This document shows positions 1 through 18,539 of a DNA stretch of 18,539 nt, one piece after another. The DNA is from an archaeon (lineage in GTDB: Archaea > Iainarchaeota > Iainarchaeia > Iainarchaeales > CSSED10-239). Below the pieces are notes generated by a model that worked only from the letters and a program-made list of their open reading frames with translations, was not told the origin of the DNA and ran no database searches. Both the position numbers and the translations under genes were made by a program. Location: contig JBAYPN010000015.1 in the NCBI GenBank assembly GCA_041677685.1, positions 1 to 18,539 of the forward strand, in the 5' to 3' direction. How positions within the stretch are numbered: position 1 is the first letter of the stretch; every line of letters starts with the position of its first letter.

Positions 1-13
1 TCATATAATAATT

Positions 14-66
14 TTAATATAATATTTAAAAAGTTAATATAATATTTAAAAAGTTAATATAATATT
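14..66. repeat. 20-bp tandem repeat of almost pure A/T, about 2.6 copies (unit TTAATATAATATTTAAAAAG)
   Basis: Perfect copies at 14-33 and 34-53, with a partial copy at 54-66. It lies in a ~208-bp stretch of very high A+T content upstream of the first gene. A further 13-bp direct repeat, ATAATATAGAATA, occurs at 76-88 and 105-117. Confidence 0.8.
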
Positions 67-208
67 ATTAATCTAATAATATAGAATAATATCTAACAAT
101 TGTGATAATATAGAATATAATATACAATCTATAATATAATATATAAAATAAAATAATATCTTAAATAAATATCTAAAACAAATATAATATATAAAAAAGT
201 AATAAACT

Positions 209-1201
209 ATGCAATTCAATTTCACTAACTTTTTAGAAATTAAAAAAGATTCTAAAAAAATAAACATTGACCAAACAAGGGTCTGTAACTTAGATGCCTT
301 TTCCTTTATTACTCATGCTCACTCAGACCATGTGTGTAACACCCCCCAAAAGACATTTGCTACAAAAGAAACAATTGATCTTTTAAATCTCTCAATTAAA
401 AATAGTAGATTTGATTTTTTTGAACTAGAGTATGATAAGAAAATAAAGATAACAGATAACTTAATCTTAGAAACATTAAATGCTGGACACATATTAGGAA
501 GCTCCATGTTCTATTTCCAAGATCTAAAAAATGGTAAAGATATCCTTTACACCGGAGACTTTAATAGACACTCCACACTACTGCTAAAAGGAGCAAAGCC
601 AATTACAGCAGACATCCTTTTTTTAGAAACTACTTTTGGAAAACCAGAATTTATTTTTAAAAATAGAAATTCAATTTACTATAGTTTAGCAAAAAAAATA
701 AAAAATGAACTTCTAGAAAATAAACTAATAATTCTTGCAGGTTACTCTTTAGGAAAAAATCAAGAAATAATTTGTTTTGTTAATAACTTTTTAGATGTTA
801 CTCCTCTTGTTGATAGAAAAACATATGATTTTTCAAAGGTCTATAACCAAAATGGATATAATTTAAAATTTGAATTGCTAGATCATAATTTTAGTTTGTC
901 TAATATTCTAATATTGCCTCTCTCTTTAATTAACAGAGATCTACTAAATTCTTTAAGACTACAGTCAGGAAAAAACATCTGCTCATATGTTATGACAGGC
1001 TGGAATTATTCAAGGTCTTCTAACTTAATTAATATCTCTGATCATTGTGATCATAACTCTTTGTTAGACTTTGTAGATGAGGTTAACCCTAAGGTAGTCT
1101 ACACTATGCATGGCTTTTCTAAAAGCTTTGCAAAGTCAATCACCACAAGATTAGGAATAAATGCCTACCCAATAAACATTTTAAGAGAAAAGGGATTATA
1201 G
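209..1201 (+). CDS. beta-CASP family metallo-beta-lactamase-fold nuclease (short form, 330 aa)
   Basis: ATG-initiated 330-aa ORF. It carries the MBL motif 2, HAHSDH (nt 314-331), then NAGHILGSS (motif 3 His) and YTGDF (motif 4 Asp). The beta-CASP motif A is LETTFG (Glu at 626-628). Motifs B and C lie in SDHCDHNSLLDFVDEVNPKVVYTMHG. The substrate (RNA or DNA) cannot be determined from sequence. Confidence 0.8.
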   Translation: MQFNFTNFLEIKKDSKKINIDQTRVCNLDAFSFITHAHSDHVCNTPQKTFATKETIDLLNLSIKNSRFDFFELEYDKKIKITDNLILETLNAGHILGSSMFYFQDLKNGKDILYTGDFNRHSTLLLKGAKPITADILFLETTFGKPEFIFKNRNSIYYSLAKKIKNELLENKLIILAGYSLGKNQEIICFVNNFLDVTPLVDRKTYDFSKVYNQNGYNLKFELLDHNFSLSNILILPLSLINRDLLNSLRLQSGKNICSYVMTGWNYSRSSNLINISDHCDHNSLLDFVDEVNPKVVYTMHGFSKSFAKSITTRLGINAYPINILREKGL

Positions 1202-1303
1202 AGTTATTTCTTACTTAAAGTTATGTATTTATAAATGTTTCTAATTATAATATTTCTAAATAATTTATATAAAAACTTTATAAAAAATATGGAATGGTAG
1301 ATT

Positions 1304-2686
1304 ATGTTTAAGAAATATATACTTTTGTTATTTTCAATAATTTTAATATCAAGTGCATTATTTGCAGGTGCTTCTAGCACAACTGCAGATATCCCACTTG
1401 TCTTTAAATTTAAAGGAGAGTTTATAGATAATGTTGATGATATTACTTTTACATCCGCAACAGTTACTTTTAATAGTGTTCAAATAGCATTTACAAATGA
1501 TAATGATGAATTTTTAGAAGGTTTCTTTTCAGATGTTGTAAACAACATTCCAAAAAATGAAAAGTATTTAGATTTAGAATATAGAATAAAGATTATAGAT
1601 AATTCTGTTGAAGGATTTGGTGTTGCAGAGAATCTATCTTATAATTTTAAAATTCTAAACCCTTACTTTTCAGAATTAGGCGCAGTTTCTTTTAATTATA
1701 TTGATAACGATTCTGTTACAAGTGAAAATATTATAAATGATACTATTAAAGTAAACAAAATTGCTTTAAGATCAGTTACAAATTCAAAAATTAAAGATGA
1801 TGCAATTAATGGGAAATTATCTATGATTTCAACTTCTAAGATTGCAAACAATTCTATAACTAATACTCATATCCAAAATAGCTCAATTAGTCCTGATAAA
1901 TTAAATTCAGTTCAAGTTAATTTAGAAAGCTTAGTTTCTATTAATAGTGAGGGTGCTCTTGCAACAAAAGACTACAACTTTGGAGGTGGTCCTAAAATAG
2001 TTGCACTTGAAGGTTTAGGTTTATCAAACTCTGTTTTAAGTGTTGTGAGTTCAGGAGTTAAGGCAAAGCATATTAAATCAAAAAATATAACAACTCCTAA
2101 GATTGACGTTTCTGCAGTTACTGGTCATAAAATTGCAAATAGTGCAATTACAACAAATAAGATTATTGATTCTTCAGTATCTACAGACAAGGTTTTAAAT
2201 TCTTCAATTGCTACCTCTAAGATTAAAGATTTTGATGTTGGGTTAGAAAAGCTAGATGACAAGATTATTAAATCTACATATTGTGTAAATAAAAAAATAG
2301 AAATTGGACCAGTTATTGAAAATGGTACATTTATAATAGACTCAACTACCCTAAATATAAATGATTCTTGTTTTGTTAACAGAGATGATCCAACAAAAAT
2401 AAGTATAACTTTTGATGTTTCTAACATCTCTGCAAATTATGCATATCAGGGCATATACCTTTTTAATGAATCAGATGATTTGAAATTAACTTCTAGATGG
2501 TTTTGTAGTAAGTTAGGTGGCTATATGTCTGATTTTACTGAAGTTTCAAAATCATATGCTAATGGTTTGGCTTATACTTTTAATAAAGGGAATAATAAGA
2601 ATTATACTTTTGATTATGTTTATAGTGACGATAGTAAAAACTATTTAGAAACTGTAACTTGTGTATTTGAGGAGATTTATAGTTAA
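1304..2686 (+). CDS. secreted fibre-like repeat protein, paralogue 1 (460 aa), function unknown
   Basis: Sec-type signal peptide (MFKKYILLLFSIILISSALFAGA/SS). The N-terminal domain shares motifs with the next two ORFs: IPLVFKFKGEF, GFFSD and NPYFSEL. Two blocks of ~11-residue repeats such as SITNTHIQNSS and AITTNKIIDSS span about nt 1709-2270. The C-terminal domain has four Cys. Confidence 0.8.
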   Translation: MFKKYILLLFSIILISSALFAGASSTTADIPLVFKFKGEFIDNVDDITFTSATVTFNSVQIAFTNDNDEFLEGFFSDVVNNIPKNEKYLDLEYRIKIIDNSVEGFGVAENLSYNFKILNPYFSELGAVSFNYIDNDSVTSENIINDTIKVNKIALRSVTNSKIKDDAINGKLSMISTSKIANNSITNTHIQNSSISPDKLNSVQVNLESLVSINSEGALATKDYNFGGGPKIVALEGLGLSNSVLSVVSSGVKAKHIKSKNITTPKIDVSAVTGHKIANSAITTNKIIDSSVSTDKVLNSSIATSKIKDFDVGLEKLDDKIIKSTYCVNKKIEIGPVIENGTFIIDSTTLNINDSCFVNRDDPTKISITFDVSNISANYAYQGIYLFNESDDLKLTSRWFCSKLGGYMSDFTEVSKSYANGLAYTFNKGNNKNYTFDYVYSDDSKNYLETVTCVFEEIYS

Positions 2687-2699
2687 TTTTTAATTTATA

Positions 2700-2706
2700 A
2701 GGTGAT
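2700..2706 (+). promoter_or_regulatory. Shine-Dalgarno site AGGTGAT for paralogue 2
   Basis: AGGTGAT is complementary to the conserved 16S rRNA 3' end (AUCACCU). It lies 3 nt upstream of the ATG at 2710, inside a 23-nt intergenic spacer. Confidence 0.7.
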
Positions 2707-2709
2707 TTT

Positions 2710-4077
2710 ATGAAAAATAAATTTTTAAAGATTTTTATAATATTTATATTCTTTTTTATAAGTGTTGGGGTGGTAAGTTCATTTAGTATTCCATCAGTTG
2801 TAAAAATTACAGGTAGTATTGATTTAACAGAAACTAATGGAACTTATGTTGTTTATGCTTTTGTTAATGATCATTTAATAGGTTATAAATATTATTCAAA
2901 TTATGATGATTTAAGATTAGGACTTTATAATGGTTTTTTCTCAGACCCATTTGATATTTCTAAAACTGGAGATGGTGAGAGTTATAGTTTTGTTTTAAGT
3001 GTTAGTAGAACATATATAGTAAATGGAATAGACTATACTGTTATTAATAATTCAGACCCTATTCTTTTTCCAAACCCAAATTATAGTAATTTAAGTTATA
3101 CAGTAGACATTGTTGATAGTTCAATTACTACCCCTAAGATTAAAGATAATGCAGTTGGAGAAAATGACTTGGGAGCTAATTCAATTTGGACTGTTAGTAT
3201 TCCTGAAAATGTAGTAACTACAAATAAGATTAAGAATGATTCAATTAAAGGTACAGATTTTTCATTAGAGGCAATTGTTTCTGAAAAAGTAGCTGACAAC
3301 ACTATTGAAAAACCAAAGTTAAAAATAGAACCATCTAATCCTAACACAACCTATTCAGAATTCTTAGCAAAAACAGAAAATGATAATTTTTCTTGGGTTT
3401 CTAATGTTTCAGAAGATTATGAATTTGCTGTTGGGCAAGGTTTGTTTAAGGCTTTTGTTACAATGTCAAATACGACCTATGTAGGTATTGGTAATGAAAA
3501 AGTTGAAACAGGTATGTTTGAAGATAATTCTGTTACAACTAACAAAATAAAAGACTTAGCAGTAACAAATCCTAAACTTTCAGACAACTCAGTTTCAAGA
3601 CAAAAAATTATGGCTGATGCAATTGTTACTAGTAAGATTCAAAATCAAGCTGTAACAAATTCAAAAATTAAAAATAAAAACATAAATCAAGATAAATTAA
3701 ATAACACAGAATACTATTCACTATTAAAGTGTGGTCAAACATATTATAGTGTTTCTGGTAATATGTATGATTTAGAATTTGATAATTGTAATATTAATTA
3801 TAATAATTCAGAAAATAAATATTTAGTAACATATAATAATATTTTAATAAAGAAAGATGCTTCTACTAAATATTATTTTTCAAATAAAGATTTTACAAAA
3901 AATATAAATTTAATAAAAGGTTATTGTAACTCTAGAGGTGGAAGTCTAAACTCATACACTACAGAAAGTGGATCTTTTAATAGCCTTTTAGGTTTGACAG
4001 AAAAAGGAGAATTGCAAGTTGATTCTGGTACTTCTAAAATTAAAAATATAGTTTGTGAATTTTATTATATTGAATGA
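2710..4077 (+). CDS. secreted fibre-like repeat protein, paralogue 2 (455 aa), function unknown
   Basis: Signal peptide (MKNKFLKIFIIFIFFFISVGVVSS). Shared N-terminal motifs IPSVVKITGSI, GFFSD and NPNYSNL. 11-residue repeats start at residue 136 (nt 3115), the same residue number as in paralogue 1, for example SITTPKIKDNA, SVTTNKIKDLA and AVTNSKIKNKN. Four-Cys C-terminal domain. Confidence 0.8.
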   Translation: MKNKFLKIFIIFIFFFISVGVVSSFSIPSVVKITGSIDLTETNGTYVVYAFVNDHLIGYKYYSNYDDLRLGLYNGFFSDPFDISKTGDGESYSFVLSVSRTYIVNGIDYTVINNSDPILFPNPNYSNLSYTVDIVDSSITTPKIKDNAVGENDLGANSIWTVSIPENVVTTNKIKNDSIKGTDFSLEAIVSEKVADNTIEKPKLKIEPSNPNTTYSEFLAKTENDNFSWVSNVSEDYEFAVGQGLFKAFVTMSNTTYVGIGNEKVETGMFEDNSVTTNKIKDLAVTNPKLSDNSVSRQKIMADAIVTSKIQNQAVTNSKIKNKNINQDKLNNTEYYSLLKCGQTYYSVSGNMYDLEFDNCNINYNNSENKYLVTYNNILIKKDASTKYYFSNKDFTKNINLIKGYCNSRGGSLNSYTTESGSFNSLLGLTEKGELQVDSGTSKIKNIVCEFYYIE

Positions 4078-4088
4078 TATTGTATATT

Positions 4089-4095
4089 AGGTGAT
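4089..4095 (+). promoter_or_regulatory. Shine-Dalgarno site AGGTGAT for paralogue 3
   Basis: The same AGGTGAT heptamer as at 2700-2706. It lies 5 nt upstream of the ATG at 4101, and the intergenic spacer is again exactly 23 nt. Confidence 0.7.
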
Positions 4096-4100
4096 TGTAA

Positions 4101-5477
4101 ATGATAAAAAAAATATTTGGAATTTTTGTAATAATAATTAGTTTTCTTTTAATTATAAATGTTGGATATGCACACGATGTTCCTTTTGTAATTAAGATAA
4201 CTGGAGATTTAAATTTAAGTGATACCTCTCAAGATATTGGAATAAAAGCATATGTTAATGTTATATCAAACGATAATTTAGTTTTAGATAAAACAAATTT
4301 ACCATATGCAAACTTTAACTCCGAAATAGCCACTGGTTTTTTTACAGATCCAATTTCTAAAGATTTGACAGGAACTGATAAGACTTTCCCATTAAGAATT
4401 ATAGTTGAAGTAAACAATAGTAGTTTTCCTAAAACAATTTCAATTTCAAATCCAAATTATAGTAGTTTAGAGTATTATGCAAACAATTTAGTGGTTAATT
4501 CTCTAAATAATAATAAATTTGCAGATAAATCAATCACAACAAATAAGCTAAAGGATAACAGTGTTTCAGAAAGTAAAATTAATTATGTTTATGGAGAAAA
4601 TTTAGTAGATAATGCAGTTACTGGTTCAAAGATTAAAAATAATACTTTAACTAAAAGTAATTTTGCAAATGAAGGTCTAAATTATGTTGATTTTAAAATA
4701 TTGAATAATAATTCTGGAATTAATTATTTGTCAAAGAATCCAGATAATTCTGCTTTTGTTGCAGTTGGCACAATTGCAGCTATTGATTTAATGGAAGCTG
4801 GTGCTGGTATATTAAAAACAAACCCTTCTGAAATGAATACTTTTTCAATCAAGGATCTAGGAATTGTAAATAGTATGATTGGTAACAATGAAATTACAAC
4901 TAATAAATTGAATGATGGGGCAATAATTACTTCTAAGCTTGCAGACGACTTTATAACAACAAATAAATTTGCTGAGGGTGCTGTGGAAAATGCAGACTTG
5001 GACATAATGGAAACTGTGGACTTTGCAAACAACTCTTTGACTGTTAAGAAGTTGTCTGAGGAGGCATTGACTGCACTCTTATGTAATTCTGTGGATGTTT
5101 TTGTTTATAGGAGTGGACCAAATACTTCTTTAGGAGTTGCAAGAACAAATCATGATTGTGATGTTAGTTTTAATGGTTCTGAAATAAATGTAACATATGG
5201 AAATGTAAGATTTGAGAATGTGACTGAATTGGATGGTGGACCTTTTAAACTAAATGGAAATGAGATTTCAGGAAAAGCATTTTGTGCATTGCATAATGGT
5301 AAATTTTTAAGTGGTGATGAAGTTAGCGATTCTGTTTCCAATATTGCTTGGGTGCAATCTGATAATCTATGGGCAAGAGGAACAACTACAGAGAAATATT
5401 ATTCAGATATAACTTGTGTTTTTGATGGTGTTACTAAATATTCATCAGGATCATCAGGAAATTCAGGGGTAGAATAA
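4101..5477 (+). CDS. secreted fibre-like repeat protein, paralogue 3 (458 aa), function unknown
   Basis: Signal peptide (MIKKIFGIFVIIISFLLIINVGYA/HD). Shared motifs VPFVIKITGDL, GFFTD and NPNYSSL. 11-residue repeats include SITTNKLKDNS, EITTNKLNDGA and FITTNKFAEGA. Four-Cys C-terminal domain followed by a Ser/Gly-rich tail. Confidence 0.8.
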   Translation: MIKKIFGIFVIIISFLLIINVGYAHDVPFVIKITGDLNLSDTSQDIGIKAYVNVISNDNLVLDKTNLPYANFNSEIATGFFTDPISKDLTGTDKTFPLRIIVEVNNSSFPKTISISNPNYSSLEYYANNLVVNSLNNNKFADKSITTNKLKDNSVSESKINYVYGENLVDNAVTGSKIKNNTLTKSNFANEGLNYVDFKILNNNSGINYLSKNPDNSAFVAVGTIAAIDLMEAGAGILKTNPSEMNTFSIKDLGIVNSMIGNNEITTNKLNDGAIITSKLADDFITTNKFAEGAVENADLDIMETVDFANNSLTVKKLSEEALTALLCNSVDVFVYRSGPNTSLGVARTNHDCDVSFNGSEINVTYGNVRFENVTELDGGPFKLNGNEISGKAFCALHNGKFLSGDEVSDSVSNIAWVQSDNLWARGTTTEKYYSDITCVFDGVTKYSSGSSGNSGVE

Positions 5478-5490
5478 ATTTATCCTACCT

Positions 5491-5510
5491 CTTCTTTTTA
5501 TATTTTTTTA
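5491..5510 (+). terminator. oligo-T tracts, candidate archaeal-type terminator of the three-gene operon
   Basis: CTTCTTTTTATATTTTTTTA has a T5 run and a T7 run within 35 nt of the stop at 5477. No stable hairpin is evident, which fits intrinsic archaeal termination at T tracts. Confidence 0.4.
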
Positions 5511-5553
5511 ATTTCTAAAAAACAAATAATTATTTAAACTGTTTACTCAATAG

Positions 5554-5561
5554 TTATATAT
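5554..5561 (+). promoter_or_regulatory. TATA-box-like TTATATAT upstream of the HtpX-like gene
   Basis: The box centre is about 26 nt upstream of the ATG at 5583. That spacing fits a leaderless or near-leaderless archaeal transcript. The AT-rich background makes chance matches likely. Confidence 0.3.
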
Positions 5562-5582
5562 TGACTATAAAGATGTGTGATT

Positions 5583-6482
5583 ATGAGTTCTAAAAGTTTT
5601 TATTCTGAGATACGAAGAAATAATATAAAAACCTATTTTTTAATGTTTATCTTCTTTATCTTAATCTTGGTTATTGGATATTGTTTAAAATTAATATTCT
5701 CATTTGCAGGTTTTGGAATCTTGTTTTTTGCTGGACTCTTTGCAATTATCTTTGCGTTAATAGGTTACTATTCAGGAGACAAAATTGTACTCTCAACCTC
5801 AAAAGCAAAACCAATTGATGAAAAAAATCCAAAACATAAATACTTGGATAATCTAGTTGAGGGATTAGCAATTGCTGCTGGAATCCCAAAACCAAAAGTA
5901 TATGTTATTAATGATGTTTCTCCAAATGCTTTTGCAACTGGAAGAGATCCAAAGCATTCTTCTGTAGCTGTAACTTCTGGTCTTTTAGAGCTTTTAAACA
6001 GAGAGGAGCTAGAAGGAGTAATTGCCCACGAACTTTCACATATAAAAAACAGAGACATAAAAGTTATGATGATTGTTACTGTTCTTTTTGGACTAATAGT
6101 CATGGTGTCAGATATTGCTTTTAGGTCTTTGATATTTGGTGGAGCTTCAGGAGGTGGTAACGATAACAAAGGAGGGATCTTGGTTTTAGTTATAGCCATA
6201 GCTTTTGTAATCTTCTCTCCAATAATTGCCCTACTTATACAGATGTCAATTTCAAGAAAAAGAGAATATTTGGCAGACGCTTCTGGAGCAGAGTTAACAA
6301 GGTACCCAAAAGGTCTTGCAAGTGCTTTAAGAAAGATCTCCTCAATAGACAGACCAGTGGCTTCAGCCTCTAAAGGCTCAGCACATCTATATATTTCTAA
6401 TCCCTTAAAAAGAAAAAAAAGAAATCTATTTTCAACACATCCTCCAATTGAGGAAAGGATTAGAAGATTAGAGGCAATGTAA
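5583..6482 (+). CDS. htpX: HtpX-like M48 family zinc metalloprotease (integral membrane)
   Basis: HEXXH zinc site HELSH at nt 6027-6041 within GVIAHELSHIKNRD. The downstream motif is REYLADASGAELT (third ligand Glu). There are two N-terminal and two central hydrophobic helices, and a C-terminal HPPIEERIRRLE typical of HtpX. The track ORF opens at GTG 5577. I prefer ATG 5583 because of the TATA spacing, but the start is uncertain by 6 nt. Confidence 0.85.
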   Translation: MSSKSFYSEIRRNNIKTYFLMFIFFILILVIGYCLKLIFSFAGFGILFFAGLFAIIFALIGYYSGDKIVLSTSKAKPIDEKNPKHKYLDNLVEGLAIAAGIPKPKVYVINDVSPNAFATGRDPKHSSVAVTSGLLELLNREELEGVIAHELSHIKNRDIKVMMIVTVLFGLIVMVSDIAFRSLIFGGASGGGNDNKGGILVLVIAIAFVIFSPIIALLIQMSISRKREYLADASGAELTRYPKGLASALRKISSIDRPVASASKGSAHLYISNPLKRKKRNLFSTHPPIEERIRRLEAM

Positions 6483-6594
6483 CTTCTTTTCTTATTCTTT
6501 ATTTTTCTTAGTTATTAATTTTCAATCCCAATTTTATTTCTTTTTTTAAATTTCCATTTTTCTTTTCTTCTTTAAGCCTTCATCCTTTAATCCT

Positions 6595-6688
6595 ATTCTT
6601 TCTTATATATTAATAAATTGTTTGCTAGAAATATCTTTTTTTACCCACACAGAAAAAGATTCTTTCTTATATATTAATAAATTGTTTG
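6595..6688 (+). repeat. perfect 30-bp direct repeat (6595-6624 and 6659-6688) flanking a hairpin
   Basis: ATTCTTTCTTATATATTAATAAATTGTTTG occurs twice, 64 bp apart start to start. Each copy contains TTATATAT (6603-6610 and 6667-6674). Between the copies, ATCTTTTT (6633-6640) pairs with AAAAAGAT (6653-6660) around a 12-nt loop. Confidence 0.85.
6667..6674 (+). promoter_or_regulatory. TATA-box-like TTATATAT proximal to the NurA-like gene
   Basis: The box centre is about 30 nt upstream of ATG 6701, inside the second copy of the 30-bp repeat. An identical box sits at 6603-6610 in the first copy. Confidence 0.3.
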
Positions 6689-6700
6689 TGGTTTAATATA

Positions 6701-7780
6701 ATGATTATGGACAACTTACAAAATATTGTTAATCTAATGGTTAACAACTATGAAAAGAACCAATTAACAATTAAATACTTGAAAAAGAACAACTTCAAAG
6801 AAATTAATAATCCATACAACAACTTAGAAAAAATAATTAACAAAATTGAAATTATAAAAGACCAAAATAGTTCCTTTATTGGTGTTGATTCTGGTTTTGT
6901 AAACAAACAATTTAATTTTGCAAACATTACCATAATTAAGGAAGTTGGAGTAGTCTTCAATTACAGAAATTCAAAACTAGAAAAGGCAACCTATTTTCCA
7001 AAAGCCTATAATCTTGCAAAACCATACATCACAACTTCTGCTTTAGAACTTGAAGAGATTGTTTGGAACACCTCAATTTTGAGATTAGAAAAAGAGATTG
7101 GGCTTTCTTTTGAAATAATTGAAAAAAGTGATTCTAATTTTTGTTTAATTGATGGTTCAATTGTTCCACAATATATTTCTAAGCCTTCAAAGGAATCTAA
7201 ATTACTTTCTTCTTATAATTCCTTAATTAATAATTTTATTAATATCTATAATCTTTGTAAAGAAAAAAAAGTCTACTTGGTTGGGTGTATTGAAGACTCA
7301 AGAGCAAACAGATTTTTTAAATTCTTAGAAGAAAAGATAATAAAAGAGAAGCTAACAAATGAACTGTATGATCCTTTCTTAGTCTTCTCTCTGCTCTCTA
7401 AAAATGAAAGAACTTGTGTTATTAAATATTCAGACAACTTTAAAGAACATCCAATCTTAAAGGACTTTCCAAAAGAGGTCTCTGACAACCTTTATATTCT
7501 TTATATTAAACTTTCAGAAGATGACTTTCCTTTAAGACTAGAATTTATTTACTTTGAGAGTTTTGGCTTGTCCTTAAAAGAATACACAGAACAGATTGTC
7601 TCAAACATCTCCTCAGTTTCTAATCTAAACAAAAGATATGTTTATCCTTCACCCCTAATAGAAGCAGATTTGAGAAGCAGACTAAGGCTTGATGAAATTG
7701 ATTCAATAACAAACACAATTTTAGAAAAAACAAGAAAATTTGGGTTTAGGGTGCCAAGAAGAGAATCTAGAATCTTTTAA
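6701..7780 (+). CDS. nurA: NurA-like 5'-3' nuclease (DNA end-resection family)
   Basis: The NurA-type motif order is present: IGVDSG (first acidic motif), RLEKE, CLIDGSIV (Asp at 7151-7153), IEDSRANRF and a C-terminal YPSPLIEADLRSRL. The track ORF starts at TTG 6686, which lies inside the upstream repeat. ATG 6701 or 6707 is more plausible. The family call comes from motif memory only. Confidence 0.6.
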   Translation: MIMDNLQNIVNLMVNNYEKNQLTIKYLKKNNFKEINNPYNNLEKIINKIEIIKDQNSSFIGVDSGFVNKQFNFANITIIKEVGVVFNYRNSKLEKATYFPKAYNLAKPYITTSALELEEIVWNTSILRLEKEIGLSFEIIEKSDSNFCLIDGSIVPQYISKPSKESKLLSSYNSLINNFINIYNLCKEKKVYLVGCIEDSRANRFFKFLEEKIIKEKLTNELYDPFLVFSLLSKNERTCVIKYSDNFKEHPILKDFPKEVSDNLYILYIKLSEDDFPLRLEFIYFESFGLSLKEYTEQIVSNISSVSNLNKRYVYPSPLIEADLRSRLRLDEIDSITNTILEKTRKFGFRVPRRESRIF

Positions 7781-7911
7781 GGAAAAAAAGTTAATAATCC
7801 AAACTCATTAGTTTATTAAATGGTTTTGTGTATACTATATAATATTTTAATAAAGAAAGCTTGATCTTTTTAGCCATCAAAAAGCGGTTAGAAAATCAAA
7901 CAAAAAAACCT

Positions 7912-7925
7912 ATTTCTTAAGAAAT
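7912..7925. promoter_or_regulatory. perfect 14-bp palindrome ATTTCTTAAGAAAT, candidate operator
   Basis: The sequence is exactly self-complementary. It lies 50 bp upstream of the ATG of the winged-helix gene, just upstream of an AT-rich TATA-like stretch (TTTTAATA, 7942-7949). Confidence 0.35.
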
Positions 7926-7974
7926 TTTAAACCGATGCTCTTTTAATACTTTCATGACATAATCATGATATATT

Positions 7975-8436
7975 ATGACAGAAAATGACATTAACACAAA
8001 ACAGAAATTTCTAGAGTTGTTACTCAAAGAAGACACAAAAGAACTGGGTTTGAGTGATCTTATTCAAATCCAAGAAAAGTTTAATGATCCATTAATACTT
8101 TCAGTAATCATTCATCAATTAATAGAAGAAAGAAAAAAGACAAACAACATACTTTTAGAACTAAGAGAGAAGTATGATAGCTTACAGTTTTTAGTTAAAA
8201 ACAACATAAAGACTAAGCAAGAACAAAACACAGATGTTTACAACATATTACCAGAGATAGATGACAAGATAATTTCTTTTATTAAAGTTAAACAAAAAGT
8301 TGACGCTGAGATGGTCCAAAATGAATTTAATTATAAGGGATCAAATGCAGCATCACAGAGATTAAACAAACTAGTAAACAATGGATACTTAAGGAAAGTG
8401 CAAGCAGGAAGAAAGGTATACTTTATTGTTAGGTAA
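7975..8436 (+). CDS. small winged helix-turn-helix DNA-binding protein (153 aa)
   Basis: The N-terminal half is charged and helical. The C-terminal ~60 aa have a classic wHTH pattern: DDKIISFIKVKQKVDAEMVQNEFNYKGSNAASQRLNKLVNNGYLRKVQAGRKVYFIV. This reads as helix, recognition helix and then a beta-hairpin wing containing GRK. Confidence 0.6.
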   Translation: MTENDINTKQKFLELLLKEDTKELGLSDLIQIQEKFNDPLILSVIIHQLIEERKKTNNILLELREKYDSLQFLVKNNIKTKQEQNTDVYNILPEIDDKIISFIKVKQKVDAEMVQNEFNYKGSNAASQRLNKLVNNGYLRKVQAGRKVYFIVR

Positions 8437-8829
8437 AAGTATTTTTTACTTTTGCAAAATAATTAACCCCCTTTAATTAAAAAACCCCTTTTTTAATTAC
8501 ATATCTTTCTTTTCTTGCTTTTCCCTTTTCTGCCTTTTTTAAAACTTATAAAAATTAGAAGGATTGACTGATATGTTTTTCCTTCTTCTTTTCTGCCCTT
8601 ATTTTTCTTATCACAAATCTTCTTTTTTAAAAATCCTTTAATTAAAAATTTTTTAATTCATAGTCTTTCATTTTCTTTTAAAATCAGTTTCCAATTTTCC
8701 TTTTTCTATCCCTTTTCTGTAATCCCCACTCTTTTTTCAAACAACCTATCTTTGTTTACAAAAATTAATATATTTAAATCTTTTGTTCTATAATTCTAAT
8801 ATACAATTTAGGTATGGGGGCAGAAAAAA
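8437..8829 (+). other. 393-bp non-coding pyrimidine-rich (T/C on + strand) region with short repeated motifs
   Basis: No ORF of 60 aa or more occurs in any frame. CCCTTTTCTG-type motifs occur at 8523-8534, 8588-8598 and 8710-8719. CCTTTAATTAAAAA followed by TTTTTTAATT occurs at 8470-8498 and 8635-8658. A T6 tract at 8443-8448 lies just after the stop codon. Confidence 0.6.
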
Positions 8830-9165
8830 ATGGACTTTCAAAAAATAGGGGCTTATGCTTTTTTATTTGGAATTTTAATTTCAATTATTTTTGGATTGAT
8901 TTACTCTACAGGAAATCCAAGTTGGGTATCAGTAGCACTAATAATCTTAGGTTTAATAATTGGATTATTAAACATCTCTGACAGAAATGTATCTTTATTC
9001 TTAATTGCAGCAATAGCATTTATTGCAACAAGCAATTCTATAAATGCATTACCTGTAATTGGGGATCTTTTAAGAGGAATTTTAATAAATTTAGTTCACT
9101 TTGTAGGACCAGCTGCAATGATTGTTTCAATCGTTGCAATCATTAGGGTTGCAAATACTAAATAA
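8830..9165 (+). CDS. small polytopic membrane protein (111 aa, 3-4 predicted TM helices), function unknown
   Basis: ATG preceded by GGGGG (8816-8820). Almost the entire protein is made of hydrophobic helices: AYAFLFGILISIIFGLIY, VSVALIILGLIIGLL, LFLIAAIAFIA and FVGPAAMIVSIVAII. Confidence 0.65.
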   Translation: MDFQKIGAYAFLFGILISIIFGLIYSTGNPSWVSVALIILGLIIGLLNISDRNVSLFLIAAIAFIATSNSINALPVIGDLLRGILINLVHFVGPAAMIVSIVAIIRVANTK

Positions 9166-9210
9166 TTTCCTTTCCCTTTTTTTCTTTTTTTTAAATTGAT
9201 TCTTTTTTAA
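9166..9210 (+). terminator. multiple oligo-T tracts after the small membrane protein gene
   Basis: T7 (9177-9183), T8 (9185-9192) and T6 (9203-9208) lie directly downstream of the stop at 9165. Confidence 0.4.
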
Positions 9211-9360
9211 AGACTTTCCATATATAGATATATTTATATATAATTTGATGTAAATTATAATTATAAATTAAGAATAATATTTAAATCTAAAAACAACAAA
9301 ACAGAAAGAATAAAGAACAACAAAAACACAGCATTAAACATTTGTTTGGAAAGTATAGAT

Positions 9361-12300
9361 ATGGGTAAGGAAGAAAAAAAAAGAAATAATTTTTTCTCAA
9401 AAATATACAGTAGCTTAGAAAAAGGTTATTATAATTTTTCAAATTGGTTAACAAAGAAAGGAATCAACCTAAATGCTTTAAATAAAAAATTAGAAAATAA
9501 AGGAGTTCCTCCATTTATCTTGTTTGGTTCAATCTTACTAATTATAATCTTACTAGTATTATTCTTATTTGTGTTTAATGTTAATGCAACTTCTGAAATC
9601 AAATTTAGTATTCAAGGTTCTGACAACAAGTCAATCAATGATGCAAGCCTTGTGATTAAAGATGTTAAAGGTAAAAAGGTATTTTCAGGAACAGTAAACA
9701 ACAACGATGTTATTAAGATAAATCTAAAGCCAGGAAAAACATATTCCTTTTCTGCAATGAAAGATGGTTATAAGCCTTTTAACAAAGACTTTTTAATTGA
9801 ATCAAAAGAAGACCTAATTGTAATTGTTTTTAATGAAATTATTCAGAACGGAATCTTACAAATTAAAATAATAGATTCTCAAGACAAAAGAATTGTTGCA
9901 AATGCTCTAGTTACTGTTAGCTACTTGCTTGATGGGAAAAGAACAGAAATCTCAGGTAAACCAGATAAAAATAATTTCTATGATGTTAACTTACAAGTCC
10001 CAATCAACAAGGACATAGAGCTAATTGTCTCTGCTGACAAATACCAAGACCATAAAGAAACAATAAGATTAAATTCTGAAGCAGAAACTAGAAACATAGA
10101 GCTTGTTTTTAATAGTGGGCTTTTAGAAGGAAAAAGCAGAATTACTTTTGTGGTTAATGATGAGGCTGGAGAGTTGTTGAATGATTCTATAGTTGAAGTC
10201 TATAATCTATCTGATCAACTAATAGCTCAGAACAGAACTGTTGATGGAAGAGCAATTATTGATGTTGATTCTGGCTCAACAATCAACTACAAGGTAAGTA
10301 AAGAAGAATACAGGACCTTTGTAAGTGATCCTTTAATCTCTTTTAAAATATTAAACAAAGAAGAGATAATAAACATTACCCTAAAGAAAGGAGGAAGCTC
10401 TTTGAAAGTAAAAATACTTGATTCAATTTCCTTTAATCTTTTACAAGATGCTTCTGTCTCCATTTATGATCAAAACCAATCATTGTTAGACAACAAGACA
10501 ACTGACCTTTCAGGAACTATCAACTTCCAAGGCTTAGAAACAAACTCAGAGTTTATTGTTGTTGGTTGTAAGCAAAATTATTTTTGTGAAAGTAAAAAAG
10601 TTTCTTTAATTAATTTCTCAGAACTAGAGTTAAGGTTAGAAGAAATAAACATAAATAATAGTGCAATTTTAGAAGTCTTTGTTGTTGACTTTAAAAATCT
10701 ACCTGTAGATAATGCAAAAATTAAAATCTTTGAAATAAAAGATGAAATTGAATATCCTTATAATGATGAACCATTTGTTCTAGATGCAACTGGTGGACTT
10801 TCCTTACCTTTAAAGGTTGGTTCTAAATATCTTGTGTATGCTTATGTTGGAGATGTTGAAGACTACCAGTATATAACCATTAGTAACAAACTACAAAATA
10901 GAATTATTTTTACAATTGAGCAATCTTCAAAAATCTTAACCTTAGACTTACTAGATAGCTTTGGACAGAAAATAAGTTCAGGACATGTATCAATTTCTGC
11001 AAAGGACGGAACAATTTTATATGACTCAGACATCAACTCTGCATTAGATGATATTATGTTTCGTACAGATGGTTATTCTGACTTTATATTAAATTACACA
11101 GATTCAAATGGTGTAACAACAACTGGGACACTATCAGCAAATGATGCAGACTCAGCAAACCATTTAGGCTTTAAACTTAACCCTAAAGTAGTTGGTGATT
11201 TTCCAATCATTGACTTTGTAGGCATACAGAATAGTAGAGGGGAAAAAATAAATTATATTTCTCCAAACAATGATTATTATTTAATATTTGATGTAATTGT
11301 TCCACAAGGCACAACCAAAGCAGGAGTGCATATTAGAGCTGGAGAGGACACTGTTACTGATTCTGAAAATCAAAGTTATGGAATCACAGGCTTTATGGCA
11401 GACACAACAAACTTCACCTACTCAACAACCTACAATCCTTTACCTGAACCTGGTTCACAATCAATAGATGTCTTAAACCAAGGAAATGCAGGAAACATTA
11501 ACAAATGGATTGAGCTAAAATGGGATAATAAGCTTGGAGTTACAAACAAGCAAATTAAAATTAAAGTAAAAGCAATTGACTCTTCTACATTTAAACCAAA
11601 ATTTAAATACAGGGCATGGGTTGAAAGAGACTTTGAGGTTTACAGAGATCCACAAGACTCAACCCTACAAAAGAAATACTCAACAAACAACAGACAACAA
11701 CTTTATGCAGACACAAAAGAAATAACTGTAGAGTTATTTGATGTTCCTGCAGAATGTAAAGATGATATTTGTGTGTCTTATAGCTTTATTGACTCAGATG
11801 GAATTAGTTATTCTAAAGAGGACTTTTTTGCATTAAAGGGAGATGTGTTTGCTTTAGAAGCTACACTTTACAGTAATAAAAATAGAGTAATTAAATTAAA
11901 CACAAAGACATCAACTACCCAACCAGCAATCTCATTTATAAGTGCTGATGAAGGAACTTTAGCTTTTCCAACAAACTTTAATCTAGGCACAATTTCAGAA
12001 CTTGAACTAAACAAAGATGGAATTAATTTAAGGGCTGGAGAGCGAAACAAAGTCTACACTTACTTTGTCTCAAAAGCAATTGGTGTAAGTTATATTGATT
12101 CAAAATTTATTTTAGAAGATGACTCTGCTCTTGAACAAAGATTAAGCTTTGAGGTTCTTGACAAAAGATACTTAAGAATATTATTTAATCCTGACCTAAT
12201 ATTACCATTTGGTTCTAAACTAGAGTTAGAGGTCTTTGATTCAGCAAATGGAAACCCAATTGAAAATGCTTTTATAAAGATTGAAGATGAGCAAGGGCAA

Positions 12301-15300
12301 TTTATAAGACTAATAAAAGGAGATAGACTAAATGGAAGGGCAGGAAAATATGTAATCAATTCAGATTTTGTTGTAAACAAATTAAATTTAACAATCTCTG
12401 CTTATGGTTATGTGCCATTTACCAAACAACTTTTGATTGCTGATGACTCTGTTCTTGTTGCTCCAAAGGAAGTGTTGATTAACTTAGGGGTTGATCAAAT
12501 TTCTCAAACTGTAAATTTCAATTTAGAAAATATTTCTGACACCTCAGTAACTGACATCTATGTTGGAGAACCTGTTTGGGTAAATGGGGCTGACACCTTG
12601 ACTTTGGATGTTAGAGGACCACCAAGTGTTACTAAGAAAAATAAAATAAACTTTCAAGCAATTGCAACAGTTTCAAAAGATGCATTATTTGATTCTGCAT
12701 ATGCAAATGTTCCAATCTATGGGCTTGTGGGGAATAGGCAAGTTGCAACTGTTGTTTCTATAAGGATAAACAGAGGGTTGATAGTTGATGACTGTTTGGT
12801 AATTGCACCAAAAAAGATTGACACTTTTGTTGGGCTAAACACCAATTTCAATTATGATGATTATTATGGGGCTGGAGACTACCAAGACTTTATAGGCTCA
12901 CAAAATTTAAATTATACACCTAATCAAAGCTATAACACAGGATATGGTGGGTCTATTCCAGGTTCAAGTAATTCCAATTCCAACTACAATTATTATAATG
13001 ATGGCTTTAACAGATATATTAACAACTTCATAACCTCTAGAGCAGGAGCCTCTGAAAACACAGTAGTTTTTACTATTCAGAATAAATGTGAACAAATAGT
13101 TTTCTTAAACCCAAAGTTAGTTCCAATCTCTTCAAATTCAAACAATGATCTTGAAATTATATTAAATCAGTTGACTATACTTCCAGGTGAAGAAAAGCTA
13201 TATGATGTGCTTATTAAAAACACAAGTGATAGAGAACAAATTAAAAAATATAAATTTAATATTTTGTGGGAAAATTCTTTTTATAATCTTTCACCTACAG
13301 AACTTAATGTTGACTTGATAGATGTAAGTAAAGCTTTGTGGGTTGCACCTACACAATTACAGATCTATTTATCACAGACAACCGAACAACAACCAGCAAT
13401 AACAAGCACAAGAATTATGATTAAAAATATTGGAAATGTTCCAATAACTGACATACAGATAAGCACTTACCCACAGATCAAGTCTGCAAATATTGGAGTA
13501 ACTGAATACCCAAGGGAGATAAAGATTTTAGAGCCTGGTAAACGAGTTCCTGTTGATCTAAAGTTTACAGTTAACATTAATAGAGCAACTTTAGAAGACA
13601 TGTACTTTGTTGTTACTGGAAAGGCAGCAGGTGTGAAAAATCCAGTCTTTGCAAAAACAACTGCCTACTTTTTAATTTCTTCTCCTAATTGTCTAAAGAT
13701 TAGTCCTAAAAATCTAGACTTTACTTTAAATTTAGGAGAGAAAAAAGCAAGAAATATTTCTATTAATAACCAATGTGCAGAGCCTGTAGCAATTGTTGGA
13801 ATTGATAAAAGACTTGGTAGTTACCAACAAGCCTTTGGGAATAACGCTGTGTCTTTAGTTCCAACATCTGGGATGGGGGTAATTCCACCAAACGGTTTTG
13901 CAGACTTTTCATTTTCAATAACTGCAAATGCATATGGTGGACAACCAAAGGTTCCTGTAACAATTATTGGACAAGCTTTAAATTCAGGTAATTATGTAAC
14001 TTCAGAGAGCACTTTAGTTTCTTTAAATATTCTATCTAAAGATCAAGATGAACAAAATGATTTCTTACAATCTTTTGAAGTAACTCTTCCTGTTTGTAAT
14101 AACCCTTCTGAGTCTAAGACTGTGTACATGCCTTTAATCTCTGTTAATGACTGTACAGGTAGGGATGGTTATTGTGATTCTTATGGAGCTTCTGAATTGA
14201 TACTATCAAAGATTGATGAGATGTATGGAAAAATACAGACAGTTGCTGCACACTCCCAAAATCAATTATTAAAAACTGGTTGTTCTGTTCAAAAGGCTTT
14301 ACAAGGATATTGTCCAATCTCTGATCTTGGGGGGGACTTAGGTCCTGTTGAGTTTGATGTTTACCTACAGAACGATTCTTTATCTTATGACCTAGTCAAA
14401 GAGATCTTAAGCAAATCAGATTATAAATTTAAAAAATATTTTGTTGATGTTGCAGTTCCAAACAGTAACCTTACAGGGTATGGTACCTATCAATATGGGG
14501 GGAAAATAAACATCCCTAATCTTTCTGGTTGTGGGAAATATAAATTAGAGTTGAATGCCTTTATTGGAGCTAACCAAGACAGCATCTTTCCAAACAGAGT
14601 TAACTTCTTAGTAAATTTAGTTTCTTATAAACAAACTGAACAATGTGAAAAAAGTATTGAAAATTATTTAAATTATTTGCCGTGGGACATAGACCTTACA
14701 AAGAATAAAAGTAAAGGCACCTGGTTAACTGTGTTTTCAGGTGATGAGAATGTAGCAAAAGAGATTTTAAGTGGAGTTAGTAAATTTGAAAAGAATGATA
14801 ATAGATATGTGAAGGGTAACATTCCAAGCACTAAACAAAATCATCTTAACATCAGAGTTGGAAAGATTAATGAAGATCAAGAGGCTTTAGCAAAAATATA
14901 CTTTAATGATCTACAAAAAAGTCCTTCCTCTAAACCTGAACAACTAAATATTGTAATAAATAATAGATATGCAATTTCTGGAACTTCACAATTGCCTGAA
15001 AAAGTATTGACTGATGCTAAGATCTTAATCAATAATTTTATAAGTAAGACTGATTATACAGAAAATTGTATTTCAGAAAATCTAGATTATATGTTAATCT
15101 TAAAAGTTATAAAAGCAGGGAGATTAGAATTTGATCCTAAAGAAAAGACAAGTGTTGTTTTAGTTGATAAAGTTTGTACTGATCTAAACATTGTTTCTGA
15201 TATTTTAGAAAATGTTGTTTTAAACCTAAAAGCACCAAATGACCTAAACACTTGGTTTGAATATAGAAATAAAAAATATGATTCTCTTGGTTTAGATTTA

Positions 15301-17367
15301 AAACAAGGAGTGTCAAATGATTTTAATGTATGTTATATTCCACAAAATGATCAGATCTATAATCTGGTTGGAAAAGACATAATTGTAAGTGCAAGAAGTA
15401 TTTATTCTACAAGTCTTAAAGCAGGAAATGTTGGACAAAGAAAGTCTGAGGCAACCATCCATTTGTCAAGTTGCGGAGTTACACCTGTTGATGTTTTAGA
15501 GATTGTAAGTAACAAGGTGGTTGCTGCTAACAAGGATGGTGGTTCTGCACAAGACACCTATTATGCTTTGGTTGATTGGAACAGATCATATAACCCTACA
15601 GACACAGAGACTTTGTGTGACACAATAAATAAGTATATTGAGAAAAATCCAAGCTCTAGTTTATTTTTTGACTATAAGTTAGAAAATTGTAATACTGGAA
15701 AGACTAAGGCTGAAAAGGAAGCTAAAAACAATAAAGCAATAAATAATGCTTTGACTAAATATTTTGTACCATGTATGGCAACCTGTACAGCTTGTACTGC
15801 TGGGACAAATGCTATTTTTGGGATGGTGCCTGTTTTGGGGCAGATCAAGTTGTTGTCAGGGGTAGTTGTTGATTGTGGAATTTTTGCTTGCGGTTTACCA
15901 TCAGCAAGCATATATTTGAATACTGTTACTGGAAAGGGATTTTCAGATTTTATTGATGGTTGGTTAACAAAGTTATTTATTGGAGAACAAAATAAACAAA
16001 CAGGCACAGAGATTCATCTTGCTAGAAGTGTTGTTGGGGGAATTGAGGGGATGAGTACCTGGATTGCAGAAGTCTTTAATGGAACAAATCTTGAGAGTCC
16101 TGGGGCAACAACACTTGGTATTGGGACTGCACAGGCACTTTCAGGGTCAAGGATGGTAAAAGCAACTCCACTTGGTTTTGAGAAGGGAGCTTCTTCTGTC
16201 TTAGAAGGAGTTTCAGGGACTTTAACTCCTGTAGGGGCAGTGGTTCCAACACCTCCTGTAACTCCACCTCCTGTAACTCCTCCGATAGTTACAAATGTTC
16301 CACATACAGTTGATGCAAGACTTGGAAAATATGTAAGTTACATGAACGGAACAAGCACTTCCTATTCCTTTGTTCCACATGATCCTGCGATGGCTGCAAG
16401 AATTTTGCCAAGAGTAACAAATACTGCTGGAGCATACATACCTAGTCAAATTGAGAGTTTGACAGCAAGTGAGTTAGATGACTTGGTTTCACTTATAAGG
16501 AATGGGACTTTTTCAAAAGCAAGGCCTAATCTTTTTGCATTAAATCCAAGCTCTTTGGCTAGTCAAGTAGAAACATTTGCAATTAAAAAATATCCAACAC
16601 ATCCCTTTACCTTTGGAGTTGGGGCAACAGCTACAACACCTCCTGCAGGAACAGCAGGAACACCTGGGGGAGCTGGGGCAACAGCCTTAGAAGGAATCTC
16701 ACAAGTAGAGTATGATGATCTGTTAAATACAATAGAGACCCAAAAGGCAGAAATTAAAGGTAATCTAGATAAAATTACTGCTGAGAAAGCAAAACTTACA
16801 GATCTACAAGATGGTTCTAAAAAATGGTACCAGAAACATAAGAAAGCAACAGGAACTAAAAAAGCACTTACAAGACTTGAGGTAAATGCAAAGCCACTAG
16901 AAGACGCTATGAAACAATTAGATGATCTAGAAAGAGCATTAAAGCCAGGGGGAACAAGATTAACTCCAACTGTTGTAGATGCTGCAGGAAACCCAAAAAT
17001 CCCAATTAATGATGCTATTAAAAATCAGATTACTGATTTAGAAAGTTCTGTGGTAAGAAAAGCAAAAGTAAAGTTTAGTGCAAAATTAGCAAATTTTGGG
17101 GCAGGAATGTTTAGGGCTCTTGCTTGTGGAATTTTAGGGAATGTTGCTGGAAGTAATGTTTTAACAGATACTGGAATTACAGGTTTAGATCATTCTGTGT
17201 TAATCAACGATAATGTTAATTTTAATAGAAACACATTATATAAGGTTGACATTATAGACAACCAAGACTCACAAGATCCAAATAACAAAAGTAGATATGA
17301 TTTAAAGATAGAAAGCTATGTTGGTTCAACATCTAATAATCAGAGGATAGATAATTGTTCTAAATAG
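9361..17367 (+). CDS. giant membrane-anchored surface protein (2,668 aa from ATG 9361, or 2,673 aa from TTG 9346)
   Basis: One uninterrupted ORF of 8 kb. The features in order are:
- a basic N-terminus followed by one TM helix (PPFILFGSILLIIILLVLFLFVF, nt ~9508-9576)
- about six tandem ~85-aa beta-sandwich repeats resembling CarboxypepD_reg/PEGA domains (nt ~9595-11100), with one more at ~12170-12440
- Ig-like modules with a PapD/ASH/CARDB-like pattern (~12440-13980)
- an N/Y/G/S low-complexity segment (12838-13030)
- a Cys-containing distal region
- a compositionally distinct C-terminal module (15772-17367)
No enzymatic motif was recognised. Confidence 0.85.
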   Translation: MGKEEKKRNNFFSKIYSSLEKGYYNFSNWLTKKGINLNALNKKLENKGVPPFILFGSILLIIILLVLFLFVFNVNATSEIKFSIQGSDNKSINDASLVIKDVKGKKVFSGTVNNNDVIKINLKPGKTYSFSAMKDGYKPFNKDFLIESKEDLIVIVFNEIIQNGILQIKIIDSQDKRIVANALVTVSYLLDGKRTEISGKPDKNNFYDVNLQVPINKDIELIVSADKYQDHKETIRLNSEAETRNIELVFNSGLLEGKSRITFVVNDEAGELLNDSIVEVYNLSDQLIAQNRTVDGRAIIDVDSGSTINYKVSKEEYRTFVSDPLISFKILNKEEIINITLKKGGSSLKVKILDSISFNLLQDASVSIYDQNQSLLDNKTTDLSGTINFQGLETNSEFIVVGCKQNYFCESKKVSLINFSELELRLEEININNSAILEVFVVDFKNLPVDNAKIKIFEIKDEIEYPYNDEPFVLDATGGLSLPLKVGSKYLVYAYVGDVEDYQYITISNKLQNRIIFTIEQSSKILTLDLLDSFGQKISSGHVSISAKDGTILYDSDINSALDDIMFRTDGYSDFILNYTDSNGVTTTGTLSANDADSANHLGFKLNPKVVGDFPIIDFVGIQNSRGEKINYISPNNDYYLIFDVIVPQGTTKAGVHIRAGEDTVTDSENQSYGITGFMADTTNFTYSTTYNPLPEPGSQSIDVLNQGNAGNINKWIELKWDNKLGVTNKQIKIKVKAIDSSTFKPKFKYRAWVERDFEVYRDPQDSTLQKKYSTNNRQQLYADTKEITVELFDVPAECKDDICVSYSFIDSDGISYSKEDFFALKGDVFALEATLYSNKNRVIKLNTKTSTTQPAISFISADEGTLAFPTNFNLGTISELELNKDGINLRAGERNKVYTYFVSKAIGVSYIDSKFILEDDSALEQRLSFEVLDKRYLRILFNPDLILPFGSKLELEVFDSANGNPIENAFIKIEDEQGQFIRLIKGDRLNGRAGKYVINSDFVVNKLNLTISAYGYVPFTKQLLIADDSVLVAPKEVLINLGVDQISQTVNFNLENISDTSVTDIYVGEPVWVNGADTLTLDVRGPPSVTKKNKINFQAIATVSKDALFDSAYANVPIYGLVGNRQVATVVSIRINRGLIVDDCLVIAPKKIDTFVGLNTNFNYDDYYGAGDYQDFIGSQNLNYTPNQSYNTGYGGSIPGSSNSNSNYNYYNDGFNRYINNFITSRAGASENTVVFTIQNKCEQIVFLNPKLVPISSNSNNDLEIILNQLTILPGEEKLYDVLIKNTSDREQIKKYKFNILWENSFYNLSPTELNVDLIDVSKALWVAPTQLQIYLSQTTEQQPAITSTRIMIKNIGNVPITDIQISTYPQIKSANIGVTEYPREIKILEPGKRVPVDLKFTVNINRATLEDMYFVVTGKAAGVKNPVFAKTTAYFLISSPNCLKISPKNLDFTLNLGEKKARNISINNQCAEPVAIVGIDKRLGSYQQAFGNNAVSLVPTSGMGVIPPNGFADFSFSITANAYGGQPKVPVTIIGQALNSGNYVTSESTLVSLNILSKDQDEQNDFLQSFEVTLPVCNNPSESKTVYMPLISVNDCTGRDGYCDSYGASELILSKIDEMYGKIQTVAAHSQNQLLKTGCSVQKALQGYCPISDLGGDLGPVEFDVYLQNDSLSYDLVKEILSKSDYKFKKYFVDVAVPNSNLTGYGTYQYGGKINIPNLSGCGKYKLELNAFIGANQDSIFPNRVNFLVNLVSYKQTEQCEKSIENYLNYLPWDIDLTKNKSKGTWLTVFSGDENVAKEILSGVSKFEKNDNRYVKGNIPSTKQNHLNIRVGKINEDQEALAKIYFNDLQKSPSSKPEQLNIVINNRYAISGTSQLPEKVLTDAKILINNFISKTDYTENCISENLDYMLILKVIKAGRLEFDPKEKTSVVLVDKVCTDLNIVSDILENVVLNLKAPNDLNTWFEYRNKKYDSLGLDLKQGVSNDFNVCYIPQNDQIYNLVGKDIIVSARSIYSTSLKAGNVGQRKSEATIHLSSCGVTPVDVLEIVSNKVVAANKDGGSAQDTYYALVDWNRSYNPTDTETLCDTINKYIEKNPSSSLFFDYKLENCNTGKTKAEKEAKNNKAINNALTKYFVPCMATCTACTAGTNAIFGMVPVLGQIKLLSGVVVDCGIFACGLPSASIYLNTVTGKGFSDFIDGWLTKLFIGEQNKQTGTEIHLARSVVGGIEGMSTWIAEVFNGTNLESPGATTLGIGTAQALSGSRMVKATPLGFEKGASSVLEGVSGTLTPVGAVVPTPPVTPPPVTPPIVTNVPHTVDARLGKYVSYMNGTSTSYSFVPHDPAMAARILPRVTNTAGAYIPSQIESLTASELDDLVSLIRNGTFSKARPNLFALNPSSLASQVETFAIKKYPTHPFTFGVGATATTPPAGTAGTPGGAGATALEGISQVEYDDLLNTIETQKAEIKGNLDKITAEKAKLTDLQDGSKKWYQKHKKATGTKKALTRLEVNAKPLEDAMKQLDDLERALKPGGTRLTPTVVDAAGNPKIPINDAIKNQITDLESSVVRKAKVKFSAKLANFGAGMFRALACGILGNVAGSNVLTDTGITGLDHSVLINDNVNFNRNTLYKVDIIDNQDSQDPNNKSRYDLKIESYVGSTSNNQRIDNCSK

Positions 17368-17421
17368 TTTTTTTTAATTTTTCTTTTTAGATTTTAATTT
17401 TTCTTTTTAGATTTTAATTTT
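17368..17421 (+). terminator. T-rich 20-bp tandem repeat (about 2.5 copies) immediately after the giant gene, candidate terminator
   Basis: A T8 run starts right after the TAG stop. The unit (A/T)TTTTAATTTTTCTTTTTAG occurs at 17371-17390 and 17391-17410, with a partial copy at 17411-17421. Each unit carries T4-T5 runs. Confidence 0.45.
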
Positions 17422-17577
17422 ATTATAAAGTATTTTTCTTATTTTGGTGTACATGCTTATGTTTGTTTTCAAGATATAAAAAAAATAAGGAAGCTAGGCA
17501 TAAAACTTCAACCATCTCTATTTATAAACTTTTTCATAATATATATTATTAATTTTATTAAAAATTATATATTTTTT

Positions 17578-17582
17578 AGGAG
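17578..17582 (+). promoter_or_regulatory. Shine-Dalgarno site AGGAG for the pilin-like gene
   Basis: AGGAG lies 8 nt upstream of the ATG at 17591. Confidence 0.6.
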
Positions 17583-17590
17583 TATTTAAT

Positions 17591-18539
17591 ATGTTTGAAT
17601 TATTTAAGAATAGTAAGGGTCAGATTTCTGTTGAAGTTTTGACAATTGTTGGAATATTAGTTATTGGTGGAATTATTTTTGGAGTGTTTTATTTATCTCA
17701 GATTAATAGAAGTATAGATGATGCTGATCAATTAGACACTAGTATAGGCGATCAATTTGGAGAGGTTTTGACACCTGTGGGAATGGGTAATATTCTTCCA
17801 ACTTGTTCTGATAATATACAGAATGGACTAGAGCAAGGTGTAGATTGTGGAGGTCCTTGTCCACCGTGTGTAATTTCTGGTGATGATTGTGGGGATGGTT
17901 ATTGTGATGTTCTTGGGGGAGAATGTGATACTTGTCCTCAAGATTGTATAAATAATGAGTGTGATCCAATTCCAACAACTTTTCTTTTAGAAGTAGATCC
18001 TGAGAGTTACACAGGATTTGTTGGACAGACTTATTATGGTCCTGAAGTTACTATTATTTTAAATCAATCTTCTAGTGTTGATTTGTCATTAAAGGTTGAA
18101 AAAAATAATGCTTTAAATAATTTAATAATTACAGATGAATGTACTTATGATGGTATCCAAATTAATGGTAATACTTTTATTGGAAATTACACTTCTGATG
18201 CTATTTTCTTTAAAAATATTGTATGTTCTCAAGAAGACACTTATTATTTCACATTTACTGGTGATGATGGTGAATATCAGATTATAAGACCATTCGAATA
18301 CACAACAACCTCAGATATCACTCCTCCAGGAAACAACAATTATGCTCTATGTTCAACTTCTGCTCTTTCAGGAGGCTCTGATACTTTAAGAGTTTGTTTA
18401 AATGATTATACAACTACTTTAGACTTAGGTGGTTCTGACTATTTAACAATCTATGTTAACCAACCAGATGCTTTAGAAAATAATTGTAAGCTTACTTCAA
18501 AGGGTAGCAAGATTTGTGTGTATGTTGGTAATAGTTGGA
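17591..18539 (+). CDS. archaeal type IV pilin-like protein with class III signal peptide and a Cys-rich module (3'-truncated by the window end)
   Basis: This ORF is not in the supplied track because it has no stop inside the window. I translated it by hand and it stays open for 316 codons from ATG 17591. The N-terminus is MFELFKNSKG/QISVEVLTIVGILVIGGIIFGVF. That matches the archaeal prepilin (class III, DUF361-type) signature: a short basic leader, KG, then Q-x-S-x-E and a hydrophobic helix. A 10-Cys module follows (nt 17804-17962), and then a beta-rich region. Confidence 0.8.
   Translation, partial: MFELFKNSKGQISVEVLTIVGILVIGGIIFGVFYLSQINRSIDDADQLDTSIGDQFGEVLTPVGMGNILPTCSDNIQNGLEQGVDCGGPCPPCVISGDDCGDGYCDVLGGECDTCPQDCINNECDPIPTTFLLEVDPESYTGFVGQTYYGPEVTIILNQSSSVDLSLKVEKNNALNNLIITDECTYDGIQINGNTFIGNYTSDAIFFKNIVCSQEDTYYFTFTGDDGEYQIIRPFEYTTTSDITPPGNNNYALCSTSALSGGSDTLRVCLNDYTTTLDLGGSDYLTIYVNQPDALENNCKLTSKGSKICVYVGNSW

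What the first reader, a model, noticed from the sequence alone, without database searches (positions are those of the whole stretch)
1304..5477. Tandem triplication of an uncharacterised secreted fibre-like protein in a tight operon
Three consecutive + strand ORFs of 460, 455 and 458 aa share one architecture:
- a Sec signal peptide
- a ~110-aa N-terminal domain with conserved (I/V)P.V.K..G, GFF(S/T)D and NP(N/Y)(Y/F)S.L motifs
- repeat block A, a ~50-60-aa insert and repeat block B
- a four-Cys C-terminal domain
Both intergenic spacers are exactly 23 nt and both contain AGGTGAT, so the genes are almost certainly co-transcribed and translated individually. I recognise no enzymatic or known S-layer signature. 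The layout (anchor domain, repetitive shaft, variable distal head) matches that of viral receptor-binding fibres and trimeric adhesins. Three diverged copies side by side suggest diversification of binding specificity at the cell surface. That would be notable in a host-dependent archaeon.
Basis: partly seen in the sequence, partly recalled or inferred. Interest (0 to 1): 0.78.

Follow-up and report, generated by a model that had tools for sequence, protein, structure and literature searches.

The report
Phage-fibre-like surface protein triplet
A tiny DPANN archaeon (Candidatus Iainarchaeum) carries an operon of three secreted proteins whose shafts are built from the repeats used in phage tail fibres, and these fast-evolving proteins with swappable tips are good candidates for how the cell grips a partner or a surface.

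Summary
Three intact + strand ORFs (460, 455 and 458 aa) are separated by two 23-nt spacers, each carrying AGGTGAT. All three share one layout: signal peptide, ~105-aa N-domain, repeat block, knob, repeat block, four-Cys C-domain.

What tools add:
- **Organism.** The window is 99.96% identical to a Candidatus Iainarchaeum sp. (DPANN) MAG.
- **Repeat.** The unit is a decapeptide, not an 11-mer.
- **Shaft.** The central module is homologous to phage tail-fibre shafts (PHROG 892, E 1e-23).
- **Rarity.** The N-domain has 13 matches (E <= 0.001) among 1.84 billion representative proteins, nearly all with the same layout.
- **Terminal folds.** Neither terminal domain matched a solved structure significantly; only the C-domain was also searched against predicted viral structures.
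- **Age.** The ordered triplet is conserved in one more lineage, and its last two genes in a third.
- **Rate.** P3 is 41% identical between two genomes where the adjacent HtpX is 88% identical.
- **Locus.** The site between an MBL-fold gene and htpX is hypervariable, holding zero to three family genes, duplication scars and exchanged heads.

Best reading: trimeric, phage-fibre-like surface adhesins with a conserved docking end and variable binding tips. Trimer state, surface location and ligand are inferred, not shown. This is a new variant of a known kind; interest is moderate to high.

The parts
1202..1303 (+). Intergenic region upstream of P1. It is the only plausible promoter for the three genes.
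   Evidence: It contains TATA-like TTTATATA at 1264-1271 and TTTATAAAAA at 1277-1286. There is no AGGTGAT before the first ATG, which fits a leaderless or short-leader first gene. This is weak evidence in DNA of 27% GC.
1304..2686 (+). P1, 460 aa. Domains: signal peptide aa 1-27; N-domain aa 28-135 (nt 1385-1708); decapeptide block A aa 136-205; knob aa 206-250; decapeptide block B aa 251-320; four-Cys C-domain aa 321-460 (nt 2264-2683; Cys 327, 356, 401, 453).
   Evidence: PHROG tail-fibre hits fall on aa 249-335. The protein differs by one residue from NCBI PHU32_03410 of Candidatus Iainarchaeum sp..
2687..2709 (+). 23-nt spacer with the Shine-Dalgarno-like AGGTGAT at 2700-2706.
   Evidence: The same motif is present in the L001 spacer.
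2710..4077 (+). P2, 455 aa. Domains: signal peptide aa 1-25; N-domain aa 26-134 (nt 2785-3111); block A aa 135-205; knob aa 206-263; block B aa 264-333; C-domain aa 334-455 (nt 3709-4074; Cys 341, 360, 406, 449).
   Evidence: PHROG 892 E 1e-23. The C-domain AlphaFold2 model has pLDDT 75 and pTM 0.70. The ortholog P0002 is 60% identical.
4078..4100 (+). 23-nt spacer with AGGTGAT at 4089-4095.
   Evidence: The motif is conserved in L001 and L004.
4101..5477 (+). P3, 458 aa. Domains: signal peptide aa 1-25; N-domain aa 26-130 (nt 4176-4490); block A aa 131-190; knob aa 191-253; block B aa 254-320; C-domain aa 321-458 (nt 5061-5474; Cys 328, 353, 395, 439).
   Evidence: In the AlphaFold2 model the N-domain has pLDDT 78-88 and is a beta-sandwich. 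Orthologs are in L001 (54%) and L004/P0085 (41%).
5495..5509 (+). T5 and T7 tracts 18-32 nt after the P3 stop codon. This is the probable end of the transcription unit.
   Evidence: The sequence was read directly. The inference rests on the known use of oligo-T tracts as archaeal terminators.
209..1201 (+). Left border gene of the variable locus, an MBL-fold/RMMBL hydrolase.
   Evidence: Pfam. In relatives it directly abuts htpX (L012) or is separated from it by other cargo (L011, L054).
5577..6482 (+). Right border gene, the HtpX (M48) protease. It starts a conserved block: htpX, NurA, wHTH, a 111-aa membrane protein and a giant protein.
   Evidence: Pfam E 4e-38. Synteny is seen in L008, L014, L053, L057 and L060. 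HtpX is 88% identical to the L004 copy where P3 is 41% identical.

Best explanation
**What the genes encode.** The three genes encode exported, modular fibre proteins of a Candidatus Iainarchaeum (DPANN) cell. Each has four parts: a cleavable Sec-type signal peptide; a conserved ~105-aa beta-sandwich N-domain; a shaft; and a small disulfide-stabilised C-terminal head.

**Shaft.** The shaft has two blocks of 6-7 decapeptide repeats ([ND]-[SA]-[IV]-[TS]-[TS]-x-K-[IL]-x-[DN]) around a ~50-aa knob. It is homologous to the shafts of bacteriophage tail fibres.

**Proposed mechanism (inferred).**
- The chains assemble into trimeric fibres, as phage fibres and YadA-type adhesins with this repeat do.
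- The conserved N-domain docks the fibre non-covalently to a conserved envelope component. No C-terminal membrane anchor or sortase-type signal was evident in the sequences or in the Pfam/NCBIfam scans.
- The variable C-head, distal from the cell, binds a ligand on a partner cell or on a surface.

**Expression (inferred).** The three old paralogs are read from one transcript. The first gene lacks a Shine-Dalgarno sequence. The two internal genes are each re-initiated at an AGGTGAT. The cell would then display three specificities at once.

**Diversification.** The locus diversifies in three ways: fast sequence change, tandem duplication and exchange of heads. The breakpoints seen fall near the middle of the proteins.

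**Shown versus inferred.** Shown: architecture, shaft homology, rarity, conservation of the ordered triplet, fast evolution, mosaicism and chromosomal context. Inferred: export, trimerisation, surface docking, ligand binding and co-transcription.
For: **Architecture and operon signals.**

**Shaft homology.**
- Tail-fibre PHROGs 892, 28766, 21412 and 7660 match.
- tblastn finds annotated phage tail-fibre or tail proteins.
- The same repeat occurs in proteins with a YadA anchor, Peptidase_S74, Peptidase_G2, DUF5907 or the Pfam 'Decapeptide' entry.
- It also occurs in orf16, a 269-aa chain of PDB entry 9EG4, the Legionella phage LME-1 capsid. The paper on that entry describes a trimeric head-decoration fibre; that orf16 is this protein is my inference.

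**Family definition.** A profile of the N-domain scored against 1.84 billion representatives gives only 13 hits at E <= 0.001. Nearly all have a signal peptide, the N-domain, decapeptides and a Cys-containing C-terminus of differing type.

**Cellular, not viral.**
- The genes lie between an MBL-fold gene and htpX-NurA.
- The same position is used in L008, L007, L010 and L004.
- No relatives were found in viral contigs.

**Maintained, not decaying.** The P1-P2-P3 order is kept in L001, and P2-P3 in L004. The ORFs are intact and pN/pS is 0.45-0.88.

**Fast evolution focused on the head.**
- P3 is 41% identical where HtpX is 88% identical.
- In near-identical P1 variants from other samples, changes fall in the C-domain at 18/140 positions against 14/293 elsewhere (Fisher p 0.005).

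**Modular exchange.**
- P0086 and the second L008 gene are 32-55% identical over the first 200 aa, then 100% identical.
- P0086 and the second L007 gene are 87-100% identical at first, then below 30%.

**Duplication scars.** An htpX 5' fragment lies between the tandem fibre genes in L007, L008 and L009. L007 has a further fragment upstream of its first fibre gene, and the last fibre gene is followed by intact htpX in L007 and L008.
Against: - There is no direct evidence of trimerisation. The AlphaFold2 monomer model is below pLDDT 50 for the knob and block B, and no multimer run was possible.
- The N-domain matches only generic Ig-like sandwiches (best E 0.02). The C-domain matches nothing in the PDB or BFVD. 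Neither docking nor ligand binding is therefore supported by fold.
- The repeat has a 5-residue sub-period. Repeat relatives give weak hits to Pentapeptide_4 and to the DotG repeats. A monomeric solenoid is not excluded.
- No anchor was identified, so the proteins could simply be released.
- pS of about 0.5 is near saturation in this AT-rich DNA, so the rate ratios are rough.
- The P1 variants come from short read-assembled contigs, and some differences may be assembly errors.
- The lifestyle of this lineage is unknown, and no partner organism is known.
Confidence: 0.55

Rival explanations
1. **Heterotrimeric fibre.** P1, P2 and P3 would be the three different chains of one fibre. The tight operon would supply them in equal amounts.
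For: - There are exactly three genes, in the same order, in the window and in L001; L004 keeps the P2-P3 pair.
- The three have near-equal lengths and the same block layout.
- The spacers and Shine-Dalgarno sequences are identical in form.
- There is no homogenisation between copies. Orthologs are 54-61% identical, paralogs 22-25%.
- Pasteuria ramosa offers a precedent in kind. Its collagen-like adhesin genes lie in ordered triplets, one from each of three groups (PMC13233619).
Against: - P2 carries one extra decapeptide in block B relative to P1 and P3. P3 has an 8-residue insertion there.
- More distant family loci have two genes with separate intergenic regions, or possibly one (L007, L008, L010). 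The family can therefore work without a set of three.
- The heads are too diverged to be recognisably alike.
Confidence: 0.15
2. **Viral remnant.** The genes would be the receptor-binding proteins of an integrated or degraded archaeal virus, or of a tailocin-like particle. They would not be a cellular adhesin system.
For: - The shaft is homologous to phage tail fibres.
- Mosaic head exchange and fast evolution are typical of viral receptor-binding proteins.
- The genes sit as an insertion between two genes that abut in a relative, L012.
Against: - No capsid, portal, terminase, baseplate or integrase gene lies within 18.5 kb.
- No tRNA is present, and no flanking direct repeats were found.
- The same chromosomal position is occupied in several diverged lineages.
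- A Sec-type signal peptide is unusual for virion fibres.
- No relatives were found in 2.9 million viral contigs.
- No PHROG matches the N- or C-domain.
Confidence: 0.1
3. **Monomeric solenoid.** The repeats would fold as a pentapeptide-like beta-solenoid. The protein would be a secreted binding protein or enzyme-free scaffold rather than an intertwined trimeric fibre. Its role could be matrix, biofilm or surface coating, or a decoy against viruses.
For: - The repeats show a 5-residue sub-period.
- Repeat relatives give weak hits to Pentapeptide_4 (below the cut-off) and to the DotG repeat region.
- Block A is modelled at pLDDT of about 73 as a regular 10-residue unit in the monomer.
Against: - The three proteins have no Pfam pentapeptide hit, even at E <= 1.
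- Every annotated relative of the repeat is a trimeric fibre module.
- AlphaFold2 normally models pentapeptide solenoids confidently (my own knowledge, not tested here), yet block B is below pLDDT 50.
Confidence: 0.12

Closest known systems
Bacteriophage tail fibres with decapeptide-repeat shafts (PHROG 892/28766; 'tail fiber-like protein' of T7-like cyanophage S-TIP37; Marinitoga phage MPV1 tail fibre; 'WIAG tail domain protein'; Pfam DUF5907 and 'Decapeptide' PF25296)
   Same: - The central module (block A, knob, block B) is homologous, at 25-30% identity over about 200 aa.
- The overall logic is the same: a conserved N-terminal attachment end and a variable C-terminal tip.
- Both show mosaic exchange of tips and fast evolution.
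   Different: - The genes are chromosomal in an archaeon, among housekeeping genes, with no virion genes nearby.
- The proteins carry Sec-type signal peptides.
- The N- and C-domains have no detectable relatives in PHROGs, and the C-domain model none in BFVD.
- There is no C-terminal intramolecular chaperone (Peptidase_S74 or G2).
Trimeric autotransporter adhesins (YadA family)
   Same: - Both are fibrous adhesin designs: a repetitive stalk plus a binding head.
- Some repeat relatives found here (P0004, P0005) join the same decapeptide stalk to a YadA anchor.
   Different: - There is no YadA beta-barrel anchor.
- Archaea have no outer membrane.
- The polarity is reversed. Here the variable head is C-terminal.
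Pasteuria ramosa collagen-like protein (PCL) triplets
   Same: - Both are ordered tandem triplets of diverged paralogous fibre genes in one orientation.
- Both show variation concentrated in the C-terminal globular domain (reported as polymorphic in Pasteuria).
- Both show duplication and turnover.
- The Pasteuria genes are thought to set attachment specificity in a host-parasite pair (PMC13233619).
   Different: - The shaft chemistry is different: G-X-Y collagen against a decapeptide repeat.
- The Pasteuria genes are bacterial.
- There is no sequence relationship. This is an analogy only.
Variable proteins of diversity-generating retroelements in DPANN/CPR organisms
   Same: Both are surface-exposed binding proteins of ultrasmall organisms in which diversification is focused on a C-terminal ligand-binding domain.
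   Different: - The window has no reverse transcriptase and no template/variable repeat pair.
- The C-domain model gives no C-type-lectin match.
- Diversification here is by paralogy, recombination and ordinary substitution.

Membership tests
Phage tail fibre / receptor-binding protein | Shaft homologous to known tail-fibre shafts | tested here: met
   PHROG 892 gives E 1e-23, 4e-14 and 3e-13 for P2, P1 and P3. tblastn finds annotated tail-fibre proteins at E down to 4e-11.
Phage tail fibre / receptor-binding protein | Encoded in a virus or prophage next to virion structural genes | tested here: not met
   The neighbours are an MBL hydrolase, HtpX, NurA, a wHTH protein, a membrane protein and a giant surface protein. 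No relatives were found in viral contigs. No tRNA or att-like repeats are present.
Phage tail fibre / receptor-binding protein | N-terminal virion-attachment domain related to phage ones | tested here: not met
   No PHROG covers aa 26-135. Foldseek finds only generic Ig-like sandwiches at E >= 0.02.
Phage tail fibre / receptor-binding protein | Homotrimeric intertwined assembly | not testable with these tools
   Only monomer AlphaFold2 was available. The shaft is at low confidence.
Trimeric autotransporter adhesin (YadA-like) | C-terminal YadA_anchor beta-barrel | tested here: not met
   There is no Pfam hit at E <= 1. The proteins end in the four-Cys domain.
Pentapeptide-repeat protein (right-handed quadrilateral beta-helix) | Match to Pfam Pentapeptide models; strict 5-residue period | tested here: not met
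   There is no Pfam hit. The dominant period is 10, with a weaker peak at 5.
DGR variable protein | Nearby reverse transcriptase and a template/variable repeat pair | tested here: not met
   There is no long near-identical repeat and no RT domain in the window ORFs.
DGR variable protein | C-type-lectin-fold C-terminal domain | tested here: not met
   The C-domain model (pLDDT 75) has no C-type-lectin match in the PDB. The best hit has E 0.15.
Archaeal S-layer or PGF-CTERM/archaeosortase-anchored surface protein | S-layer family HMM, or a C-terminal sorting signal or TM helix | tested here: not met
   There are no Pfam or NCBIfam hits. The C-termini are hydrophilic...CVFEEIYS...CEFYYIE...SGNSGVE.
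Anti-phage defence system component | Match to a PADLOC model | tested here: not met
   No families matched at E <= 0.01.
New family defined here (Iainarchaeal N-domain fibre proteins) | Signal peptide, the (I/V)PxVxK..G...GFFxD...NPNY N-domain, decapeptide repeats and a Cys-containing C-terminus, encoded upstream of htpX | tested here: met
   All three window proteins fit, as do P0002, P0084-P0090 and the second genes of L007 and L008.

The most novel reading that the evidence does not exclude
The conserved, ordered P1-P2-P3 triplet may encode the three distinct chains of one heterotrimeric, phage-fibre-like adhesin. That adhesin would sit on the envelope of a DPANN archaeon and mediate recognition of a specific partner cell. 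The htpX-adjacent locus would act as a recombination cassette site where heads are swapped to change partner specificity. This would be an archaeal, non-viral counterpart of phage host-range switching and of the Pasteuria collagen-like adhesin triplets.
Probability: 0.12. Interest if true: 0.85.

Novelty: new variant of a known kind. Interest (0 to 1): 0.6.

Why it matters
How DPANN archaea recognise and hold on to partner cells or surfaces is largely unknown at the molecular level, and few candidate adhesins have been named.

This locus offers a concrete, testable candidate:
- a secreted protein family built on a phage tail-fibre shaft, but with its own docking and tip domains;
- confined to a narrow clade;
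- evolving several times faster than its neighbours;
- diversifying by duplication and head exchange at a fixed chromosomal site.

If the function is confirmed, it would show that cells as well as viruses use this fibre design for specificity. It would also provide a marker locus for following partner specificity in Iainarchaeota metagenomes.

If the proteins turn out to be ordinary secreted repeat proteins, the locus remains a clean example of a hypervariable surface-protein island in a reduced genome.

Tried and rejected
- **C-type-lectin idea for the head.** The motifs FCxxxGG...S and (I/V)xC(E/V)F recalled the CTLD alpha1 and beta5 elements. I modelled the P2 C-domain (pLDDT 75) and searched the PDB and BFVD. 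There was no CTLD match and no significant match at all. Rejected.
- **DGR.** No TR/VR-like repeats and no RT. Rejected.
- **11-residue repeat.** My first guess was wrong. Motif spacing and self-similarity show a period of 10.
- **The search for homologous proteins with the N-domain alignment.** It returned nothing, not even the window's own proteins. This looks like a limit of the word index for short domain queries. The exhaustive profile search replaced it.
- **The search for related loci with the N-domain alignment.** With the P3-type alignment the tool chose signal-peptide patterns and found nothing. Searching with the conserved neighbour HtpX and then scanning the flanks locally worked.
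- **FlaF-like S-layer binding for the N-domain.** The match is only weak (4zbh, E 0.026, probability 0.44, TM 0.24). Kept as a lead, not a finding.
- **N-glycosylation sequon enrichment.** There are 11-12 sequons per protein against 8.5-9.7 expected from composition. Not informative.
- **Defence-system membership.** No PADLOC hit.
- **Flanking repeats or a tRNA as signs of a mobile element.** None found.

Full report
**1.

The window has three consecutive + strand ORFs at 1304-2686, 2710-4077 and 4101-5477, of 460, 455 and 458 aa. Both spacers are 23 nt. Each carries AGGTGAT 3-5 nt upstream of the ATG. That heptamer occurs only three times in 18.5 kb. The same motif sits in the corresponding spacers of two other lineages.

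No other gene start in the window has this motif, and the first gene of the three lacks it. This fits the common archaeal pattern of a leaderless first gene with Shine-Dalgarno sequences on internal operon genes (established knowledge, not tested here). T5 and T7 tracts follow the third stop codon.

The three proteins are 22-25% identical to each other. Full-length BLASTP E-values are 9e-11, 3e-8 and 6e-26. All share these features:
- a KK-hydrophobic-small-x-small N-terminus;
- two repeat blocks around an insert;
- exactly four Cys, all in the last ~130 residues.

I make two corrections. First, the repeat unit is a decapeptide, [ND]-[SA]-[IV]-[TS]-[TS]-x-K-[IL]-x-[DN]. Self-similarity peaks at lags 10 and 20, with minor peaks at 5 and 15. 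Second, the C-domains are so diverged that BLAST sees nothing. Profile-profile comparison is only marginal (P 0.0014, 0.0042 and 0.026). The P1-P3 comparison aligns the Cys of both profiles in register; the weakest, P1-P2, covers only the second and third Cys.

**2. Source organism and context**

The window is 99.96% identical over 12 kb to contig JAQVAQ010000018.1 of GCA_028690785.1. NCBI names this MAG Candidatus Iainarchaeum sp.. It belongs to the phylum Iainarchaeota in the Nanobdellati, that is DPANN.

The flanking genes are:
- an MBL-fold/RMMBL hydrolase (209-1201);
- HtpX (5577-6482);
- a NurA nuclease;
- a wHTH protein;
- a 111-aa membrane protein;
- a 2673-aa protein with CarboxypepD_reg-like domains.

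Nothing viral is present. There is no tRNA, no long repeat pair of the DGR kind, and no repeats flanking the operon.

**3. What the proteins are made of**

Pfam and NCBIfam give no family, even at E <= 1. PHROGs does give hits. The central part of all three matches tail-fibre families 892 (E 1e-23, 4e-14 and 3e-13) and 28766; 21412 and 7660 match P1 and P2.

tblastn against 50,697 phage genomes finds 57 records. All cover roughly residues 131-334 at 25-30% identity. They include:
- the 'tail fiber-like protein' of T7-like cyanophage S-TIP37;
- the Marinitoga phage MPV1 tail fibre;
- 'host specificity protein J' of the DSS3 phages;
- a 'WIAG tail domain protein'.

In the 5.8-billion-protein collection, repeat-only relatives join the same decapeptides to a YadA anchor, Peptidase_S74, Peptidase_G2, a GDSL esterase, DUF5907 or the Pfam 'Decapeptide' region. 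The only PDB sequence with the repeat is orf16, a chain of entry 9EG4, the capsid of Legionella phage LME-1. The paper on that structure describes a trimeric head-decoration fibre whose distal part was not modelled; that orf16 is this fibre is my inference (PMC12407071).

Every annotated context of this repeat is therefore a trimeric fibre. This is why I infer a trimeric shaft here, although I could not test it.

**4. The terminal domains are new**

A profile of the N-domain was scored against all 1.84 billion representative proteins. It found 13 proteins at E <= 0.001. These are the paralogs' own clusters, their orthologs (P0002, P0084, P0085) and a handful of more distant proteins (P0086-P0090).

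The distant proteins again consist of a signal peptide, the N-domain and decapeptide repeats, often with a '(V/L)LxY....W' knob. Their Cys-containing C-termini are of different kinds.

AlphaFold2 models the P3 N-domain with pLDDT 78-88 as a beta-sandwich with one helix. Block A is modelled at about 73 as a regular 10-residue unit. The knob and block B fall below 50. Foldseek against the PDB gives only generic Ig-like sandwiches at E >= 0.02. Among them is a weak match to the S-layer-binding FlaF domain, which I treat as a lead only.

The P2 C-domain, modelled alone, reaches pLDDT 75 and pTM 0.70. It has six short strands, one helix carrying Cys3, and a long hairpin carrying Cys4. It has no significant match in the PDB or in BFVD. 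My C-type-lectin idea is therefore not supported.

**5. Evolution of the locus**

The ordered triplet is old and maintained.
- Contig L001 carries orthologs of P1, P2 and P3 in the same order. They are 55%, 61% and 54% identical, and the spacers are 23 and 25 nt.
- L004 carries the end of a P2-type gene, a 23-nt spacer, a P3-type gene (41%) and then htpX.
- Orthologs are far more alike than paralogs, so there has been no gene conversion.
- The ORFs are intact and pN/pS is 0.45-0.88. The ratio is rough because pS of about 0.5 is near saturation.

Between the window and L004, HtpX is 88% identical but P3 only 41%. The fibre genes thus evolve several times faster than their neighbour. Near-identical P1 variants from other samples differ from P1 mainly in the C-domain: 18 of 140 positions against 14 of 293 elsewhere (p 0.005).

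More distant relatives keep the same site between the MBL gene and htpX-NurA-wHTH-membrane-giant, but with different content.
- Two family genes in L008 and at least two in L007; at least one in L010.
- A 475-aa protein in L013 and L060 with a weak N-domain match (E 0.002) and 31 Cys.
- An unrelated 222-aa Cys-rich secreted protein in L011.
- A 9-kb insert with other Cys-rich proteins in L054.
- Nothing at all in L012, where the MBL gene abuts htpX.

In L007, L008 and L009 a 21-codon fragment of the htpX 5' end lies between the tandem fibre genes, and L007 has a further fragment upstream of its first fibre gene. The duplicated unit therefore included the start of htpX.

Heads have been exchanged.
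- P0086 and the second L008 gene are 32-55% identical over the first 200 residues and 100% identical afterwards.
- P0086 and the second L007 gene are 87-100% identical over about 160 residues and below 30% afterwards.

The breakpoints lie at about residues 160-200 of these proteins. I did not map them to a domain, but by analogy with the window proteins this is where the repeat region would lie.

**6. Most likely mechanism**

My best reading is as follows.
- **Export.** The proteins are exported through Sec and cleaved.
- **Assembly.** They trimerise through the decapeptide shaft.
- **Docking.** The conserved N-domain docks on a conserved envelope component. No membrane anchor, lipobox or C-terminal sorting signal was evident in the sequences or in the Pfam/NCBIfam scans.
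- **Binding.** The disulfide-braced C-heads are presented outward as binding tips.
- **Specificity.** Three co-expressed paralogs give three specificities, and the locus renews tips by duplication and recombination.

The polarity (constant N, variable C) is that of phage fibres, not of YadA adhesins. I put this at about 0.55.

The rivals are:
- a heterotrimer of the three chains (0.15), with the Pasteuria collagen-like adhesin triplets as an analogy (PMC13233619);
- a monomeric pentapeptide-like solenoid with some other extracellular role (0.12);
- a viral or tailocin remnant (0.10).

**7. Comparison with what is known**

The shaft is a member of a known repeat family. The protein as a whole is not a member of any described family.
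- It fails the tests for a virion fibre (context, N-domain, chaperone).
- It fails the test for a trimeric autotransporter (anchor).
- It fails the tests for a DGR target (RT, repeats, lectin fold).
- It fails the tests for a pentapeptide-repeat protein and for an S-layer or PGF-CTERM protein.

My literature searches for DUF5907, for decapeptide repeats with tail fibres, and for DPANN or Iainarchaeota with tail fibres or adhesins found no description of it. One cryo-tomography study of a DPANN co-culture reports antenna-like filaments with bulb-like tips 'reminiscent of bacteriophage tail fibers'. Those are on the host cell, not the DPANN cell, and are unrelated by any evidence here (PMC11329633).

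**8. Verdict**

Oligomeric state, location and function remain untested.

It is a new variant of a known kind: a cellular, archaeal, Sec-exported fibre family. It uses a phage tail-fibre shaft with novel end domains, sits at a hypervariable chromosomal site, and is conserved as an ordered triplet. Interest is 0.6.

Noticed in passing
window 9346-17367 (+): A giant 2673-aa ORF with an N-terminal membrane segment. It has CarboxypepD_reg-like, MG3-like and DUF7507-like stretches, and a C-terminal region with hydrophobic, Cys-containing segments. It is conserved in synteny downstream of htpX-NurA-wHTH-membrane in relatives (39-48% identity in L014, L053 and L057). It is a candidate envelope platform, and possibly the docking partner of the fibre N-domain. 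That last point is pure speculation.
   Followed up: partly
window 17591-18539 (+), runs off the end: An ORF starting MFELFKNSKGQISVEVLTIVGILVIGGIIF. This is a class III (type IV pilin-like) signal of the KGQxSxExL type, followed by a Cys-rich region (CGGPCPPC...). Similar class-III-signal Cys-rich ORFs fill the MBL-htpX gap in L054 (2237-2785 and 2961-5558).
   Followed up: partly
L007 19-81 and 1466-1528; L008 1625-1687; L009 1545-1607: Fragments of about 21 codons from the htpX 5' end lie between the tandem fibre genes, and in L007 also upstream of the first one. They are scars showing that tandem duplication copied the fibre gene together with the start of htpX. The window's own triplet has no such scars.
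   Followed up: yes
L007 190-2638; L008 316-2970: The family members are mosaic. Identical C-halves are joined to different N-halves, and the reverse. The breakpoints lie near residues 160-200.
   Followed up: yes
L012 34-2002; L011 7387-8055; L013 8803-9866 / L060 5594-7018; L054 600-9900: The MBL-htpX junction is a variable hotspot across Iainarchaeota-like genomes. It is empty in L012. It holds a 222-aa Cys-rich secreted protein in L011 and a 475-aa protein with a weak N-domain match (E 0.002) and 31 Cys in L060/L013. In L054 it holds a 9-kb insert.
   Followed up: partly
window 6595-6624 and 6659-6688: A perfect 30-nt direct repeat (ATTCTTTCTTATATATTAATAAATTGTTTG), spaced 64 nt start to start, lies just upstream of and overlapping the TTG start called for the NurA gene. 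Its function is unknown.
   Followed up: no
window 16-65 and 17373-17427: Short 20-nt tandem repeats in intergenic AT-rich DNA: AATATAATATTTAAAAAGTT twice at the left end, and TTTAATTTTTCTTTTTAGAT-like units after the giant gene.
   Followed up: no
window 7975-8436 (+): A 153-aa protein with a C-terminal winged-helix-like end (weak SoFic-like_C match). It is highly conserved (59-65% identity) and syntenic in all relatives. In L005 it lies directly downstream of a 682-aa family member. It could be a regulator of the surface-protein neighbourhood.
   Followed up: no

Follow-up and report, generated by a model that had tools for sequence, protein, structure and literature searches.

We propose that positions 7,975 to 18,539 of the window (the whole 18,539-nucleotide stretch of DNA analysed here, from an archaeon of low GC content that belongs to the DPANN phylum Iainarchaeota) probably represent a junction between three independent modules and not a four-gene apparatus. 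This reading comes from a comparison with more than 140 related loci, cited below by L numbers. The preliminary description had pointed to four consecutive genes on the + strand, coding for a regulator, a small membrane protein, a giant protein and a pilin-like protein; these were indeed found from 7975 to 18539 and, as described, the intervening gaps of 393, 195 and 223 nt hold repeats and T/C tracts. Module A would comprise the genes for the 153-aa and 111-aa proteins and would belong to an older NurA-linked block that is also found without the giant. In module B, the giant gene (G1) heads a conserved cluster of giant surface proteins composed of G1, a ~560-aa pilin-like protein, G2, G3 and further members. 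Finally, module C would be a mobile two-gene surface cassette made up of the pilin-like gene pil317 and the M6 metalloprotease gene downstream of it.

The first gene (7975-8436, + strand) encodes a 153-aa probable winged-helix DNA-binding protein, 50-77% identical to its relatives, with a helical N-terminal part and an HTH plus wing (GRKVYF) at the C-terminus. Four independent libraries agree on residues ~92-151: the Pfam family SoFic-like_C (E=9.5e-4), an ArsR-type HTH (E=0.047), an Lrp/AsnC HTH (PDB profile search, E~0.4) and a PHROG transcriptional regulator (E=4.7e-4). All four matches are concordant but below threshold. Upstream of this gene, a promoter/operator-like region of ~100 nt (7886-7974, + strand) is conserved in seven species, across which TC.TGACA..ATCATGATATA is invariant. 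It includes a TATA-like TTTTAATA (7941-7948, + strand) and a palindromic pair TCATGA-N5-TCATGA (7952-7968, + strand), which sits between this box and the ATG, directly 5' of the latter, and is also invariant in the seven species. The operator-like motif occurs once per locus and solely at the 153-aa promoter, over ~46 kb of this genome as well as ~57 kb of the Forterrea-type cluster. The most likely reading is that the 153-aa protein would repress its own promoter through this candidate site. On the 3' side lies a terminator-like element (8557-8598, + strand) composed of a hairpin AGAAGGA...TCCTTCT followed by a conserved CTTCTTTTCTGCC and a T-rich run, with a degenerate second copy of the hairpin motif at 8515-8540 (+ strand). 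One to three tandem copies of this motif follow the 153-aa gene in all Iainarchaeota loci that show the intergenic region, and every copy folds as a hairpin (z -1.5 to -3.7). In L021 the motif stays with the 153-aa gene though the 111-aa gene is inverted.

The 111-aa protein, encoded at 8830-9165 (+ strand), is a small membrane protein with four hydrophobic helices according to hydropathy, and is a member of a family without assigned function that is widespread in archaea and Chloroflexi. Its homologues form 16 clusters and occupy 80 genome loci, which extend over DPANN and loci labelled Methanosarcinales, Dehalococcoidia and KSB1; the family is far broader than that of the giants. Outside Iainarchaeota, these homologues adjoin housekeeping genes, NurA being immediately upstream in six of eight loci (labelled Woesearchaeota, Methanosarcinales or Nanoarchaeia). 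A TATA-like 12-mer, ATATTTAAATCT, is located 49 nt 5' of the 111-aa start codon (8770-8781, + strand) and is repeated 73 nt 5' of the giant ATG at 9361 (9277-9288, + strand). This identity would allow co-regulation of the two genes; the number of copies in the window is not significant by itself (3 matches versus 1.2 expected). Directly 3' of the 111-aa stop codon, a terminator-like T/C-rich tract (9166-9200, + strand, repeat family D1) is 77% similar to the 8515-8549 block.

Several observations would favour a single functional unit, in which the giant is controlled by the winged-helix protein, partnered or anchored in the membrane by the 111-aa protein and assembled together with the pilin-like protein as a subunit. 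The four genes are adjacent and on the same strand, envelope proteins account for three of their four products, and the same 12-mer precedes both the 111-aa gene and G1. In addition, the 153-111-G1 adjacency is present in every Iainarchaeota genome with such a G1 (the window, L011, L013, L015/L023, L018-L021, L024 and L025), that is in about ten species, and it persists through upstream insertions and one local inversion, so that a lineage-specific functional link may exist. We nevertheless consider this unit to be very improbable. The 153-111 pair is present without the giant in L029 and a 111-aa homologue lacks a downstream giant in L027; conversely, L016 and L017 have giants without the 153-aa or 111-aa gene, and no match to either was found beside the giants of L131 and other metagenome loci. 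The much wider distribution of the 111-aa family, next to housekeeping genes, and the restriction of the operator-like site to the 153-aa gene's own promoter argue in the same direction, and the small membrane proteins conserved in the cluster are tm123 and tm125, not the 111-aa protein. Moreover, pil317 is missing beside G1 in all relatives and goes instead with M6. In a sequence-based test, the intergenic gaps (195-393 nt) are longer than expected of a single operon and contain internal signals, each gene having promoter-like and terminator-like elements of its own: besides the TATA-like elements, the 153-aa gene is followed by the conserved hairpin with its T-run, and the 111-aa gene and G1 are each followed by a T/C tract. 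Gene order and orientation are not conserved in relatives as expected of one operon, and the 153-aa and 111-aa genes would be transcribed separately from one another and from the giant. The conservation of neighbourhood on which the preliminary description had made its proposal depend is lost for the pilin-like gene and partially so for the others. What stands of the proposed unit is that its genes are envelope-related and that the giant belongs to a conserved surface-protein cluster including a pilin-like protein; the grouping of these particular four genes is not supported.

G1 is a protein of 2,668 aa (9361-17367, + strand) described here from Pfam, its homologues, the transmembrane (TM) helix and AF2/Foldseek models. 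Its reading frame opens at a TTG (9346), and the ATG at 9361 is favoured by homologues and gene callers. A conserved, predicted cytoplasmic N-terminal motif (aa 1-47, 9361-9501, + strand) is followed by a TM helix (about aa 48-72, 9502-9576, + strand), with one strong helix at aa 53-71 (mean hydropathy 3.4). Then come an array of Ig-like/MG-like beta-sandwiches (about aa 75-1640) with a linker rich in N, Y and S near aa 1180-1240, a Cys-containing region (aa 1640-2130), hydrophobic helices (aa 2116-2206), a variable Pro-rich and coiled-coil region (aa 2200-2550, 15958-17010, + strand) and, over the last ~120 aa, a conserved terminus in which a hydrophobic helix is accompanied by a small beta domain, all of them encoded on the + strand. 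In Pfam, CarboxypepD_reg scored above its cut-off and bMG3 and DUF7507 below theirs; Pfam and NCBIfam searches detected no enzymatic domain, and self-BLAST found no internal sequence repeats. AF2 modelled aa 555-1155 as all-beta (pLDDT 75.7), and the Foldseek matches of this model were alpha-2-macroglobulin MG domains, PrgB Ig-like domains, the SbsB S-layer protein and integrin legs. The model of aa 1640-2668 was poor (pLDDT 52), and the hydrophobic helices near the C-terminus may also cross the membrane, in which case the topology would differ. The homologues of G1 are 51, 38, 38, 38 and 25% identical to it, and the full-length ones 38-51%, so that G1 diverges faster than its neighbours (62-77%), aa 2200-2550 being the most variable.

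As judged from this architecture, G1 is most likely a long surface tether or adhesin. It would be held in the archaeon's own membrane by the ~47-aa cytoplasmic motif and the single TM helix, while a long, outward stalk of roughly twenty Ig-like domains would place the fast-evolving C-terminal module (Cys-rich region, hydrophobic helices and coiled coil) away from the cell. This module would bind a partner surface, most plausibly a host cell. We infer adhesion from the architecture, from the fast evolution and from the inference that the Forterrea authors themselves had made.

The preliminary description knew of no system of such composition, but similar ones have been described. In Ca. Forterrea multitransposorum, five large membrane-anchored proteins were reported in a 42-kb region (Probst & Banfield 2018, PMC5905446), in a single sentence in which motif, partners and function were not analysed. 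Over 100% of its length, G1 is 38% identical to the first giant of this cluster (P0003; gene of L020, the complete Ca. Forterrea genome, CP045477.1), of which it is the orthologue, and it has both the membrane anchor and the length above 1,800 aa that characterise the giants of the Forterrea-type cluster. The tiled Forterrea-type contig has the order 153-111-G1-pil558-G2-G3-965aa-G4-122-810-G5-tm123-tm125, and in L011, L013, L015, L016 and L017 a G1 homologue precedes a ~560-aa pilin-like gene and then at least two further giants. In this genome (L146), the succession is G1, pil317, M6, pil585 and G2, the cluster continuing just beyond the window end. Here, pil585 is 44% identical to pil571 of L011, with which its promoter region is also conserved, and G2 is 58% identical to the L011 G2. 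The two arrangements share the upstream 153-aa and 111-aa genes and the pilin-like gene and G2 after G1, whereas the pilin-like and M6 peptidase cassette after G1 occurs in this genome only, and LemA occupies, in the Forterrea type, the upstream position at which a type IV pilus (T4P)-like locus is found here.

The fourth gene, pil317 (17591-18539, + strand, running past the window end; 317 aa in full, 316 aa in the window), encodes a putative class III signal-peptide (type IV pilin-like) protein, which may be cleaved by the prepilin peptidase and assembled into a filament. Its N-terminus reads MFELFKNSKGQ followed by ISVEVLTIVGILVIGGIIFG and, by eye, shows the class III pattern of short charged leader, [KR][GA] site and ~20-aa hydrophobic helix (MFELFKNSKGQ, then ISVEVLTIVGILVIGGIIFGVFY). 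The family matches are weak, below the cut-offs both for PF04021 (E=0.053, 13.9 bits, cut-off 23.7) and for TIGR04205 (E=0.0021, 18.1 bits, cut-off 65). With archaeal type IV pilins and class III proteins, including those of TIGR04205 (archaeosortase D/PIP-CTERM-associated), pil317 has in common a short basic leader (KGQ/ISVE), a ~22-aa hydrophobic helix and nearby genes for prepilin peptidase, ATPase and platform; a prepilin peptidase and an assembly ATPase are available to it on the same contig. It differs by its scores, by a globular part of 280 aa with Cys-rich repeats (GVDCGGPCPPC / CGDGYCD) and by the linkage of its gene to an M6 peptidase and not to pilus genes. This kind of gene lies beside an M6 peptidase in three different arrangements (L001/L146, L022 and L143), variants on short contigs are 90, 76, 72 and 64% identical, and no homologue was found next to the giant in any relative. 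G1 and the conserved ~560-aa pilin-like gene would flank the site at which the pil317-M6 cassette was inserted. The upstream edge of this cassette is marked by 2.5 copies of a 20-bp tandem repeat, TTTTAATTTTTCTTTTTAGA, in the T-rich tract after the giant stop codon (17372-17421, + strand), the copy number of which varies between assemblies that are otherwise 99-100% identical; a related element, TTCTTTTTCTT, precedes the conserved promoter of the 585-aa pilin-like gene.

Envelope or secreted proteins occupy 77% of the window by gene coverage, and not over 80% as first estimated. A complete T4P-like assembly locus is located ~1-9 kb upstream of the window on the same contig. It includes an A24 prepilin peptidase, in which Arc_PepC_II was found with E=3.5e-13, and an ATPase of the GspE/FlaI type that matched 2oap at E=5e-35; two proteins with T2SSF domains and a pair of pilins complete the set. 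With this locus in the same genome, surface or contact apparatus is a fair label for the region, and the idea of a surface island is partly right for the wider region.

All giants have in common an N-terminal motif (consensus LKxxYYxLEDKYYxxLD...PVYKVIDPIDKVIPSF) followed by a TM helix; in G1 the motif takes the form FFSKIYSSLEKGYYNF..KKGI..KGVPPF, which can be aligned with YYxLEDKYY...PSF in G2-G5. Neither Pfam nor NCBIfam has a model for it, and it was found in 469 clusters (50% identity representatives), always at the N-terminus of proteins that are mostly 1,300-3,400 aa long. One tentative interpretation, which we hold as possible but rather doubtful, is that the motif marks a dedicated multi-giant contact apparatus used throughout DPANN, in which the giants dock through the motif and attach these ultra-small archaea to hosts. 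The common membrane partner may then be tm123/tm125 or a type IV pilus-like platform, and the host-attachment structure may combine several giants with the ~560-aa pilin-like subunit.

Two other roles for the giants were weighed. They may build the archaeon's own structural envelope, as an S-layer-like coat or sheath instead of host-contact adhesins, which would fit their share of the Forterrea genome (~5%, a very large investment), their membrane-anchored Ig-like arrays with SbsB among the Foldseek matches, and the retention of the cluster, as for a core envelope component, in many small archaeal genomes with GC of 0.26-0.52. We regard this as unlikely: the match to SbsB (TM-score ~0.13) is a generic one, of the sort given by tandem beta-sandwiches, and at least five divergent paralogues and fast divergence suit variable adhesins better than a lattice protein. 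Archaeal S-layer proteins usually combine a cleaved Sec signal with a C-terminal anchor or PGF-CTERM. In G1, by contrast, the anchor is N-terminal and uncleaved, a 47-aa cytoplasmic segment with the conserved motif comes ahead of the TM helix, and the C-terminus showed no sorting motif. Slightly less probable still, in our opinion, is a link with the neighbouring type IV pilus-like machine, of which the giants would be substrates or parts. The motif, which ends in KG-(I/V)-P, would then serve as an extended leader of class III type that the prepilin peptidase cleaves, and the giants would be displayed on or near a pilus built with the ~560-aa pilin-like protein. This protein is a constant cluster member, the full pilus gene set is nearby in this genome, and in L017 and L131 genes for a T4P-like ATPase and platform directly precede G1, both loci having an exosortase-like gene and L017 also identified pilin-like genes; T2SS/T4P-like loci and class III signal-peptide genes likewise precede Omnitrophota giant genes. 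However, such a leader, with its 30-55 aa and strong conservation, would differ from those of class III, and Gly at -1 is confined to G1/G2-type giants, the G3, G4 and G5 types having IDK(V/I)(V/M)PSF. A Pro at +2/+3 is, besides, at odds with the known cleavage pattern. In most lineages, moreover, the giants are preceded by housekeeping genes such as ArgRS, Hel308 and glycosyltransferase, and T4P genes are absent within 10 kb in genomes of the Forterrea type.

The proposed role of G1 as a surface tether or adhesin has parallels among known giant proteins. Bacterial giant adhesins with Ig-like repeats, of the SiiE, LapA and Bap type, are exported by type I secretion and carry C-terminal signals as well as repeats that are nearly identical. 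G1 shares with them, and with alpha-2-macroglobulin-like MG arrays, strings of beta-sandwiches forming an extended surface stalk, but it has an N-terminal signal-anchor and no near-identical repeats; Pfam and NCBIfam gave no RTX/T1SS family for G1, its neighbours included no T1SS genes, and no thioester motif was seen in it. The Omnitrophota giants, for which attachment to other cells has been proposed (West-Roberts et al. 2023 preprint, 10.1101/2023.11.21.568195), are also long surface proteins beside a secretion/pilus machine and small class III signal-peptide proteins. They are, however, bacterial, reach >10,000-30,000 aa and contain glycosyl hydrolases and peptidases, whereas G1 shows Ig-like domains only, and no sequence relationship between the two was found here. 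The SPEARE proteins of Nanohaloarchaeota, proposed as mediators of host interaction (Hamm et al. 2019, PMC6642349), are like G1 giant membrane-anchored DPANN proteins that account for several percent of the genome and have external adhesion domains. They are mostly anchored near the C-terminus, with a cytoplasmic restriction-endonuclease domain as well as serine-protease and toxin-like regions, whereas the cytoplasmic part of G1 is limited to the ~47-aa motif.

Host recognition and attachment in DPANN archaea are little understood beyond a few cultured pairs. In this context, the neighbouring regulator and small membrane protein do not appear to be part of the giant system, which corrects the initial view of the locus, and the giant cluster to which one sentence had been devoted for Ca. 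Forterrea is a widespread conserved module. Its gene order is fixed, and it includes a large pilin-like member and two small membrane proteins, along with an N-terminal anchor motif that the giants share. For experiments on how these archaea may attach to their hosts, handles are provided by this motif, by the C-terminal module with its fast evolution and by a link to type IV pilus-like genes that is recurrent without being universal.

Ten genes, all on the + strand, are encoded in the AT-rich window (GC ~0.24-0.41), in the order MBL/beta-CASP nuclease, three ~460-aa secreted paralogues, HtpX, NurA, a 153-aa protein, a 111-aa protein, a giant protein and a class III signal-peptide protein whose gene runs off the end. 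No tRNA gene is present in the window, and an Rfam scan of its whole length at E<=1 returned no match. The phylum, Iainarchaeota (DPANN group), is home to the relatives Candidatus ainarchaeum, Ca. Iainarchaeum and Ca. Forterrea multitransposorum. The preliminary description had assigned the last four genes, namely the 153-aa gene (7975-8436), the 111-aa gene (8830-9165), the giant G1 (9361-17367) and the gene of the 317-aa protein pil317 (from 17591), to one possible surface or contact apparatus. These co-directional genes are real, and the 111-aa product is indeed polytopic, with four hydrophobic segments. The wHTH label of the 153-aa product corresponds to four weak matches, all located on residues ~92-151, and the share of the window devoted to envelope or secreted proteins, put at >80%, was measured at 77%, the giant by itself accounting for 43%. 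The overall interpretation thus finds partial support: surface-structure genes do abound in the region, but its functional module is not made up of the four genes named. Upstream of the nuclease gene (3-196), very AT-rich tandem repeats were observed, e.g. a 20-nt unit repeated 2.7 times at 14-66. The three paralogues (1304-5477, 21-27% mutual identity) contain central repeats with similarity to phage tail-fibre families (phrog_892, with E values down to 1e-23); their relatives vary in number at the same place in related genomes, and one adjoins a pil317 homologue in locus L144.

The most likely start of the giant is the ATG at 9361, which gives 2,668 aa and on which gene callers and homologue alignments concur; this form is present in protein records and the exact 2,673-aa TTG-start form is absent from them. 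The protein is probably anchored, as previously proposed, by one strongly hydrophobic N-terminal helix (aa 53-71), preceded by ~47 residues taken as cytoplasmic. Among Pfam families, CarboxypepD_reg scored above cut-off and bMG3 and DUF7507 below theirs. No enzymatic domain was found with Pfam, NCBIfam or a PDB sequence search, the latter giving no match to the giant, and self-BLAST detected no internal repeats. The AF2 model of aa 555-1155 is all-beta (pLDDT 75.7) and its structural matches (Foldseek) are alpha-2-macroglobulin MG arrays, PrgB Ig-like domains, the SbsB S-layer protein and integrin legs; the predicted likeness is generic, that of tandem beta-sandwiches. Conservation is roughly level to aa ~2200, falls steeply over aa 2200-2550, the least conserved part of the protein, which is Pro-rich and coiled-coil, and recovers in the final ~120 aa. 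The model of the C-terminal 1,029 aa, built on a 6-sequence alignment and of poor quality (pLDDT 52), suggests long hydrophobic helices (aa 2116-2206), a coiled coil (aa 2448-2527), a hydrophobic helix (aa 2572-2604) and a small beta domain; with Foldseek, only a small Ig/MSP-like sub-domain of this model was matched and the helical distal module was without match. The G1 homologue P0005 of locus L016 (2353-10920) aligns with the window giant as far as the conserved C-terminal hydrophobic helix, after which it is extended by a further ~250-300 aa that match no Pfam family; C-termini in the G1 family are therefore probably modular. A resemblance of this extension to NlpC/P60 was dropped, that family being absent from the Pfam results.

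A search among 5.8 billion proteins retrieved five clusters of G1 homologues (51, 38, 38, 38 and 25% identity), and in all five G1 is followed downstream by a ~560-aa protein, a giant of ~2,300-2,470 aa and a third giant. The N-terminus of the ~560-aa protein resembles that of type IV pilins, e.g. KKGF|NLFTALISLMLL. Three loci tiled along a Forterrea-type contig give the order 153-111-G1(2671)-pil558-G2(2322)-G3(1846)-965aa-G4(~2466)-122-810-G5(2150)-tm123-tm125, where G1 to G5 are giant proteins, pil558 is the pilin-like member and tm123 and tm125 are small membrane proteins. This gene order was seen again in dozens of metagenome loci with GC of 0.26-0.52, several of them on contigs of 0.7-1.2 Mb. 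The giant cluster does have recurrent small membrane partners, tm123 and tm125, which differ from the 111-aa protein. Both are unrelated to the latter and end the cluster in several lineages (L134 16006-16732; L116, L127, L131); in L131, one of them comes after the single giant.

Beyond the window, this genome encodes, after G1 and pil317, a 780-aa M6 (immune inhibitor A-type) peptidase, a 585-aa protein and a G2-like giant. The 585-aa protein shares 44% identity with the pilin-like protein of L011, a related locus, and the giant that follows it shares 58% with the G2 of L011; the promoter-like sequence before the 585-aa gene matches that found directly after G1 in L011. This genome retains the giant cluster. 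The pilin-like gene of the window, pil317, is therefore one of two genes that would have been inserted between G1 and its conserved pilin-like neighbour, and the position of the pil317-M6 pair is insertion-like. No relative has a pil317 homologue beside G1, and the few homologues adjoin an M6-like peptidase in a variable order: in this genome pil317 is followed by M6, in L022 pil328 is followed by M6 and then by the 111-aa gene, and in L143 M6 comes first and pil323 second. The class III signal-peptide label of pil317 agrees with its N-terminus (MFELFKNSKGQ|ISVE, then a 22-residue hydrophobic helix), curated class III and pilin models (Pfam, NCBIfam) matching below cut-off only. Variants with 90, 76, 72 and 64% identity to pil317 were found on short contigs (including loci L143 and L145), and several assemblies of this species, otherwise 99-100% identical, stop inside or just past this gene; strain-level hypervariability may be the cause of these breaks. 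Right after the stop codon of the giant (17372-17421) lies a 20-bp tandem repeat whose copy number varies between same-species assemblies that are otherwise 99-100% identical.

The 153-aa and 111-aa genes are found directly upstream of G1 in every Iainarchaeota genome with this G1 type, and within the phylum their products share 70-77% identity, compared with 38-51% for G1. Their link to the giant is not general and the pair is independent of it. In L029, the pair is followed by a convergent gene, endonuclease III-like on sequence inspection, and in L027 the 111-aa homologue is followed by other genes, with no giant in either locus; the giants of L016 and L017 have neither gene upstream. In L021, the orientation of the 111-aa gene is opposite to that of the 153-aa gene and G1, and two extra ORFs separate the two small genes. 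A genome scan with the 111-aa alignment gave 80 loci that span Woese-, Pace-, Micr-, Aenigm- and Nanoarchaeota together with loci labelled Methanosarcinales, Dehalococcoidia and KSB1; outside Iainarchaeota, their neighbours are housekeeping genes and no homologue of G1 or of the 153-aa protein is nearby. In eight loci labelled Woesearchaeota, Methanosarcinales or Nanoarchaeia (L031-L034, L036, L040, L063 and L093), the 111-aa homologue is closely preceded by a NurA-domain gene, which in six of them is the immediate upstream neighbour, and this neighbourhood echoes the NurA-153-111 order of the window (6686-9165). The pairing may reflect old synteny or a functional link of the DNA-repair nuclease with the small membrane protein. 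The HtpX-NurA-153 region takes insertions readily: RHH antitoxin and ParE-NUDIX fusion genes are located between HtpX and NurA in L011 (3518-4798) and L013 (3177-4167), and in L011 the interval from NurA to the 153-aa gene has also received Bro-N and NUDIX insertions.

Predicted transcription signals point to four separate transcription units. The ~100 nt upstream of the 153-aa gene (7886-7974) are conserved in seven species and include a TATA-like TTTTAATA and, between this box and the start codon, which it directly precedes, an invariant TCATGACAT(A/T)ATCATGATATA with the palindromic pair TCATGA-N5-TCATGA (7952-7968). This pair occurs once per locus, always at the same position, and nowhere else in ~46 kb of this genome and ~57 kb of the Forterrea-type cluster; this operator-like palindrome is missing from the regions upstream of the giant, the 111-aa gene, and the pilin-like and T4P genes. 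Negative autoregulation of the 153-aa gene would be the simplest reading. Farther upstream, an inverted repeat has arms that co-vary between species (e.g. GGTTTGATTTTCAAACC in L013). On the 3' side of the 153-aa gene, a hairpin is present in one to three copies in every species in which the region is visible (window 8557-8598, with a degenerate copy at 8515-8540). Its 3' arm and tail form a conserved pyrimidine TTCCTTCTTCTTTTCTGCC, usually followed by a T-run, and its 5' arm varies in sequence and position by species, yet pairs with the conserved 3' arm; in L021 the element remains with the 153-aa gene. Folding was performed by single sequence; RNAalifold failed to recover a structure from a MAFFT alignment, in which the variable 5' arm had been misaligned. 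Some species have two or three tandem copies of ~77 nt (at 9169/9247/9324 in L013), and the hairpin, which has no Rfam match, is conserved more strictly than a plain terminator requires. Finally, T/C-rich tracts lie directly 3' of the 111-aa gene and of G1, and an identical TATA-like 12-mer lies upstream of both.

In all sampled lineages, G1 to G5 share an N-terminal, predicted cytoplasmic segment of ~30-55 aa, LKxxYYxLEDKYYxxLD...PVYKVIDPIDKVIPSF, followed by a TM helix, and the window G1 carries a diverged form of this consensus. Searches of Pfam and NCBIfam gave no model for this motif at a threshold as loose as E<=10. With a profile built on its G1 form, 469 representative clusters out of 1.84 billion were retrieved (E<=0.001), mostly of 1,300-3,400 aa, in which the motif is N-terminal in every case.

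Machinery of the type IV pilus kind was also found near giants. Directly upstream of G1, both L017 and L131 encode a T2SSE-type ATPase, a T2SSF platform protein and an exosortase-like protein, accompanied in L017 by several pilin-like genes. In this genome, a complete type IV pilus-like assembly locus lies ~1-9 kb upstream of window position 1 (L148 840-9256) and is composed of an A24 prepilin peptidase with an archaeal C-terminal domain, a 952-aa ATPase, two T2SSF-domain proteins, DUF192 and two archaeal pilin-like genes. Residues 508-825 of the ATPase match GspE2 (E=5e-35) and FlaI (E=1e-27); its N-terminal extension of ~500 aa is low-complexity and K/N/D-rich. Upstream of the giants in Forterrea-type genomes and in most other lineages are unrelated housekeeping genes, so that the association is recurrent, not universal. 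The proposal that T4P genes always stand before giants was rejected, most lineages having ArgRS, Hel308 or glycosyltransferases there.

These data bear on several readings of the locus. A unit made of the four window genes would agree with their common direction; the synteny of relatives argues against it, since G1 has no pil317 homologue beside it elsewhere and the 153-111 pair and the giants each occur without the other. The giants might instead be processed or displayed by the pilus machine, which the nearby loci would suit, but cleavage as prepilins is less likely because giants of the G3-G5 type do not conserve the Gly that precedes the TM helix. An S-layer-like structural role of the giants is a further alternative, SbsB being among the generic structural matches. 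The closest known case is the Forterrea giant cluster, of which the window giant proved on testing to be a member; the giant locus is therefore of a kind already noted in the literature, to which this genome contributes a cassette, probably inserted, and a pilus locus close by. In Omnitrophota, T2SS/T4P-like loci and small genes for class III signal-peptide proteins have been described upstream of giant genes (10.1101/2023.11.21.568195), a bacterial parallel to the giant and T4P-like neighbourhood. The SPEARE proteins of Nanohaloarchaeota (PMC6642349) are functional analogues of G1 that differ in anchor position and have enzymatic domains, whereas bacterial Ig-repeat adhesins have the fold type alone in common with it. 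We found no literature description of the shared N-terminal motif, of the constant pilin-like and small-membrane partners or of the breadth of the family.

Our analysis establishes the orthology to the Forterrea giants, the order of the cluster, the Ig-like make-up and the shared N-terminal motif. In the mechanism that we propose, the 153-aa protein would regulate itself only, and G1 would be a type II (N-in) signal-anchored protein whose beta-sandwich array forms a long stalk bearing a fast-evolving distal module. This module may bind the surface of another cell, and the cytoplasmic N-terminal motif would dock all the giants to a common partner.

What the first reader, a model, noticed from the sequence alone, without database searches (positions are those of the whole stretch)
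9361..17367. An 8-kb gene encoding a ~2,670-aa membrane-anchored multidomain surface protein with no recognisable catalytic domain
A single ORF occupies 43% of the window. It has a short basic cytoplasmic N-terminus and one TM anchor, followed by more than 2,000 aa of beta-sandwich and Ig-like modules, a low-complexity segment and a cysteine-containing distal region. The cysteines there include VCNNPSE, NDCTGRDGYCDSYGA, TGCSVQKALQGYCPISD, LSGCGKYK and TEQCEKS, which implies extracellular disulfides.

Giant surface proteins are a recurring and largely uncharacterised feature of small-genome episymbionts (DPANN archaea and CPR bacteria). From memory, some have been linked to host attachment. This one carries none of the protease or nuclease motifs I would recognise, so it may represent a different type. 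It sits between a small membrane protein and a pilin-like gene, which suggests a dedicated surface-structure locus.
Basis: partly seen in the sequence, partly recalled or inferred. Interest (0 to 1): 0.8.

Follow-up and report, generated by a model that had tools for sequence, protein, structure and literature searches.

The report
Giant archaeal surface protein, wall-cutter family
This 8-kb gene is real and encodes a giant membrane-anchored surface protein of a tiny DPANN archaeon (Iainarchaeota); in many of its relatives the far end carries enzymes that cut bacterial cell walls, and this copy has lost that end.

Summary
The ORF (9361-17367, 2,668 aa) is confirmed. It is intact in two further assemblies and conserved end to end in Iainarchaeota/Diapherotrites (145 clusters at 50% identity).

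It opens a conserved cluster: small membrane protein, giant A, a ~570-aa pilin-like protein, then giants B, C and D. This cluster was already noted in Ca. Forterrea as "five large membrane-anchored proteins" (PMC5905446).

Architecture:
- a conserved ~50-aa cytoplasmic motif shared by all the giants, then one TM
- about 1,400 aa of beta-sandwich stalk
- a 570-aa head with near-invariant cysteines
- a hydrophobic cysteine-bracketed hairpin, coiled coil and a small terminal module

No catalytic domain is found in this copy. However, 49 of 83 full-length relatives continue past a conserved R-I-D-x-C junction into extra tails. Eleven carry peptidoglycan hydrolases above Pfam thresholds (SLT, NlpC/P60, amidases, glucosaminidase). 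The window's clade is tail-less and nested among tailed sisters, so the tail was probably lost.

Best reading: one arm of a cell-contact, envelope-breaching apparatus, here reduced to attachment or scaffold. This is a new variant of a known, uncharacterised kind, of moderate interest.

The parts
8830..9165 (+). 111-aa membrane protein with about four hydrophobic segments, directly upstream of giant A
   Evidence: 70-75% identical and in the same position in L003, L007, L009, L012, L013 and L018. No family hit. Not related to the EpsH-like protein that occupies this position in the distant clade (hhalign probability 0.2%).
9361..9510 (+). Conserved cytoplasmic N-terminal motif of giant A (aa 1-50): FSKIYxxLEKxYxxFSxWLxKKGIxLxxLNxxLExKG-(V/I)P
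   Evidence: Y16, E20, G34, P36, G48 and P50 are at least 80-90% conserved in 83 homologues. The motif is shared with giants B, C and D. An HMM of it hits 82 of 83 A-type and 3 of 3 B-type proteins. It is absent from Pfam and NCBIfam. AlphaFold predicts two helices.
9511..9579 (+). Single transmembrane anchor (aa 51-73)
   Evidence: Kyte-Doolittle 3.41. Family median 2.95, and at least 2.0 in all 82 scored. Positive-inside flank.
9592..12780 (+). Stalk I: about ten tandem beta-sandwich (MG/Ig/CarboxypepD_reg-like) modules, aa 78-1140
   Evidence: AlphaFold pLDDT is mostly 75-90 and all-beta. Foldseek matches alpha-2-macroglobulin MG arrays, the GhpA grappling-hook neck and PrgB Ig domains, E 1e-20 to 1e-11. 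Pfam CarboxypepD_reg at aa 957-1027, E 2.8e-11. A CnaB/SpyCatcher-like hit covers aa 77-152, E 3.5e-4.
11194..11955 (+). Most conserved domain of the protein (aa ~612-865; GVHIRAGxD ... NKW ... YRAW ... RxPxD ... CxxxxC), nested inside Stalk I and shared with paralogue giant B
   Evidence: Highest conservation along the alignment. H657, R659, G661, D663, W716, R751, W753, R762, P764, D766, C799 and C804 are at least 80-100% conserved. BLAST of A against B over aa 16-813 gives E 8e-17. No Pfam or PDB sequence match.
12793..13089 (+). Variable low-complexity N/Y/G/S-rich loop bracketed by C1145 and C1243
   Evidence: Alignment occupancy is 0.4-0.5 and conservation 0.15-0.2, while both flanking cysteines are 99% conserved. 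AlphaFold pLDDT below 35.
13093..14040 (+). Stalk II: about three further beta-sandwich modules (aa 1245-1560; DUF7507/CLIPPER_2-like)
   Evidence: Pfam DUF7507 at aa 1352-1405, E 6.6e-4, matching in 4 of 6 close homologues with best E 1e-6. Conserved pair C1444/C1472. aa 1201-1468 were not modelled.
14041..15735 (+). Cysteine-containing head (aa 1561-2125), mixed alpha/beta
   Evidence: C1579, C1605, C1641, C1651, C1724, C1762, C1903, C1939 and C1991 are 92-100% conserved in 83 homologues; C2038 is 77% conserved. AlphaFold is confident only for aa ~1608-1758 and 1918-2108. The only fold match is a generic MSP/PapD-like sandwich. No Pfam or PDB sequence relative.
15763..15930 (+). Hydrophobic hairpin bracketed by conserved cysteines (aa 2135-2190: YFxxC ... 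~30 small or hydrophobic residues ... DCG(I/L)PA)
   Evidence: C2138 98%, C2172 99%, G2160 and P2180 at least 80% conserved. Kyte-Doolittle median 1.63, with only 51% of members at or above 1.6, so it is borderline for a TM. AlphaFold predicts two helices at low confidence. Absent from giant B.
15931..16701 (+). Variable Ala/Gly/Thr/Pro-rich linker with the PT-rich stretch VPTPPVTPPPVTPPIV (aa 2295-2310, nt 16243-16290)
   Evidence: Conservation 0.08-0.15. Local GC rises to 0.40. Motif located.
16702..16941 (+). Long helices, coiled-coil-like (aa 2448-2527)
   Evidence: DSSP helices at model residues 980-1017 and 1030-1059. Weak profile matches to coiled-coil chains, E 0.03-0.5.
17074..17364 (+). 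Conserved terminal module (aa 2572-2668): Gly-rich helix GxGFARxxACGxxGNxAG, a small beta domain (YK ... SRY ... KI) and the junction motif R-I-D-x-C (aa 2662-2666). The protein ends 2 aa later.
   Evidence: G2597 and Y2627 at least 80% conserved, C2666 73%. In 49 of 83 homologues the chain continues at least 100 aa beyond this cysteine. Here, and in P0002, P0003, P0004, P0011 and P0012, it stops within 2-10 aa. The stop codon is TAG at 17365-17367. No remnant of any tail is found in the window or in the clade's loci.
17592..18539 (+). Downstream gene, cut by the window end (317 aa in L001): class III (type IV pilin-like) signal peptide plus a cysteine-rich module
   Evidence: The N-terminus reads KGQ|ISVEVLTIVGILVIGG. 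PF04021 E 0.0036 and TIGR04205 E 0.0021, both below their cut-offs. Together with the following Peptidase_M6 gene it is an insertion found only in the window lineage.

Best explanation
**What it is.** Giant A is a surface-exposed, N-in/C-out protein of an Iainarchaeota (DPANN) cell. It is one arm of a conserved multi-giant cell-contact apparatus: a small membrane protein, giant A, a pilin-like ~570-aa protein P, giant B, giant C, a secreted 965-aa protein, then giant D.

**Shown**
- The gene is real, conserved and syntenic.
- A ~50-aa cytoplasmic motif plus one TM, shared by the paralogous giants, anchors it.
- About 13 beta-sandwich modules follow, then a head with near-invariant cysteines.
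- The chain ends in a conserved module: a hydrophobic cysteine-bracketed hairpin, a PT-rich linker, a coiled coil, a Gly-rich helix and a small beta domain.
- That module stops at an R-I-D-x-C junction.
- In most other lineages the junction is followed by interchangeable tails. Eleven of these carry SLT, NlpC/P60, Amidase_2, Amidase_3 or glucosaminidase domains above Pfam thresholds.
- The window's clade lacks any tail and is nested among tailed sisters.

**Inferred**
- The sandwich array acts as a stalk that projects the head and C-terminal module tens of nanometres from the cell.
- The head binds another cell's surface.
- The C-terminal module is presented to that cell's envelope. In tailed relatives it cuts murein, which implies a bacterial target, because archaea have none.
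- In this tail-less copy the protein keeps the attachment, scaffold and possibly membrane-active roles. It relies on partners for any lytic step. Candidates are giants B to D, protein P, and the M6 metalloprotease encoded two genes downstream on the parent contig L001. Alternatively, the lineage now targets a cell without murein.
For: **The gene is real and conserved**
- ORF and composition.
- Independent assemblies.
- Full-length orthologues.
- 145 representatives in an exhaustive HMMER search, nearly all 2.4-3.0 kaa, with the C-half starting at about residue 1,400-1,500.
- Taxon labels.

**Synteny and paralogy**
- The order A-P-B-C holds in L001, L003, L005-L015, L017, L021-L024, L026 and L027.
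- Giants C and D and the 965-aa protein are seen in L028.
- A and B are paralogous over ~800 aa.
- The shared N-terminal motif is documented.
- P has a prepilin-like N-terminus, KGF|NLFTALVSL, invariant in 9 orthologues.

**Architecture**
- Beta-sandwich stalk.
- Conserved cysteines and hairpin.

**Tails**
- 49 of 83 full-length members have at least 100 aa after the junction cysteine.
- Pfam hits above gathering thresholds: NlpC/P60 (P0013, P0019, P0049); SLT (P0024, P0053, P0054, P0127, P0130, P0132); Glucosaminidase (P0049, P0063); Amidase_3 (P0049); Amidase_2 (P0129, P0132); GDSL (P0127).
- In L026 the tail domain is a separate ORF just after giant A.
- An NJ tree places the tail-less window clade inside tailed clades.

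**Literature**
- PMC8204110 and PMC9723730: large extracellular lytic-transglycosylase proteins in other DPANN, interpreted as acting on bacterial walls.
Against: - No experiment, localisation or expression data exist for any family member.
- This copy has no enzymatic tail, so a lytic role here is by analogy only.
- The largest tail class (25 of 83) has no Pfam hit. Its resemblance to the SLT catalytic motif is not significant: hhalign probability about 1%, and MltC at E 0.16. The position of the catalytic Glu is occupied by Lys.
- The C-half model is poor (pLDDT 49, six-sequence alignment), so the head and terminal module have no reliable fold.
- The hairpin is only borderline hydrophobic. 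It could be a buried helical hairpin or a second anchor in the cell's own membrane.
- Type IV pilus genes are adjacent in only one genome (L005/L024). No ATPase hit was found in the other loci held, many of which carry 10 kb upstream.
- The NJ tree has no support values and is midpoint-rooted.
- All cultured DPANN have archaeal hosts (own knowledge), so a bacterial target remains unproven.
Confidence: 0.5

Rival explanations
1. It is a purely structural envelope or adhesion protein, an S-layer-like coat or spacer. The giants tile or decorate the cell surface, with no role in breaching another cell.
For: About 1,400 aa are generic beta-sandwich modules of the kind found in S-layer and adhesin proteins. 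This copy has no catalytic domain. Four or more paralogous giants are co-encoded. The hairpin could be a second anchor in the cell's own membrane, giving a protein tethered at both ends.
Against: There is no homology to any characterised S-layer family, and no PGF-CTERM, LPXTG or C-terminal TM. Peptidoglycan hydrolase tails on orthologues make no sense for a coat protein of a murein-less archaeon. The conserved terminal module with its polymorphic junction looks like an effector carrier.
Confidence: 0.22
2. It is an antibacterial weapon rather than a symbiosis organelle. The family delivers wall hydrolases to competing or prey bacteria on contact, in the manner of polymorphic-toxin systems. 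The window copy is a disarmed or re-armed variant.
For: Diverse, swappable peptidoglycan hydrolase tails follow a conserved junction. This resembles CdiA or Rhs-type polymorphism (own knowledge). Archaeal peptidoglycan hydrolases that kill bacteria are documented (PMC12352652, title and abstract). A 'vampiristic' reading has been proposed for DPANN with large lytic transglycosylases (PMC9723730).
Against: No immunity-like gene is needed or seen. The tail-less clade keeps the whole 8-kb gene under conservation: 38-51% identity across the full length, with invariant cysteines. So the core has a function independent of the enzyme. This reading also overlaps mechanistically with the best explanation, differing mainly in ecological purpose.
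Confidence: 0.15
3. It is the tip or accessory complex of a type IV pilus-like filament. Giants A to D and P are assembled or presented by a T4P machine. The conserved 'KG|(I/V)P' before the TM would be a prepilin-peptidase site.
For: P has a canonical prepilin-like N-terminus in every cluster. In L005/L024, a T2SSE ATPase, a T2SSF platform and several proteins with class III signals lie directly upstream of giant A. The window lineage has an extra class III signal protein next to A. G48 and P50 are over 90% conserved.
Against: T4P genes are adjacent in only one genome among the loci held. A conserved 47-aa leader with Pro at +2 and +5 is atypical for archaeal prepilins (own knowledge). No Pfam or NCBIfam pilin model hits A.
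Confidence: 0.1
4. It is an alpha-2-macroglobulin-like protease trap or other defence protein.
For: There are weak bMG3/MG hits and top Foldseek matches to bacterial alpha-2-macroglobulins.
Against: TM-scores are about 0.1, so only the repeated sandwich fold is shared. There is no thioester CxEQ motif and no thioester or bait-region domain hit.
Confidence: 0.02
5. It is an assembly artefact or chimaera.
For: None was found.
Against: The ORF is identical in two independent assemblies. Colinear orthologues occur in more than 15 genomes, including a closed chromosome. There are no internal DNA repeats.
Confidence: 0.01

Closest known systems
[quoted passage not shown] Forterrea multitransposorum (Probst & Banfield 2018, PMC5905446)
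   Same: The window protein is the orthologue of the first of these genes. It is 38% identical over residues 1-2667 to CP045477.1 (L011). The flanking genes match: NurA, a 153-aa wHTH protein, the 111-aa membrane protein, then A, P, B and C. The published interpretation is the same (cell-cell interaction).
   Different: The paper gives no domain analysis or mechanism. The window lineage carries an extra class III-signal gene and an M6 peptidase between A and P.
Large (up to ~3,000 aa) extracellular murein-like lytic transglycosylase proteins of Woese- and Pacearchaeota (fam00969, Castelle et al. 2021, PMC8204110; Vigneron et al. 2022, PMC9723730)
   Same: They are DPANN proteins of the same size class and predicted to be extracellular. 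Peptidoglycan-cleaving domains are present in many members of the window protein's family. The inference is also the same: contact with bacterial walls.
   Different: The window copy has no such domain. Named members of its family are all Iainarchaeota/Diapherotrites. I could not obtain fam00969 sequences, so homology between the two families is untested.
SPEARE proteins of Ca. Nanohaloarchaeum antarcticus (Hamm et al. 2019, PMC6642349; details from own knowledge)
   Same: A giant DPANN surface protein proposed to mediate host interaction.
   Different: SPEARE carries serine-protease, adhesion and restriction-endonuclease domains. None of these is detectable here, and no sequence similarity was found.
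Phage tape-measure and ejection proteins with muralytic and membrane-active parts (for example the mycobacteriophage TM4 tape-measure protein, PMC1796659; T5 Pb2, own knowledge)
   Same: The order of elements in the C-terminal module of tailed family members is alike: hydrophobic segments, long helices or coiled coil, then a peptidoglycan hydrolase at the distal end.
   Different: This is analogy only. There is no sequence or fold match. The protein is cell-encoded, N-terminally membrane-anchored, and preceded by a 2,000-aa stalk and head.
Polymorphic contact-dependent effectors (CdiA, Rhs and MAFB type; own knowledge)
   Same: A giant surface protein with a conserved core, a short conserved junction motif (here R-I-D-x-C) and interchangeable C-terminal domains.
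   Different: The tails are wall hydrolases, not nucleases or pore-formers. There are no FHA or YD repeats and no adjacent immunity genes. The protein is archaeal and the window copy is tail-less.
Bacterial alpha-2-macroglobulins and the GhpA grappling-hook protein of Aureispira (PDB 5a42, 4u48, 9flp)
   Same: Long strings of MG/Ig-like beta-sandwich domains (Foldseek E 1e-20 to 1e-17).
   Different: TM-scores are about 0.1. There is no thioester motif or domain. The similarity is confined to the repeated module.

Membership tests
Iainarchaeota 'giant A' family (defined here; includes the first Forterrea giant) | Length 2.4-3.0 kaa with a colinear full-length alignment | tested here: met
   The protein is 2,668 aa. 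It is 38-51% identical over 86-100% of its length to P0002-P0004. The C-half profile hits start at residue ~1,400-1,500 in nearly all of 145 representatives.
Iainarchaeota 'giant A' family | Conserved cytoplasmic N-terminal motif followed by a single TM | tested here: met
   (82 of 83 members).
Iainarchaeota 'giant A' family | Near-invariant cysteine set and the cysteine-bracketed hydrophobic hairpin | tested here: met
   The near-invariant cysteine columns (92-100% conserved) are all present in the window protein, including C2138 and C2172.
Iainarchaeota 'giant A' family | Synteny: A, then pilin-like P, then giant B, then giant C | tested here: met
   Seen on the window's own contig (L001) and in more than 15 other loci. 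The window lineage has two inserted genes between A and P.
Iainarchaeota 'giant A' family | C-terminal tail (often a peptidoglycan hydrolase) after the R-I-D-x-C junction | tested here: not met
   The protein ends 2 aa after C2666. No remnant is found downstream. This feature is variable in the family (49 of 83), so it is not required for membership.
DPANN large lytic-transglycosylase proteins (fam00969, PMC8204110) | Murein-like lytic transglycosylase (SLT/GH23) domain | tested here: not met
   There is no SLT hit in the window protein. SLT is present in relatives P0024, P0053, P0054, P0127, P0130 and P0132.
DPANN large lytic-transglycosylase proteins (fam00969) | Sequence homology to fam00969 members | not testable with these tools
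Named relatives found here are all Diapherotrites/Iainarchaeum.
SPEARE (Nanohaloarchaeota) | Serine protease, adhesion and restriction-endonuclease domains | tested here: not met
   No such Pfam or NCBIfam hits.
Bacterial alpha-2-macroglobulin / thioester proteins | Thioester motif CxEQ within a thioester domain | tested here: not met
   A regex search finds none. There is no thioester domain hit. MG-like hits are below the Pfam cut-off.
Archaeosortase or sortase substrates / canonical archaeal S-layer glycoproteins | C-terminal sorting signal (PGF-CTERM, PIP-CTERM or LPXTG, plus a TM and a basic tail) | tested here: not met
   There is no PGF or LPXTG and no C-terminal TM. An EpsH-like enzyme is adjacent only in the distant clade. 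No signal is present on A, P or B there.
Type IV pilin-like (class III signal peptide) proteins | Short leader, [K/R]-G cleavage site, then a hydrophobic helix, recognised by pilin models | tested here: inconclusive
   'KG|VPPF' plus a TM is present and G48 and P50 are conserved. However, it is preceded by a conserved 47-aa segment, and no pilin model hits it. Neighbour P and the 317-aa protein fit much better.
CnaB/SpyCatcher-type isopeptide adhesin domains | Lys-Asp isopeptide triad | not tested
   There is only a weak profile match of aa 77-152 to the FbaB CnaB2 domain (E 3.5e-4). Triad residues were not examined.

The most novel reading that the evidence does not exclude
The conserved C-terminal module is a membrane-insertion device. 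It comprises the cysteine-bracketed hydrophobic hairpin, coiled coil, Gly-rich helix and small beta domain, with or without a wall-cutting tail. After the head docks and the tail or a partner enzyme opens the target's wall, the hairpin would enter the target membrane. The giants A to D, held together by their shared cytoplasmic N-terminal motif, would then build the conduit through which the metabolically minimal archaeon draws nucleotides and lipids. That would make this a cell-encoded, archaeal counterpart of a phage ejection or tape-measure apparatus. The interchangeable tails would then record host range, bacterial or archaeal.
Probability: 0.12. Interest if true: 0.85.

Novelty: new variant of a known kind. 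Interest (0 to 1): 0.55.

Why it matters
How DPANN archaea attach to and extract resources from other cells, and whether any of them use bacteria rather than archaea as partners or prey, are open questions.

This family links the uncharacterised 'large membrane-anchored proteins' of Forterrea-type Iainarchaeota to a set of interchangeable peptidoglycan-cutting tails. That gives a concrete molecular handle:
- Tail type, or its loss as here, is a testable predictor of the target's envelope.
- The conserved N-terminal motif, the hairpin and the A-P-B-C cluster define parts that can be expressed, imaged and modelled.
- In Forterrea the cluster occupies about 5% of an 840-kb genome (PMC5905446), which argues that it is central to the lifestyle.

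Tried and rejected
- **Word-indexed homologue searches.** Searches with the whole protein and with the six-sequence alignment found only 6-9 proteins. The exhaustive HMMER search was needed to see the family.
- **N-terminal motif profile.** A search against 5.8 billion proteins returned only eight short fragments, so the motif's distribution outside this cluster is unknown.
- **PDB sequence-profile searches.** I searched with six-sequence and 42-sequence full-length alignments, the major-type tail, the CHAP-like tail and protein P. Results were only beta-sandwich hits or nothing.
- **Foldseek of the C-half model.** The PDB search gave generic Ig/MSP hits, and the viral library gave nothing at or below E 0.001. 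The model is too poor to interpret.
- **hhalign of the major tail class against SLT-type tails.** Not significant.
- **hhalign of the 111-aa membrane protein against the EpsH-like protein.** Unrelated.
- **DGR-type template/variable repeats or internal DNA repeats in the gene.** None found.
- **N-glycosylation sequon enrichment in the ectodomain.** None: 29 observed against 31 ± 5 in shuffles.
- **Thioester, PGF and LPXTG motifs.** Absent.
- **C-terminal sorting signals on A, P and B next to the EpsH-like gene.** None.
- **Enzymatic domains on giants B, C and D and the 965-aa protein of the tail-less clade.** None found.
- **PHROG hits for the C-terminal 535 aa, P and the 317-aa protein.** None.


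Full report
**1.

A single ORF runs from 9346 (TTG) or 9361 (ATG) to 17367 on the + strand. From the ATG it is 2,668 aa and takes up 43% of the window. All the quoted cysteine strings are present. There is one strong TM at aa 53-71 with a positively charged N-flank.

The gene is not an assembly artefact:
- The same ORF is intact on a 139-kb JGI/NCBI contig and on an independent 53-kb ENA contig, at 99.98% and 99.8% DNA identity to the window.
- Colinear orthologues of 2,629-2,855 aa exist at 38-51% identity.
- One orthologue lies on the closed chromosome of Ca. Forterrea multitransposorum.
- No internal DNA repeats or DGR-like repeat pairs are present.

**2. Whose gene it is**

The window has about 29% GC. 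It carries NurA and an M48 (HtpX-type) peptidase gene.

All relatives that carry a name are Ca. Diapherotrites, Iainarchaeum, Forterrea or unclassified 'archaeon'. The organism is therefore an Iainarchaeota (DPANN) archaeon related to Forterrea.

**3. Genomic context**

In every locus with enough sequence the order is giant A, then a 554-605-aa protein 'P', then giant B (2,300-2,470 aa), then giant C (1,846-2,826 aa).
- Further downstream in L028 lie a secreted 965-aa protein and a fourth giant, D.
- P begins with a prepilin-like sequence, KGF|NLFTALVSL, with F15, L17, F18, T19 and A20 invariant in nine orthologues.
- In the window's clade a 111-aa multi-TM protein and a 153-aa wHTH-like protein precede A.
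- In a distant clade an EpsH-like exosortase or archaeosortase homologue sits there instead. In one genome a T2SSE ATPase, a T2SSF platform and several class III-signal genes lie directly upstream.
- Only the window lineage has a 317-aa class III-signal, cysteine-rich protein and a 780-aa M6 metallopeptidase inserted between A and P.

**4. Anatomy of giant A**

| Region (aa) | Feature | Evidence |
|---|---|---|
| 1-50 | Conserved two-helix cytoplasmic motif, not merely 'short and basic' | Present in 82 of 83 full-length family members and in giants B, C and D; absent from Pfam and NCBIfam |
| 51-73 | TM anchor | |
| 78-1140 | About ten beta-sandwich modules | AlphaFold pLDDT about 80; Foldseek matches alpha-2-macroglobulin MG arrays, the GhpA grappling-hook neck and PrgB Ig domains, with TM-scores of only ~0.1, so only the module is shared |
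| 612-865 (within the array) | Best-conserved domain, shared with giant B | No known relative |
| 1146-1242 | Variable low-complexity loop between C1145 and C1243 | Both cysteines 99% conserved |
| 1245-1560 | Further sandwich modules | Pfam DUF7507, weak |
| 1561-2125 | Mixed alpha/beta 'head' | Cysteines 92-100% conserved in 83 homologues: 1579/1605, 1641/1651, 1724/1762, 1903/1939, 1991 |
| 2135-2190 | Moderately hydrophobic stretch bracketed by C2138 and C2172, ending DCG(I/L)PA | Kyte-Doolittle median 1.63, borderline for a TM; absent from giant B |
| 2191-2447 | Variable linker with a PT-rich stretch | |
| 2448-2527 | Long helices, coiled-coil-like | |
| 2572-2668 | Conserved Gly-rich helix plus a small beta domain, ending in the R-I-D-x-C motif | |

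The cysteine pairings listed are inferred from spacing. No coordinates were available to check them.

Pfam, NCBIfam, PDB profile searches and Foldseek find no catalytic domain in this protein.

**5. The key new result**

An exhaustive HMMER search with the C-terminal half found 145 representatives (50%-identity clusters). Of these, 119 score below E 1e-30. Almost all share the same overall size and register.

Of 83 full-length members:
- 49 continue at least 100 aa beyond the junction cysteine.
- 29 have 20 aa or fewer there. Of these, 17, including the window protein, end within 1-20 aa of an identified junction cysteine; in the other 12 no such cysteine could be located.

Eleven tails carry one or more peptidoglycan hydrolase domains above Pfam gathering thresholds:

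| Domain | Members |
|---|---|
| NlpC/P60 | P0013, P0019, P0049 |
| SLT | P0024, P0053, P0054, P0127, P0130, P0132 |
| Glucosaminidase | P0049, P0063 |
| Amidase_3 | P0049 |
| Amidase_2 | P0129, P0132 |
| GDSL esterase | P0127 |

Other tail classes:
- **Major class.** A further 25 tails form one class with no Pfam hit. It has a pattern reminiscent of the SLT catalytic helix, with Lys where the catalytic Glu would be. That similarity is not significant.
- **CHAP-like tail.** The sisters of the window clade (P0005, P0018, P0019; loci L006, L015, L017, L019, L021, L033) share a tail with invariant Cys and His in a CHAP-like arrangement. No model recognises it.
- **Separate ORF.** In L026 the tail is a separate ORF just after giant A.

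The window protein and P0002, P0003, P0004, P0011 and P0012 form a tail-less clade nested among tailed lineages in an NJ tree. The tree has no support values. No tail remnant is detectable in their loci. Secondary loss is the simplest reading.

**6. Mechanism**

*Shown:* membrane anchoring with the bulk of the protein outside, a modular stalk, a cysteine-stabilised head, a conserved terminal module, a polymorphic enzymatic end in relatives, and strict co-inheritance with P and the paralogous giants.

*Inferred:*
- The protein projects from the archaeal surface.
- It binds another cell through the head.
- It presents its C-terminal module to that cell's envelope.

Because archaea lack murein, the hydrolase tails imply bacterial targets for the tailed lineages. 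The same inference has been drawn for large lytic-transglycosylase proteins of Woese- and Pacearchaeota (PMC8204110, PMC9723730).

In the tail-less window lineage the protein most likely retains attachment and scaffold functions, and possibly membrane-active ones. A shift to a murein-less target, or reliance on the nearby M6 protease, is speculation.

Rivals:
- a purely structural coat
- an antibacterial weapon, which is the same mechanism with a different purpose
- a T4P tip complex
- an alpha-2-macroglobulin-like trap, which is excluded by the missing thioester motif

**7. Novelty and verdict**

The general interpretation, a DPANN giant surface protein in a surface-structure locus, is supported. 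However, the gene cluster was already noted in the literature. The suggestion that this is a distinct catalytic-domain-free type is only superficially right: it is a tail-less derivative of a family that commonly carries wall hydrolases.

What appears new here:
- the family definition
- the shared N-terminal motif
- the conserved hairpin and terminal module
- the junction with interchangeable muralytic tails
- the A-P-B-C-D organisation

I rate it a new variant of a known, uncharacterised kind, with moderate interest (0.55).

**8. Caveats**
- The AlphaFold alignments had only six sequences. The C-half model is unreliable.
- Taxon labels are sparse.
- Representatives may include truncated gene calls.
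- Homology to the published fam00969 could not be tested.
- No functional data exist for any family member.

Noticed in passing
window 1304-2686, 2710-4077, 4101-5477: Three tandem paralogous signal-peptide proteins (455-460 aa) carry 'I.T.KI.D.AVT..KI' repeats. These match phage tail-fibre families (phrog_892, E 1e-23 to 4e-14) but have no Pfam hit. The L003 relative has shorter, fragment-like versions. They may be additional, rapidly evolving surface or adhesion proteins next to the giant cluster.
   Followed up: partly
window 17592-18539 (complete in L001 18231-19184) and L001 19239-21581: A 317-aa protein has a class III (pilin-type) signal peptide and a cysteine-rich 'CGGPCPPC...DDCGDGYCD...ECDTCPQDC' module. 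It is followed by a 780-aa Peptidase_M6 (InhA-like) gene. Both are inserted between giant A and P only in the window lineage, which is the lineage whose giant A lacks a hydrolase tail.
   Followed up: partly
L005 9280-9930; L022 1462-2031; L023 272-922: An EpsH-like exosortase or archaeosortase homologue (PF09721, E 5e-6, with conserved Cys, Arg and His) lies directly upstream of giant A in the distant clade. No matching C-terminal sorting signal was found on A, P or B.
   Followed up: partly
L005 3486-9266 and minus strand 722-3375: In one Iainarchaeum genome a complete type IV pilus-like set abuts giant A. It comprises a T2SSE ATPase, a T2SSF platform and at least six small proteins with class III-type N-termini. 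The other loci held show no ATPase hit within the upstream sequence available.
   Followed up: partly
L026 7362-7841: The 'major-type' C-terminal tail domain occurs as a separate 159-aa ORF immediately after a giant A gene. This shows that the tail can be split from the giant.
   Followed up: no
window 17373-17427: A 20-bp unit (tttaatttttctttttagat) is directly repeated immediately after the stop codon of giant A, in the AT-rich intergenic region.
   Followed up: no
window 15500-17000: GC content rises to 0.40-0.41 against ~0.30 in the rest of the gene. The rise coincides with the Ala/Gly/Pro/Thr-rich variable C-terminal region, so it probably reflects composition rather than foreign origin.
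   Followed up: no
window vs L001 (whole length): Only 3 mismatches and 1 gap separate the window from the JGI contig over 18.5 kb. At least two of the mismatches are non-synonymous changes inside giant A: N/K near aa 906 and P/L near aa 2393.
   Followed up: no
L028 15579-18476 and 18492-21086: Downstream of giant C lie a secreted 965-aa protein with no family hit and a fourth giant (D). Giant D starts with a variant of the shared N-terminal motif (MSFKDAWQNFLTNIDNRIPIKKITGPLDKK...).
   Followed up: partly

Follow-up and report, generated by a model that had tools for sequence, protein, structure and literature searches.

Introduction

SPEARE proteins of the Nanohaloarchaeota, a DPANN lineage, carry serine-protease, laminin-G adhesion, and restriction-endonuclease domains (Hamm et al. 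2019, PMC6642349), and most of them have an anchor near the C-terminus and a cytoplasmic nuclease (PMC6642349). The 2673-aa protein encoded in the window analysed here (the whole stretch of DNA, 18,539 nucleotides) belongs to a family that resembles them in that both comprise multi-thousand-residue, single-TM-anchored, mostly extracytoplasmic DPANN proteins for which contact with another cell is proposed, and in that adhesion-type domains are accompanied by enzymatic or toxin-like parts in both. Unlike SPEARE proteins, the giant family is anchored N-terminally and ends in an unclassified module; no homology between the two was detected, and Pfam found no serine-protease, laminin-G, or restriction-endonuclease domain in the 2673-aa protein.

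Phage tape-measure and tail-tip proteins share with the module long helices, segments that are Gly-rich and moderately hydrophobic, and, in some members, a C-terminal cell-wall hydrolase. According to a secondary account, the T5 tape measure pb2 is both fusogenic and muralytic (Boulanger 2008, cited in PMC5099701), and data on TP901-1 suggest that the hydrophobic regions of tape-measure proteins may bind chaperones rather than insert in a membrane. The best matches of the module, both insignificant, are a “Tail protein” in the PDB (E 0.32) and siphovirus “minor tail proteins” (E 0.11). Membership in the tape-measure group was considered and rejected: there is no PHROG match, the module motif is found in none of 2.9 million viral contigs scanned, and the neighboring genes are cellular, not tail genes. 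Unlike a tape measure, the module ends a membrane-anchored cellular surface protein and is no virion component.

In polymorphic-toxin and CdiA-type systems, a conserved pre-toxin region is reportedly followed by a swappable C-terminal effector, as described in analyses of the Zhang and Aravind type. The giant family is similar in architecture only, with a conserved region that runs up to a sharp R-x-D-x-C motif and is followed by variable C-terminal domains. A Pfam search revealed no homology of the module to known pre-toxin domains and, unlike polymorphic toxins, the giant protein would stay anchored by its N-terminal TM segment and differ in its mode of secretion.

Results

Overall architecture of the giant protein

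The last ~530 aa of the giant protein (aa 2143–2673, nt 15772–17367) had been described in a first-pass annotation as a compositionally distinct, possibly membrane-active module. All of the elements listed there are present at the positions given to them, with CMATCTAC... starting at aa 2143 (nt 15772), PTPPVTPPPVTPP at aa 2301, QVEYDDLL at aa 2453 (nt 16702), and FGAGMFRALACG at aa 2584 (nt 17095). The conserved region begins upstream of nt 15772, at about aa 2098. The features are as follows.

9346..17367, + strand: giant ORF, 2673 aa (ORF call)
9517..9573, + strand: N-terminal transmembrane anchor, aa 58–76 (KD19 3.41, summed Hessa dG −6.9 kcal/mol)
15637..15771, + strand: conserved lead-in, aa 2098–2142, FFDY..C...K-rich helix...YF (invariant F, C, K, N, and F columns in the alignment)
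15772..15924, + strand: block A, Cys-rich hydrophobic helical hairpin, aa 2143–2193 (invariant C, C, C, D, C, G, F, C, G, P)
15925..16230, + strand: Gly-rich variable region, aa 2194–2295, with VVGGIEGMSTWIAEVF and GATTLGIGTAQALSG (indel-rich, aligns poorly across the family)
16231..16284, + strand: Pro/Thr linker 1, aa 2296–2313, holding the 15-bp duplication (TRF period 15)
16303..16590, + strand: optional small helical domain, aa 2320–2415, conserved LDDL..I motif (AF2, alignment)
16621..16695, + strand: linker 2, aa 2426–2450, ATATTPPAGTAGTPGGAGATA (G+C 0.60)
16702..16941, + strand: helix-loop-helix/coiled-coil candidate, aa 2453–2489 and 2501–2532 with a K/G-rich loop between (AF2 helices)
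17083..17172, + strand: block d, aa 2580–2609, Gly-rich helix NFGAGxxRGxxCGILGNxAG (invariant G..C..G..G; AF2 helix 2580–2609)
17173..17367, + strand: block e, aa 2610–2673 and stop codon, terminal β-hairpin “knob,” GL.NS...F.KN.LY...RY..I....QRIDNC

The protein runs from a short K/R-rich N-terminus through one strong TM anchor and ~2,000 aa of β-rich ectodomain to the C-terminal module, and its true start, judged from the N-termini of relatives, is likely the ATG at 9361. The N-terminal anchor, which served as the positive control in the hydrophobicity tests, is kept in all full-length relatives (summed Hessa dG −5.4 to −7.8) and is the one strong TM segment of every ortholog. Pfam matches in the giant protein comprise CarboxypepD_reg (44 bits) and, weakly, bMG3 and DUF7507. 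The giant gene adjoins genes for secreted repeat proteins and pilin-like genes, and the cellular neighbors identified by Pfam in the window include NurA, an M48 peptidase, and a β-CASP/RMMBL-like hydrolase.

Composition and distribution of the module

The module is real and distinct from the rest of the giant protein. The proposed shift toward Gly, Ala, Thr, and Pro is borne out (from the N-terminal part to the module, G rises from 5.9 to 9.4%, A from 4.6 to 9.4%, T from 5.7 to 10.0%, and P from 3.5 to 5.8%), as is the higher local G+C, which peaks at 0.44 in 16001–16500, whereas the 15.5 kb of the window that lie upstream show 0.23–0.35; antisense ORFs (111, 63, 75, and 48 aa) are grouped at 15672–16449. 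GC3 is 0.205 in the module versus 0.218 in the N-terminal part, and the module G+C expected from the codon usage of the N-terminal part, 0.383, equals the observed value. The rise is thus due entirely to amino-acid composition, and, since the module does not differ from the remainder of the gene in GC3 or codon usage, it shows no sign of foreign origin and seems native.

An exhaustive HMMER search of 1.84 billion representatives returned only 12 matches. Conservation of the module extends to the C-termini of some ten related giant proteins, every one of which comes from an Iainarchaeota/Diapherotrites MAG or from an unbinned metagenome contig; the full-length orthologs (2525–2978 aa, one a cluster member) carry the module at the same C-terminal position. 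A motif scan recovered two GTDB species genomes (a Diapherotrites archaeon and “Ca. ainarchaeum sp.”) and three JGI metagenome contigs, with no chance matches. In neither search was the module found alone or joined to a different protein, nor is it widespread. Against Pfam, PHROG, NCBIfam, PDB, and Foldseek nothing significant was obtained. The module is therefore described here as a conserved, so far unclassified end-piece limited to a few Iainarchaeota (DPANN) genomes.

The module is under purifying selection. Relative to an 84%-identical contig, dN/dS stays at 0.10 in the hairpin, 0.09 in the knob (blocks d and e), and 0.07 in the N-terminal part, and reaches 0.64 in linker 2. Identity among distant orthologs is 26–40% in the module and 38–55% in the stalk, the module being the faster-diverging part; the linkers vary among family members, and the conserved cores are the Cys hairpin, the helix-loop-helix, and the Gly-rich helix with the β-hairpin knob.

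The Cys-rich hairpin

Block A has the pattern C-x3-C-x2-C, followed by 26 aa and then C-x4-C-G-x-P, with a conserved P..GQ turn inside the 26-aa stretch and the invariant Asp of DCG at its end. AF2 places helices at 2119–2158 and 2163–2193 with low pLDDT; the lead-in, predicted to be helical from aa 2119 (dN/dS 0.05), is part of the same conserved unit. The arrangement C-x3-C...C-x3/4-C is present in 10 of 10 lineages, with 18–29 aa between the Cys clusters. The Cys positions fit antiparallel pairing (2143 + 2184 = 4327 and 2147 + 2179 = 4326), so that the turn falls at the conserved P..GQ. This arrangement is reminiscent of twin-CX3C/CHCH hairpins, such as those of the small Tim and Cox17-type proteins, in that two antiparallel helices (in the low-confidence AF2 model) each carry a short Cys motif, with a spacing that allows two inter-helix disulfides. 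Unlike these hairpins, to which it has no sequence relationship, block A has a far longer and hydrophobic inter-motif loop, a third Cys (x2-C) in nine of ten lineages, and C-x4-C as its second motif in most family members. By analogy, the arms are most likely disulfide-stapled; the four Cys could instead bind a metal, the organisms probably being anaerobes.

In hydrophobicity, block A ranks second in the protein, behind the N-terminal anchor alone (KD19 1.85 versus 3.41). Its value lies above the classical 1.6, and its profile has a weak match to a GPCR TM1 (whole-sequence E 0.0022, domain E 1), so that a membrane-embedded hairpin is possible. In that case block A would re-enter the producer membrane as a TM hairpin, the ectodomain would form a loop tied at either end, and the ~480 aa beyond block A (linkers, helices, and knob, with a hydrolase in relatives) would be displayed close to the membrane. 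Arms of ~20–25 aa joined by a short conserved turn are consistent with such an arrangement, and the even number of spans would leave the hydrolase of relative P0007 outside the cell. The summed Hessa dG of the arms is +4.2 and +5.1 here and +2.4 to +6.2 across orthologs, and although some orthologs reach +2.4 to +3.8, the arms are 8–14 kcal/mol less favorable than the real anchor. Arm 1 consists mostly of Cys, Thr, Ala, Gly, and Ser, and N/D residues are conserved in both arms; between the Cys clusters, P0006 has five charged residues and L004 has only 18 residues in all. The flank preceding arm 1 is strongly Lys-rich, yet would lie outside the cell if block A were a second anchor. The arms are borderline, marginally hydrophobic segments, and it is the Cys pattern, not the hydrophobicity or the hydrophobic length, that is conserved. 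A second anchor is, in our judgment, quite unlikely.

Linkers, helices, and the terminal knob

The AF2 model of the module, built with a 10-sequence alignment, has a mean pLDDT of 49.8. In the Gly-rich variable region pLDDT is 22–47 (dN/dS 0.15 versus a close relative). The 15-bp tandem duplication reported in linker 1 is exact (16250–16280, 2.1 copies, 100% by TRF); its counterpart in L001 has an 18-bp period and uses other synonymous codons. A helical domain of ~100 aa (aa 2320–2415) had been overlooked and has the best AF2 confidence in the module (10-residue block means of 57–82; dN/dS 0.13); it is missing in P0003 and P0007. Linker 2, with a 9-bp repeat at 16645–16662, shows the weakest constraint in the module, and its GC1/GC2 is 0.72/0.92 versus a GC3 of 0.16. 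The polar tail of ~70 aa at the end of the protein turned out to be one of the two best-conserved blocks. In block e, F, N, Y, and D are invariant and C is near-invariant, AF2 predicts strands at 2631–2638 and 2651–2658, and the protein terminates two residues past the conserved Cys.

The order of a hydrophobic peptide, a coiled coil, and a C-terminal membrane segment had invited comparison with class I viral fusogens and SNAREs, in which block A would act as fusion peptide and block d as TM segment in a device that zippers two membranes or forms a pore. The order of the elements is indeed superficially fusogen-like, long helices are present, the arm dG values fall in the range computed for the influenza HA2 (+4.3) and HIV gp41 (+1.8) fusion peptides, and the payload found in one relative points to an effect on a second cell's envelope. 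For the ~90-aa coiled-coil candidate, AF2 predicts two long helices (37 and 32 aa) with a loop between them (10-residue block means of 44–71; dN/dS 0.23), but the resulting helix-loop-helix is short, the crude heptad signal is weak in this protein, which falls below the 99.9% null exceeded by most relatives in the equivalent region, and Pfam matches to generic coiled coils are sub-threshold only. Between the “peptide” and the helices lie ~260 residues of variable linker and optional domain, and the real anchor is 2,000 residues off, at the N-terminus.

The supposed C-terminal membrane segment, FGAGMFRALACGILGNVAGSNVL, does not hold up: the best summed Hessa dG in block d is +4.2 kcal/mol (KD 1.41), as compared to −6.9 for the anchor. 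Between the end of the candidate segment and the C-terminus there are 67 residues; the segment lies ~50 residues past the helices and is followed by a conserved 64-aa domain here and by 200–300 further residues, with a payload enzyme or domain, in relatives. By its position and by the conserved domain after it, block d is therefore neither a tail anchor, which would lie within ~30 residues of the C-terminus and immediately after the coiled coil, nor a class I fusogen TM segment, which would directly follow the second heptad region. Searches for fusogens and pore-formers in Pfam, PHROG, PDB sequences, and Foldseek (PDB and BFVD) gave no match at E < 0.1, the fold comparison being weak given the low-confidence model. 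We regard a fusion or pore device as highly improbable.

C-terminal additions in relatives

In P0007, an NlpC/P60 hydrolase (PF00877, aa 2537–2649, 39.6 bits versus a cut-off of 23), with DCxG and His motifs visible in its sequence, directly follows the knob. At the same place, P0009, P0010, and P0011 share a domain of ~170 aa with invariant Cys and His, which compares to NlpC_P60 at E 0.09 and could be assigned to no other family; only one of the four payload-like extensions is a statistically supported hydrolase. After R-x-D-x-C, the orthologs carry 2–12 residues, NlpC/P60, or the Cys/His domain, three payload states among ~10 lineages. The protein of this window stops at the knob, and Pfam finds no PF00877 domain in its 2673 aa. 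In L009, ORFs of 84 and 191 aa lie downstream of the giant gene. The presence of NlpC/P60 in one relative and of the Cys/His domain in three implies an extracellular, outward-acting end. The earlier suggestion of an effector end thereby gains indirect support, through orthology only, from the payloads of relatives, but does not extend to a payload in the present protein.

A purely structural or assembly role is an alternative. The module may cap the giant protein, or oligomerize or cross-link it to form a surface layer or fiber, for example via the helix-loop-helix and intermolecular disulfides, and without contact to another cell, the hydrolases of relatives being unrelated late additions. 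Generic coiled-coil signals throughout the family, the even count of conserved Cys (eight in aa 2115–2671), the adjoining genes for secreted repeat and pilin-like proteins, and the lack of an enzymatic payload in this protein are all consistent with such a role. It would leave unexplained, however, why the P0007 hydrolase and a different domain in three lineages joined exactly at the module end, and why constraint on the hydrophobic hairpin is among the strongest in the module. We consider a purely structural role unlikely.

Discussion

The reading that we prefer, at a probability of roughly one in two, is that the module, in a giant cell-surface protein family specific to Iainarchaeota, is the conserved distal contact end and engages the envelope of another cell. 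A single N-terminal anchor would fix the giant protein in the membrane of the cell that makes it, with the K/R-rich N-terminus inside and ~2,000 residues of Ig-like and β-sandwich stalk pointing outward, which would put the module outside the cell, at the chain end farthest from the anchor. From this topology we infer that the module is probably extracellular and distal, where “distal” presumes an extended stalk, and that it probably functions in cell contact.

The module itself is pictured as small folded units strung on flexible Gly/Ala/Thr/Pro spacers: an α-hairpin whose arms carry C-x3-C and C-x3/4-C with an 18–29-residue hydrophobic stretch between them, the optional ~100-aa helical domain, a helix-loop-helix of ~80 aa, and a terminal Gly-rich helix with a β-hairpin knob that holds a second conserved Cys pair. 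As the contact end, the module would touch the envelope of another cell, with the hydrophobic tip of the hairpin as the sole plausible membrane- or envelope-interacting element, and the knob may be where an enzymatic payload, itself optional, is attached.

Architecture of the Giant Protein

The window (18,539 nt, ∼28% G+C) contains a single giant ORF, 9346–17367 on the forward strand, which encodes 2673 aa. The ORF was called mechanically from TTG 9346; ATG 9361 (MGKEEKKRNNFFSKIY) lines up with where the orthologous proteins begin and, judged by this alignment, is more likely the real start. The anatomy of the C-terminal module was drawn from family alignments (A1, A3, and A4) and an AF2 prediction of low confidence (pLDDT 40 from the single sequence, mean 49.8 with 10 sequences).

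Features of the giant protein (9346–17367, forward strand). KD19, 19-residue hydrophobicity.
N-terminus, ∼55 aa: rich in lysine and arginine
aa 58–76: very strong transmembrane segment (KD19 3.41; summed Hessa ΔG −6.9 kcal/mol)
∼2,000 aa: β-rich ectodomain (CarboxypepD_reg above threshold; bMG3 and DUF7507 weak)
aa 2143–2673: C-terminal module, following the ectodomain to the end of the protein; its parts and the lead-in are listed next
aa 2098–2193: lysine-rich lead-in helix running into a Cys-rich hydrophobic hairpin (AF2 helices 2119–2158 and 2163–2193)
aa 2194–2313: Gly-rich, indel-rich region, then Pro/Thr linker (pLDDT 22–47)
aa 2320–2415: four-helix domain, with the best AF2 confidence of the module (10-residue block means 57–82)
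aa 2426–2450: linker 2
aa 2453–2489 and 2501–2532: helix-loop-helix
aa 2580–2609: Gly-rich helix (block d), NFGAGxxRGxxCGILGNxAG
aa 2610–2673: β-hairpin knob (block e), ending in QRIDNC

The residues of aa 2098–2193 that are invariant in the alignments are F, C, K, N, F, C, C, C, D, C, G, F, C, G, and P. The cysteine pattern C-x3-C(-x2-C)...C-x3/4-C is kept in 10 of 10 lineages, and across these the hydrophobic stretch between the cysteine clusters measures 18–29 aa and carries one to five charges. The cysteine positions pair to nearly equal sums (2143 + 2184 = 4327; 2147 + 2179 = 4326), as would fit two inter-arm bridges in an antiparallel hairpin that turns at the conserved P..GQ, and the hairpin is probably disulfide-stapled. 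A radical-SAM-like reading of the CxxxCxxC motif was ruled out, as a radical-SAM domain is absent and the context is extracellular.

The four-helix domain is absent from two homologs (P0003 and P0007). In the region of the helix-loop-helix, a crude heptad score, which also rewards β-strand patterns, was not above null for the window protein and was above null for most relatives; generic coiled-coil families gave only sub-threshold hits for all members. Near the C-terminus, Cys2593 and Cys2671 occur together in 10 of 12 sequences, and one sequence lacks the pair. Two further readings of the terminal cysteine were discarded: CaaX or other C-terminal lipidation, because its distance to the C-terminus differs between orthologs, and an intein-like "N|C" cleavage at DNC, because the preceding residue is N, H, K, or S.

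The first-pass annotation had described this end of the protein as compositionally distinct, and all of the elements that it listed were recovered in place. The summed content of G, A, T, and P rises from 19.7% in the N part to 34.6% in the module, local G+C peaks at 0.44 (16001–16500), the 15-bp duplication in the Pro/Thr linker is exact (16250–16280), and the cluster of minus-strand ORFs is present as described. The G+C expected for the module from its own amino acids and the codon usage of the N part is 0.383, the same as observed, and GC3 is unchanged (0.205 in the module vs. 0.218 in the N part); the module is therefore distinct at the protein level only. A foreign origin was ruled out, since GC3 and codon usage match the rest of the gene, and the G+C shift is thereby removed as a misleading cue to foreign DNA.

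The repeat in the Pro/Thr linker has a period of 15 bp in the window (16250–16280, CCT CCT GTA ACT...) and of 18 bp in a close relative, the L001 contig (∼4430–4470, CCA CCA GTA ACT...). Synonymous codons are alike among the copies within each genome and unlike between the two, a pattern that suggests independent slippage or homogenization.

The Module as the End of One Orthologous Family

Word-indexed homolog searches returned, among the matches listed, only P0001 or P0012; some of them reached a ceiling of 8000 candidates, probably filled by low-complexity words. When 1.84 billion representatives were searched exhaustively with HMMER, 12 hits resulted; six of them are full-length proteins (2629–2978 aa), all carrying the module in a matching C-terminal position. 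The others are fragments, save P0013, a repeat protein with a weak match (E = 3.9e-4) that was taken as spurious: P0012 clusters with a 2525-aa protein, P0008 (locus L004) lies just past a scaffold N-run, and the other short hits come from very short contigs. The first-pass annotation had asked whether the module occurs alone or on other N-terminal regions; this was never seen in the HMMER or pattern scans, and, since the short hits all proved to be fragments, the module was ruled out as an independent or mobile unit. The DNA pattern scanned, C-x3-C-x2-C-x25-DCGxFxCGxP (chance matches, 0), was found in 2 of 185,579 GTDB species genomes ("Candidatus Diapherotrites archaeon" and "Candidatus ainarchaeum sp.") and in three JGI metagenome contigs, with no match in a scan of viral contigs. 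Iainarchaeota are placed in the DPANN kingdom Nanobdellati. By sequence comparison, the module is the native end of one orthologous family, represented in public data by about ten sequence clusters; it has no family assignment.

P0001 sits on the 5.8-kb JGI contig L001, which is 84% identical to window 11827–17443. There a 1-nt deletion within a run of A breaks the giant gene (L001 ∼4400–4530, corresponding to window ∼16330); both halves are under purifying selection, so the split either arose in assembly or happened very recently. The NCBI label of this closest relative (84% nucleotide identity), a "Bacteroidales bacterium" MAG, probably reflects mis-binning. Codon-level comparison of the window with L001 gave dN/dS values of 0.07 for the N part (aa 828–2097), 0.10 for the Cys-rich hairpin, 0.15 for the Gly-rich region, 0.13 for the small helical domain, 0.64 for linker 2, 0.23 for the helix-loop-helix, and 0.09 for the terminal block (d and e). 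In distant orthologs the module diverges faster than the stalk (26–40% vs. 38–55% identity).

Membrane Character of the Module

In every ortholog the sole clear transmembrane segment is the N-terminal one (ΔG −5.4 to −7.8 kcal/mol). Given the N-terminal position of this segment and the basic residues ahead of it, the default topology places the entire C-terminal region outside the cell. The C-terminal membrane segment proposed in the first-pass annotation, block d, did not hold up as an anchor (ΔG +4.2 kcal/mol, KD 1.41). It lies 67 residues from the C-terminus and is followed by a conserved domain, with 200–300 further residues in relatives, and can thus be read neither as a tail anchor nor as the transmembrane segment of a fusogen; a second misleading cue is thereby removed.

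The membrane character of the hairpin is borderline, its arms having ΔG values of +2.4 to +6.2 kcal/mol across orthologs. Its KD19 of 1.85 exceeds the classical threshold of 1.6, its profile has a weak likeness to GPCR TM1, and its summed ΔG is near the values computed for viral fusion peptides. Several features speak against a true transmembrane hairpin: Cys, Thr, Ala, Gly, and Ser make up most of the first arm, conserved N/D residues occur in each arm, lysines abound in the upstream flank, and the stretch between the cysteine clusters contains five charged residues in one ortholog and just 18 residues in another. We consider it unlikely that the hairpin is a second anchor in the producer's own membrane.

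The module gave no significant match to Pfam, PHROGs, or NCBIfam, to PDB sequences (single sequences and profiles), or by Foldseek to PDB and BFVD, the last carrying little weight given the low-confidence AF2 model. Below significance, the top-scoring matches were siphovirus "minor tail proteins" (E = 0.11), a phage "Tail protein" (E = 0.32), and streptococcal M protein (E = 0.38), all explained by a composition rich in glycine and helix. The earlier analogies to class I fusogens and SNAREs fail, both on the anchor at the C-terminus that defines these proteins and in every similarity test; a true fusogen or pore-former is highly improbable.

Domains Beyond the Knob

Some orthologs continue past the knob into a further domain. 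In P0007 this is a genuine NlpC/P60 domain (score 39.6 bits, cut-off 23) with a GLDCVGL motif and an apparent His motif, YVHAAIYI. P0009, P0010, and P0011 share a domain of ∼170 aa with invariant Cys and His in GQC..F and SHVVLYVG-type motifs; it resembles a papain-like CHAP/NlpC fold, and searches against Pfam, PHROG, NCBIfam, and PDB profiles and hhalign to P0007 gave no assignment (best E = 0.09). The window protein ends two residues past the cysteine of R-x-D-x-C and carries no such payload. These three states, beyond a sharp R-x-D-x-C boundary, resemble the architecture of polymorphic effector proteins, and a cell-wall hydrolase in P0007 fits an outward-acting end. The "effector end" of the first-pass annotation thus gains indirect support, from the payload domains of relatives and the default outward topology.

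Gene Neighborhood

Features flanking the giant gene in the window.
1304–2686, 2710–4077, and 4101–5477 (+): three tandem paralogs (455–460 aa, 22–23% identical)
7975–8436 (+): 153-aa protein with a weak winged-helix/ArsR-like C-terminus, just upstream of the giant gene
8830–9165 (+): 111-aa multi-span membrane protein with weak SLATT_6 hits, just upstream of the giant gene
17372–17421: perfect T-rich 20-bp tandem repeat, 2.5 copies (TTTTAATTTTTCTTTTTAGA), directly 3′ of the giant stop codon; may be a terminator region
17591–18539 (+): gene directly downstream of the giant gene, running off the window end

Homologs of the 153- and 111-aa proteins lie upstream of the giant gene at loci L004 and L009 (65–79% identity; the L004 match to the 111-aa protein is partial), which suggests that the gene cluster is conserved. 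Each tandem paralog has a signal-peptide-like N-terminus and ITTxKIKDxAVTxxKI-type repeats and matches "tail fiber" families in PHROG (phrog_892, lowest E = 1e-23), with no Pfam family; L004 carries a 446-aa homolog upstream of its giant gene.

The product of the gene at 17591 starts with MFELFKNSKGQISVEVLTIVGILVIGGIIFGVFYL, which resembles the class III (type IV pilin-like) signal peptides of archaea and is followed by a Cys-rich stretch, CGGPCPPC..CGDGYCD..C..C. Homologs of this product, 558 and 571 aa long and with a similar pilin-like N-terminus (MFNQKGFNLFTAMIALML), are encoded after the giant gene at two other loci. In a Diapherotrites MAG (L002 10121–18100), the orthologous giant gene and its 558-aa neighbor precede two further giant CarboxypepD_reg genes, of 2341 and 1603 aa (the latter extending past the end of the locus analyzed), both without the module.

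Relation to Known Systems and Implications

Taken together, we favor, at a probability of about 0.5, the reading that the module is an extracellular, chain-distal contact module, in which a hydrophobic, probably disulfide-stapled hairpin, flexible spacers, and a helix-loop-helix lead to a knob able to carry an enzyme. That it is a structural or oligomerization cap is rather improbable; it would then belong to an ordinary lineage-specific surface protein.

The SPEARE giant surface proteins of other DPANN archaea are functionally closest to the window protein (PMC6642349). Architecturally, the module family is closest to polymorphic-toxin layouts and to phage tape-measure/tail-tip proteins, which combine hydrophobic segments with lysins, as in T5 pb2 as cited in PMC5099701. 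When membership was tested, the window protein fell into neither the SPEARE nor the tape-measure/tail-tip families; its likeness to polymorphic toxins is one of architecture, and no homology to known pre-toxin domains was detected. A survey of literature on giant proteins of DPANN archaea, on NlpC, and on the surface proteins of Iainarchaeota returned nothing on a giant-protein family with this module. We place the family among giant DPANN surface or contact proteins.

More speculatively, Iainarchaeota could use the giant protein as a contact-dependent, envelope-breaching arm, a new lineage-specific means of attack or attachment with polymorphic effectors, which we regard as improbable at present. 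The stapled hairpin would offer its 18–29-residue hydrophobic tip to be wedged into the membrane or envelope of a partner, and the helix-loop-helix and knob would bring an exchangeable C-terminal payload to the wall of the partner cell: NlpC/P60 in one lineage, the Cys/His domain in three, and none in the window protein. If true, this would be an archaeal attack or attachment module not described before.

To our knowledge, little is known of how DPANN archaea physically engage other cells beyond a few cultivated pairs, and we know of no cultivated representative of Iainarchaeota. The conserved end-module, its restriction to the phylum, and the hydrolase that at least one lineage carries at this end provide three testable handles on DPANN cell contact, and a hydrolase acting on peptidoglycan or pseudomurein would indicate the type of partner cell.

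Follow-up and report, generated by a model that had tools for sequence, protein, structure and literature searches.

A pilin-like protein with a block-exchanged Ig-like domain and a recurrent M6 protease neighbour in an uncharacterised archaeal family

The stretch of DNA considered here (the window; 18,539 nucleotides) ends in a gene for a pilin-like protein, which is preceded on the same strand by the gene for a giant surface protein (Table 1). The window has a GC content of ~27% and encodes, among others, NurA, an M48 (HtpX-type) peptidase and a β-CASP-type hydrolase. More distant members of the pilin-like protein's family adjoin archaeal ribosomal-protein operons, and the named records of the family come from uncultured archaea and from ‘Ca. 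ainarchaeum’, Nanoarchaeota or Woesearchaeota MAGs; we infer that the host is a DPANN-type archaeon. The window also holds three tandem repeat proteins (1304-5477), for which homology with the conserved 658- and 665-residue neighbours of family members on contigs L009 and L003 was considered and rejected (BLASTP E = 0.52).

The open reading frame at 17591-18539 is genuine, and almost the entire gene lies within the window. On re-reading the sequence, the ATG at 17591, the AGGAG motif and the 8-nt spacer between them are all as described in the first-pass annotation, whose hand translation matches ours exactly; it begins MFELFKNSKGQISVEVLTIVGILVIGGIIFGVFYLSQ. An in-frame TAA at 17537 is followed by no start codon before this ATG, and the next methionine is residue 65, so that no start other than ATG 17591 would retain the N-terminus. 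The gene had been noted as absent from the six-frame track, and the sole cause is that its reading frame reaches the end of the window. The accompanying description of the product as more than 300 residues long and still open was misleading, since the gene stops one codon past the window and the protein is hardly larger than its visible part. Protein P0260 consists of the 316 residues of the window's product, identical throughout, and one further lysine, and contig L016, which shares 99.97% DNA identity with window positions 7592-18539, reads ...TGG AAA TAA at the end of the gene. On contig L014 the gene ends in GNSWK-TAA, on L002 a TAG immediately follows GNSWR and the contig continues for another 68 nt, and the C-termini of P0001-P0005 all read ...VYVGNSW[KR]. 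The stops on L016, L014 and L002, together with P0260, establish a gene of 317 codons, of which the window is without the last codon and the stop; the full product has 317 residues, 307 of them after the predicted cleavage. Contig L001, which carries the giant protein with an ATG start, breaks off at exactly the base where the window ends.

Table 1. Features of the window and of related contigs. Positions are those of the window unless a contig is named.
Feature	Position	Strand	Basis or remark
Gene for giant surface protein, 2668 aa	9361..17367	+	Upstream neighbour
T-rich region directly after the stop of the giant gene	17368..17440	+	T8, five T5 runs, tandem 21-nt duplication
Upstream/promoter region of the pilin-like gene	17503..17590	+	Includes RBS AGGAG (17578-17582); 100% identical to L002
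Coding sequence of the pilin-like protein, codons 1-316 of 317	17591..18539	+	Final AAA (Lys) and TAA beyond the window (P0260, L016)
Predicted class III signal peptide, residues 1-10 (MFELFKNSKG), cleavage after G10	17591..17620	+	PMC3875500 criteria, PF04021, hhalign
Mature hydrophobic helix, residues 11-35 (QISVEVLTIVGILVIGGIIFGVFYL), continuing to about residue 46	17621..17728	+	Hydropathy, AlphaFold, invariant residues
Cys-rich region, residues 72-124, 10 Cys	17804..17962	+	Cys positions; low pLDDT
Variable block 1, residues 121-184	17951..18142	+	48% identity to P0001, other blocks 100%
Ig-like β-sandwich, residues 130-240	17978..18310	+	pLDDT 81-96
Variable block 2, residues 188-250	18152..18340	+	P0001 and P0002 only 45% identical
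Conserved C-terminal module, residues 251-316 (YALC...CLN...VNQPD...C...CVYVG)	18341..18539	+	Family conservation; low-to-moderate pLDDT
Secreted Peptidase_M6, this organism	L016, starts 54 nt downstream		PF05547, 40.9 bits
Peptidase_M6	L004, downstream of family member		Precomputed PF05547 match
Peptidase_M6	L010, downstream of family member		PF05547, 26.8 bits
Peptidase_M6	L009, upstream of family member		PF05547, 29.4 bits
Peptidase_M6	L003, upstream of family member		PF05547, 21.5 bits
M6-like protein	L002, upstream of family member		PF05547, 14.6 bits; M6-like gene start (MKEAF...) also downstream
A24 prepilin peptidase, 247 aa, polytopic	L018 1842-2582		PF06847 Arc_PepC_II, 50.4 bits (cut-off 29.9)
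FlaI/VirB11/GspE2-like ATPase homologue, 952 aa	L018		NCBIfam E = 9e-38; PDB 2OAP E = 1.5e-35
Two T2SSF/FlaJ-like platform proteins	L018		26.7 and 23.0 bits (cut-off 25.2)
Two small pilins, 179 and 173 aa	L018		TIGR02537, 20.5 bits (cut-off 20) and 17.0 bits (sub-threshold)
DUF192 protein	L018, filament locus

The N-terminus fits the class III signal of EppA-type (DUF361) pilins, and cleavage would fall between G10 and Q11, where the first-pass annotation had placed it. In such pilins, a leader of 5-13 residues ends in Gly, and the mature protein has Gln in position +1 and Glu in +5 (PMC3875500). The leader here is 10 residues long, carries positive charges at K6 and K9 and ends in K9-G10, in keeping with the published description (PMC3875500); Gln +1 (Q11) and Glu +5 (E15) are present, and invariant in 19/19 family members, and the expected hydrophobic stretch is found in residues 11-35, which have a mean Kyte-Doolittle hydropathy of 2.2-2.4 and E15 as their sole charge. 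The Pfam model PF04021 (Class_IIIsignal/DUF361) aligns over its full length, with model positions 1-27 on residues 8-34, and scores 13.9 bits (E = 0.053) against a cut-off of 23.7; the gathering threshold is missed, which leaves the protein outside the family as strictly defined by this HMM. The same model matches 18 of the 19 family members, none of them above threshold and the best at E = 0.006. TIGR04205, which describes an archaeosortase D/PIP-CTERM class III signal, also stays below its curated cut-off (18.1 bits, cut-off 65), and membership was rejected; the C-terminus, ...VYVGNSWK, carries no sorting signal.

The sub-threshold Pfam score is offset by three independent lines of evidence, namely invariant residues, a match to a pilin that does pass the threshold and low-scoring controls. 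Q11, S13, E15, L17 and G26 are invariant across relatives down to ~25% identity, and K9, G10, I12, V20, G21, G27 and F30 are almost invariant in relatives with 25-35% overall identity. A related genome encodes a pilin-sized protein of 122 residues (L004 19584-19952) that exceeds the PF04021 threshold with 29.3 bits, and hhalign aligns the family's N-terminal profile to it with 97.6% probability (E = 2.7e-12), against 0.4% for the transmembrane anchor of the giant protein, 0.6% for the Sec signal of the M6 protease and 0.2% for the N-terminus of a 585-residue protein encoded downstream. The class III prepilin signature originally proposed for the protein is upheld by motif, conservation and profile comparison, though not by the Pfam score; the motif is more than chance. 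Two pattern scans revealed no other ORF with a class III signature in the window, and a scan of the window and ~250 kb of related loci retrieved members of this family only; a broader pattern, applied to ~41 kb of this organism, returned three additional pilin-like N-termini. This N-terminal module also occurs in related genomes, where it heads both pilin-sized proteins of 122-128 residues and proteins of 386-971 residues. When PDB sequences were searched with the profile of the N-terminus there was no match, which is uninformative with so short and hydrophobic a query.

That the mature part carries extra domains is confirmed: the helix is followed by a Cys-rich module, an Ig-like β-sandwich and a C-terminal module, and all 16 cysteines of the protein lie in the exported part. 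The first Cys unit, CSDNIQNGLEQGVDCGGPCPPC, is a repeat of the form C..N..E.G.DCGG.C..C, which recurs in surface proteins of bacteria and archaea by the thousand, a single protein having as many as 39 copies, and to which no Pfam model was matched. In an AlphaFold model built with a 23-sequence alignment, residues 14-46 form a helix (block-mean pLDDT 38-69), residues 47-126 are of low confidence and the β-sandwich (130-240) is predicted with confidence; ~80 low-confidence residues separate the sandwich from the N-terminal helix, and no compact pilin head domain is packed on the latter. This linker and the missing head domain make a place in the body of a filament doubtful. Foldseek searches of the PDB and a viral library returned only generic Ig/PapD-like β-sandwiches, with no archaeal pilin and no specific adhesin among them, and a PDB search with the whole-family profile gave insignificant matches only. 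The family, as defined by an exhaustive profile search and indexed searches, comprises proteins of ~300-410 residues (P0170, P0188, P0243, P0213, P0214, P0237, P0256-P0258) and a subfamily of ~540 residues. Its members share the N-terminus, interchangeable Cys-rich inserts, a conserved β-domain and a C-terminal module of the form YALC...CVN...VNQPD...C...G, which terminates 0-4 residues past the last conserved Gly and also ends the 732-residue member on L010.

Within this architecture, sequence variation is concentrated in two adjoining blocks, which jointly make up the confidently predicted Ig-like domain. The DNA of the window and L014 is 100% identical save for ~200 nt (17925-18135), which are ~62% identical, and P0001 and P0002 share block 1 at 94% and differ in residues 188-250. 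In P0003, residues 1-103 are exactly those of the window (100%) and the body resembles that of P0004, whose own N-terminus is only 77% identical. Block edges are sharp, and breakpoints lie where the sequence is conserved, as at ECTYDG. All four bases are substituted, and in-frame indels of 3-12 nt occur as well, which indicates homologous recombination of diverged alleles or paralogues and not mutagenesis by a diversity-generating retroelement (DGR). A DGR target was rejected on these grounds and also in view of the window, which has no internal repeat of the variable region and no reverse transcriptase domain among its ORFs. Neither blastn nor tblastn found silent or donor cassettes or paralogues in the window. 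The exchange of blocks, which is seen between strains or metagenomic populations, suggests that a surface used for binding or otherwise exposed is under diversifying pressure.

The two neighbours of the gene differ in how regularly they accompany the family. The giant gene lies next to the pilin-like gene only in this population (L014, L016), and no giant gene adjoins family members on L003, L004, L006 or L009-L012. The spacer between the two genes measures 223 nt and begins with a T-rich region that looks like an archaeal terminator and may end transcription of the giant gene. Oligo-T tracts terminate archaeal transcription. The 88 nt upstream of the pilin-like gene and its first 308 nt are 100% identical on L002; this identity begins abruptly at 17503, and the gene upstream of the identical promoter and 5′ block is that of an M6-like protease on L002 and not a giant gene. 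Another giant paralogue is encoded three genes downstream, which marks the region as a surface-protein island. Adjacency to a Peptidase_M6 gene, on either side (Table 1), is a conserved association found in at least five lineages, and its recurrence suggests that the pilin-like protein and the protease are probably used together. A literature search found, within the searchable library, no described pairing of a pilin with an M6 protease in DPANN archaea.

Loci beyond the window were reached via P0260, a member of the same cluster (L016), and via the window's first gene (L018). Contig L018 (69 kb) is 99.99% identical to window positions 34-11201, and window position 1 corresponds to its position 9793, and a short way upstream of the window it carries a type IV filament locus. 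The first-pass annotation had advised a search for a prepilin peptidase and for assembly genes, and had named their absence as a refutation. They are present at this locus: an A24 peptidase, a FlaI-like ATPase, two T2SSF proteins and two pilins. Some 18 kb separate the pilin-like gene from the nearer end of the locus, the last gene for a pilin, and ~25 kb separate it from that of the peptidase. To the peptidase, PF01478 aligns in full length at 18.7 bits, and it has a FlaK-like match at E = 8e-10; its motifs YQD23 and G87-E-G-D90 hold what we take to be the two catalytic aspartates of A24 peptidases, Asp23 and the aspartate of GEGD90. The ATPase is without a canonical Walker A motif in both available assemblies, with SGNDDS--YT in place of the GETASGKTT of 2OAP. 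The two small pilins begin ...KKA|LSPIISVILLILVAA, a class III subtype unlike that of the pilin-like protein, and the family's N-terminal profile aligns with this LSPII-type pilin at an hhalign probability of only 4%. According to a recent census, TFF ‘system 1’ (Epd type, with two platform genes) occurs mainly in methanogens, Thermococcales and DPANN archaea. In other genomes, no pilus-assembly genes were found within 10 kb of family members. As to further pilin-like genes downstream, which had also been envisaged, the possible case is the 585-residue protein encoded two genes on. It was rejected as a clear pilin, its N-terminus being dissimilar to the family's and giving a weak ComGF-like match (E = 0.027) without Pfam support.

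We favour, with some reserve, a reading in which the protein is a modular pilin-like adhesin that is processed by an A24 peptidase, displayed by or with filament machinery and used with the M6 protease. In the proposed model, the preprotein enters the membrane by its N-terminal hydrophobic segment, and an A24 prepilin peptidase, for which the one encoded ~25 kb upstream is the obvious candidate, cuts off the 10-residue leader after G10. The mature Q11...E15 helix would then serve as the assembly interface for the filament machinery, with its platform proteins and FlaI-like ATPase, and carry the protein into the filament or to its tip, or would alternatively at least keep it at the cell surface. 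The exposed disulfide-rich module, Ig-like β-sandwich and C-terminal module would act as an adhesin or recognition domain, the β-sandwich halves of which are swapped between strains through homologous recombination, and the M6 metalloprotease encoded immediately downstream, as a recurrent neighbour of the family, would probably act jointly with it. Most plausibly, the protein would be located at a filament tip or be a tethered surface protein. The original suggestion of a minor or tip pilin, or a pilin-anchored surface protein, still provides the best reading; the class III signal and the presence of the machinery hold up.

Two other readings are kept in play by the long linker, the absent pilin head and the ATPase without a P-loop. 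In one, which we regard as rather unlikely, display resembles that of the bindosome, as proposed for the sugar-binding proteins of Sulfolobus: the class III signal is cleaved by the A24 peptidase and the protein is tethered to the cell surface by its helix, where it would be a receptor, or else the partner or scaffold of the neighbouring M6 protease, and not a filament subunit. The flexible linker and the missing head would suit such a protein, its gene is at a distance of 18-25 kb from the TFF locus and immediately beside that of the protease, and class III proteins with diverse C-terminal domains are described in the literature as often adjoining functional partners and not TFF clusters. However, no substrate-binding-protein domain was detected with Pfam or NCBIfam, and the occurrence of the same N-terminal module on pilin-sized proteins in related genomes suggests that this module is competent for filament assembly; the bindosome itself, moreover, needs a TFF-type base machinery, so that this reading overlaps with the favoured one. 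Less probable still is a type II membrane anchor that only resembles a class III signal, is never processed and works independently of pili. The scores of PF04021 and TIGR04205 below their cut-offs, the degenerate P-loop of the nearby ATPase and the different signal subtype of the filament locus's own pilins would all suit it. Against it stands the strict retention of K/R-G/A at -2/-1, Q+1, S+3 and E+5 at 25-35% identity, for which a plain anchor has no need, as do the specific match of the profile to a class III pilin above the threshold, for which the negative controls were clean, and the A24 peptidase in the same organism.

A third proposal, made in the first-pass annotation, joined the pilin-like protein and the 2668-residue giant protein as two parts of one surface apparatus. 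Adjacency on the same strand in the window, L014 and L016 and the second giant paralogue nearby speak for it, but it is the least probable of the readings and does not hold up: the adjacency is not conserved, the spacer contains terminator-like T runs, the pilin-like gene has a promoter block of its own, conserved on L002 behind an M6-like gene, and in the other lineages the recurrent neighbour is the M6 protease and not a giant gene.

Returning to the favoured modular adhesin, its interest lies in that class III proteins with large grafted domains are likely to be the means of adhesin display in small symbiotic archaea and that almost none have been characterised. The family offers a concrete candidate, with a defined predicted cleavage site, a candidate peptidase on the same contig, a confidently folded putative recognition domain and a recurrent protease partner, and its natural block-swap variants map the likely binding surface. 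Most worth following are the shuffling of blocks in the Ig-like domain and the conserved pairing with the M6 protease. A more speculative view, which we hold to be doubtful, is that the pilin-like gene and that of the secreted M6 metalloprotease make up a module devoted to host contact in small episymbiotic archaea. If so, an adhesin displayed on a filament or on the cell surface would have its Ig-like domain re-assorted in blocks between strains and so track variable host surfaces. It would be coupled to a protease that opens the host's protein cell wall, and assembly would fall to a reduced TFF machinery with an ATPase that no longer has a P-loop.

Among known systems, the closest N-termini are those of the EppA/DUF361 pilins of Methanococcus maripaludis (including the larger pilin-like proteins MMP0600, MMP0601 and MMP0709), which have the same short Gly-ending leader, Gln +1, Glu +5 and helix (PMC3875500), and among which, as here, large and small proteins share the signal. 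In contrast to these, the pilin-like protein scores below the PF04021 cut-off and has no detectable similarity past the N-terminus; its Cys-rich module, hypervariable Ig-like domain and C-terminal module are undescribed for Epd pilins, and no dedicated EppA-type peptidase was identified, the one found here being FlaK-like with an Arc_PepC_II domain. The concept of an N-terminal pilin segment with grafted modules is shared with PilB of Streptococcus sanguinis, whose grafted module is predicted to be located at the filament tip and to mediate adhesion (PMC8179133). The protein described here differs in having an archaeal signal without the G|FTLxE N-methylation motif, grafted domains that no compact pilin module separates from the helix, a Cys-rich repeat and an Ig-like domain in place of vWA, and an association with filaments that is so far predicted only. 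The sugar-binding proteins of the Sulfolobus bindosome likewise carry a class III N-terminus on large, diverse domains and are encoded beside their partners, whereas here no solute-binding domain was detected with Pfam or NCBIfam and the neighbours are the giant protein and the M6 protease and not an ABC transporter. In the Neisseria pilE/pilS system, pilin variation is driven by recombination. The gene considered here is similar in that its 5′ region, which encodes the signal and helix, is invariant and is followed by variable blocks that are swapped by homologous recombination; it differs in that the window holds no silent cassettes, variation is seen between metagenomic populations and not within one line, and the variable part is an Ig-like domain distant from the helix. 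The idea of the modular pilin is thereby extended to an uncharacterised archaeal family, and nothing in it is overturned.

The pilin-like gene is a cassette-like mosaic: over window positions 17503-18539, compared with the related loci L002, L014 and L015, stretches at 100% identity (the promoter, the signal, the first Cys unit and the C-terminal module) alternate with two blocks, residues 121-184 and 188-250, that share 45-50% protein identity, and the combinations of these blocks differ from one metagenome to another. In one relative, P0005 (740-nt contig; L015 1075-1326), an N-terminus from the M6-like gene downstream (MKEAFNLKLL...) is fused to the pilin-like protein's C-terminal module; the fusion is a genuine recombinant or else a chimera that arose in assembly across the tandem genes. 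Both the window and the contig of L001 end one codon short of the gene's stop. The Cys motif, which has no match among the Pfam models used here, is a very widespread tandem repeat, with 3119 matches at E <= 1e-3 and up to 39 copies in one protein, and its carriers include T9SS proteins, Myxococcota and DPANN archaea.

Features of the window and of the overlapping contigs L016 (running past its end) and L018 (reaching upstream)
Feature	Location	Details
FlaI/GspE2-family ATPase, type IV filament locus	L018 2656-5511	~4.3-7.1 kb upstream of window position 1
Tandem array of three secreted paralogues	window 1304-5477	460, 455 and 458 aa; Sec-type signals
Giant surface protein	window 9361-17367	2668 aa
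T-rich 21-nt unit	window 17376-17417	AATTTTTCTTTTTAGATTTT...; perfect tandem duplication directly 3' of the giant gene's stop codon
Cys motif C-x-D-x3-N-x2-E-x-G-[IV]-DCGG-x-C-x2-C	window 17804-17872	residues 72-93; also in relatives P0007, P0012, P0121, P0122 and others
585-aa protein	L016 13476-15233	~3 kb downstream of window end
Giant surface protein, paralogue	L016 15413-20954	>1847 aa visible before locus end

The pilin-like gene and the gene for the Peptidase_M6 metalloprotease (M6) are bracketed by the two giant paralogues, which are alike in their N-terminal anchors and carry CarboxypepD_reg/MG/Big-type domains, and together these genes form a surface-protein island. The 585-aa protein may be another pilin-like protein, judging from its bacterial-looking prepilin N-terminus, MFLKNKIIYKNQKG|FNLFTALVSLMLISITLVLIF; a weak ComGF-like match is its sole support (E = 0.027). 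In the type IV filament locus, the FlaI/GspE2-family ATPase, present with the same sequence on L019, lacks the Walker A Gly-Lys, reading SGNDDS--YT where the reference structure 2OAP reads GETASGKTT, and has a low-complexity, Lys/Asn/Asp/Glu-rich N-terminal extension of ~480 aa. The three tandem paralogues are full of degenerate repeats of the type I-T-T-N-K-I-K-D-x-S-V, belong to no Pfam or NCBIfam family and show no detectable relationship to the conserved neighbours in the related loci L003 and L009.

Public gene calls run past TGA stops at window 4075-4077 and at L018 6404-6406 and 7563-7565 (465 versus 455, 282 versus 280 and 389 versus 377 aa with and without read-through), which shows that a TGA-sense code had been applied to these contigs. 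The standard code fits, because in-frame TGA is absent from long ORFs, and the extensions look like caller artefacts.

Among the other relatives, the contig L013 (CAYNMU010000050.1), deposited as 'uncultured Eubacteriales bacterium', bears two archaeal-type class III proteins, and its matches fall at the same coordinates as those in the archaeal L012; its bacterial label probably reflects a mistake in binning or labelling. In the ~560-aa subfamily (L006, L007 and L008, about 2570-4645), a 691-aa protein that carries a pretoxin-HINT domain comes after the class III protein; such a neighbour is typical of polymorphic toxin systems.
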